Positions 1 to 41,625 of a stretch of 41,625 nt of DNA are shown here, one piece after another. Numbering within the stretch: the first letter of the stretch is position 1; each line of letters begins with the position of its first letter. The DNA is taken from positions 1 through 41,625 of the forward strand of contig JAJSAI010000028.1 of the NCBI GenBank assembly GCA_024274695.1, given 5' to 3'. Under the pieces are notes generated by a model, which did no database searches, had not been told where the DNA came from, and saw only the letters and a list, made by a program, of their open reading frames with translations. This DNA comes from an archaeon. GTDB taxonomy: Archaea; B1Sed10-29; JAJSAI01. Position numbers and translations under genes: made by a program.

Positions 1-509
1 CCGTACTCGGTGAGCGGGAGTATGAGGATCTTGTCCCGGTATAGCACTCCAGTGTCCTCTAGCCTGGTGTACCTTATTCTTTTTTCGGTTTCTTCTTTTC
101 TGGGGGTGACCACTGGCTGTATTGACCCGGTGTAAGAGTCCAGGAAGGTGGTTATAGAGTCTATGACGAGCCTTCTGGGCTTGTATCTTTTGAGGGTCTT
201 TTCTAGTTCGGTTATCTTGCATTTTCCGCTGGTGAAGCTCAGGAACGCGAAGTCCAGGAGTCCTGTGGTTATCAGGTCGTCTAGTTTCCACCCGTACCTG
301 AGAGCCTGTCTCTTGAGGGCGTCAAGGCCCTGTTCTGTTCCCACGTACAGTCCTTTTTCCCCGTGCATTGCTCCCCTGTAAAGGTACTCAAGAGAAAATG
401 TTGTTTTCCCGGTACCCGGCCCTCCTGTGAGCAGGATCACGCTCCCTGGAGGGAACCCTCCTTCTATCAAGGGGTCGAATCCTTTTACGTAGGTTTTTAC
501 CCTGAGCAT
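1..509 (-). CDS. KaiC/RAD55-family RecA-like ATPase (3' end runs off the window)
   Basis: Not in the ORF track. Manual translation gives MLRVKTYVKGFDPLIEGGFPPGSVILLTGGPGTGKTT (Walker A) ... RRLVIDS (Walker B). The frame is open to the window edge. Confidence 0.9.
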   Translation of the reverse strand, partial: MLRVKTYVKGFDPLIEGGFPPGSVILLTGGPGTGKTTFSLEYLYRGAMHGEKGLYVGTEQGLDALKRQALRYGWKLDDLITTGLLDFAFLSFTSGKCKITELEKTLKRYKPRRLVIDSITTFLDSYTGSIQPVVTPRKEETEKRIRYTRLEDTGVLYRDKILILPLTEY

Positions 510-569
510 CCGAGACCATCTCCCCCTTTAAGGAATGTAAAAAGCTTTTGTGTTAAAAAGGGTTTCGGT

Positions 570-1271
570 TCACTGGAAGAAGGCTCCTACTTCCACGTCC
601 ACTCCCTTGGACAGGGTGAACGGGATCCACGCTAGCGGGTGGACGGTGTCCGTCATTCTTTTTATCCGGAGCATTCTCTTTTCTTCTTCAAGCTTCATTT
701 CTATGGTCCCGTTGGTGAGATACTCCAGGGTTGTTATGACCTGGGGGGAGTGTATTCCTTCTTCTAGCACGAAGAAGCTCGTGTAGTTGTTCTCGGCTGC
801 TTTGGCGGTCACGAGCTGCACGAACTTGTACACGCTCCTTTCCTCGTTATGCAGCAGCAGGTCTGACAGAGAGTCTATGACCAGCACGCCTCTTTCTCCT
901 TTCTTGAACGCTTCCTGTATGAGTATTAGCAGCTCGTCCAGGCGGGTGACGCTTGACAGCACGTTTTCCCCTTGCTTCGCGCCTATCCTCCAGGAGTACG
1001 CGTCTATGAATGTTAGGCGTTCACTGTACCTGCTTATGTCAAAGCCCCTGGCCTTCATCTGGGCCTTGATGCTTTCAGGGGATTCTGTTGTTGTGACGAA
1101 GACCACGTTTTCTCCTTTTGTCAGGGTATGGTATGCTACTTGTCTCACGAGCGTGGTCTTTCCGGTGCCAGGGAATCCTATCACGAGCACTGCCGAGTTC
1201 TCTGGGACTCCGCCTTGGAGCAGTTTGTCCAGGCCCGGCACGCCAGTGCTCTTCCTCTTAACTTCGTTCAT
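570..1271 (-). CDS. KaiC/RAD55-family ATPase
   Basis: STGVPGLDKLLQGG N-terminus, Walker A GFPGTGKT, Walker B VLVIDS, C-terminal LEYLTNGTIEM. Confidence 0.9.
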   Translation of the reverse strand: MNEVKRKSTGVPGLDKLLQGGVPENSAVLVIGFPGTGKTTLVRQVAYHTLTKGENVVFVTTTESPESIKAQMKARGFDISRYSERLTFIDAYSWRIGAKQGENVLSSVTRLDELLILIQEAFKKGERGVLVIDSLSDLLLHNEERSVYKFVQLVTAKAAENNYTSFFVLEEGIHSPQVITTLEYLTNGTIEMKLEEEKRMLRIKRMTDTVHPLAWIPFTLSKGVDVEVGAFFQ

Positions 1272-1909
1272 TTGAACACGAACCCCTTCTCGGTTATGCT
1301 GTAGTACAGGGTTTTCTTTTTAACATCCCACGGCCATCGGATTATCTTCATGACCCTTTTTCTCCCTCCTGTCATCTCAAGCCTGAGCACGCCTTCAAAG
1401 GATTCTTCCAGGAACAGCATTACTTCAGGGTGGACCATCTTGTGGTGAATGAGCGCCATCACGTGCCCGCAGTGCTTTTCCCAGGAGAGCAGCCTGTCCG
1501 CCAGGAAGTCTTTTAGCTTGACGGAGTTACTGCAGACCTCCGGGTCAACTCCTCCTAGCCCGCTTTCCATGAAGATGTGGGACAGGGAGTCTATGAGCAG
1601 CCTGTCAAAGCATTCTTTCTGCGTTCTTTTCCTTTCGTGGATCGTTCGGAAGAAGTCTTCGGGCTCTGGGCCCGCGTACACTATGTTATCCCGCCCGAGA
1701 CCGATCGCCGTCAGTTTTTTGATTAGGTTATTGGCTGACGCTCCTGCAACGAGCGCGCCCACGTTCTCCCCTTCTCTCATTCCCCCCAGAAGATAATGTA
1801 GCCCGAGCAGGGTGCCTCCTGCTCCAGAGTCGTGCTCTACCAGCACGTTATGGTCAGGGTATCCTCCGAGCACCTTGTCAAGATACTTTATTCCAGTGCT
1901 CACTCCCAA
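1268..1909 (-). CDS. Degenerate KaiC/RAD55-like protein (Walker A lysine lost)
   Basis: STGIKYLDKVLGG N-terminus, DSGAGGT in place of GxGKT, LLIDS. Overlaps both neighbours, consistent with an operon. Confidence 0.75.
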   Translation of the reverse strand: MGVSTGIKYLDKVLGGYPDHNVLVEHDSGAGGTLLGLHYLLGGMREGENVGALVAGASANNLIKKLTAIGLGRDNIVYAGPEPEDFFRTIHERKRTQKECFDRLLIDSLSHIFMESGLGGVDPEVCSNSVKLKDFLADRLLSWEKHCGHVMALIHHKMVHPEVMLFLEESFEGVLRLEMTGGRKRVMKIIRWPWDVKKKTLYYSITEKGFVFK

Positions 1910-2217
1910 ATTATCCTCTCCAGCTCCCGCAGCCTCAGAAGGTTCCGGGTTATGTTAATGTCAGGAGGGCACACCGCGCGAAGGTATCCCTTGCCAAACT
2001 TTATGCCTATCACTATCTTATCGTCGTAGAAGGTCAGGGACTGCCTGAATCCTTTCGGAATCCCTTTGGACTTGAGGAATCCTAAAACGCTCTTGTCAAG
2101 CGCTGTTTTCCGCCCGTACGAGAGGATCTCCTTTCCCTTGTCGTCCAGGACAACAAGGTTCTTGAGCGCAGGAAACCTTTCTCTGACGATCCTCCTGAAC
2201 TCTTTCTCGCTAATCAT
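1900..2217 (-). CDS. Small protein, possible roadblock/LC7- or profilin-like fold
   Basis: 105 aa with helix, LVVLDDKGKEILSYG hairpin, helix, three strands, helix. First gene of the leftward KaiC operon. The fold call is pattern-based. Confidence 0.55.
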   Translation of the reverse strand: MISEKEFRRIVRERFPALKNLVVLDDKGKEILSYGRKTALDKSVLGFLKSKGIPKGFRQSLTFYDDKIVIGIKFGKGYLRAVCPPDINITRNLLRLRELERIIWE

Positions 2218-2240
2218 CAGTTAAAGGAAAAATGCCTGGG

Positions 2241-2281
2241 TTATTTAAAAGTTTGGTGTGGTGGGGAGAAACGGTTATAAA
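2241..2281. promoter_or_regulatory. Divergent archaeal promoter pair
   Basis: TTTTAAAT on the minus strand (2243-2250) lies about 26 nt before the ATG at 2217. TTATAA (2275-2280), preceded by purine-rich GAGAAACGG, lies about 25 nt before the ATG at 2305. Confidence 0.55.
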
Positions 2282-2304
2282 CAACGGGCCTCTTTGGTAA
2301 GACC

Positions 2305-3039
2305 ATGAGAGTGTCCACCGGAGTCCCCGGGCTGGATGACCTTACTGGAGGAGGGTTCATCCCAGGGACTGTTAACATTGTCGCGGGAACCCCTGGAACA
2401 GGGAAAACAATCCTGGGAATACAGTACCTTGTCGAGGGCGCGAGAAGGGGGGAGAGAGGAATTTACATCTCTCTTGAGGAAAGGGCTGAAGACGTTGCAA
2501 AGTTTGTTTCATCCTTCGGATGGGATATTATCGGGCTCGCTGAAAAAGACTTCCTCAGAATCAAACAGTTCAAGATATCCCCTCCCAAGGAAGAGAGGAT
2601 AGAAGGGGTGACGGCCACCCTGCGCAGGTACAAGCTGCCTCAGGCTGCCGGCGTGCTGGACTTGTACACTACCCTCAAGGACGATGTGGTCACGGGAAAG
2701 TACTCCAGGGTGGTCATAGACTCTGCCAGCGTCCTAAAGTATTCCGCGGACGGGGAGAGGGAGAGCAGGGTTCACCTGGCCAGCTTGTTCAGGTTCCTCA
2801 AGGAACACGGTCTCACCACGATCGTCATAATGGAAAAGAAAACTGCTGATGATCCCTTCGAGTTTGAGGAGTTCCTCGCGGACACAGTGATAAGGCTTGC
2901 TGACTACCCCACCAGGGAGGAAAGAAAAAGAGGCCTGGTGGTAGTGAAGATGAGGGGGTCCAGCGTGGACAGGACCACAAGACCGTACAGGATAGGAGAG
3001 AACGGGATAGAAGTGTACTCAGGAGAGTATCTCTTGTGA
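2305..3039 (+). CDS. KaiC-family ATPase (single domain)
   Basis: STGVPGLD, Walker A GTPGTGKT, SLEE, VVIDS, KMRG arginine-finger motif. Confidence 0.92.
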   Translation: MRVSTGVPGLDDLTGGGFIPGTVNIVAGTPGTGKTILGIQYLVEGARRGERGIYISLEERAEDVAKFVSSFGWDIIGLAEKDFLRIKQFKISPPKEERIEGVTATLRRYKLPQAAGVLDLYTTLKDDVVTGKYSRVVIDSASVLKYSADGERESRVHLASLFRFLKEHGLTTIVIMEKKTADDPFEFEEFLADTVIRLADYPTREERKRGLVVVKMRGSSVDRTTRPYRIGENGIEVYSGEYLL

Positions 3040-3051
3040 GGTGATCTTTGA

Positions 3052-3729
3052 ATGGAAAGGGTTGAGACTGGAGTGAACGGGCTTGACGAAATGCTTAACG
3101 GGGGCATACCCAAGAACTACTCTGTCATAGTCATGGGAGGGCCTGGAACAGGGAAGACCCTGTTCGGCTCGCAGTTCGTTCACACTGGAGCCATGAAAGG
3201 AGAAAGAGGAGTTTACATTACTCTGGAAGAAGCTCCGGAAAGAATAAGAAAGAACATGAAGAACGCGTTCGGCTGGGACTTCAGCAAGCTGGAGAAAAAG
3301 GGGCTCCTGGCCATCGTGCCCGTGCAAAAGTACAACATGCAGCACTTGTATGACGTGATACAGTCAGAGGTCACCCAGAGGCAGACCACGCGGGTGGTGA
3401 TAGACTCTGTGACAATGCTCAAGATGTACTTCAAGAGCGACTTCGAGTTCAGGAGGAACCTGTTCGACCTGCTGGAGCTCCTGTCAAGGCTTGACTGCAC
3501 CACCGTGCTCACTGCAGAGAGACACTACTTCAAGCCAGAGGAAATGAGGCCTGAACTGGAAGAGTTCATAGCCGACGGGGCCATCGCGTTGTACAACCTG
3601 CCCCGGAAGAACGAGAGGGTGAGGGCCCTTGAGATCATAAAAATGAGGGGAACCAGCCACAGCCAGACTATTTACCCGTTCCAGATAACAGGAGAGGGAA
3701 TAAGGGTCATACCCGAGGAGGTACTCTGA
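3052..3729 (+). CDS. KaiC-family ATPase (single domain)
   Basis: TGVNGLDEMLNGG, GGPGTGKT, TLEE, VVIDS, KMRG. A GAGGTGA SD sequence lies upstream. Confidence 0.92.
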   Translation: MERVETGVNGLDEMLNGGIPKNYSVIVMGGPGTGKTLFGSQFVHTGAMKGERGVYITLEEAPERIRKNMKNAFGWDFSKLEKKGLLAIVPVQKYNMQHLYDVIQSEVTQRQTTRVVIDSVTMLKMYFKSDFEFRRNLFDLLELLSRLDCTTVLTAERHYFKPEEMRPELEEFIADGAIALYNLPRKNERVRALEIIKMRGTSHSQTIYPFQITGEGIRVIPEEVL

Positions 3730-4506
3730 ATGGCCAAGGCTCACTCGTTCTCTTACCAGATAGGCAAGAAGATTGACACCGCCAAGGTCCAGAAGAAGAT
3801 GGGCGGGAAGCTGATCGGGAGCGTGCTGGAGTCCAGGATAGACGAGATAAAGGTGCACGTTTTCCCGAGCGGCAGAATAAGACTAACCGCCCAGGACAAG
3901 GAGTACTCAGAACTACAGCAGATGATATTCAACAACACGGTCGGCATAATCTCGTTCATAGAAGAACTGATCAAAGCAGCAGGGGTAAATACTGACGCGA
4001 AAACGGTTATGAAAACAGGGAAACAGGATGACGCGTACGATTACGACCAGAGCGTGATAGGAGAAGAAACCAGGATCCCTGCAGGGGTAATGCAGATGAT
4101 CACAATATCCCTGTACCAGTTCGCAGGACAGTTCCAGGCGAGCAGGACAATGACCCAAGCCGGAGAAAAAGAGGGCAGAAGGCTCGTAAAAGAAAAGAAG
4201 CCTAAGAACAAGAAGGAGCTCCTGAAGCTGGTTAAAAAGTTTTTGGAAGAAAACTCTTTCGGTAAAATGGAGGAAGTAAAAGAAGAGAAAAGAAGGCTCG
4301 TGGACGTTATACTGAGAGTAACCTCCTGCGCGTTCGCGTCAGGAGCCCCAAACATTAACGAGGCAATCTGCGATTTCACCAGAGGAGTTATAAGGGGTGC
4401 GTTCGCGGAGTTCAAGGGAGCGGAGACCGTGAGCGTTAAGGAAACAAGGTGCTGGGCCAAGGGAGACGCGTACTGCGAGTTCGAGGTTTACTCCCTGGCG
4501 GCTTGA
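3730..4506 (+). CDS. V4R (4-vinyl reductase) domain protein
   Basis: C-terminal C..C..G..G..KETRCWAKGDAYCEFEV V4R signature. Abuts the KaiC gene. Confidence 0.85.
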   Translation: MAKAHSFSYQIGKKIDTAKVQKKMGGKLIGSVLESRIDEIKVHVFPSGRIRLTAQDKEYSELQQMIFNNTVGIISFIEELIKAAGVNTDAKTVMKTGKQDDAYDYDQSVIGEETRIPAGVMQMITISLYQFAGQFQASRTMTQAGEKEGRRLVKEKKPKNKKELLKLVKKFLEENSFGKMEEVKEEKRRLVDVILRVTSCAFASGAPNINEAICDFTRGVIRGAFAEFKGAETVSVKETRCWAKGDAYCEFEVYSLAA

Positions 4507-4567
4507 ACCCCTCCCACGAAACCCAGTGTGACTGGTTTTTTATAAGAGAAAAAACAAGGTTCTTATA

Positions 4568-5287
4568 ATGCCAAGAGCAAAGACGCATGCCTTCAAAGGA
4601 AAAGTATTCTCAGAACTGCCTCAGGAGATAGTGAACGCTCTAGGGATACAGCCAGGAGACGAGATAGAGTACAGGGAAATAGCCAAAGGGGTCGTGGCAG
4701 TATACTCCGCGGGGAACGGGCCCTCGGACGAGAGAATGCTCGTGGAAAAAGAGATTGATGTCATGAGAAAGGTTAACAACATTTACTCTGGCAAGAGGAC
4801 AGTGGAGTACATTGAGAGCGTGCTGGCAGAGGACGAAAAAAACGTCTTCAAGGACCTGCTGAAAAGAAGGGTGTTCTTCAAGTACAAGAAGAACGGGAAA
4901 GAACTCGTGGGACTGGACAAAAGGTACCTTCCCCTGGTGCTCGCCCCGAAAAAAGAAGAAAAGCCCCTCGACCTGTGGGAAAAAGGGTATGCGATAGTAG
5001 AGAACGAGAAGGATGTTGAAGAACTCAGCAGGAGAATAACAGAAGAAGGGAGAGAAGACCAGGTCAGGGGGGTCAGGGGATTCGACCAGAAGTACTACAT
5101 CGTCACCAACGAAAAGCTCAGTTCCCTTGAATGGAGGCTCTTGAACGCACTTGACGGGAAGAAAACCCTTGAAGAAGTAGCAAAAGAACTGGGAGAAAAC
5201 CCTGAACTCGTGAGAGCGTGTGTGGAAGTCCTGAGGGAAGAGGGAAAAATTCTTGAAAGAAGAAAAGAACTGTATGAAAGGGTGTGA
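4568..5287 (+). CDS. AbrB/SpoVT-like N-terminal domain plus C-terminal winged-HTH protein
   Basis: LPQEIVNALGIQPGDEIE is AbrB-like. KTLEEVAKELGENPELVRACVEVLREEG is wHTH-like. TATA (TTTATAA) lies about 25 nt upstream. Confidence 0.6.
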   Translation: MPRAKTHAFKGKVFSELPQEIVNALGIQPGDEIEYREIAKGVVAVYSAGNGPSDERMLVEKEIDVMRKVNNIYSGKRTVEYIESVLAEDEKNVFKDLLKRRVFFKYKKNGKELVGLDKRYLPLVLAPKKEEKPLDLWEKGYAIVENEKDVEELSRRITEEGREDQVRGVRGFDQKYYIVTNEKLSSLEWRLLNALDGKKTLEEVAKELGENPELVRACVEVLREEGKILERRKELYERV

Positions 5288-5291
5288 TGGC

Positions 5292-5651
5292 ATGCACAAG
5301 TGGATCCTGGTGCCCGCGGTGCAGGGGTCTGAAGAAATTGCCAGAACACTGCAGGACCAAGCGTCTAAGATAGTCCTTGTTTACGTGGTGGACTCCAACG
5401 CGAACACGTCAACCGCGTCAGTCGGTACAGAAATAAGAAAAGCGGAAGACAGGATGGACAGGATAAAAAAAGAGCTTTCAGGAAAAGAGATAGTGGTCAA
5501 GGACTACGTGGAATGGGGGTCCTGGCCTGACAAGCTGAAGGCAATAGCTGCAATAGAAAAGTGTGACGAGATAATAGTCCCGAGGAACCAGGAAACGCTG
5601 TGGCTCAGGAGAACGCTAAAAAAGGCAGGGCTTGAAGTGAAAGAAGCATGA
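5292..5651 (+). CDS. Universal stress protein (UspA-like)
   Basis: KWILVP, IVLVYVVD, VEWG, IAAIEKCDEIIV pattern. Start moved to the ATG at 5292. Confidence 0.65.
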   Translation: MHKWILVPAVQGSEEIARTLQDQASKIVLVYVVDSNANTSTASVGTEIRKAEDRMDRIKKELSGKEIVVKDYVEWGSWPDKLKAIAAIEKCDEIIVPRNQETLWLRRTLKKAGLEVKEA

Positions 5652-6196
5652 ACGCCAGAATCCTTCTTCTCGCGCTGATCATCAGCACCGTGTTCTTGTC
5701 AGGCTGCTTAGAGAAGGTGCCCTGGCTCGAGCAGAAAATCTGTCCACAGCCAAAACAGATGACAGCAACAGCCTACTTCTGCCCAGAAGACGCGTGCGCG
5801 GAGCACATCATAAGTCTTATAGACAACGCGAACACGAGCGTGCACGTGGCAGTATACTCCTTCACCCTAGACGCGCTTGGTGACGCGCTGGTAAGAGCAA
5901 AACAGAGGGGGCTTGACGTGAAAGTCATCGTTGAGAAAGACCAGCTCTCCCAGTATTCAGAGTACCAGAGGCTCAAGAGCGCGGGAATCCCTGTCAGGGT
6001 GGACAGTAACCCCGCTAGCATGCACAACAAGTTCGCGGTCATAGACGGGGAGATAGTGATCACTGGAAGCTTCAACTGGAGCAAGAACGCGGACACCAGG
6101 AACGATGAGAACATTGTGGTCATACGGTCCGAAGGTCTTGCGTTTGACTACGAGAAAGAGTTTCAGGAGCTGTTCGAGTCAGGGACAGTCCTTTGA
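5648..6196 (+). CDS. Phospholipase D-family nuclease (Nuc-like), predicted lipoprotein
   Basis: Single HKD motif MHNKFAVIDGEIVITGSFNWS, plus NDEN. N-terminal hydrophobic stretch ending in the LSGC lipobox. Confidence 0.88.
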   Translation: MNARILLLALIISTVFLSGCLEKVPWLEQKICPQPKQMTATAYFCPEDACAEHIISLIDNANTSVHVAVYSFTLDALGDALVRAKQRGLDVKVIVEKDQLSQYSEYQRLKSAGIPVRVDSNPASMHNKFAVIDGEIVITGSFNWSKNADTRNDENIVVIRSEGLAFDYEKEFQELFESGTVL

Positions 6197-7267
6197 AGCC
6201 CTCTCCACAATCTCCCTGGCGGCTGGGAGCACCTTCTCTCTCTTTTCCTGGTGGCTTTCCAGGAACCTGGCGATCCTTTCAGCAACGTCTCTCTTGCACT
6301 CACCGCACATTATCCGCCCCGCAGTGCAGTCCTCGAACCTCTTCCTGACAACAGAGTCATCAGGCTCCAGGTAGAGCAGGAGATCGTACACGGGGCATAT
6401 CCTGGGATTCCCTCCCTCCTTCTTTTGTTCTGCCACAGTAGGCCTTCCCCCAGTGAAGGCCTTCATCACCTTCTTCTTGGCAACCTCAGGATCCTCTGAC
6501 AGGGATATCATCCCTTCCGGCTCTGACTTGCTCATTTTCTCTGACCCCGTGAGGGACCTCATGAACCTGTGGTACGTGCTGCTTGGGACCACGAGCCCGT
6601 GCTTGCCTGCAATGTCCCTGGTGAGCCTGATGTGAGGATCCTGATCAAGCCCTACTGGAATGACCACGGGCTTCGGGCCCCCGAACTCAGGCTCTTCAGG
6701 CAGTAGTATATCACCCACCTGCAAGAGGGCGGAAAGATAGTGTCCTATCTGCTTTTCTCCGTACACTGCCCTGAGCATGTTGTTGGTCACGTCCCGGGCG
6801 TACAAGTACCCCAGGAGTTTTACCTTGGGCTGGCTTGACTGGAAGTAGAAGTAAGAGTCCTCCCTTATCCCGAGAGCGAGCAGGTCCGCGATATTGCTCT
6901 CAGCAATCCTCCTGCTCTCTTCAAGGGACTGCCTGTTAGCATGATACGCTTCAATATCCGCAACGGCATAGAACATCCTGGCGCCCATCTCCTGGAAAAC
7001 AAGCATCTGGTCAGCGACCAGCTTGCTTCCCACGTGAAAGTGATTGCTCGGTTTTATTCCCGTGAGCATCGCGAAAGGCCTTCCCTGATCCCTGGCGTCC
7101 AAGATCCTCTCTAGGTCCCTGTGCGCGAACACGATGTTCCGCCTGAACAAGTAGGAGTCAGGCAGCCTTCTCACGAGATCAGGAGTGATCCTTTTTATCC
7201 CGAACTCTCCTGCCAGTCTCTCGTAATCCTCAGGGATCACTGGACTGAAAGGATCAAAGGAAGCCAT
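6179..7267 (-). CDS. trpS: Tryptophanyl-tRNA synthetase
   Basis: HRDL, TGIKPS..FHVGS (HIGH variant), PVGLDQDPHIRLTRD, KMSKS, AFTGGR. Confidence 0.95.
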   Translation of the reverse strand: MASFDPFSPVIPEDYERLAGEFGIKRITPDLVRRLPDSYLFRRNIVFAHRDLERILDARDQGRPFAMLTGIKPSNHFHVGSKLVADQMLVFQEMGARMFYAVADIEAYHANRQSLEESRRIAESNIADLLALGIREDSYFYFQSSQPKVKLLGYLYARDVTNNMLRAVYGEKQIGHYLSALLQVGDILLPEEPEFGGPKPVVIPVGLDQDPHIRLTRDIAGKHGLVVPSSTYHRFMRSLTGSEKMSKSEPEGMISLSEDPEVAKKKVMKAFTGGRPTVAEQKKEGGNPRICPVYDLLLYLEPDDSVVRKRFEDCTAGRIMCGECKRDVAERIARFLESHQEKREKVLPAAREIVERASKDCP

Positions 7268-7309
7268 ACAAGGTTTTAAAATCCATTGCTATAAAAACTT
7301 TGGGTGTAA

Positions 7310-7828
7310 ATGACAATGGCCGTGCTCGTGGACGGAAGAGTGATAGTAACAGACCCTGAACTAGCAGAGGAACTTGAACAGAAGGGGTACGGGGAAAAAG
7401 AAAAGGACAAGCTCATCCTCTCGCCAGAAGAAGCACTTTACCTCGTGGAAAAAAGGAAGAACTTCAGCGTGCAGGACGAAAAAGGAAAAGAACTCTCGTT
7501 CGAACAACTGCTCAAAAAGCTCAGCCGGCTTGACAAAGAGTTCGGCAGGAAGTACCTCGTGTTCAAGGACCTGAGGGACAGGGGCTTCTGCGTCAGGACA
7601 GGCTTCAAGTGGGGCACACACTACAGGGTGTACGCGAGGGGAGACAGGCCAGGGAAAGGCCACGCGATCTGGCTGGTGCACGTTGTCCCGGAAGAGTACA
7701 AGTGCAGTTTCCCAGAACTCAGCCGGGCGGTCAGGCTCGCGCAGAACGTGAGAAAGAAAATGATATACGCTGTCCTGGACAAGGAAGGGGACATCACGTA
7801 CTACAAGATAGAGAGGATAACCCCCTAG
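7310..7828 (+). CDS. endA: tRNA-intron endonuclease
   Basis: LSPEEALYL, DLRDRG, GFKWGTHYRVY (catalytic Tyr), GHA (His), VRKK (Lys), DKEGDITYY. Confidence 0.93.
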   Translation: MTMAVLVDGRVIVTDPELAEELEQKGYGEKEKDKLILSPEEALYLVEKRKNFSVQDEKGKELSFEQLLKKLSRLDKEFGRKYLVFKDLRDRGFCVRTGFKWGTHYRVYARGDRPGKGHAIWLVHVVPEEYKCSFPELSRAVRLAQNVRKKMIYAVLDKEGDITYYKIERITP

Positions 7829-8094
7829 CCCTCCTGAGGCTCTGCAGGAGGCTGCCACGGGACCTCTTCTATTTCAACTTCCTCTACTCCCGGGACTTCA
7901 AGGGCTTTTTGCCTGATCTCTCCCAGGATCATCCGGGAGAAAGGACAGAAAGGAGAAGTGAGCGCGACCTTCAAGAAAACCTTGTCCCCCTCTATTTTGA
8001 CGTCCCGGATCATCCCCATGCTCACAACATCAATGCCCAGCTCCGGGTCCATGACCCCCTTCAACGCGTCCAGAACAGCCTCCTCGGAAACCAT
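7825..8094 (-). CDS. DUF59/SufT-like metal-sulfur cluster assembly factor
   Basis: ALKGVMDPELGIDVVSMGMI and LTSPFCP motifs. Confidence 0.9.
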   Translation of the reverse strand: MVSEEAVLDALKGVMDPELGIDVVSMGMIRDVKIEGDKVFLKVALTSPFCPFSRMILGEIRQKALEVPGVEEVEIEEVPWQPPAEPQEG

Positions 8095-8225
8095 GCCTAA
8101 CATTCTCCAACACCAGTATAAAAACCCAACCCAAAGAACAAGCAAGCCAACATCTTGAAAAAATGGATGAATTGTCTTCGTAACAGGGATAATTTTATAT
8201 ACAAATTGTCTCTATTATAAACCCA

Positions 8226-9494
8226 ATGATAAGCAAGTCGGACCTGAGGGATTATTTTAGGGAAAGGGAAGAGCTTCCAGAAGACATAATGCCAAGAGAA
8301 CTGCAGGTCCCGACCAAGGAAAAGCAGGTGATCTCAGTAATAGGCCCCAGAAGGGCCGGCAAAACGTATTACTTTTTTTCACTAGCGAAAAAACTCGGGT
8401 CATACGCCCACCTCAATTTTGAGGACACACGACTGGCCGAGGCCACTGGCAAGGAAATACGGGACATCCTCAGAGAATACATAGCATTGTATGGAAAGCG
8501 ACCGAAGCACATTTTCCTTGACGAAGTGCAAGAAATCCCAGGATGGGATAGGGCGGTCAGGGAACTGCACGATCTCGGGAAGTACAGGCTGTTCGTGACA
8601 AGTTCTAGCTCCAAGCTCCTGAGCAAAGAGATAAGCAGCAGACTAAGGGGAAGGAGCCTTTCATTCCTCATACTCCCATTCAGCTTCCGGGAATTCCTAA
8701 GGTACAGGAAAACGAAAACAAGAAACCTCTCGCGGGACGAGGAAGCCATTGTCAGGAGCGGTCTCTCGGAGTACCTTGAGTTCGGAGGATTTCCTGACGT
8801 GGTGAAAACCGAGCACAAACTAAGAATACTCAAAGAGTACTACGAGATGACACTGTTCCGGGACTTCGTGGAAAGGCATGGGGTACTAAACATTGAACTG
8901 GCGAGAACGCTTCACGCGTTCATAGTGCAAAATCACTCTCGTGAAATCTCGGTCAGGGCAGCGTACAACAGGATAAGCTCTGTCACGAGGGCTGGAAAAA
9001 ACACCGTGTATGATTACATGGAAAAACTTGAGGACACCATGTTCTTTTTCATGCTGAAAAAGTACTCGCCCAAAGCCCACTTGAGGGAGACCTGGCCCAA
9101 AAAAGTCTACTTGTGCGACACTGGTCTGAGCAAGGTAGTGCGGCCGTCCCCTGACCTAGGGAGGCTCATGGAAAACGCGGTGTTCCTTGACCTCCTGAGA
9201 GAAAAAAACACGAACCCCCTGCTCGAGACATACTACTTAAAGCTCAAGGACGGAGAAGTGGATTTTGTGATAACAGAAGGAAACATGCCCTCCCAATTAC
9301 TACAGGTTACTCTCGCTTCATCCGAGGACGAGCTCGAGCGCAGGGAAGTCCGGAGCCTGATAAAAGCCGGGCGCCTGCTAAGGTGTAAGGATCTCAGGAT
9401 AATAACCTGGGACCACGAGGACGAGAAAAACGTGAGGGGCAAGCGAATCGTGCTGACTCCCTTGTGGAAATGGCTGCTGCAGAGGAGGTTATGA
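8226..9494 (+). CDS. COG1373-type AAA+ ATPase (AAA_14 plus DUF4143)
   Basis: GPRRAGKT, LDEVQ, LRGR, PFSFREF, FGGFP, KKVYLCDTG, MENAVF, EVDF, PLWKWLL. Confidence 0.9.
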   Translation: MISKSDLRDYFREREELPEDIMPRELQVPTKEKQVISVIGPRRAGKTYYFFSLAKKLGSYAHLNFEDTRLAEATGKEIRDILREYIALYGKRPKHIFLDEVQEIPGWDRAVRELHDLGKYRLFVTSSSSKLLSKEISSRLRGRSLSFLILPFSFREFLRYRKTKTRNLSRDEEAIVRSGLSEYLEFGGFPDVVKTEHKLRILKEYYEMTLFRDFVERHGVLNIELARTLHAFIVQNHSREISVRAAYNRISSVTRAGKNTVYDYMEKLEDTMFFFMLKKYSPKAHLRETWPKKVYLCDTGLSKVVRPSPDLGRLMENAVFLDLLREKNTNPLLETYYLKLKDGEVDFVITEGNMPSQLLQVTLASSEDELERREVRSLIKAGRLLRCKDLRIITWDHEDEKNVRGKRIVLTPLWKWLLQRRL

Positions 9495-10243
9495 TGCTCT
9501 CGCTGGTCGGGCTTGGTTTATGGGACGAGCAGGACATCACCCTAAGGGGGCTCCAGGAAGCCAGAGGTGCTGACCTCGTTTTCCTTGAATCGTACACGAG
9601 CAGGCTCATGGGCCTGAACAAGAAAAGGCTGGAGGAGCTCATAGAAAAAGAGGTTAAGGAAGCGGACAGGGAGTTCATAGAATCGGGGAGGGTTCTCGAG
9701 CACGCTGGAGAAAAAAGGGTGTGCGTGCTCGTGGGAGGAGACCCGATGGTGGCCACGACCCACGCTGACCTGGTCCTCAGGGCAAAAGAAAGGGGAATTC
9801 CTGTCAGGATCGTGCATAACGCGAGCATTTATTCTGCCGTGTGCGAGACAGGCCTGCAGGCGTACAAGTTCGGCCGGAGCGCGACCATAGTCTTCTGGGA
9901 GGACAATTACAAGCCCACCAGCTTCTACGACGTGATGGTAAAGAACAAAGAGCTTGGGCTGCACACCCTCTTTTTCCTGGACCTGCGCGCGCATGAGAAC
10001 AGGTTCATGACCGTGCGCGAGGCCCTGCAAGAGCTTCTTGAAATAAGCGCTGAAAGAAAGGATGGGCTCTTCACCCCCCGCACGCGGGTCGTGGCAGTCT
10101 CACGGCTGGGCTCTCCCGAGCAGAGGATAGCGTACGGCGTGGTGGAAAAGATCATGACAGATGACCTCCCGCCACTGAGCGTGATCATAGTCCCTGGAAA
10201 ACTGCATCCCGTGGAAAAAGAGTTCTTAGAAAGCTTGCTTTGA
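9491..10243 (+). CDS. dph5: Diphthine synthase
   Basis: LVGLGL, ESYTS, GDPMVATTH, HNASIYSAV, YKFG, LHTLFFLD. Confidence 0.95.
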   Translation: MMLSLVGLGLWDEQDITLRGLQEARGADLVFLESYTSRLMGLNKKRLEELIEKEVKEADREFIESGRVLEHAGEKRVCVLVGGDPMVATTHADLVLRAKERGIPVRIVHNASIYSAVCETGLQAYKFGRSATIVFWEDNYKPTSFYDVMVKNKELGLHTLFFLDLRAHENRFMTVREALQELLEISAERKDGLFTPRTRVVAVSRLGSPEQRIAYGVVEKIMTDDLPPLSVIIVPGKLHPVEKEFLESLL

Positions 10244-10266
10244 AAAGAAAAAATGACAGAGAAGGA

Positions 10267-10659
10267 CTAGTACCTTCTCCCACCGTAAGATGCTCTTCTC
10301 CTGTACGGGTTCTCATGCTCTTTGGCTGACATGTCATTATCTGTGTTCACTGTTATGTCCCTGTCAACCTGGGTTATTTCCCCGTACCTTCCGGTGTTCA
10401 GGCGAAGGTGGTTCTGGAACGTGCTTGTGTACCCGTTCTTCAGCTCGTAGGTCTTCCCTTCTTCAACAAGGTTTATCTTGTCGTCCCACAAGGTGAGCAC
10501 TACCGTGCCGGTGGAGTCTCCTACGACAACATCGCACACCTTGTGCGTGCTCCCGTCCATCTTGCTGGTGACTTCCCGCACGGGTTGTTTTTCAACCACT
10601 TTAAAGGCCAGATCAATCTGTCTCGCCCCTGGCCTAAGGCTTGCTATATCGGTCTGCAT
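10267..10659 (-). CDS. Single OB-fold single-stranded DNA-binding protein (crenarchaeal SSB-like)
   Basis: VGDSTGTVVLTLW and NGYTSTFQNHLRLNTGRYG, with an Arg/Gly-rich tail. Confidence 0.85.
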   Translation of the reverse strand: MQTDIASLRPGARQIDLAFKVVEKQPVREVTSKMDGSTHKVCDVVVGDSTGTVVLTLWDDKINLVEEGKTYELKNGYTSTFQNHLRLNTGRYGEITQVDRDITVNTDNDMSAKEHENPYRRRASYGGRRY

Positions 10660-10754
10660 GTTCGTTCAACTCTTCAGATTCTGTGCGCGCTCTTTACAGA
10701 AAGAGCACTACAGTTATTCGGCTAGCAGGGTTTATAATACCCTTCTCTTCCCGG

Positions 10755-11909
10755 CTAGAAGTAGGAAATGATCTTGGACAGGACCTCTTCCGCGGTCTCC
10801 CTGAAGAAGATGTCCCTCTCCCTGAGGTAGTCCATGTTCTTGGCGCGCGGAGAAACTGCCCTGACAGGGTTTATGACTATAATCTTTTTCCCAGCCCTCC
10901 TGGCCTGCCTGATCACTCCCCTGCGGTCTGCAGAAACTCCTATAACCAGCAGGGCCCTGGCTTTTTTGCTGAAGGAAACAGGAGTATAGTCAGGGAATAT
11001 CTCCACCTCCTGCAGGGGAGGCCTGCTCTTCCGCGTCGGGATCGTGGGAAGGCCCACGCGCTCAAGAAGCCCGTCCAGGTTGTCCGTGAAAACCTTGAGA
11101 ACAACTCCCTTGTCATGCAACTGTTTGAGGATGTAATGAGACCTTGAAGGGGAGGCTTTCAGGGCGACGATATTGAACCTGCATAACTTTCTGAACTCTG
11201 CCTCAGGATCAGCAGCAAACCTTAACGGAAGAGGATCGTCCTCCCCGAAAATGAAGCCCTTCCCTCGAACGTCCACGTAAAAGTCCTCGTGAATAGAGGG
11301 CAGAGTAGGCACTCCTGCCTCGTACGACAGTCCAGAACCGCACAAGACGTCAAACGGAGCGTACTCCCTCAGGTCATGGTCCTTCGATTCTTTTATCAGC
11401 TTCAGGGGAGGGACCTTGTGAGGTCTTTCAGAGCACAGCCTCCGGAGGACAAGAGGCAGCAGTTTATCTTTCGGGCAGCAGGACACCTCGTACCTTATCA
11501 CTCCCGAACTTCCCCTCTTCCTAAGGCTTGCGGAGATAGTGAACCCGGAAACAGAAAACGTGCTCTTAGCAAGCCGGACCGCGTGCCCTTCAAGAGCGCC
11601 GAGGATTTTCTTGTGAAAGCGTCTGGCCTCGTTGAGAGGAAGCTTGTGCTTGCAGAAAAAGTACGGGCACTCCAGGTAAAGATCCTTCCCATCCACGCTC
11701 AGCCTTCCCTGGAAGTAGACTACCCTGCTCTTTTTTCCAGAGTCTCTCTTCCAGCCCCAATGAATGTTCTTGCGCACGAACTTGAACGCCTGAACGTCAG
11801 AATCGGACAATCCTGTTAGGAAAATCCTGCACGGCACTCTCAATCCTCTCCTGCAAAGTCTGCCGGGAAAAACGGTCGCGGACCGCTCGGCACTCAAAAT
11901 CTTCTTCAT
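10755..11909 (-). CDS. Atypical SIR2/sirtuin-domain protein with N-terminal extension
   Basis: LCGSGLSYEAGVP (GAGIS-like), PSRSH, FTDNLDGLLERVG (TQNID-like), LLVIGVS, IIVINP. Confidence 0.7.
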   Translation of the reverse strand: MKKILSAERSATVFPGRLCRRGLRVPCRIFLTGLSDSDVQAFKFVRKNIHWGWKRDSGKKSRVVYFQGRLSVDGKDLYLECPYFFCKHKLPLNEARRFHKKILGALEGHAVRLAKSTFSVSGFTISASLRKRGSSGVIRYEVSCCPKDKLLPLVLRRLCSERPHKVPPLKLIKESKDHDLREYAPFDVLCGSGLSYEAGVPTLPSIHEDFYVDVRGKGFIFGEDDPLPLRFAADPEAEFRKLCRFNIVALKASPSRSHYILKQLHDKGVVLKVFTDNLDGLLERVGLPTIPTRKSRPPLQEVEIFPDYTPVSFSKKARALLVIGVSADRRGVIRQARRAGKKIIVINPVRAVSPRAKNMDYLRERDIFFRETAEEVLSKIISYF

Positions 11910-12008
11910 CCCCCGGCGAGCCCCGGGGTGGGAAGCCTGGTCGTCGTCATCGCGGCTCCTGAAACTTTTATATTCCTACCCTCATTTAAGGGTTTTGGGT
12001 GACTTCCT

Positions 12009-12344
12009 GTGACAGAAGAGTGGCTGAAGGCGTTCAAAAAAGCCGAGAAAAACCCAACGCGGCAGAACGTGTGCAACGCGATAATACAGTGCTTCATAGA
12101 AGCGAACAAAGAAATGTACAAAGGAGAAAAACTCCTCTCAGAAAAAGAGATTGAAGAGATCGTAAAAACGCGCGTGCTAGACCTCTGCAAGGAGCTTGCA
12201 ATAGACCCAGACAATCCATCCAAGGACGAGCTGAAGCGCCTCATAGACGCGCTGAAAAAAGAGTCGGAGGGAGTGAGGGACAAGAAAACAATAGAAAAAC
12301 ACTACATGGAATGCTTATACCTGATAAACCTGATAAAAGAATAG
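12009..12344 (+). CDS. Hypothetical all-helical protein
   Basis: 111-aa ORF with typical composition and an upstream TTTATA. Function not recognised. Confidence 0.7.
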   Translation: MTEEWLKAFKKAEKNPTRQNVCNAIIQCFIEANKEMYKGEKLLSEKEIEEIVKTRVLDLCKELAIDPDNPSKDELKRLIDALKKESEGVRDKKTIEKHYMECLYLINLIKE

Positions 12345-12366
12345 GTTTTGGACGGTGGGAAAACAG

Positions 12367-12639
12367 ATGGAGAACATCAAGCCGAGGGTTCCTTCAGGGA
12401 AGCTCGAGTTCTGCCTGAACGAGACCAAGAAAGCTCTTGAGAGAATAAGGGTCTTGGACGAGAAGGCTGAAGAACTCCTTAAATTCGCGAGAGACTACTA
12501 TAATGACGCGGTCCACTACAAGGAGGCAGACCCTGCGACCTCCCTGGAGGCAGTAGCATACGCCCACGGTTTCATAGACGCATGCGTGCTCCTGGGACTG
12601 GCGGAGATACCCGGGTATCACCTGACCAAAAAAGAATAA
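12367..12639 (+). CDS. DUF357 family protein
   Basis: ARDYYNDAVHY ... AVAYAHGFIDA signature. Confidence 0.85.
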   Translation: MENIKPRVPSGKLEFCLNETKKALERIRVLDEKAEELLKFARDYYNDAVHYKEADPATSLEAVAYAHGFIDACVLLGLAEIPGYHLTKKE

Positions 12640-12679
12640 AAACAACGTCTTCTTTTTCTTCCTCCAGGAGGGAAGGGTA

Positions 12680-13099
12680 ATGCAACTTCCTGAAGTAGAG
12701 TGGAAAAAGGTTCTCGCGCTGGCGGGCGTTATCGTGGCGCTTGGAATACTGTGGACTGTGCTGTCCTTTTCAGGAACGAGCGTGCTGAGAGCCTGGTTCT
12801 CAGACCCTGTTGTCTCTCCGGGAAGCAAGACCGTTCTGAACGTTGAAGTGAACAACCTGCTGGACTCTGACGTTCAGGAGCTGGTGGTGTCAGTAGAACC
12901 GAAGGACAAGGATACTGTTATCGTGCTCACAGACCCCTCACAGAGGTTATCCCATTTCGGCAAGGGGGAGAACAGAATCCTGCAGTTCCCTGTGATGGTC
13001 GGAGGGAGCGCGGTCAGCGGAAGGTACTCCATCGTAGTAAGAGCGTTGCTAGACGGAAAAGAGTACCATGAGACAGTGTTCATAGAGGTGAAAAAATGA
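12680..13099 (+). CDS. Membrane-anchored Ig-like (CARDB-like) protein
   Basis: N-terminal TM helix followed by a beta-rich domain (PGSKTVLNVEVNN ... GRYSIVV). Confidence 0.6.
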   Translation: MQLPEVEWKKVLALAGVIVALGILWTVLSFSGTSVLRAWFSDPVVSPGSKTVLNVEVNNLLDSDVQELVVSVEPKDKDTVIVLTDPSQRLSHFGKGENRILQFPVMVGGSAVSGRYSIVVRALLDGKEYHETVFIEVKK

Positions 13100-13275
13100 A
13101 CGGAAAGTTTGACCTGGAACTAACCCACAAGCTCGACGAGGACCTCCTGAAAATGGGGTTCAAGACCGCGAACCCTGTCGCGGTCGAGCTGACGAAAATC
13201 TGCATTGAGACCGGGAAAAAACCGGAGGAGGTTCTCAAGGTGTACAAAGAGATACTCCGGGGGCTGGTGGAATGA
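13096..13275 (+). CDS. Small hypothetical protein (59 aa)
   Basis: MNGKFDLELTHK...EILRGLVE. ATGA overlaps with both flanking genes and a GAGGTG SD lies upstream. Below the ORF-track cutoff. Confidence 0.75.
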   Translation: MNGKFDLELTHKLDEDLLKMGFKTANPVAVELTKICIETGKKPEEVLKVYKEILRGLVE

Positions 13276-13901
13276 ACGCGTCAGACGTTGTCGCGCTCGC
13301 CCTGCTGGCGGTCACAGTAGGGATCACCGCAGGAGCGTTCCAAACGCTTCCTGAAAAGGTCCCAGTGCACTGGAACGCGGAAGGCAGGATCGACGGGTGG
13401 GCTGACAAGAGCTTCCTGTGGATCACTCCGATCCTTTCAGCAGGAATGCTGGGCCTCTTCCGGATAGTACCGAAAATCGCCGTTAAGAAAGAGGCTTTTG
13501 AAAAAAGCAAGAAGTACTACAATGTTATGGTCCTTGCAGTGCTAGGATTCCTGTTACTACTGCAGGCAGGGCTCCTTGCTACCGCGGCCAATCCGGAGAC
13601 GGATATAGGCATCGTGCTCTACCCTGGCGTGGCGTTCATGTTCCTGGCAATGGGGTGGTCCACGGCAAAATTCGAGCCAAACTATTTCGTGGGGTTCAGG
13701 ACCCCCTGGGCTCTCGCTGACAAGAGGGTCTGGAAAAAGACCCAGGCGTACGGGGGGAAGACCATGATGCTCTTGTCCATCATGGTCCTCGCCAACGTTT
13801 TCGTGAACAACTTCTTCCTATTCTTCCTGGCGCCCCTGGTATTATGGGCTTTCAGCGTGTTCGTCTACTCCTATACAGTGTACAAGAGGCTGAGAAGATG
13901 A
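13272..13901 (+). CDS. SdpI/DUF1648 family membrane protein
   Basis: LPEKVPVHWNAEGRIDGW and PNYFVGFRTPWALAD.VWKKT. Confidence 0.9.
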   Translation: MNASDVVALALLAVTVGITAGAFQTLPEKVPVHWNAEGRIDGWADKSFLWITPILSAGMLGLFRIVPKIAVKKEAFEKSKKYYNVMVLAVLGFLLLLQAGLLATAANPETDIGIVLYPGVAFMFLAMGWSTAKFEPNYFVGFRTPWALADKRVWKKTQAYGGKTMMLLSIMVLANVFVNNFFLFFLAPLVLWAFSVFVYSYTVYKRLRR

Positions 13902-14740
13902 ACGCCTTCAGAGAACTCTTGTTCGGGCCAGGAGGGATCCCTGGCTCTGCCAAGGGCAGGGGAACGGCAGAAGGAGTGAGGGAAGTCAAAAAACTAGGGC
14001 TTGGAGCCATGGAACTGGAGTTCGTGAGGGGAGTTAACCTTAGCCGGGAGAAGGCCGCGGAAGTGGCGGAAGCAAGGAGAGAAACTGGTGTTGTCCTGAC
14101 AGCCCACGGGCCGTACTACATTAACCTGAACTCTTCCGATCCTGCCAAAAGAAAGGCCAGTGTGGAAAGGATCCTCAAGACCGCGAGGATCGCGCACGCG
14201 TGCGGCGCGTGGTCCATAACATTTCACGCAGCATACTACCAGAAAACACCGGCAGAAAGGGTGTACAACACAGTCAAGAAATCCCTGGAGGGAATAGTGA
14301 AAAGGCTGCAGGACGAGGGCGTGCGCGTGTGGATACGGCCTGAGGTCAGCGGAAAACCATCCCAGTTCGGGTCACTTGAGGAAATAATCCGCCTCTCCCA
14401 GGACCTGGAGATGGTCGCGCCGTGCATTGATTTTGCTCACTTGCACGCGAGAACCAACGGGAGGTACAACTCGCGGGAAGAATGGGAACAGGTCCTGGAT
14501 CTTGTGGAAAAAGAGCTTGGCAAGCAGGCCCTGAAGCAGATGCACGTTCACTTAAGCGGAATAGAGTACTCAGAAAAAGGAGAGAGGAACCACTTGATGC
14601 TGGACGATTCTGACCTGAAATGGAAGGAGCTCTTCCGCGTGTGGAAGGAATACAAGATTGCAGGGTGCGTAATATCAGAAACCCCTGACCCCACAGAAGG
14701 AGCCCTGCAAATGCAGAGAGAATGGGAGCGGATGAAATGA
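13898..14740 (+). CDS. nfo: Endonuclease IV / AP endonuclease family 2
   Basis: LTAHGPYYINL, FHA, PE..GK..QFG, CIDFAHLHAR, HVHLSGI, GERNH, ISE. Confidence 0.88.
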   Translation: MNAFRELLFGPGGIPGSAKGRGTAEGVREVKKLGLGAMELEFVRGVNLSREKAAEVAEARRETGVVLTAHGPYYINLNSSDPAKRKASVERILKTARIAHACGAWSITFHAAYYQKTPAERVYNTVKKSLEGIVKRLQDEGVRVWIRPEVSGKPSQFGSLEEIIRLSQDLEMVAPCIDFAHLHARTNGRYNSREEWEQVLDLVEKELGKQALKQMHVHLSGIEYSEKGERNHLMLDDSDLKWKELFRVWKEYKIAGCVISETPDPTEGALQMQREWERMK

Positions 14741-15897
14741 TGAACTTTTTCCTGTTCTTGGGAATAGGGTTCTTGTTCACATTCGTTGTGGGCAGGACTC
14801 TTGAAAGAATTAAGGTCCCCTGGATCTTCGCGGCGCTCTTGTTCGGAGTCCTGCTGTCAGTCTACAACCCATTCGCGTCCTCCTTGAAAAGCTCTGCGTT
14901 CAAAATGCTCGCGGACCTGGGAATGTACTTCCTGCTGTTCATCATAGGCCTGGAGATAGACCTTAACGAGTTCAAGAAGACAGGCAAGTTCATAATAGAG
15001 TCCACAATAGTAATAACCCTGCTCGGAGCACTAGGCGGGGCAGTGGTCATAAGACTCTTCTTCGGATACGATTGGCTCCTGTCAGCAATCCTAGGGCTTT
15101 CTTTCGCCACGGTCGGAGAAGCCATCCTGATACCCATCCTTGACGAGTTCAGGATAGTCAACACCCGCCTGGGCCAGACAATAATAGGCGTGGGAGTGCT
15201 GGACGACGCGTTTGAACTGCTTGCTCTCGTTCTCGCGGTAGCACTGATGGGAGTCAGCGCGTCAGGAGGCATGAACTTCACTGTCGTGGGAGTCTCCCTC
15301 CTGGCGCTCCTTGCCATGACCTTCTCCCTGACCAAACTGGGAGAGGAAGGACGGAAAATAAGGATATTCAAGGTAGAAACACTCTTCTTCCTGGTGATCG
15401 CAATATTCTTCGTGTTCTTAGGAGTGGGATGGTACGCTGACTCTGCAGCGATAGCAGCACTGCTCGCAGGTGTTGCCATAAAAGCGTTCATACCCCGCAA
15501 GAGACTTGACCTGATCGAAACAGAAATGAAGGCAGTATGCTACGGGCTGTTCGCGCCCATGTTCTTCATGTACGTAGGCGCGTCAATGGACATGACGTAC
15601 CTGGCGAAGTACCCTCTCACCATTATAGCGATAGTAGCCGCGTCAGGACTATCAAAGCTCCTGGGAAGCTACATAGTGGGAATCAAGCGCATGGGGTTCA
15701 AGGACGCGACGCTCCTTGGAATAGGCCTCTCAGTAAGGTTCAGTACGAGCATAGTCATAATAACCATACTGTACAATTCTCGGATAATCAGCTCAGAAGT
15801 GTTCTCGGTTATAGTAGCGTCAAGCATCATTTTCACCATCTTCATCCCAGTGCTGTTCGCGCAGTTACTCGCAAGATGGAAGAAGGAAAGCGTCTGA
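14737..15897 (+). CDS. Cation:proton antiporter (CPA2 family)
   Basis: About 12 TM segments, with LGMYFLLFIIGLE, GVLDD and FAPMFF.YVG. Confidence 0.88.
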   Translation: MMNFFLFLGIGFLFTFVVGRTLERIKVPWIFAALLFGVLLSVYNPFASSLKSSAFKMLADLGMYFLLFIIGLEIDLNEFKKTGKFIIESTIVITLLGALGGAVVIRLFFGYDWLLSAILGLSFATVGEAILIPILDEFRIVNTRLGQTIIGVGVLDDAFELLALVLAVALMGVSASGGMNFTVVGVSLLALLAMTFSLTKLGEEGRKIRIFKVETLFFLVIAIFFVFLGVGWYADSAAIAALLAGVAIKAFIPRKRLDLIETEMKAVCYGLFAPMFFMYVGASMDMTYLAKYPLTIIAIVAASGLSKLLGSYIVGIKRMGFKDATLLGIGLSVRFSTSIVIITILYNSRIISSEVFSVIVASSIIFTIFIPVLFAQLLARWKKESV

Positions 15898-15990
15898 AAG
15901 AACAGGCTCAAGAGCACGCCCTGTCTTTACTCGAAAACGCGCAGGATCCTGCCGAAACACTCTTTTTTTCTTAAGGAGTAAGTGTACCTG

Positions 15991-17022
15991 ATGAAAAGAA
16001 CAGGAATCCTTGACTCTCCCCTGCACCCTGGAAAGTGCCCTCCCTGGCTTTTCCAGAGGATGAAAAGACTCGGGGGGCTCATAGGAAAAGCAGTAATAGA
16101 AGAGCATGGGGAGCGGGAGCTCTTGAAAAGGATCGCGGACCCCCTGTTTTTCCAGGCCCTGGGCTGCGTGCTGGGGTTCGACTGGCACAGCAGCGGCCTG
16201 ACCACGACCGTGTGCGGCGCTCTGGCAGAAGGGTTCAGGGAACAGGATCTGAGCGTCAGGGTGCTCGGGGGTAAGGGGCTCAGGAGCAGGAAAACTCCTG
16301 AACAAATCAGGGCACTGTCAAGAGAGTGGAACCTGGATCCCCTGCCGCTGGAAAAAGCTAGTAGGATGAGCGCGAAGGTTGACAATGCGCTCGTGCAGGA
16401 CGGGCACCAGTTGTACCACCATTCTTTTTTCCTGGCCGAGACCGGGGACTGGGCCGTGGTCCAGCAGGGGATGAACCAGCACTCAAGAACCGCGAGAAGG
16501 TACCACTGGCTCGGAGAGAGAGTGAGCTCCTTCGTGGTGGAACCACAGGCAGGGATAGCAGGAAAACCTGCCGAGAACGTGCTGGACCTCACCGCGAGGG
16601 AAGGAGAGGATAACAGGAAAGCGTGCTTGGACGTCTTGATGGAAGGAGAGTACAAGAAAATGCCTGACCGGCACCAGATAACCCCTGCTGACCTGACAAA
16701 AGGAGACATTGAGTTTTTTGAGAGGGTAAGGAGGCTTGAACCGAACGACTACGAGGAGCTCGTGGCAGTCAGGGGAATGGGGCCCAAGAGGCTCAGGGCA
16801 CTAGCCCTCGTTGCCGGGATCGTCTACGGGGCCGAGCCGGTGTGGAGGGATCCAGTAAAGTTTTCCTTCGCGCACGGGGGAAAGGACAGGATCCCGTACC
16901 CCGTGAACAGGAAGGTCTATGACGAGAACATCAGGTTCCTGGAAGAAGCGCTTGATAGAGTAAAAGGGCAGGAAAAGAAGAGAGCCATGAAGAAACTTGT
17001 TCAGCTCACACTGGCCGACTGA
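15991..17022 (+). CDS. DUF763 family protein
   Basis: PPWLF.RM, DP.FFQALG..LGFDWHSSG.TT, AKVDN...QDG..LYHH, FSFAHGGKD..P.P. Confidence 0.9.
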   Translation: MKRTGILDSPLHPGKCPPWLFQRMKRLGGLIGKAVIEEHGERELLKRIADPLFFQALGCVLGFDWHSSGLTTTVCGALAEGFREQDLSVRVLGGKGLRSRKTPEQIRALSREWNLDPLPLEKASRMSAKVDNALVQDGHQLYHHSFFLAETGDWAVVQQGMNQHSRTARRYHWLGERVSSFVVEPQAGIAGKPAENVLDLTAREGEDNRKACLDVLMEGEYKKMPDRHQITPADLTKGDIEFFERVRRLEPNDYEELVAVRGMGPKRLRALALVAGIVYGAEPVWRDPVKFSFAHGGKDRIPYPVNRKVYDENIRFLEEALDRVKGQEKKRAMKKLVQLTLAD

Positions 17023-17065
17023 AAAACAAAAACAGTAATATACCCTGTTAGGGCTTAAGCTCACC

Positions 17066-17284
17066 ATGAAGATCAGGGTGAAAGTGGTCCCAAAGTCTTC
17101 GAGAGTCTCGGTCTCAGAGGAAAACGGCTGGCTGAAGGTGAGGTTGACCGCGGCCCCTGAAAAAGGGAAGGCGAACAAGCAGCTGGTGGACGTGCTGGCA
17201 GAATACTATCACGTGAGCAAGTCTAGGGTCAGGATCGTTTCAGGAAAAACATCCCAGGAGAAGATTGTGGAAATAGAAAAGTGA
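17066..17284 (+). CDS. DUF167/YggU (UPF0235) protein
   Basis: VKVVPKS ... LTAAPEKGKANKQL ... IVSGKTSQEK. Confidence 0.9.
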   Translation: MKIRVKVVPKSSRVSVSEENGWLKVRLTAAPEKGKANKQLVDVLAEYYHVSKSRVRIVSGKTSQEKIVEIEK

Positions 17285-17303
17285 TACGAAAAAACGGGGG
17301 AAA

Positions 17304-18065
17304 TTATTTCCCCAGAAGCCTCCAGCAGAGCTCGCGGAACAGGGTTATCACCTGAGGCCATCCCTTGTCAGGAACCCACTCCACAAGGTCCGCGTGCTTA
17401 AAACTGGCATATCTTATGAGGTTCACTACCCTTGACAAGGGCTTTCCAGGGGCCTCTGGCCACGCGGTCCCAACAAGGGAGGGGTCAAGAACATCAACAT
17501 CCAGGGACAGGTAATCAGCTTCTCCAGCGAAGTCAAGGTCGCTGGACCAGTCTATCCCGTCCCGGGCAAGGGCGTTATGCTCTTCTTTTGAAAAAACCCT
17601 CGTCCCCCTCATCACAACTTGTCTGCCCTGCTCGACAAGCCTTCTTGCGCTCGTGGCCTGTGCAAACTTTTCTCCGTCCATCTCGTTATAGTAGTCAGGA
17701 TGGGCGTCAACCCAGAGTATTCTTTTAGCCCCTAGAACGCTTGCGGTAACCTGTGTTATCGTGTGATCGCCTCCCACGAAAAGGAATCTCATTCCCGGGT
17801 TCTTTTCTCTAGCCTCGTTCACCTTCTCCTGAACTTCTTGCACGAGCCCAGCGTAACTGGCGGGAGAGATCACTCCAAGAAACGCGACAGGCTCTTCTGC
17901 CAGGTCCCCTCTCCTCGGGTCAAACGTTTCCATGAAGGAGAGGTAATGCTGCAGGACATTAGGAGCGCTCGCCGTGCCTCTGACCCCCTGGTTTCCGGCG
18001 TCGTATGCTATCCCGAGGACTCCTACCCTGGCAGCTTCAACCGGTGTTTCCATGAATCCAGTCAT
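17304..18065 (-). CDS. Agmatinase / arginase-family protein
   Basis: GGDHT, DAHPD and SLDVDVLDPS metal-binding motifs. Confidence 0.85.
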   Translation of the reverse strand: MTGFMETPVEAARVGVLGIAYDAGNQGVRGTASAPNVLQHYLSFMETFDPRRGDLAEEPVAFLGVISPASYAGLVQEVQEKVNEAREKNPGMRFLFVGGDHTITQVTASVLGAKRILWVDAHPDYYNEMDGEKFAQATSARRLVEQGRQVVMRGTRVFSKEEHNALARDGIDWSSDLDFAGEADYLSLDVDVLDPSLVGTAWPEAPGKPLSRVVNLIRYASFKHADLVEWVPDKGWPQVITLFRELCWRLLGK

Positions 18066-18071
18066 GATCCC

Positions 18072-18761
18072 TCACACTCTTATGCAGTATGACTTCCGCG
18101 TAACATGTCTTCCTCTAGGGTTGTACCTTATCATCTTCGCCTCTGACGCGGTGTACCTCAAGCCCTTCTCGGAATGCAGGTAGTTAAGCACTCTGAGGGC
18201 TATCGGCTTGTAACCGTAGTAGACGTTAATCCCCTCTTTAACTTCCTTGGTGTAGACAAGTTCTGCCTCAGGATGGTACCGTGATAATATTTCCGTGTAC
18301 CCGAGCATCTCTTCCAGGACCTCTTTTATCTCTTCAGGGTCGCCTCTCAGCTGGACCTCAACCTCATAGTACTGAGTCCCTTTTTTTGAGCACACCCAGC
18401 ACGTCCTGTCCTTGTACTCTATCTTGACCCTGCCGGACACACTGACATCAAAGAACCCTTCAGGATCAAGAGAGCCTGTCACTGTAACGTTCACCGCACG
18501 GTTGTCCTCCCACTCGAAAGAGTAAGAAGGACTGAAAAGGTCTGTTTCCACCTTCTTTTTTATCATTTTCTCTATAACGCTCCTGCTGCCGGGAACTAGC
18601 TTGTTGGCCACGTAGATGGACTTGCACGCCGGACACCTGGTTACCACTATCTTTTTAGGGATCCTGACGACCTCATGAGTTTCCAGGTAACATTCCTTGC
18701 AGAATCCCTTGTACATGTCCTTGTCCGTACTCCCGCACTTGGGACAGAACCTCCTGGCCAT
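18072..18761 (-). CDS. NMD3-family ribosome biogenesis protein
   Basis: Four CxxC pairs (CPKC, CKEC, CPAC, CWVC) and YYEVEVQLR. Start trimmed to MARRF. Confidence 0.8.
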   Translation of the reverse strand: MARRFCPKCGSTDKDMYKGFCKECYLETHEVVRIPKKIVVTRCPACKSIYVANKLVPGSRSVIEKMIKKKVETDLFSPSYSFEWEDNRAVNVTVTGSLDPEGFFDVSVSGRVKIEYKDRTCWVCSKKGTQYYEVEVQLRGDPEEIKEVLEEMLGYTEILSRYHPEAELVYTKEVKEGINVYYGYKPIALRVLNYLHSEKGLRYTASEAKMIRYNPRGRHVTRKSYCIRV

Positions 18762-18846
18762 CACCATAACTCCGCAGCCCACTCTTTTAAAATTTACCAG
18801 ACAAAACACAGAAAGGTTTATCTTCGCAAAAATGCCAATACCTAGC

Positions 18847-19356
18847 ATGAGATGGTGGAATTTCCTGCAAAGGAAAAAGAAAAGCAGAATGGCGCTCGCC
18901 AGGGGAGAAAAGCTACTGCTAAAAGAAAGGTACCTTGGCGAAGCAGAGCTCTTAGACAACGCCAAAGCACTTCACCACGAGATCAAGTTCGTTGACCCAA
19001 TAACCAAAGAGGACAGGTCAAGGCTGGAGTACAGGGTTTACAAAACAATCTCGGGGCTCAAAAGAGGGGAAGTACTGAACCTGAGGACTGAAGAAAAATT
19101 TGAAAAGCAGGGGCTTGCGAGCAAGCTACTGGACACGGCCATAAGAAAGATGGAAGAGGAAGGAGTTAATTTTGTAGTCCTCTCCCTTTCTCCGGAAAGG
19201 AGATCGTTAAAACACGCTGAGAAACTGTACCGCAAGAAAGGGTTCGTGCCAGTATCAGAACTACCCAAAGAAACAGCAATCAAACTCCTCGGAAAAGAAG
19301 AGTACGAAGCGGTAATGAAGCATCTTCCGGACAGGGTGCTTGTCAAGATACTGTAG
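18847..19356 (+). CDS. GNAT-family N-acetyltransferase, paralog 1
   Basis: TEEKFEKQGLASKLL (motif A) and AEKLYRKKGF (motif B). Confidence 0.8.
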   Translation: MRWWNFLQRKKKSRMALARGEKLLLKERYLGEAELLDNAKALHHEIKFVDPITKEDRSRLEYRVYKTISGLKRGEVLNLRTEEKFEKQGLASKLLDTAIRKMEEEGVNFVVLSLSPERRSLKHAEKLYRKKGFVPVSELPKETAIKLLGKEEYEAVMKHLPDRVLVKIL

Positions 19357-19358
19357 TG

Positions 19359-20654
19359 TCATAGGTACTTGTCAATGTTCACTACGTCGCCTACATCCGG
19401 GAGGATCGCGTAGGCGTTGGTATTGTCCTCCACCCACTGCTTCAGCACGGGTGCTTTGTCAGGATCCCCGTGGACTATTATCACCAGCTTGGGGTCAACT
19501 GTTTTTATCATCTCGTGCAGGTCAGGCTGGTCAGCGTGCGCTGAGAAATCAAAGTACTTCACGTTAAGGTCAGAACAGTTTATGTTAATGTTCTCCACGG
19601 AAAACCTTTTTTCCTCCAGGAGCACCCTCCCAGGAGTTCCTGGGACCTGGTACCCTGTGAGGAACACGGCGGGGTTCACTGACTTTTTCAGCATGTTAAC
19701 CATGTATGAAACAACATGCCCTCCCTGCATCATTCCAGCAGGGGACACCACAATACTAGGCTCTTTGAACACCTTCCGCCTAGTGCTAGGATGTGACACC
19801 CATTCAGCGTCCATCAGGGCCTTCTGCAACGCGTCAGGATCCCTGACGTACTCTGGGTACGAGATCATGATGTCCGCAATGGCCTTCGCCATACCATCAA
19901 GGTACACTGGGTATGGCACGTTGTAGGAGTTTAGGATCATGAGGATCTCCTGCGCCCGGCCAAGCGCGAACGCAGGCACGAGCACGTTCCCGCCAGAGTC
20001 TAGGACGTCCAGGCAGGACTGAACGAACTCCTTCTCCAACTCCCTCCTGTCAGGATGCACTCTGTCCGCGTACGTTGACTCGATTATCAGAACATCCACC
20101 TCTCCCGGCTTGAAGTCAGAAAAGGCAGGATCATGCAGCCTGGTCTGATGAAGGTTAAAGTCTCCAGTGTACAGTATTTTTCTTCCCTTGAAGTCGAGCT
20201 CAGGCATCACGGACCCTATCACGTGCCCAGCGTCATGAGGTTTTACCATCACCCCTTCCGTGACCTGCTTTTCCTTCTCGTACTTTAGTTGTCCTATTCT
20301 CCTCATCATCCTCCTGAGCTCGTTCTCTCCAAAAGGCAGGTACTTGTCGCTCAGGTCAGCTATTTTGAGAGAGTCCCTGATGAGCAGTTCCACGAGGGGG
20401 ATTGAAGGAGGAGTCATGAACGTCTTCGGTTCTGAGTCCCGGTACAGGAGGGGAATCCCTCCGGAGTGATCCAAGTGAGCGTGGGATAGTATGACCGCGT
20501 CAACATAGCCCTTGAAAGGAATTGGGAAGGCTTTCGGGATCTCCTCTTCCTCTATGTTCACACCGTAGTCCAAAAGAACCCTGGCGTTACCCTCCTCCAA
20601 AAGGAATGCTGAACGCCCGACCTCCTTGGCTCCGCCTAGAAAAGTAATGTTCAC
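19359..20654 (-). CDS. MBL-fold beta-CASP ribonuclease (aCPSF2-like, no KH domains)
   Basis: LGGAKEVGRS, SHAHLDHSG, AGH, YTGDF, ESTY, FSAHAD, VHG. GTG start follows a GAGGTG SD. Confidence 0.9.
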   Translation of the reverse strand: MNITFLGGAKEVGRSAFLLEEGNARVLLDYGVNIEEEEIPKAFPIPFKGYVDAVILSHAHLDHSGGIPLLYRDSEPKTFMTPPSIPLVELLIRDSLKIADLSDKYLPFGENELRRMMRRIGQLKYEKEKQVTEGVMVKPHDAGHVIGSVMPELDFKGRKILYTGDFNLHQTRLHDPAFSDFKPGEVDVLIIESTYADRVHPDRRELEKEFVQSCLDVLDSGGNVLVPAFALGRAQEILMILNSYNVPYPVYLDGMAKAIADIMISYPEYVRDPDALQKALMDAEWVSHPSTRRKVFKEPSIVVSPAGMMQGGHVVSYMVNMLKKSVNPAVFLTGYQVPGTPGRVLLEEKRFSVENININCSDLNVKYFDFSAHADQPDLHEMIKTVDPKLVIIVHGDPDKAPVLKQWVEDNTNAYAILPDVGDVVNIDKYL

Positions 20655-20720
20655 ATGAGACACCTCTCGGAGTTTTAAGGCAACAAAGGTATAAAAACCA
20701 TTAGCGAGTTTTCTTTGAAG

Positions 20721-21344
20721 ATGATGGACTTGTACACTGCCCTGTGCAAGGCAGAACAAGCAGGGATAAAGACCCCCGCCTGCGCTTTCGCAAGCAGCCT
20801 GCCGGAGCTCCTGGAAAAGGCGGGAAGACTCAGGTACCCCCTGGTGGCCAAGCTCGTGTCAAGAAAACCGGTGCACAAGACGGATGTTGGAGGAATTGTT
20901 CTGGGGATCAGGAGCTCGGAAGAGCTCGTCAAGGCTTACGAGAAGATAAGGAGGGCGGGGAAAAAGGATTTTCTGGGAGTGCTCGTGCAAGAGCAGGTCA
21001 AAGGAACCGAGGTAATAATAGGAGGCAAGACAGACCCCCAGTTCGGCCCAGTGCTCTTGTTTGGGCTCGGGGGCGTGTTCACGGAAATATTCCAGGACTA
21101 TGCCCTGAGGATCCTTCCCGTGAACAAGCGCAAGGCCATGGAAATGATCAAGGAGATCAGAGCATATCCCGTGCTCAAGGGATACAGGGGAAGGCAGGGA
21201 GTAAACCTGAGGGAACTGGCCGACACGATCGTGAAGGCAAGCGCCCTGTTCAACGACCCGCGCGTGCGCGAGTTCGACCTGAACCCGGTCATGTGCACTG
21301 AAAAGGACTGCATCGCCGTGGACGCTAGGATAATAACCCTGTAA
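20721..21344 (+). CDS. acdB: Acetate--CoA ligase (ADP-forming) beta subunit
   Basis: YPLVAK, HKTDVGG, DPQFGP..LFGLGG.FTE, EFDLNP, AVDAR. Confidence 0.9.
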   Translation: MMDLYTALCKAEQAGIKTPACAFASSLPELLEKAGRLRYPLVAKLVSRKPVHKTDVGGIVLGIRSSEELVKAYEKIRRAGKKDFLGVLVQEQVKGTEVIIGGKTDPQFGPVLLFGLGGVFTEIFQDYALRILPVNKRKAMEMIKEIRAYPVLKGYRGRQGVNLRELADTIVKASALFNDPRVREFDLNPVMCTEKDCIAVDARIITL

Positions 21345-21402
21345 AAACACGGCAGTCAACGTGGAGAACTATTTATATTACCCTCGTTTACTCTTTTCTT
21401 GA

Positions 21403-21564
21403 ATGAGGGAGGATAAAAGACTCGAAAAAATCCTCAGGTACATGGAAACCCTTCCGCTCAAGGAAAGGGAGGCACTAGCGAACATGCCCTTGGAAGAACT
21501 TCTTGAGAAAATGGAAACCGAGAAAATAATCCCCCTCAAAAGACAAAACTTCTACTTCTCGTGA
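21403..21564 (+). CDS. Small hypothetical protein (53 aa)
   Basis: MREDKRLEKILRYMETLPLKERE...NFYFS. Has its own TTTATAT box about 25 nt upstream and fills the gap between genes. Confidence 0.6.
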   Translation: MREDKRLEKILRYMETLPLKEREALANMPLEELLEKMETEKIIPLKRQNFYFS

Positions 21565-21567
21565 CGG

Positions 21568-22359
21568 TCACGCGCCGTGCCCAGAGTACCTCCTGAGCCC
21601 CCTTGAGAGCATGAAGCGCGTGAGAGTGTACAATGCCCCGGCCCAGGCCATGCCCACCACGAAGAGGATCAGAGCCTGCTGGAATCCTATCCCTCCCAAC
21701 AGCGCCCTTGCGGGCAGGCCTGCCATAAACTCGAAAGGCAGCAGGCCTGACACGCTCTTGAACCACTCAGGGAAAAAGGACAATGGAATCAACGCTCCAG
21801 AGAACAGCCTGATTATGAAACTGAACGCGCCCATGCATCCTCTTATGCGCCCTGTCCAGAACGCAGTCTCCCACAAGAGAGAGTAAACGAAAAACGAGAC
21901 AAAGAACGCGGGCAACAGCAAGAGCGCGAACGAAACCAGGTCCAGAGGACCGCGTCCTCCGAAGACGATTACCGTGAACAGGAGCGTCGGCAGAAAAATC
22001 ACTCCTTTAACAACCGCTCTGGACAGCGTGACGTGAAGAGCCTGCTCCTGCAGGCCCATTGGACGGACCAGATCACTGTTTATGCGCCCCCTCACTATGC
22101 TCCTGGCCATGCTGCCAGCAAAACCTCTTCCAGGAACAATGCTTCCTACAAAAAATATCGTCCCGTAGTACACGAGCAGCTGATCCAGTTCCATCGGCAG
22201 CCCGCCTGACGCGGCGTAAACGTGAGACCAGAGGAAGTAGTACGTCGTCATGTAAACCGGGAACGTGAGCAGGTTGAACAAGGCACCGAGCGCGTACGCT
22301 CGCAAAAACTCTTTCTCTAGTCTTATCCTCGCGGCAAGCTTACGAACCGTACGCTTCAT
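21568..22359 (-). CDS. ABC-2 type permease (DUF990-like)
   Basis: Six TM segments, G.INSDLVRP, FSGALIPLSFFPEW, LLPF. Confidence 0.85.
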   Translation of the reverse strand: MKRTVRKLAARIRLEKEFLRAYALGALFNLLTFPVYMTTYYFLWSHVYAASGGLPMELDQLLVYYGTIFFVGSIVPGRGFAGSMARSIVRGRINSDLVRPMGLQEQALHVTLSRAVVKGVIFLPTLLFTVIVFGGRGPLDLVSFALLLLPAFFVSFFVYSLLWETAFWTGRIRGCMGAFSFIIRLFSGALIPLSFFPEWFKSVSGLLPFEFMAGLPARALLGGIGFQQALILFVVGMAWAGALYTLTRFMLSRGLRRYSGHGA

Positions 22360-23143
22360 ACCTCTTCAGCCCCGCCTTCCACAAGAGCCAAGCACTCAAA
22401 AGCCAAACGGTCCAGACCAGCAGAGAGAGAGCGATCAGGCCCAGAACCCCTTCGGGAGGAAACTCCTTCAAGGAGGACAGCGCAGGCCCTGTCGTGAAAA
22501 ACACCACCGGCAGGAACATTACCAGAACAAACTTCACGCTCGCGGGAAAGATCGTGACAGGATACTCTGAAACAGTGAAGTACGCGTTGTAGAACAGGTT
22601 CAACGCGTTAGTCCTGCCGAACCAGAAGCTCAAGGACTGTATCAAGAACACTATCGTGGACGCAATGGTAACGCCCAAGAACACCATCAATACTCCCGCC
22701 AACAGGCCAGGCAGGGAAATGTCAGCGCCCAACCAACCCGCCACAAGAAAGTACGCCACGACCCCGGACAGGTTCTTCAAAGCGCCCAACACATCAATGT
22801 TCGTGACCAGCAGGTAGATCACCGGATTCACAGGCTTTGACAGCACCGTGTTAAGCTCTCCGGACACTATTATCTCGTCCAGCTCCTCCGGAAAGATGTA
22901 TAAGAGGTTCCAGAAGAGGAAACCGAGGTTCATGAACGCCTGCAACAGGATCACTTCACCAAGAGTCCACCCCGCAATGACCCTGGCATGAGAGAAGATC
23001 ACCTGCCAAAAGAACAGGTTGACCAACAGGTAAGACGGCACGGTGATCAAGAGCACGGCAAAGTCTGCAGAGTACTCTCTCATTTCAGCGAGCCTCACCC
23101 GAGCCATATCCCACAACAGCCTCAGGTAATACCCTGCCCTCAT
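22340..23143 (-). CDS. ABC-2 type permease (DUF990-like)
   Basis: IAGWT, GELNTVLSKPVNP, YPVTIFP, LKRYEAYG. Confidence 0.85.
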   Translation of the reverse strand: MRAGYYLRLLWDMARVRLAEMREYSADFAVLLITVPSYLLVNLFFWQVIFSHARVIAGWTLGEVILLQAFMNLGFLFWNLLYIFPEELDEIIVSGELNTVLSKPVNPVIYLLVTNIDVLGALKNLSGVVAYFLVAGWLGADISLPGLLAGVLMVFLGVTIASTIVFLIQSLSFWFGRTNALNLFYNAYFTVSEYPVTIFPASVKFVLVMFLPVVFFTTGPALSSLKEFPPEGVLGLIALSLLVWTVWLLSAWLLWKAGLKRYEAYGS

Positions 23144-24120
23144 TTTTTCTCCCCGTAAACCTTGACGAGAAGCCTGTCCAGCCCAGGTTCTTTCACGTCA
23201 AGGTCTATAACGTTCACAGCCTTCAACAGCGCTGCAACAGCCTTAGGAAGCCTGCCGTCGGTTTTCAGCTCAAGCTCCACCCAGTTCTTCCCCCTGCCGA
23301 CCAGCCTGCCCATCCTCACGACGGACTCCAGCCTGGCCTTGTCCTTAACGCGATCGTACTCGACGTACAGTATCTTGTACCCTAAGTAATTCTTCTTCAG
23401 CCTGGAAATGCTCCCGTGGAATATTTTCTTGCCCTTGTCAAGCAGCAGGACCTTGGTGCACAGAGCCTCCACGTCCAGCACGTCGTGCGTGGTCAGCATC
23501 ACTGTGAGCTTGTGCTTCTTGTTAAAGTCCCGGATGAAGTCCCTTACAGCCTCCTTGGAGACCGCGTCAAGCCCTATCGTGGGCTCGTCAAGAAACACTA
23601 TCTCAGGATAGTGCAACAGCGCGGCCACCAGGTTGCACTTCATTCTCTCTCCCAGGCTCATCTTTCGGACAGGCTTTTCCGCAAGCTTTTTAACCCCAAG
23701 AATAGAGTCAAAGTACTCCAGCCTTTCGCTGAAATCATCCTGCGAAACCTCGTAAACGTCACGGTAGAACTTGAACGCTTCCATTGCCGGAATGTCCCAG
23801 AAGAGAAGGGACTGCATACCGAAAACCACTCCTATCCGCTTCAGGTACTCTCTTTTCCTTTCCCAGGGCACGAACCCCAGCACCCTGGCGCTGCCGCTAG
23901 TGGGAGTCATGATCCCCGTAAGCATTTTTATGGTCGTGGTCTTCCCGGAACCGTTCTCCCCAAGGTATCCGAGGATCTCCCCCCTCCTCACCTTGAAAGA
24001 AACGTGGTCCACTGCCACGATCTCCTTCTTCCTGCCGAACAGCCTGCGCAGTCCAGATCCCTTCTCGCGTGCAGTAAAAACCTTCGTGAGCCCATTAACC
24101 ACCATCACGTCCTCTGCCAA
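23140..24120 (-). CDS. ABC transporter ATP-binding protein
   Basis: GENGSGKTT, MSLGERMK signature, FLDEPTIGLD, TTH. The TTG start was chosen by SD spacing (alternative 24126). Confidence 0.92.
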   Translation of the reverse strand: MAEDVMVVNGLTKVFTAREKGSGLRRLFGRKKEIVAVDHVSFKVRRGEILGYLGENGSGKTTTIKMLTGIMTPTSGSARVLGFVPWERKREYLKRIGVVFGMQSLLFWDIPAMEAFKFYRDVYEVSQDDFSERLEYFDSILGVKKLAEKPVRKMSLGERMKCNLVAALLHYPEIVFLDEPTIGLDAVSKEAVRDFIRDFNKKHKLTVMLTTHDVLDVEALCTKVLLLDKGKKIFHGSISRLKKNYLGYKILYVEYDRVKDKARLESVVRMGRLVGRGKNWVELELKTDGRLPKAVAALLKAVNVIDLDVKEPGLDRLLVKVYGEKK

Positions 24121-24324
24121 CTGCAAGACCTCCCTTCAGTCATCCAAGGGTTCCAGAACTTTAAAGAAAACGGTTTAAACCAGCACGTTTTTCCAGAACT
24201 CAGCAGAGCGCGAAGACCATCCTGTTCACCCAACAGGGAGTAAACCGCAGTCAGAGAATAAAAAGATTGCGGAAGACCAAAAGGGTATAAACACCCTCAT
24301 CCTTAAGATATAGGGGGCGGGAGA

Positions 24325-24846
24325 ATGCGCTTCAGGATCCGCGACTTTCTTCAAAAGAAGAAAAAAGGGAAGATGACGATCGCGAAAGGAGAAAAAGTGA
24401 TAATGAGGGAAGAGCCCGGCGGGGCGTTCAGAATAAGAGAAGACAGGCTGGAAAAAGAGAGGTACGGGGCGATCACGTTCATTGATCCTGTGACAGGTAA
24501 AGAGTACTCACGGGTAGCGTACAGGATAGACGAGAAAAAATCCGGGCCAAAGCCAGGATATATCTCGTGGGTTTACACCGAAGAAAAGTTCAGGGGAGAA
24601 AAACTCGCGAGCCTTCTTCTGGACAAAGTCCTCTCTAAACTAGAAGAGGAAGGCGCGCACTACGTGATGCTCAGGTTCTCGCCGCTGGAAGGATCCAAGG
24701 AAACCGCTGAGAGATTGTACCGCAAGAAGGGATTCGTGCCAGTATCAGAACTACCCAAAGAAACAGCAATCAAACTCCTCGGAAAAGAAGAGTATGAAAA
24801 AATCATGAAAATCAAGCCCGACGAAGTGTTCGTGAAAGTGCTGTAA
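24325..24846 (+). CDS. GNAT-family N-acetyltransferase, paralog 2
   Basis: VYTEEKFRGEKLASLLL and AERLYRKKGF. Clearly homologous to 18847-19356. Confidence 0.8.
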   Translation: MRFRIRDFLQKKKKGKMTIAKGEKVIMREEPGGAFRIREDRLEKERYGAITFIDPVTGKEYSRVAYRIDEKKSGPKPGYISWVYTEEKFRGEKLASLLLDKVLSKLEEEGAHYVMLRFSPLEGSKETAERLYRKKGFVPVSELPKETAIKLLGKEEYEKIMKIKPDEVFVKVL

Positions 24847-24895
24847 ACGGCTTTTAAACCTTCTCGGAAACGGAGAGAAGGTTTTTAAATAAACC

Positions 24896-25429
24896 TCAGA
24901 AAGATCCTCGCGTGCGCGGGTACTGCCCCCTGACCCCTCTCCTGATCCTTTTCTCGTCCCAGTCCCGCGGGATGATTCCCTGCTCCTTGCACCAGCGCAC
25001 GTGAGACCGCGCGTAGGAGGGCGGCCTTCCCAGCCTCCTTTTCTCGTACTCGTACCTCCTGCCCCCTGGCAGGGAGTCAAGCAGTGTCTCCCAGTTGGTC
25101 TTCCACCGGGGATGGTACCCTAGCGACAGAATCGCGTTTTTCACCGCAGAACGATCCCGCTTGTTGCAGTATACGATTAGCGCGCTGTACTTCCGGCCAA
25201 AGGCTGAAAGGTTAACCGAGTACTTCAAGGACAGGATCCTGCCCTGTTCCACCAGCGGTTTCAGGAGCTCTGCCAACCGGGCCATGTTCTCGGGCTTGCC
25301 TCTCACGATCCACTTTCCCCTCTCCAGGAAGGGCGCTGCAGGCTTTCCCGGCCCAGCCATCCTAACAAAGAACTTGTCCCTGGTCACGCGGATCACAAGC
25401 TCGCCTCCACCACCAGCCCGTGGTCGCAC
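24896..25429 (-). CDS. Hypothetical protein, Bles03/DUF1917 (phosphothreonine-lyase-like) pattern
   Basis: GKW ... G.I..LKYS ... LIVYC ... LG ... WKTN..T motif order, recalled for this family and not verified by HMM. Confidence 0.5.
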   Translation of the reverse strand: MRPRAGGGGELVIRVTRDKFFVRMAGPGKPAAPFLERGKWIVRGKPENMARLAELLKPLVEQGRILSLKYSVNLSAFGRKYSALIVYCNKRDRSAVKNAILSLGYHPRWKTNWETLLDSLPGGRRYEYEKRRLGRPPSYARSHVRWCKEQGIIPRDWDEKRIRRGVRGQYPRTRGSF

Positions 25430-25568
25430 GGGAAAAGTTTATAGTCCCGGGCGTATTTAAAGGAGTTCAGGGAATGGGCGCGGGCGGGGAGATGTTCATC
25501 CGCGCGAGCTGGACCCTGTGGGCAGGGTACCTGGAGTACGTGGCCGCGGCGGTCCTAAGCGCCTTCCT

Positions 25569-25632
25569 TGCATTTAGTAAAAGCTTATTTACTAAATGCA
25601 CACATTTGGTAAAATGAAGTTTACTAAATGCA
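25569..25632. repeat. Two tandem 32-bp palindromic units (13-6-13)
   Basis: TGCATTTAGTAAA-AGCTTA-TTTACTAAATGCA (25569-25600, perfect inverted repeat), then CACATTTGGTAAA-ATGAAG-TTTACTAAATGCA (25601-25632). Confidence 0.92.
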
Positions 25633-25668
25633 AAGGTTTTTAAATGAGTTCGGCCTACTTCTCCTGCG

Positions 25669-26859
25669 ATGGACAAGAGCGTGTTCTCCAGGATCGTGCT
25701 GGAGAGCGAGAAACTAAAGCAGAGGGCTTCGGAACTAGAGTTCAGAAGGTATTTGTACCCTGAAGTAAAACGCGTGCCAGAACAGTTCTTCGTAGGAATC
25801 TATGGGATGAGGGGAATCGGCAAGACCACCCTCTTACTACAATTGGCCAGCGAGAATCCTGACAGCCTGTACTTTTCAGCGGACTGGTTGCACGTGAGAA
25901 TGACGGGAGTGTACGAGGTTGTAAAAGAAGGAGTAAGGCAGGGATTCAGGAACTTTTTCGTTGACGAGATACACTCCCAGCAGGACTGGACTTATCATTT
26001 GAAAACGCTTTACGATGAAGGAGAATGCAGAGTATTCTTTACGGGCTCTTCTGCCCTGAACCTTAGGCAGGGCGCGGACCTCTCAAGGAGAACGGTAATG
26101 TATCACATGAAGCCAGCTTCCTTCCGGGAGTTCCTGTGCCTCAAGCTGGGAAAACGCTTGCCCGCTGTTAGTCTGAAAAGTCTGCTAGACCACAAAAAGC
26201 GGAAGACACTGCTGAGCAAGCTGGCACCGTACTCAGAGCATTTGGAGGAGTATTTTGCCAGGGGAGGAGTACTGTACCAGGAACCAGGCGAGCTATTCTA
26301 TAAGATCATGCGCAACATGCTGGACCGGTGCATGACCCATGACCTGATGGCCCTCAGGGACGTTAACATTAACGTTGAACAGGACGCGCTCCAGATCCTG
26401 AAGCTCATCGCCTGGTCCAGCCCGCTGGAAGTGAACTACGCGAGGATAGCAGACAGTCTGGAGATCAGCAAGCCCACTGTCAAGAGCATGGTGTTCTTAT
26501 TGCAGAAAGCAGGGCTTGTGAGAGTAGTAGAGCCCTGCGCAAAAGGACATGCAGGAATAAGAAAAGAACCCAAGATACTGTTGAACATTCCCCTCAGACA
26601 CTTCTTGTGCCACGAGACCGGGAAAACTCCCCCGGTAGGAGGGCTTAGGGAAGACTTTTTCGTCCAGCACGCTGACCCAGAATGCTATCCTAAAACAGAG
26701 AGGGGGGCAAAAACCCCCGACTACGTTAAGGATGGGACAACATTCGAAATCGGCGGGGCCTCCAAAGCTAGGGTCCAGGGACAAAAAGTAACGGTGGTGG
26801 ACGAACTCTCGCTAGAGCCTGACACGATCCCATTGTTCCTAACAGGCTTTACCTATTAG
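25669..26859 (+). CDS. COG1373-type AAA+ ATPase with wHTH and nuclease-like C-terminus
   Basis: GMRGIGKT, FVDEIH, TGSS, DLSRR, SFREFL, HTH (YARIADSLEISKPTVKSMV..L.KAGL), PD.....FEIGG..K. Confidence 0.88.
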   Translation: MDKSVFSRIVLESEKLKQRASELEFRRYLYPEVKRVPEQFFVGIYGMRGIGKTTLLLQLASENPDSLYFSADWLHVRMTGVYEVVKEGVRQGFRNFFVDEIHSQQDWTYHLKTLYDEGECRVFFTGSSALNLRQGADLSRRTVMYHMKPASFREFLCLKLGKRLPAVSLKSLLDHKKRKTLLSKLAPYSEHLEEYFARGGVLYQEPGELFYKIMRNMLDRCMTHDLMALRDVNINVEQDALQILKLIAWSSPLEVNYARIADSLEISKPTVKSMVFLLQKAGLVRVVEPCAKGHAGIRKEPKILLNIPLRHFLCHETGKTPPVGGLREDFFVQHADPECYPKTERGAKTPDYVKDGTTFEIGGASKARVQGQKVTVVDELSLEPDTIPLFLTGFTY

Positions 26860-26921
26860 CATTCAGTAAAACAAGATTTACCAAATGCATGCATTTAGTA
26901 AAACAAGATTTACCAAATGCA
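26858..26921. repeat. Two tandem 32-bp palindromic units (13-6-13)
   Basis: AGCATTCAGTAAA-ACAAGA-TTTACCAAATGCA (26858-26889) and TGCATTTAGTAAA-ACAAGA-TTTACCAAATGCA (26890-26921). Same motif as 25569-25632. Confidence 0.92.
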
Positions 26922-27887
26922 GGTGAAGGGCTTGAAAAGGGCTTGCGAGTGGACCGTCCGGCCGGAGCCGCCGTACCACTTTGACGGGAACATGCACAAG
27001 CCCTCGCACTTCCCGACTCCTGACAGGGCCTGGGAGCCTGGCAGGTACTGGCAGACCCTGTTGTGGAAGGGCAGAGCCTACGGGCTACTCCTGGAAAACC
27101 AGGGCACTCCCTGGAGGCCCGTGGTCAGGGTGAGCGTGTACGCTGACCGCAGACCCGGAAAGCACGCGCTGCAAGAGCTAGAGCAAGAAATAGGCTACCG
27201 GTTCAACTTCTGGCAGGATGTCTCAGGATTTTACAGAAGATACCGGAAGGATCCCACGATAGGCAGGCTCGCGCGCAAGTGGGCTGGGATGAAGCCATTA
27301 TGCTTTTGCTCCTTGTACGAGCTGCTCATCGTTTACGTAACGCTCCAGAACGCCACGGTGCGCAGGACCGTGCAGATGATGGAAAACCTGTTCCGCGCGT
27401 ACGGTCCGAGGCCAGGTTCGCTGGAAAACATCTGGCCGTGTGGTGGCCGCCTGAAAAAATCGCGCTGGGGTCGAGCGAGCAGGAACTCAGGAGACTAAAA
27501 CTCGGGTACCGGGCCAAGACAGTGATGCGCTTGAGCCAGCAGTTCGCTTCCCGTGAGATAAGCGAGGAGAACATTAGGGGCAGGGACAAGCAGGCTGTCC
27601 AGAAGAGAATGCTCGGGTTATACGGGATAGGCCCTGCGAGCGTGGAGTACTTGTTGTTCGAGTACGCGTACCTCCTGGACGAGCTCAGGGTGATCCCACC
27701 CTGGGAGCAGAAGATCCTATCAAGGCTCTTGTTCAACAGACCCGGAGCGCCAGCGCAGGAGATCCTCAGGTTCTTCGGGAAATACCCTGGCTACGAGAAG
27801 CTCGCCTTCCACTTGCTCTGGGAGGACCTCTTCTGGAAGCACCAAAAGAAAAATATTCCTTGGCTGGAGAAAGAGATAAGAATGTAA
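26917..27887 (+). pseudogene. HhH-GPD DNA glycosylase (AlkA/Ogg-like) split by a frameshift near 27406
   Basis: The first frame gives ...SLYELLIVYVTLQNATVRRTVQMMENLFRAYG. The second frame continues EARFAG...ELRRLKLGYRAK...LYGIGPASVEYLL (HhH). One base appears to be missing at GGT-CC-GAG, which may be an assembly error. Confidence 0.75.
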
Positions 27888-27911
27888 GCCGCGCAGTTAG
27901 TCTCGGTTGTC

Positions 27912-28454
27912 ATGAGGCTCTTCAGGCGCGGGCGCAAGAAAAAAGAACAGCCCCTGCAGAAGAAAACGCGAGACAGGATGGTGCTCGCTAGGGGAGAAAA
28001 GCTGATAATGCACGAAAGAGAGTCACTGTACAGTTATGACACTGTGACCGGCAAGACAGAAGGAATAGAATCAAAAAGACTTTCCTTCGTGAACCCGGTC
28101 ACTGGGGAAGAAGAATCAACGGTACACTTCTGGGTAAAGAAAACGCCGAATGGGATCAAGGAGGGTTCAATAAAATGGGTGCACACAGAGCGCGCCTTCA
28201 GGAACGAAGGCCTTGCACAAGAGCTCCTTAAAAGAACTATTGAGAAACTGAGAGAAGATGAGGCATCATACGTGATACTGTACTACAGTCCCCTGGAAAA
28301 TCCTGAAGCCGCTGAAAGAATATACCGGCGCGCTGGATTCGTGCCCTTGTCAGAAGTCCCACGAGAGCTCGCCGAAAGGTACATTGGAGGAAGGTGGTAC
28401 CAGAGGCTGTCCGAAAAGGACAAGAAGAAGATTTTCTTCCTTCCACTCCACTAA
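27912..28454 (+). CDS. GNAT-family N-acetyltransferase, paralog 3
   Basis: WVHTERAFRNEGLAQELL and AERIYRRAGFVP. Shares MVLARGEKL and FVNPVTG with paralogs 1 and 2. Confidence 0.8.
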   Translation: MRLFRRGRKKKEQPLQKKTRDRMVLARGEKLIMHERESLYSYDTVTGKTEGIESKRLSFVNPVTGEEESTVHFWVKKTPNGIKEGSIKWVHTERAFRNEGLAQELLKRTIEKLREDEASYVILYYSPLENPEAAERIYRRAGFVPLSEVPRELAERYIGGRWYQRLSEKDKKKIFFLPLH

Positions 28455-28465
28455 CCTGGAAAAGG

Positions 28466-28804
28466 TCATCCCCTGTCGAACACCTGTTTCTTGACCTGCC
28501 TGGGCTTGAACTTCTCGTACAATACCTGGTACGCGATGTCAGCCTGTTTGGGGTCGCCGCACGTGAAAACGTCCAAGGCCACGAGCCCGTGCTCCGGCCA
28601 CGTGTGTATTGACACGTGGCTCTCGGAGATGAGCATTATCCCCGTGACTCCGTAGGGCTCGAACTGCTTGTATATGGACCCCACGACATCAAGGTTAGCC
28701 CTGTCCGCGGCCTCGTTCATTATCTCGCGCACTGTCTTCTTGCGCGCTATGAGCTCAGGATCAACCCCGTAAAACTCTGCTATGATGTGCTTTCCGACCA
28801 CCAT
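28466..28804 (-). CDS. speD: S-adenosylmethionine decarboxylase proenzyme (pyruvoyl)
   Basis: GKHIIAE, FEPYGVT, SESHVSIHTWPE (self-cleavage site), DVFTCG. An ArgDC activity in the same fold cannot be excluded. Confidence 0.88.
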   Translation of the reverse strand: MVVGKHIIAEFYGVDPELIARKKTVREIMNEAADRANLDVVGSIYKQFEPYGVTGIMLISESHVSIHTWPEHGLVALDVFTCGDPKQADIAYQVLYEKFKPRQVKKQVFDRG

Positions 28805-28901
28805 GAGCATCACCTCAAGAACTCCAGGCAGCCTGACAGAGCAGGCTAAGCGGTGTAAATCTCCTGAAGAAAACAGGATGTTAAAAATTACTCGCGGGTA
28901 T

Positions 28902-29203
28902 TTAAAAAGGTTTTGCTAAGGCAGTCTTCCCCGTGATCTCCTCTACTTCTTCTCTCCCGCGCTTTAGCTCTTCTGCTTGCTTCTTGTCCAGCCTGAGCAG
29001 GAGTTCCTGAAACTCTCCGACGTGCGTCTTTTCCTCGTCCGCGATGTCCTGGAAAACCTTTTTCAGGTCAGGGTTCTTTGTCATCGCGGCAAGCTGCTCG
29101 TACAAGTTTATCGCGTCAAGTTCCGCGATAATCCCCACGCGAACGAGCTCTGCGTCCTTTATCTTTCCTTTAGCTTCTTTTGGGGGAAAATGCTTGACAT
29201 CAT
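28902..29203 (-). CDS. Short ferritin-like/rubrerythrin-family protein with apparent frameshift near 29185
   Basis: IIAELDAINLYEQLA ... IADEEKTHVGEF di-iron motifs. The SD-preceded ATG (29203) is one base out of frame across a TTTTCCCCCAAAA run. Confidence 0.75.
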
Positions 29204-29266
29204 GTTAATCACCAGCCAGGTAAAACACGTGAAACTTTTATAACGGTTGCCCTCTTCTTTTAGCAC

Positions 29267-30670
29267 ATGACCTCTCTAGAATCCCTAACTCCGTTCTTCC
29301 GTCCAAGGTCCTGCGCTGTAATAGGCGCGAGCAGGAAAAAAGGCAAGGTAGGGAACACTATTTTCGCGAACATGCTCAGGTCATTCAAGGGGCCCGTGTA
29401 CCCAGTGAACCCGAACGCGAGGAGGGTTCTCGGAAGTAAGGCGTACGCAAGCGTGCTCGACATCCCGGGAGAAGTGGATCTCGCGGTAATAGCAGTGCCC
29501 GCCAGAATCGTCCCTGAGGTCATGAGAGAGTGTGCTGAAAAAGGAGTCAGAGGAGCGGTTATAATCTCTTCAGGGTTCGCGGAGACAGGGAACAGGGCCT
29601 TGGAGGAAGAGGTCAGGCGGATCGCCAGGACCACCGGCCCAAGGGTGGTGGGAGTGAACTGTCTCGGGATCCTGGACACTCATTCTGGAGTGGACATGCT
29701 GTTCATGCCCGAAGAGAAGATCGAAAGACCGAAAAAAGGGGATATCGCGTTCATCTCCCAGTCAGGAGCTGTCGGGTCAACCGTGCTTGACATGATCGCG
29801 GAACAGGGGATAGGAATCTCTTCGTTCGTGTCCTACGGTAATGCCACTGATGTTCAGGACTACGAGCGGGCAGAGTACCTTGCAGTGGACCCGGAGACTA
29901 AAGTGGTATGCGCGTACATGGAGGGGACCAAGGACGGGAAAATGTTCCTGGAGCACTTGAAAAAGGCAACCCGGATAAACCCTGTGATCGTGCTCAAGGC
30001 AGGAAGAACAGAGGCTGGTAGGAAGGCGGCCGCGAGCCATACCGCGAGCATGGCAGGGTCTGACAGGGTCTACGACGCTGCCTTCCGAGAGGCTGGCGTT
30101 ATCAGAGCCCAGGACTTACAGGAACTGTTTGACATGGCGAGAGTGTTATCAAAACAGCCTCTCGCGAAAGGAGACAGAATACTAATAGTAACTAACGGTG
30201 GAGGATTTGGAGTGCTCGCGGCAGATGAGGTTGAAAGGGCTGGCCTGAAACTCGCCGTCCTCAGCAAGAAGAGCATGAGAAAACTGGAAAAGGTCCTCCC
30301 AGAATACGCTAACATAAGCAATCCCCTGGACCTCGTGGGAGACGCTGGGCCTGAGAGGTACCGGGCGGCCTTGGAGGTAGCGTTGGAGGATGACAATGTT
30401 GACGCGGTACTGTGCATCGGGCTTTTCCAGACCGTTTCAATAACCCCCACTGTGGTTGACCACGTGCTGTGGTTCAGTAGGAAAAAGAAAAAGCCAGTAG
30501 TGTTCTGTGCCGCAGGCTCCGATTACACAAGAAAACACCTGAAGAAACTCGAGGACAAAGGAGTCCCAGCATTCTCGTTCCCTGAGCGGGCGGTCAGGGC
30601 GCTCAAGGCCCTTGTAGAATACGGGAGAATAAACCCTGAGTTTGACAGGATAAGAGGGTTCAAGAAGTGA
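29267..30670 (+). CDS. acdA: Acetate--CoA ligase (ADP-forming) alpha subunit
   Basis: AVIGAS, YPVNP, ISSGFAE, G.NCLG, ISQSGA, SHTAS (phospho-His), TNGGG, NPLDL.GDA. Confidence 0.93.
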   Translation: MTSLESLTPFFRPRSCAVIGASRKKGKVGNTIFANMLRSFKGPVYPVNPNARRVLGSKAYASVLDIPGEVDLAVIAVPARIVPEVMRECAEKGVRGAVIISSGFAETGNRALEEEVRRIARTTGPRVVGVNCLGILDTHSGVDMLFMPEEKIERPKKGDIAFISQSGAVGSTVLDMIAEQGIGISSFVSYGNATDVQDYERAEYLAVDPETKVVCAYMEGTKDGKMFLEHLKKATRINPVIVLKAGRTEAGRKAAASHTASMAGSDRVYDAAFREAGVIRAQDLQELFDMARVLSKQPLAKGDRILIVTNGGGFGVLAADEVERAGLKLAVLSKKSMRKLEKVLPEYANISNPLDLVGDAGPERYRAALEVALEDDNVDAVLCIGLFQTVSITPTVVDHVLWFSRKKKKPVVFCAAGSDYTRKHLKKLEDKGVPAFSFPERAVRALKALVEYGRINPEFDRIRGFKK

Positions 30671-30671
30671 G

Positions 30672-31883
30672 TTACTGTTTCATCAGGTCTATCGCCGCGC
30701 TGGTGTTATCCTCTGCCAGCGCGTCTATCACCTTCTCAGGGTCAGGGCCGTCGTAGCCCTGTTCCTCGAGCAGGCTTGACACGAGCGCGTTCACCATCTC
30801 TTCCACAGACCTCTTCTCCGCATGGGTTTTCCTAAGCTGTTCTATTCTTTCCCTGAACCCCGCTTCCGCGAACGCTTTTTTCACAGTGGCAAAAAAGCGG
30901 AATCCCTTGAGCAGAGAGGACTCGTCAATGTCAGAAGACTCATGTCCTCTGGCCAGGGTTCCTGAAAGCTTGAGCATAAGCAAGGGAGCAGGATCCTGGG
31001 GTATCTTCTCCAGCTCTTTCCGTGTTCTGCTCACCACTTCTTCAGGAGAAGCGTTCTTGAACTCTAGCTCAACATAGTAGAATGGCCTTTGTTTTTTCAG
31101 TTCTATGAACTCGTAAGAGTAGGTCGTGTCGGGACGCACGTCAAACAAGAAAAAGCCTTTCTTTTTTTCAGCCTCTATCTTTCTCTTCTGGGTTATCACC
31201 GTGCTCCCTGGGAAAAAGACCTTCCTGGACCCTGTTTCGAGCACGTTCCACCAGTGGATGTGCCCGTCAATGTACACGTCAAACCCCGCAGGGAGATCGT
31301 TTACACTGATGAACGTGTTCTCGGGATCGTACACGTACTCTTTCAGGGACTGGTGGAACATGAAAATGTTAAAAGCCCCTGGAACAGGCTTGGGCTGCCA
31401 CTGTTCCAGAACTGGCTTAACGTATCTTTCAGGCACTCCGGACAGCCCCTGGACCGCGATCTTCTGGCCCTCTTTTTCCAGCACCAGGCCATTAGCGTGC
31501 AGGTTCACCAGCAGTCCCGCTTTTTCCAGTAGTTGTATCGGGTTTACGGACCTGCTGCTTCTTCTCTCGTGGGTACCGTAAATCGAGATGACGGGGATTC
31601 CCTTCCAGGCGTACGAGGGCATATCCTCATCCTTTCCTATGAAAGAGGAGGGTCTCACGCCAGTGTCTGGCTTCTCGTGGGGTATCCTCAGCAGTTCTGC
31701 AGCCCTTCCTAAAACCTCCTGCCTGGGAGTCCTCTCGTCAAAAATGTCTCCTGCAAGAAGTATGAAATCCGCTGACTTGCACGCTCTCTCAAGAGCCTCC
31801 CTGAACTGAGAAAACGCATCTTCTCCCAGTTCTGTCCCGTACGCGTGCCCGAGGTGCGAGTCAGAGATTACTGCGAACTTCAT
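30672..31883 (-). CDS. mre11: Mre11-family DNA repair nuclease
   Basis: SDSHLG, AGDIFD, GTHE, MFHQ, GHIH, PGS, KKGF, plus a capping domain. Confidence 0.82.
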   Translation of the reverse strand: MKFAVISDSHLGHAYGTELGEDAFSQFREALERACKSADFILLAGDIFDERTPRQEVLGRAAELLRIPHEKPDTGVRPSSFIGKDEDMPSYAWKGIPVISIYGTHERRSSRSVNPIQLLEKAGLLVNLHANGLVLEKEGQKIAVQGLSGVPERYVKPVLEQWQPKPVPGAFNIFMFHQSLKEYVYDPENTFISVNDLPAGFDVYIDGHIHWWNVLETGSRKVFFPGSTVITQKRKIEAEKKKGFFLFDVRPDTTYSYEFIELKKQRPFYYVELEFKNASPEEVVSRTRKELEKIPQDPAPLLMLKLSGTLARGHESSDIDESSLLKGFRFFATVKKAFAEAGFRERIEQLRKTHAEKRSVEEMVNALVSSLLEEQGYDGPDPEKVIDALAEDNTSAAIDLMKQ

Positions 31884-31887
31884 GTGC

Positions 31888-32250
31888 TTATTCTGGTTGC
31901 AGCGCTTTTTTAATCTTGTCCACCGCTTCTTCCGACCAGGAGTTCACGGCCCGCACCATCTTATCCCTCAGCACGCTCCTTGGGATGGCCCGGTACACGA
32001 ACTTTGCCCCTCCCCTGCCTGTCCTGACAAGGTTCCTTGTAGCGAGCCCCTTCTTCACCAGCGCGTGCAAGGCCCTCTGTGCAGTGCTTCTGTCCCTCCC
32101 CAAGAGCGCCGCCGCGTCCTTGACAGTGAGCTCTCTGTCCAGGAGGAAGATAAGAGCCTGAGCGCTCACGTCACTGAGGTCGAAAAAGACACTGGCGAGG
32201 TCGGCGAGAGAGGCCTGCGCAAAAAAGTCTCTGGCCAGCAGGTGTTCCAT
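31888..32250 (-). CDS. HTH transcriptional regulator (TrmB/MarR-like)
   Basis: LTVKDAAALLGRDRSTAQRALHALVKKGLA ... GGAKFVY. Confidence 0.82.
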   Translation of the reverse strand: MEHLLARDFFAQASLADLASVFFDLSDVSAQALIFLLDRELTVKDAAALLGRDRSTAQRALHALVKKGLATRNLVRTGRGGAKFVYRAIPRSVLRDKMVRAVNSWSEEAVDKIKKALQPE

Positions 32251-32282
32251 GTGCAATCAAAACGCACAATATAATAAAAGCG

Positions 32283-32447
32283 TTACTCCTGCAGGCCCTC
32301 CTCCTGTTCTTCTGATTCTTCCTCAGAGTCTTCCTCGTCCTCTTCCAGCAGTTCTGACTCAAGGGAGTCCAGCTGGTCCGCGAGATCGTCAACCTTGGCC
32401 TCTATTCTTTCCAGCCTTTCTATTATTTCCCTCAACAGTTCCTCCAA
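32283..32447 (-). CDS. Small acidic coiled-coil protein (54 aa)
   Basis: MEELLREIIERLERIEAKVDDLADQLDSLESELLEEDEEDSEEESEEQEEGLQE. TTG start after a GGAGGTG SD, directly behind the Mth938-like gene. Confidence 0.7.
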   Translation of the reverse strand: MEELLREIIERLERIEAKVDDLADQLDSLESELLEEDEEDSEEESEEQEEGLQE

Positions 32448-32460
32448 GGCGTGCACCTCC

Positions 32461-32820
32461 TTAGCATGTAACGTGCATTAGCGCTACCGTGCGCTTCCTG
32501 AGGAATATCTCGTTATACTTTTTTATGGCCTCTGGGGTGGGGAGCTCGTAGTATTCTATGCCCCTCTCTTCCAAGAGCTTCTTAGCTTCCGGGGTCAACC
32601 CCGCCGCTCCGTTCTGCCCCGTGCCCACAACGAGAGCCTCGCAGTCAGGGTCCAGAATGCTTTCCACTTCCTCTTCGTCTATAACGTGGCTGGTCCCGTA
32701 CTTCTGCTTGGCGTGGGTCTTGTCCCTCGGCCTGGCGTTGTGGTCTGTGCCCACTACCACGTCGCACTCGTAGACTTTTCCTGAAAACTTTATCCTGCCG
32801 AAACTGGTCCACTCGAACAT
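32461..32820 (-). CDS. Mth938-like (DUF498) domain protein
   Basis: SFGRI..G..Y..DV, LVVGTGQNG, PTPEAIKKYN, MHVTC. Confidence 0.9.
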   Translation of the reverse strand: MFEWTSFGRIKFSGKVYECDVVVGTDHNARPRDKTHAKQKYGTSHVIDEEEVESILDPDCEALVVGTGQNGAAGLTPEAKKLLEERGIEYYELPTPEAIKKYNEIFLRKRTVALMHVTC

Positions 32821-32866
32821 GCTCGTGAGAACGTTTTTAACCTATTTATTCTTATGCTCTTCCGGC

Positions 32867-33316
32867 ATGATGAACTGGGCGTACATAATCCTGCTTACCC
32901 TCGTGCCCGGAGTGGAGCTGAGGGGGAGCATTCCCCTGGCAGCAGTCCTGGGCGAGAACCTGGAGGTAGCCGCGGTAGTGGTAACCCTCGTGAACGTGCT
33001 TCTCGCGCCTGTGGTGCTCGCCGGGCTTGATAGGGTATGGGATCTGGCTCTCAGGGTAAGAGTGGTAGAGAGGTTGCTTGGGAGGCAGGTTGAGAGGGTG
33101 CGCAGGAAGTCAAAGCCTTTTGTGGAAAAGTACGGTCTTCTTGGACTCGCCCTGTTCGTGGCGGTGCCCCTGCCCGGGACTGGAGCGTACACTGGAGCGC
33201 TCGCAGCATGGCTGCTCGGCATTGAAATGAAGAAAGCGGCTCCCGCCATAGGCGCTGGAGTGTGCATCGCAGGGGCTCTCGTTTACCTGGCAGTAAAAGG
33301 AGTGCTGATGTTCTGA
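32867..33316 (+). CDS. Putative small multidrug export protein (COG2426-like)
   Basis: P.VELRGSIP and KYG..GL.LFVAVPLPGTGAYTG. Confidence 0.88.
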   Translation: MMNWAYIILLTLVPGVELRGSIPLAAVLGENLEVAAVVVTLVNVLLAPVVLAGLDRVWDLALRVRVVERLLGRQVERVRRKSKPFVEKYGLLGLALFVAVPLPGTGAYTGALAAWLLGIEMKKAAPAIGAGVCIAGALVYLAVKGVLMF

Positions 33317-33336
33317 AAATGCTTTCCAGGGCGGGA

Positions 33337-33501
33337 TCATGAGACTACCTTGAGGAATATCACCAGGAGCACGAACAGGGTCGTCCCGGCCAGAACCACT
33401 TCTGGCTTTACCTTCGGGCCCCCTCCCCCAACGTCAAAGAACCTCATTATCCCCGCGGAGCTGAGGGGTGTTGGAGCGCTGTTCGTCTTTATTCCCTTCA
33501 T
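33337..33501 (-). CDS. secG: Preprotein translocase subunit Sec61beta
   Basis: Manual translation gives MKGIKTNSAPTPLSSAGIMRFFDVGGGGPKVKPEVVLAGTTLFVLLVIFLKVVS, with the SAG..RFF...K..P motif plus a TM helix. Confidence 0.88.
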   Translation of the reverse strand: MKGIKTNSAPTPLSSAGIMRFFDVGGGGPKVKPEVVLAGTTLFVLLVIFLKVVS

Positions 33502-33569
33502 GCCTGATTCCTCCGGTGAAGATATTAGCGGACAAACTTATATAAATGTTTCAGACCTCTCTTTATTGC

Positions 33570-34970
33570 ATGGGGTCTCTTGAAAAAACACTGCCTCACG
33601 TCATCATCCTGGGAGTGCTCGTGCTAGTACTCTTGTTCATACTAACACAGTTTGGGTTCATCAGATGCTGTGACGTCCCTGGGTTCTGCACGGTGTACTA
33701 TGCGGTCAAAGGCCAGCCTAAAATGCTCATACTCTACGGGAACAATGGAATAGGAGACCCTGAAGCCCTTGCCAACTTCATGAAAACAGAAATGGGAGTC
33801 TACCCTCACATGCTTGAAACCAGCCTCTTTTCTGACGCTGACGCCCTGAAGCAGTACGACATGGTGGTTGTTGACAGGGCCAAAAAACTCTCGACCAAGC
33901 AGTTGCTCGCCCTGAGGTCCTACGTGCAGCAGGGGGGAACACTGGTCTGGATAGGGGATGCTGGAACCGAGCTTGGGGACAAGGACTACATCTGCGAGAA
34001 GGTCACCTTCGAGTGGTGGCCGAGCGTGAAACAGCAGACACAAGCCCCTGTGAAGTACACGTGCGATGATGTGCCAGACGCGACTCCTGAAAACCCCGAC
34101 CTCTACCGGGAACTCTGCAGGAAGAACCAGTGCAGCATGATAGATAACCCGGACGCACAGCAGATTTGCATATACGCTGTCCAGGGAGCGGTGAAGAGCA
34201 CCAAAGAGGAGATTCAGGAGGTGTGCGCTGAGGACATCGTCTCGGAAACCCCTGACCACCCTGAGGGGATAGGGGCAGGAATATGCGGTAAGAACTTTGC
34301 GGAGGTAATATACTGGTACGAGAGGATCTACGAGCAAGAGTACAAGAAGGCTTCTGAGTTCGGACTGTGCTCTCAGGACAAGGAGCCGTTCAGGACCACG
34401 GGAGACGACAGGATAAAACTATGCATACAGAAGATCAGAGAAGGGGTTGGAAGAGATGTTAACATCAGCAAGCTCAGCCTGCAGGATCTGGAGGAGTACG
34501 TTGACCAGTACTGTGAGGGTATGACGAACTACTGGAACAGGGGCCCGAGCTACGACGAGACGAGCAAGAAGATCCTGAACCAAGGGATTGACTTTTCTCA
34601 CGATGTGCTAGGGTTTGACTATGCGGGCACAAAGGAGGTTGACCTGCGCATAATACCAACCGACCCAAGCCACCCCCTCATCAGAGGATACGAGGCTCCC
34701 GTGTGGGTTAACAGGATCTTGAACGTGTCACTAGCAGACACTTACAGGTTTTCAACCATTCCCAGAACCCATACTCTCATGGCCTTCAGCATGCCCCAGT
34801 CAGCAGGAGGAGAGTCCTGGCCAGCGGTCCTGGTCAGCAATCCCCTTCCGAGCCCGTTCAAGAGAGGGAACATAATATTCTACGCGTTCGCCCCAGAAGA
34901 GCTTATGAAGGGCACGGGGAAGGGATCAAACCTGCTCAGGAACCTGGCAGACTGGCTTTACTGCAGATAA
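33570..34970 (+). CDS. Membrane-anchored hypothetical protein, GATase-like fold with Cys-rich insertion (paralog A)
   Basis: N-terminal TM, YDMVVV, LRSYVQQGGTLVWIGDAG, HPLIRG, GNIIFYAF.P. Confidence 0.7.
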   Translation: MGSLEKTLPHVIILGVLVLVLLFILTQFGFIRCCDVPGFCTVYYAVKGQPKMLILYGNNGIGDPEALANFMKTEMGVYPHMLETSLFSDADALKQYDMVVVDRAKKLSTKQLLALRSYVQQGGTLVWIGDAGTELGDKDYICEKVTFEWWPSVKQQTQAPVKYTCDDVPDATPENPDLYRELCRKNQCSMIDNPDAQQICIYAVQGAVKSTKEEIQEVCAEDIVSETPDHPEGIGAGICGKNFAEVIYWYERIYEQEYKKASEFGLCSQDKEPFRTTGDDRIKLCIQKIREGVGRDVNISKLSLQDLEEYVDQYCEGMTNYWNRGPSYDETSKKILNQGIDFSHDVLGFDYAGTKEVDLRIIPTDPSHPLIRGYEAPVWVNRILNVSLADTYRFSTIPRTHTLMAFSMPQSAGGESWPAVLVSNPLPSPFKRGNIIFYAFAPEELMKGTGKGSNLLRNLADWLYCR

Positions 34971-35031
34971 TAAAACTTTATAAATGCTCGGGCCCCTTAT
35001 AACTTTGTTTGAGCACAGGAGGTCTGGAACA

Positions 35032-35880
35032 ATGGCAGACTATTATGAATTTGAAGAAGAAGGGGGATGGAAAAAGAGCCTTGAAGTGGTAATACCGGTT
35101 ATCCTCTTGATAGTGGTCCTAGTCTTGGTGGCCTCGTACCTCGGGTTCTTGAAAGGAATTCCCATCGTGGGAGGTCTTTTCGGGGCTGGGAACATCAATG
35201 TTCTCCTTATAGGAGACGACGGGACGATATACGAGATCCTAGAAAAGCAGCTGGCTCCTGACATGCCCATAAACGTTGAGACGTTGACCCCAGAACAACT
35301 TGCAGAGCACAGGGAGTCCTCCTTCATAGAAAAGTATAACATTCTCATCCTTACAGAGGGAAGCGATGGACAGGGGCTGTCAATGCCATACAATGCACTG
35401 CAGCACATAAAATACTACCAGAGTAGGGGAGGGGCAGTGATAATGATAGGAAGGGCTGCTTACAAGGTGACTGACGAGCCTCAGACGAGGGGCTGGGACG
35501 TTCTTGGGTTCGTTCCAGTTGACTGCGTTTCGGACGAGTTGTCCAACTGCGATTCTGACTCTGGAACGTTCCAGGCCAGCTGGACAAGAATATCAACACC
35601 TCATAACACCGAACTGTACGTGCTTGACAAGAGTGTTACCGGACTGACCCAGGGGCTGAACGACAAACTGTCCTTCGAAACAGCCACAGGGAACATTCAC
35701 TACGTGAAGGTCACTCCTAAGGCTAAACAGGTGTGGAGCCTGAAAACGGATACTGAAGAGGTTCCGGGAGTAGTGTACGCTGACAACATTGGCAGTGGGG
35801 ACGTGGTGTACTTCGCGTTCCATCCCAAGGACCAGGTCCCGCTGTTCAGGAACGCAATAAAAACGGTTACGGGAGCGTGA
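35032..35880 (+). CDS. Membrane-anchored hypothetical protein, GATase-like fold (paralog B)
   Basis: N-terminal TM, YNILIL, IKYYQSRGGAVIMIGRAA, GDVVYFAFHP. Confidence 0.7.
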   Translation: MADYYEFEEEGGWKKSLEVVIPVILLIVVLVLVASYLGFLKGIPIVGGLFGAGNINVLLIGDDGTIYEILEKQLAPDMPINVETLTPEQLAEHRESSFIEKYNILILTEGSDGQGLSMPYNALQHIKYYQSRGGAVIMIGRAAYKVTDEPQTRGWDVLGFVPVDCVSDELSNCDSDSGTFQASWTRISTPHNTELYVLDKSVTGLTQGLNDKLSFETATGNIHYVKVTPKAKQVWSLKTDTEEVPGVVYADNIGSGDVVYFAFHPKDQVPLFRNAIKTVTGA

Positions 35881-35885
35881 AATGA

Positions 35886-36725
35886 ATGGCTTACTATTAC
35901 GAGGAGGATAGGGGCTGGAAAAGGGATGCTGAGGGAATAATCCCTGTAATAATCCTGTTGCTCATAGCAATAGTGATAATAGGGAAAACGACCCCAACAT
36001 TCTGCAGTGTCCCAGGAGTTAACCAGTTCCTGTGCACAAAACCGGGCCCCGTGAGAATAGGAGTCATAGGAACCCTGAGCGGAGGGGACACTGAAATAAC
36101 CGCTGACAAATTCAAGCAACTGCTGGACACTCAGGGAACACCCTACGAGATACACTATACTCAAATCCCTCTGGACGTGCTGAAGTACCCGAGAGAGAAA
36201 ATGCTCAGCAACTTTGACCTTGTGATAGTTGCTGGGGTCAAGAACCTTACTTACGCGCAGAGGGACGCGATAGGAGAGTACCTGAAGGCAGGAGGTAAAG
36301 TGATACTAATAGGGGACGCTGCCACGACAGACCCCAACGATCCCCTCATAATAGGATGGAGTTCTGCCAGTTTCGGGGACCAGGTTCCCGTGAGCCTTAA
36401 CCCCATGGCAGCACAGAACAAGGACATAACAAGAGAGATAACAGGGGCCAAGCTCGTGTTCATGAGCCCGCACACGATCCTGCACGACTACGCGGACCTG
36501 TACAAGCTCAACCTCTCGGAAGTAGCCTGCGACAATATTAAGGTAGTGAAGGTTGTTCCCAACGGTGAGGTCATAGCCTGGCTAGAAGGAGAGAACGGAC
36601 AGTCAGAGCCTGGAATAGTTGAGGGGAGCGGGCTGTTCGGAGGCAACGTGCTCTACTTCAACTACGATCCAGGATGCACGAGAGGAATAGCGTTCGCTGC
36701 AGTAAGGTACCTGGCAGGAAAGTAA
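35886..36725 (+). CDS. Membrane-anchored hypothetical protein, GATase-like fold (paralog C)
   Basis: N-terminal TM, FDLVIV, IGEYLKAGGKVILIGDAA, GNVLYFNYDP. Confidence 0.7.
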   Translation: MAYYYEEDRGWKRDAEGIIPVIILLLIAIVIIGKTTPTFCSVPGVNQFLCTKPGPVRIGVIGTLSGGDTEITADKFKQLLDTQGTPYEIHYTQIPLDVLKYPREKMLSNFDLVIVAGVKNLTYAQRDAIGEYLKAGGKVILIGDAATTDPNDPLIIGWSSASFGDQVPVSLNPMAAQNKDITREITGAKLVFMSPHTILHDYADLYKLNLSEVACDNIKVVKVVPNGEVIAWLEGENGQSEPGIVEGSGLFGGNVLYFNYDPGCTRGIAFAAVRYLAGK

Positions 36726-36745
36726 GAGGTTTTTGAAACCCTTTT

Positions 36746-38494
36746 TCAGTCTCCTTTTACTCTCTTCTGCATCTTGAACAATTGTTTTATTTCGTCCACA
36801 GTGGTGGCGTCTTCTGGTTTTTTGTCCCTGATCCCTGAGATTATCCTCGGGAAGCGCAGGGCGTACCCCCTCTTCTTTTTGGGATCCCATCCGCACGTGT
36901 GCAGGGGAGACTCTGTTATCTCGTCTGCCACCAGGGTGACAACGTACTTGGGCTCCACCCATGCGTCAGGCTCCAGCAGGGAGTCCACCCTGGCAGGCTT
37001 TCTGTCTACTCTTATGCTCTCCAGCAGTTCTCCGAATTCCTTCATCTGGTCCTCGGTGAACCCTGAGCCGACCTTCGCTATTGTTTTGAAGGAGTCCGTG
37101 CTGGGATCGTAGACTCCCGCGAGGATCGTGCCGAACTTGAACCTTGCCCTGTGGCCCTTCCCTTTAAAGTAGCCTAGGACGACCACGTCTATCGTGTCAC
37201 TAAGTTCCCCCTTGTAACTTCTCTTAAGCTTTACCCACGCGAACTTCCTCGCGCCCACAGTGTACGGGGCGTCAAGGTCCTTTGCTACGACCCCTTCAAG
37301 CCCTCTGGAGACGTAGTCGTCAAAAACCTGTTGCAGTTCTTCCGGGGTCTTGACCACCTTCATTTCAGAAACTTTTATCTTCTCCGAGTAAGAGTCCACG
37401 GCCTTTTCCAGTATCTTTCTCCTCTTCTTGTACGGCTCGTCTATCAGGTCCTTCCCGTTGTAGTGCATTATGTCAAAGGCGAACAGCCTCAAGGGAAACT
37501 CTTCAGCGTACTCTGTCACCCCGTACTTCCTTTTCCTCTGCACGGTCTTCTGGAAGGGATAGAATTCTCCCGTTTCCTCGTTGTACGAGAGCGCTTCCGA
37601 GTCGAAGACTATTGATTCTGCGGGAATCTTTTTGACCGCCTCGACAATGTCAGGGAACATGTGGGTCATGTTCTCCTGCCGCCGTGAGAACAGCCAAACT
37701 TTCCCGTCCTTCATGTGGCACTGTATCCTAACCCCATCGTACTTAGCCTCTGCAGCGCACTCCCCAAGTTTCTCTATTATTTCCTCCGCGCTGGAAAGCC
37801 TTTCGCACAAGGCAGGGCGTAACGGGGTTCCTGGAGTGATCCTCACCTGCTTCAAGGCGTCCAGCCCCTTCTCGTACAAGACGCTCGTGACAAAGCCTAT
37901 GTCAGAAGTGAGGTTGTACGCTCTCTCAAGGATCTCCCTGTTCCTCCTGTGCCCAGCGAACACTGCCGCGAGCGCGTCCAGGATAGTGGGGTCTCCCACG
38001 CCCAACCTCAGTTTGCCCAGGGGGATCCTGACAACGTACCTTGCCTCAACCGGGCTTGAGTTGTTCAACAGTTCGGTGAGGTGCCGGATTTTCAAGGCCT
38101 GGCTTTTCTCTCCAGAGGCCTCCGCAATTTTCTTGAACGCTGTGAAAACGTCTGACACGCTCAGGGACCTGGAAAAAAGGGATCTCTGCTTCTTTTCTGC
38201 CACGAGCTTTTCGGCGACCAGGCCAAGGTCCCCTGTCTCCAGGTACATTTTTTCTATTTTCTTGACAGGATAGCCCGTGGCCTTTGATATGGCCTGCTGC
38301 ACGAACTTTTCCCCAACACCTATATCAAGTCCCTTGAAAGGTGGTGCGACAACCCCTTGCAGAAGGTAGGCGATCATGCCCGCCTCGTTCTTGTCCGCTT
38401 TCCGGAAGAGTTCCGCGAGTATCTCTGTCATTTCTATCCTGCTGCTGGTTGACTCCAGTGCCTGAAAAACCAATGCAAGGTCCTTGAAAAGCAT
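36746..38494 (-). CDS. lig: ATP-dependent DNA ligase
   Basis: EAKYDG.R (adenylation Lys), FDIM, EGVVAK, WVKLK, LRFPR. Confidence 0.97.
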   Translation of the reverse strand: MLFKDLALVFQALESTSSRIEMTEILAELFRKADKNEAGMIAYLLQGVVAPPFKGLDIGVGEKFVQQAISKATGYPVKKIEKMYLETGDLGLVAEKLVAEKKQRSLFSRSLSVSDVFTAFKKIAEASGEKSQALKIRHLTELLNNSSPVEARYVVRIPLGKLRLGVGDPTILDALAAVFAGHRRNREILERAYNLTSDIGFVTSVLYEKGLDALKQVRITPGTPLRPALCERLSSAEEIIEKLGECAAEAKYDGVRIQCHMKDGKVWLFSRRQENMTHMFPDIVEAVKKIPAESIVFDSEALSYNEETGEFYPFQKTVQRKRKYGVTEYAEEFPLRLFAFDIMHYNGKDLIDEPYKKRRKILEKAVDSYSEKIKVSEMKVVKTPEELQQVFDDYVSRGLEGVVAKDLDAPYTVGARKFAWVKLKRSYKGELSDTIDVVVLGYFKGKGHRARFKFGTILAGVYDPSTDSFKTIAKVGSGFTEDQMKEFGELLESIRVDRKPARVDSLLEPDAWVEPKYVVTLVADEITESPLHTCGWDPKKKRGYALRFPRIISGIRDKKPEDATTVDEIKQLFKMQKRVKGD

Positions 38495-38538
38495 ACTGTT
38501 TTAAAACGGTTAGCTCGTATAAAAATTTAGGTGATGGG

Positions 38539-39501
38539 TTGAAGGAGTACTTGATTGTAGGAATCGACCCTGGAACCACGGTCGGGCTGGCCTTTGTTGA
38601 CCTGCGCGGGAACGTGATCAACGTTGAAAGCGGGAAGAACCTCTCGTTCTCGGAAATAATGTACGAGATACAGGATCACGGGGAACCGGTGATAGTGGCT
38701 ACTGACAAGGCCCAGCCTCCTGAGATGGTCAAGAGGATAGCGGGGCTCACGAACGCAAGACTCTACTCTCCTCCAGAGGACCTTTCCCACCAGGAGAAGC
38801 TGGAGCTCGTGAAAAAGTACTCGCTGAAGAACCAGCACGAGAAGGACGCCCTAGCAGCAGCCCTTAAGGCGTACAACGTGTACTCTGGAAAGATAAGAAG
38901 CATGCTCAAAAAACTGGACTTCAAGAAGGCCTGGCTCGGGCTCAGGGAAAATGAAGAAGAACAGGAAGAACAAAAGCAGGAGCCTGAAAAGGTGGTCATA
39001 GTCCAGAAGCAGGCTGACACCGAGAAAATAAACAAGCTAAAGTCAAGGATAAAGGTGCTGGAGAGCAAGGTTGAAAACCTGCAGAACATAGTAGACCAGC
39101 AGAGGAAAAGAATACGTAAACTGGAGAGCATGCCCAAAACAGCAGACCCTCTCCTGGAAAAGAAGCTTGAGGAAACAGAAGAGGATCTGGCCGCTGAAAA
39201 AAGGAGGGTCTCAGAACTCCTTAAAGCGATCAGGGAAGGGACTCTCGAGTCAGCCGAGATTTCTAGAACGAGGATAGTCAGGACAAAAGAACTGCTCAAA
39301 GGAAAAGTGCTGACCGAAGACAAAGAAGTCTTCGAGTACTATAAAAAGCACTCCAGAGCCTGCCAGCTGGTCAGAATAATCGCGCAAGACGATGAAAGGG
39401 TGTACTACACCGTGATTGAATCGTATGAACCAGCATCCCCTGACCTGCTTGAAAGGATAGTAAAAGAGTACAAGAGAAGAAGAGAAAGGGTTTTTAAGTA
39501 A
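38539..39501 (+). CDS. DUF460 (COG2433-like) RNase H-fold plus coiled-coil protein
   Basis: IVGIDPGTTVG, PVIVATD, HEKDALAAA, followed by a coiled coil. Confidence 0.85.
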   Translation: MKEYLIVGIDPGTTVGLAFVDLRGNVINVESGKNLSFSEIMYEIQDHGEPVIVATDKAQPPEMVKRIAGLTNARLYSPPEDLSHQEKLELVKKYSLKNQHEKDALAAALKAYNVYSGKIRSMLKKLDFKKAWLGLRENEEEQEEQKQEPEKVVIVQKQADTEKINKLKSRIKVLESKVENLQNIVDQQRKRIRKLESMPKTADPLLEKKLEETEEDLAAEKRRVSELLKAIREGTLESAEISRTRIVRTKELLKGKVLTEDKEVFEYYKKHSRACQLVRIIAQDDERVYYTVIESYEPASPDLLERIVKEYKRRRERVFK

Positions 39502-39547
39502 AAGATTCTAAGAATCCTTACCGAGAAAAATTCAAGGGTGATAGAGG

Positions 39548-39826
39548 ATGGCAGAAGAGGCAGACAACGTGATATACGTCGGAAAGAAAGGAGTCATGAG
39601 CTACGTCCTAGCAGTAGTGACCCAGTTCAACAAGGGCGCCAAGAGCGTCATAATAAAGGCAAGAGGGAAGTCCATCAGCAGGGCAGTGGACGTAGCAGAA
39701 ATAGTGAGGAACAAGTTCCTCAACGAAGTGAAAATAGAGAACATAGAAACGCACACAGAAGAGATAGACAACGAGGACGGGAGCAAGTCAAAGGTATCGG
39801 CCATAACAATAACCCTAACAAAATGA
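39548..39826 (+). CDS. albA: DNA/RNA-binding protein Alba
   Basis: IYVGKK.VMSYVLA and [17 protein letters not shown]. Confidence 0.95.
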
Positions 39827-39896
39827 ATGCCTCCCGCTTAACCTTCTTTTTTTAAACCTGAAACCCCTTTTTATCTCTGGATAGGGTGATCTGCGT

Positions 39897-40376
39897 ATGA
39901 GCATTCCTCTCCCCGAAGGCTATCTAGGGAAAGAATACAAAGAGAAGATAGAGAACGGCAGAGTAAGCGAGGAAGAAGAGAAGGTGCTGAAAGCGATCGC
40001 GGGAATAGCCGCGGAAACCGGCCTTGGGGACGTTATAATACAGGGGATGCTGAAGGCAGGAAGTGTCATGCTAATTCTCGTTGAAGGAGATCCAGGACGC
40101 CTCATAGGAAAAAACGGGAGGAACATCCGGAGGATAGAGAAAGAGTCAGGCGTCAAGATAAGGATAGTCAAGAAAACAGGTTTTGTTGAAGGAGTCGCCG
40201 ACCTGATATACCCTGCCAGAATACTGAGCATCAGCAGGGTCTTCCTGCCCGATGGAGAAAAAAGAAAGATAATAATTTCCAAAGAGGACATGAAGAGGCT
40301 TCCCTTGAAAAAGGAAGAAATCGAGGAGGCCGTCAAAACATTATACGGAAAAGAGATTGAGATCACCGTAGAATAA
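39897..40376 (+). CDS. KH-domain NusA-like protein (NusA2-type)
   Basis: GRLIGKNGRNIRRIEKE.G.KIRIV (KH GxxG) and LIYPARILSI..V.LPDG. Confidence 0.75.
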   Translation: MSIPLPEGYLGKEYKEKIENGRVSEEEEKVLKAIAGIAAETGLGDVIIQGMLKAGSVMLILVEGDPGRLIGKNGRNIRRIEKESGVKIRIVKKTGFVEGVADLIYPARILSISRVFLPDGEKRKIIISKEDMKRLPLKKEEIEEAVKTLYGKEIEITVE

Positions 40377-40386
40377 GGTGCCTAGG

Positions 40387-41625
40387 ATGGAAAGAGTAAC
40401 AAGCGCGCAGGTGACACCTGAAGCAGAAGGTAAGAAAGTGCTTCTAGCAGGATTCGTCCAGCACTACAGGGATCTTGGGGGACTGGCGTTCATAAAACTC
40501 AGGGATAGGCATGGGCTGGCCCAAGTGGTACTGAAAAAGGGAACAACACCAGAAGAAGAATTCAGGAAAATGGAGGACGTACCGCGAGAGAGCGTGATAA
40601 CAGTAACGGGCACTGTAAGAAAGAACGAAAAGTCATTGTCAGGAGCAGAGCTCGTGGCAGAGTCAATCACTGTGGTGAGCAAGGCAAAGACCCCTCTCGC
40701 GATAGAATTCATGGGAAAAGTGGAAACAGACCTGAGCAAAAGAATGGACTACCGGTGGCTGGACCTAAGAAATCCTAAAAACCTGCTCGTGTTCAAGGTT
40801 TCTAACACTGTTGAGCAGTCCTTCAGACAGTTCATGCTCGAGAGAGGGTTCCTTGAGATACACACTCCAAAGCTCATGGCAAACCCCAGCGAGAGTGGCG
40901 CAGAACTGTTCGAGGTGAAATACTTCAAAAAGAAAGCATACCTGGCCCAGTCGCCGCAGTTCTACAAGCAGATGGCCATATCCGCAGGGTTCGAGAAGGT
41001 CTTCGAGTTCGGCCAGGTCTACAGGGCCGAAGAGAGCAGGACGATAAAGCACACGACAGAGTTCCTGAGCTTTGACATGGAAAAAGCGTGGATAAACTCA
41101 GAAGAAGAACTAATGCAGATGGAAGAAGAGATTATAGTAAATGCCATAAAGGCAGTGAAAGAAGCTCACGGGGACGAGATAAAAGAACTTCTCGGGAAAG
41201 AAATCAGAGTGCCTAAGATACCCTTCCCGAAAATGGAGGTCAGAGAGGCTGTGGAAAAAGTAGCCCCCCACCTGCTCGAGGCAGACGAGTTCAGCGAGCT
41301 TGACTCTGAAGGAGAAAGAAAGCTCGGAGAATACGTCAAGCAAAAGCACGGACACGACTTCGTGTTCTTGACTCACTTCCCGTACGCGGTCAGGCCATTC
41401 TACCACATGAAGAGAGAAGAAGACCCTAACCTGACCAAGAGCTACGATCTCTTGTACAAGGGGATAGAGGTAACAACAGGAGCACAGAGAGAACACAGAC
41501 CTGACGTGCTAAGAAAACAAGCAAAGGAAAAGGGCTTGACTGAAAAGGGTCTTGGCAGGTACATTGAGTTCTTTGAGTATGGTTGCCCGCCTCACGGGGG
41601 GTGGGGTTTTGGAGTGGCCAGGTTC
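40387..41625 (+). CDS. aspS: Aspartyl-tRNA synthetase, archaeal type (3' end runs off the window)
   Basis: Manual translation gives RDLGGLAFIKLRD, RWLDLR, HTPKL, YLAQSPQFYKQ, YRAE, GAQREH, PPHGG.GFG..R. Confidence 0.95.
   Translation, partial: MERVTSAQVTPEAEGKKVLLAGFVQHYRDLGGLAFIKLRDRHGLAQVVLKKGTTPEEEFRKMEDVPRESVITVTGTVRKNEKSLSGAELVAESITVVSKAKTPLAIEFMGKVETDLSKRMDYRWLDLRNPKNLLVFKVSNTVEQSFRQFMLERGFLEIHTPKLMANPSESGAELFEVKYFKKKAYLAQSPQFYKQMAISAGFEKVFEFGQVYRAEESRTIKHTTEFLSFDMEKAWINSEEELMQMEEEIIVNAIKAVKEAHGDEIKELLGKEIRVPKIPFPKMEVREAVEKVAPHLLEADEFSELDSEGERKLGEYVKQKHGHDFVFLTHFPYAVRPFYHMKREEDPNLTKSYDLLYKGIEVTTGAQREHRPDVLRKQAKEKGLTEKGLGRYIEFFEYGCPPHGGWGFGVARF

Follow-up and report, generated by a model that had tools for sequence, protein, structure and literature searches.

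What is the function of the four long palindromes that enclose a single ATPase gene in a 41,625-nt stretch of archaeal DNA (the window)? An earlier note had set two answers side by side: either the gene is a single-gene cassette mobilised by a host Xer-like recombinase, in the manner of bacterial pdif modules, or the ATPase binds its own gene on both flanks. Our analysis indicates that the protein encoded between the palindromes most likely docks at all four of them, and it suggests that the gene controls itself and moves around as a compact unit.

Four palindromes surround one ATPase gene

As indicated in Table 1, the four palindromes are each 32 bp long and made of 13-nt inverted arms around a 6-nt spacer. 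They lie around the ATPase gene at the positions claimed previously and nowhere else in the 41.6 kb. Palindromes 1 and 2 follow one another head to tail and end, as had been noted, just upstream of the TATA-like box, with a gap of 4 nt; palindrome 2 would thus cover the BRE position. The distance between this box and the ATG would fit a leaderless ATPase transcript. On the other side of the gene, palindrome 3 starts inside the TAG stop codon of the ATPase (26857-26859), and the ATG of the next ORF (26917-26919) lies within palindrome 4. Since an in-frame TAA at 26899-26901 bars any earlier start, the 57-nt intergenic stretch consists of palindromes 3 and 4 throughout, again in agreement with the earlier description. 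The spacers on the left were also found to differ from the one that occurs twice on the right.

Table 1. Features at the ATPase locus (positions in the window).
Feature	Position	Strand	Description
Palindrome 1	25569..25600	.	Arms match perfectly; spacer AGCTTA; upstream pair, distal unit
Palindrome 2	25601..25632	.	Left arm with 3 mismatches, spacer ATGAAG; promoter-proximal unit
TATA-like box TTTTTAAA	25637..25644	+	24 nt 5' of the ATPase ATG
AAA+ ATPase gene, 396 codons	25669..26859	+	COG1373 / AAA_14-DUF4143 / PADLOC PDC-S01; first ATG of the ORF at 25669
Palindrome 3	26858..26889	.	Spacer ACAAGA; begins within the ATPase stop codon
Palindrome 4	26890..26921	.	Spacer ACAAGA; ATG of the next ORF inside
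HhH-GPD DNA glycosylase gene	26917..27887	+	Split by a frameshift near 27406-27417; neighbour, outside the module

A search of the 41.6 kb with the 13-nt half-site, allowing up to three mismatches, gave 15 matches compared with 6.43 expected, a number reached by one of 100 shuffles. Eight of these matches are the eight arms themselves (0, 0, 3, 0, 2, 1, 0 and 1 mismatches); the others are one overlapping self-match in palindrome 1 and six scattered sites with 3 mismatches each. With up to two mismatches, no half-site was found in the window outside the four palindromes, and the motif could occur at further genes beyond it. The listing of direct repeats likewise gave one four-member family, with spacings of 32, 1257 and 32.

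Comparison of the two window pairs with each other revealed 7 mismatches among 52 arm positions and 8 among 12 spacer positions (p=4.4e-4), and the same pattern of kept arms and diverged spacers was seen by eye at a homologous locus, L002. Both window pairs therefore appear to have been kept as binding sites. No direct repeat that could be a target-site duplication was present in the alignment outside the pairs, where a weak 12-nt inverted match lies just beyond them.

Other readings of the repeats were considered. Folding of the two 64-nt pairs is much stronger than that of their mononucleotide shuffles (z -8.9 and -6.0). An RNA hairpin or terminator was rejected because, on one strand, the A/G mismatches at position 8 of the arms do not compensate each other and because the upstream pair is placed 5' of the TATA-like box. 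A CRISPR-like array was rejected as the units abut without spacers between them. Rfam and tRNA scans of the window found nothing, so that the repeats correspond to no known RNA and a tRNA-type attachment site is absent nearby.

The encoded protein is a divergent member of COG1373

The protein matches AAA_14 (PF13173) at 2.3e-22 with 79.8 bits (cut-off 27), and the G-K-T of its Walker A motif is invariant in the alignment of the family (A1). The match to DUF4143 (PF13635) reaches 20.1 bits, under the cut-off of 28.1, and covers residues 240-305 only; the HTH matches in Pfam are weak. Seven PDC-S01 models of PADLOC, which carry no curated cut-off, also match, the best at 6.8e-21 over residues 35-293. 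The AF2 model (pLDDT 89.7) contains a winged helix and, at the C-terminus, an alpha-beta-beta-beta-beta-alpha unit. E328, D351, E360 and K366 show no or almost no variation and align with the E..D..E-x-K of canonical paralogues. The top Foldseek matches, 2qby_A and 2v1u_A, are Orc1/Cdc6 proteins on origin DNA, with whole-chain TM-scores of 0.29-0.33. Neither the Cdc6/Orc families of Pfam nor a sequence search of the PDB gave a match to the ATPase at E<=0.01. The window protein is an AAA+ ATPase of Orc1/Cdc6-like type whose winged helix is followed by a PD-(D/E)xK-like tail. It appears to share the order of these three parts with COG1373/AAA_14-DUF4143 (PDC-S01) and is a member of COG1373, in which it represents a divergent subfamily, differing by its sub-cut-off DUF4143 match and by a displaced nuclease-motif lysine relative to the canonical paralogues. 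The description of the gene as AAA-wHTH-nuclease-like was borne out by Pfam, the AF2 model, Foldseek and the conserved E..D..E..K residues, as well as by the consulted part of PMC3424549, where a table gives DUF4143/COG1373 as a PD-(D/E)XK family of unknown function.

A prediction of the homodimer (two copies, alignment A1) gave a score of 0.00 and a mark of 0.42, and so speaks neither for nor against oligomerisation. Among the matches listed (at least 544 confirmed), the closest locus encodes a protein of 49% identity; the phage collection gave one weak protein match (MT839230.1, 27.8%). A distant paralogue at 8226-9494 of the window is without such palindromes.

In the excerpt of PMC12988326 available to us, PDC-S01 ranks fourth by frequency among prokaryotic defence candidates, is enriched in archaea and is not validated, and neither a mechanism nor a validation of PDC-S01/COG1373 is reported. 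The accessible portions of the literature on COG1373/DUF4143/PDC-S01 mention no cis-elements, phased operator pairs or flanking repeats, and contain no binding, expression or mobility experiment on any family member.

A phased repeat pair precedes the gene in archaea and bacteria

We looked at the upstream region of homologous genes, whose loci are numbered L001 onwards. By eye, a tandem pair of about 32-nt units stands directly before a TATA-like box at 13 of 15 archaeal homologue loci, and the TATA-like box is placed as in the window at L001, L006, L011-L014 and L025. This was quantified by searching the 170 nt upstream of each ORF for its best 14-mer direct repeat, with other ORFs of the same loci as controls. 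The offset of this repeat was 32 or 33 for 43 of 84 family ORFs compared with 20 of 246 controls (Fisher p=5e-16), the best repeat of the remaining 41 family ORFs having another offset. When only strong repeats (at least 12/14) were kept, the figures became 27/38 for the family and 4/30 for the controls. A phased pair of 32-33 bp before the gene thus appears to be a hallmark of this ATPase family in both archaea and bacteria.

The sequence of the pair differs between protein clades while its phasing stays at 32-33 bp. Between the window and L001, whose proteins are 49% identical, only one of the 13 half-site positions differs, and the operator still joins the TATA-like box in the same way. More generally, the local similarity scores of operator windows climb with protein identity (8.6, 10.0, 12.4 and 34.5), although the A+T-richness of these windows may inflate them, whereas windows 110 nt further upstream score 6.6-6.9 in all identity bins. 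The type of operator also follows the type of recognition helix in two archaeal groups, a match for which common descent is a confounder. Away from their own gene, the operator 14-mers gave 14 matches in 482 kb and are thus nearly unique to it. When plasmids were searched in distant mode with the region of the upstream pair, no match was obtained. COG1373 homologues may carry cognate palindromes that co-vary with the HTH, as had been proposed; the observations on this point are the phasing in 43 of 84 ORFs, the operator similarity that tracks protein identity and the helix-operator match in those two groups.

The downstream pair is restricted to some archaea

A downstream copy of the operator is present at 6 of the 15 testable archaeal loci and at no bacterial locus (3/29 by strict count), meaning that binding on both flanks is no general need of the family. 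The downstream pair of the window overlaps the start codon of the glycosylase gene, and one could suppose that it is the operator or promoter of that gene, or that all four palindromes are sites of another regulator, the bracketing of the ATPase being incidental. The A+T-rich arms could indeed act as the promoter of a leaderless transcript. At L002, however, the downstream pair lies between convergent genes, and at L004 the gene that follows it is on the opposite strand. Moreover, the ATPase gene is the only element common to all loci with such pairs, and the operator sequence tracks the ATPase clade. We thus regard incidental bracketing as improbable.

Flanking repeats lie at the borders of a module

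Direct repeats of at least 40 bits flank 17 of 83 family ORFs compared with 5 of 243 controls (p=1.8e-7), and these five controls include one other AAA_14-DUF4143 gene and one ATPase_2/AAA_14-like gene. At 60 of the 83 family ORFs, no flanking repeat reaches 30 bits. The 20 listed repeat pairs that score 35 bits or more cover lengths of 21-241 nt at 84-100% identity, and their right copy is often found 0-20 nt past the stop codon, as is the case in the window, where the two pairs match one another only at 14 mismatches in 63 positions. Searched for within their own locus with 25% mismatch, 12 of 16 repeats have just two copies, one on each side of the gene, so that a REP-like genome repeat is unsupported for most of them; those of L045, L008 and L050 have 7, 3 and 4 copies in the locus, respectively.

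The flanking repeats of bacterial loci consist of host sequence that has been duplicated, and at L066 and L028 they are pieces of host genes of which one copy is truncated and the other intact. Perfect flanking repeats are found, among others, at L030 on a Parabacteroides chromosome, at L066 of Planktosalinus lacus and at L045 of Mongoliitalea lutea. In archaea (6 of 15 testable loci) the repeat is the operator pair itself. Both kinds may be products of one process.

L011 and L012 have in common a 1377-nt block of 92% identity that runs from the operator pair on, while their flanks and neighbours are unrelated, and the homology between L024 and L030 extends from the end of the left repeat of L030 to the stop codon. 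L008 and L069 are tandem arrays of cassettes with one common repeat. On the family tree the flanking-repeat state changes at least 13 times and has therefore arisen or been lost many times. Other homologues are stably syntenic (L019/L021/L062 and L057/L076). We looked for empty sites among plasmids related to the Aliarcobacter locus L081, and every one that kept both flanks had also kept the ATPase, so that the empty sites proposed as a check for a cassette were not seen there. Targeting of hairpins as a property of all flanking repeats was dropped: hairpins are strong in L030 (z -7.1) and L070 (z -6.9), and L066, L045 and L056 have none.

A self-controlled, transferable module

We consider it reasonably probable that the upstream palindromes are an operator pair for the encoded protein and that the downstream palindromes, a second copy of it, mark where a transferable module of one gene ends on its 3' side. 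This model builds on the observed presence, phasing, conservation and enrichment of the repeats and on the module borders, whereas we infer which protein binds, the repression, the looping and the way in which the module moves. The two 32-bp sites, three helical turns apart and in front of the TATA-like box, would form the operator, and an oligomer of the protein would most likely repress its own transcription by covering the BRE/TATA region. This operator would belong to the module and travel with the gene. The flanking direct repeats, found in about a fifth of the family, would mark insertion of the module (~1.2-1.5 kb) at unrelated places, and the downstream pair of the window may be of the same kind as these repeats of its relatives. 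Since selection for binding appears to have preserved the downstream pair of the window, the protein probably sits on both flanks, either as a loop or as a boundary.

Of the two proposals mentioned at the outset, binding by the ATPase on both flanks is thus the better supported, by the phased pair, the clade-linked sequence and the conserved arms. The single-gene cassette is supported in a general sense by the enrichment of repeats, the borders at these repeats and the unrelated contexts of L011 and L012, and its Xer/pdif route is unsupported. The latter would take the palindromes as core sites at which a host Xer-like tyrosine recombinase moves the cassette, and the 13-6-13 geometry, the bracketing of one gene by direct repeats and the second downstream unit of L004, which matches only to the middle of its spacer and diverges beyond, are all as this would have it. 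However, strand exchange between left and right sites would be blocked by their different spacers, and the phased tandem pairs are fixed beside a TATA-like box in orthologues, as is expected of an operator. In addition, a Pfam scan of 53 window ORFs (51 of the 115 that reach 90 aa, picked by eye, together with two short ones next to the palindromes) revealed no domain of a recombinase, integrase or transposase, in line with the lack of a recombinase stated before, and the flanking repeats of bacterial relatives (21-241 nt) are arbitrary host sequence. Movement by a Xer-type enzyme is, in our opinion, very improbable.

The likeliest alternative is that the gene mobilises itself, the ATPase-winged-helix-nuclease binding the pairs as ends and then cutting and joining DNA; the long duplications would be the target in bacteria, and in archaea either the end that bears the operator or a target of operator type. 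The COG1373/PDC-S01 genes would in that case be previously unrecognised autonomous single-gene mobile elements whose own operator pair is the element end and whose insertion leaves duplications of 21-241 bp, the duplicate being the operator pair in DPANN archaea. The enrichment of flanking repeats and their recurrence across the tree, their length and identity, their origin from pieces of host genes, the right border at the stop codon, the module in unrelated contexts (L011/L012), the conserved nuclease-like residues, the mid-spacer end of the match at L004 and the arrays of L008 and L069 would all agree with this. On the other hand, the protein has no fold known from transposases or recombinases, neither empty sites nor circular junctions were observed (the one plasmid hunt, with L081, being negative), some homologues are stably syntenic, and most family ORFs are without a flanking repeat. 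Homologous integration of excised circles could also yield the repeats, with no part played by this protein. We therefore judge self-mobilisation unlikely, and hold the same doubt about autonomous elements as the nature of the whole family; if it were true, a very common prokaryotic defence candidate would be at least partly a selfish element.

The conserved cis-architecture, a promoter pair phased by three helical turns with a second copy at the 3' end in some archaea, gives a first concrete handle on what the winged helix of COG1373/PDC-S01 proteins reads. The signature of insertion, that is the excess of repeats, the sharp borders and the scatter over the tree, suggests recurrent insertion as a unit of ~1.3 kb, which is relevant to the spread of defence-type genes and to the question whether selfish elements are among them.

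Relation to known systems

Orc1/Cdc6 proteins bind near their own gene, and the window protein resembles them, at the level of structure only, in combining an AAA+ domain and a winged helix with dyad-symmetric repeats by its own gene. One could thus imagine an initiator-type protein with ORB-like repeats, in other words a cryptic integrated replicon or an origin, since structure comparison ranks origin-bound Orc1/Cdc6 highest and repeated inverted sites stand on either side of an initiator-like gene. The protein, however, has no Cdc6/Orc Pfam match and hence no membership at the sequence level, and it carries an extra nuclease-like domain. Its sites bracket a coding gene instead of an A+T-rich unwinding stretch, the family is common in bacteria and no skew change occurs at the locus. 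An origin-like element is accordingly extremely improbable.

As for pdif and Xer-dif modules, the likeness lies in the inverted arms, the 6-bp spacer of all four copies and the single bracketed gene, and the differences are the unequal spacers across the flanks and the tandem pairs, phased by 32 bp and fixed at the promoter in orthologues. Integron cassettes are typically promoterless. The window resembles them by a single gene between imperfect palindromic repeats, and L008 and L069 by their two-cassette arrays, but the window has no integrase, brackets only one gene and has a repeat upstream, beside the promoter, and some repeats of the family are pieces of host coding sequence. The conserved end motifs of attC sites were not seen in the window repeats when these were compared by eye with the attC consensus.

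Winged-helix regulators of the BrxR and CapW types repress their own genes in defence systems. The window has in common with them a winged helix, palindromes over its own promoter and a defence-type (candidate) gene. It differs from them in that the DNA-binding domain sits inside the candidate ATPase-nuclease effector itself, and in that the operator is a phased pair with a second copy at the 3' end of the gene.

A palindrome pair on either side of the ATPase gene

The arrangement described in the earlier note, in which the ATPase gene is bracketed by tandem pairs of a palindrome, was borne out in every detail, and the spacers on the two sides do differ. A repeat search of the window returned the four palindromes as a single repeat family with spacings of 32, 1257 and 32. 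When the whole 41,625 bases were scanned with the half-site consensus TGCATTTRGTAAA, matches with at most two mismatches were found only at the eight palindrome arms; with three mismatches allowed, there were 15 matches compared with 6.4 expected. The first ATG (25669) of the 396-codon ORF lies 24 nt past the TATA-like box. The downstream pair begins within the ATPase stop codon (26857–26859) and includes the ATG of the next ORF (26917), an earlier start of which is blocked by an in-frame TAA at 26899.

Positions of the palindromes and promoter element in the window, and of tandem arrays in relative loci
Feature	Positions	Description
Palindrome 1	25569–25600	32 bp, 13-nt inverted arms and 6-nt spacer
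Palindrome 2	25601–25632	32 bp, 13-nt inverted arms and 6-nt spacer
TATA-like box	25637–25644	upstream pair stops 4 nt ahead of box
Palindrome 3	26858–26889	32 bp, 13-nt inverted arms and 6-nt spacer
Palindrome 4	26890–26921	32 bp, 13-nt inverted arms and 6-nt spacer
L006 array	10001–12526	two family genes in tandem
L007 array	2295–5000	two family genes in tandem
L008 array	8465–11197	two family genes in tandem
L069 array	5822–8606	two family genes in tandem

Alignment of the upstream with the downstream pair showed that the arms differ at 7 of 52 positions and the spacers at 8 of 12 (p=4.4e-4). Since a decaying scar would lose both alike, the two pairs seem to have been kept as predicted binding sites. 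By eye, the pairs of L002, one of the numbered relative loci, display the same pattern. Just outside the window pairs (25557–25568 and 26922–26933), a weak inverted match of about 12 nt brings the inverted repeat to a total of 78 nt at 73%; it may be due to chance.

The ATPase resembles Orc1/Cdc6 and carries a nuclease-like C-terminal unit

Pfam assigned an AAA_14 domain to the ATPase (2.3e-22) and gave weak matches to HTH and DUF4143, and the PADLOC PDC-S01 models matched it at 6.8e-21. DUF4143/COG1373 is described as a PD-(D/E)XK family of unknown function (PMC3424549), and PDC-S01 as very common, archaea-enriched and unvalidated (PMC12988326). In a protein search the closest relatives, 46–47% identical, belonged for the most part to bins of Micrarchaeota and other DPANN archaea. 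The AlphaFold2 model (41 sequences) was confident (pLDDT 89.7). Its top matches among solved structures were archaeal Orc1/Cdc6 on origin DNA (2qby_A, 2v1u_A), followed by ORC, Apaf-1/CED-4, RuvB and DnaA, all with low whole-chain TM-scores (0.29–0.43). The last 75 residues are modelled as an alpha-beta-beta-beta-beta-alpha unit; when canonical DUF4143 paralogues are aligned with it, its conserved E, D, E and K positions fall on their E..D..E-x-K. The label of AAA-wHTH-nuclease-like, given to the gene from its sequence, is upheld.

A putative operator pair precedes many family genes

The relatives comprise 80 loci, the best matches to alignment A1 (the ATPase family protein alignment) in a scan of genome contigs; the source genome is not among them. 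Fifteen are archaeal (36–49% identity) and the remainder mostly Bacteroidota (about 30%). By eye, a tandem pair of dyad-symmetric units of about 32 nt stands directly ahead of a TATA-like box in 13 of the 15 archaeal loci. The half-site of L001, whose protein is 49% identical to that of the window, differs from the window half-site at one position. A second archaeal clade (L011–L014 and L025) has another palindrome, of 18 nt, as its unit, and the start-to-start distance is again 32.

For each gene, an automated test searched the 170 nt upstream and kept the best 14-mer direct repeat among those offset by 18–50, the control set being 246 ORFs of 300–520 aa from the same loci; ORF starts were assigned mechanically. 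An offset of 32 or 33 was found for 43/84 family ORFs compared with 20/246 control ORFs (p=5e-16), and for 27/38 compared with 4/30 when only strong repeats were counted; the offset was 32 in archaea and mostly 33 in bacteria. The operator 14-mers were nearly unique to their own gene (14 other matches in 482 kb). Similarity of the operator windows between loci increased with protein identity, and windows 110 nt further upstream stayed at background even where the proteins were more than 70% identical. The two archaeal operator types pair with two recognition-helix types, in two groups only and with descent as a confounder. As the sole element common to these loci is the ATPase gene, the most economical candidate for binding the operator pair is its winged helix.

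The operator pair is repeated at the stop codon or shortly after it in the window, L002, L004, L006, L007 and L014, that is, in 6 of 15 testable archaeal sources (the flank of L009 was too short), and in none of the bacterial loci. A stricter count gave 3/29, with L002, L007 and L014 lost through over-extended ORF starts. In L004 the stop codons of the upstream gene and of the ATPase both fall at the first bases of the repeat. The downstream pair of L002 lies between convergent genes, and the gene after that of L004 is on the other strand; the putative 3' operator copy thus goes with the ATPase gene and not with the next gene's promoter.

Direct repeats delimit a proposed module

The 400 nt ahead of each gene were compared with the 400 nt behind it; 83 of 86 family ORFs were testable (three flanks were too short, and L009 and L017 lack a complete ORF). 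Bracketing direct repeats that reach 40 bits were found for 17/83 family ORFs compared with 5/243 control ORFs (p=1.8e-7). These five controls were another AAA_14-DUF4143 gene, an ATPase_2/AAA_14-like gene, a tandem paralogue pair, a Fic gene and one unknown. An ATPase_2 (archaeal-type AAA+) gene (L046:12610–14133) is bracketed by a 131-nt direct repeat (93%) and a DUF4172-Fic gene (L032:267–1364) by one of 113 nt (90%), so the insertion signature may extend beyond COG1373.

The 20 listed repeat pairs of at least 35 bits measure 21–241 nt and are 84–100% identical. The right repeat often starts 0–20 nt past the stop codon, as it does in the window. Bacterial flanking repeats are host sequence: that of L066 corresponds to positions -3 to +131 of a sugar-transferase gene, truncated upstream and intact downstream, and that of L028 to the final 80 codons of a gene on the minus strand, one copy truncated and one intact. 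Searched through the whole locus at up to 25% mismatch, 12 of 16 repeats had exactly two copies; L045 had an array of 7, L050 had 4 matches, and the two pairs of the window match each other only at 14 mismatches of 63. The tandem arrays of L008 and L069 each have three copies of a single repeat sequence, which separate the cassettes; the third copy of L069, after the second ATPase, is weaker. In L006 a copy of operator pair A follows gene 1, and a different pair B with the gene 2 promoter comes directly after it.

In 11/11 repeat-bearing loci with a long partner, homology between genomes reached no more than 12 nt beyond the segment that the repeats enclose. A 1377-nt block, 92% identical in L011 and L012, runs from the operator pair to 119 nt past the gene, between unrelated flanks and neighbouring genes; L024/L030 homology runs from the end of the L030 left repeat to the stop codon; and the L051/L060 module is 91% identical compared with 70–80% for the syntenic flanks. 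L019/L021/L062 and L057/L076 are stably syntenic homologues. Archaeal family genes have housekeeping neighbours that differ from genome to genome. On a FastTree tree of 83 family proteins (repeat of at least 30 bits in 23/80), the repeat state needs 16–17 changes (shuffled mean 20.3), at least 13 of them forced by well-supported branches, and by this mapping it has been gained or lost many times. The tree also crosses taxonomy, a Thermococcus bin (L010) grouping with a Micrarchaeota gene (L004) and Actinomycetota and Pseudomonadota bins falling within Bacteroidota clades, a sign either of frequent horizontal transfer or of errors in binning.

Proposed regulation and movement of the module

The upstream pair would be an operator of the encoded Orc1/Cdc6-like ATPase-nuclease, with four half-sites on one helix face. 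It would cover the BRE position, and autorepression of a leaderless transcript is therefore its most likely effect. Operator, promoter and ORF would form a compact module, inserted again and again at new places, with direct repeats left at its flanks. For some DPANN archaea, the operator pair itself would be the flanking repeat; in the window the downstream pair would have been retained as a second putative binding site, for a loop or a boundary.

Several routes of movement would agree with the data: the encoded protein might move the module itself, staggered cuts giving the long duplications; circles carrying a copy of neighbouring sequence or of the operator might pop out and in by homologous recombination; or a factor might act in trans. 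A cassette mobilised by a Xer-like recombinase, analogous to pdif modules, had been proposed from the palindromes as the alternative to an ATPase binding both its own flanks. This route is unlikely: the spacers differ left and right, the palindromes stand in tandem pairs, bacterial repeats derive from the host, and Pfam found no integrase, transposase or recombinase domain in the 53 window ORFs that were scanned.

Genomic setting of the window

Among the same 53 ORFs, Pfam identified a tRNA-splicing endonuclease, NMD3, an ATP-dependent DNA ligase, aminoacyl-tRNA synthetases, a CPSF-like nuclease and KaiC-like ATPases, which show that the window is a piece of archaeal chromosome. No tRNA or known RNA family was found in it, and no compositional break at the ATPase locus. 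A second, canonical AAA_14-DUF4143 gene (8226–9494; PDC-S01 6.4e-90) encodes a product that is only 27% identical to the ATPase, across the N-terminal 143 residues. Palindromes are absent from the flanks of this gene, whose sole repeat is of 8–9 nt, at offset 34, around a TATA-like stretch (8170 and 8204).

Upstream of the ATPase lie a 177-aa ORF (24896–25429, minus strand), without family match and with a type IIG enzyme (7.6e-4) as sole weak PADLOC match, and a 47-codon ORF (25474–25617, plus strand) behind a TATA-like box, which has no family match and ends within palindromes 1 and 2. The gene after the ATPase (26917–27887) is an HhH-GPD DNA glycosylase interrupted by a frameshift. Its frame-1 residues 1–163 match residues 19–181 of the 341-aa homologue P0122, which has 18 additional N-terminal residues, and ORF 27279–27887 matches residues 186–341, placing the break near 27406–27417; either the gene is a pseudogene or the assembly is in error here. 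Five KaiC-like ATPase ORFs, clustered on both strands and followed by a V4R-domain protein, occupy 3–4506. Three GNAT acetyltransferase paralogues are present (18697–19356, 24325–24846 and 27912–28454), two of which (41% identical) bracket the segment of unknown ORF, ATPase and glycosylase. A 105-nt patch shared by paralogues (19215–19319 and 24705–24809) is 90% identical, which suggests recent gene conversion between them.
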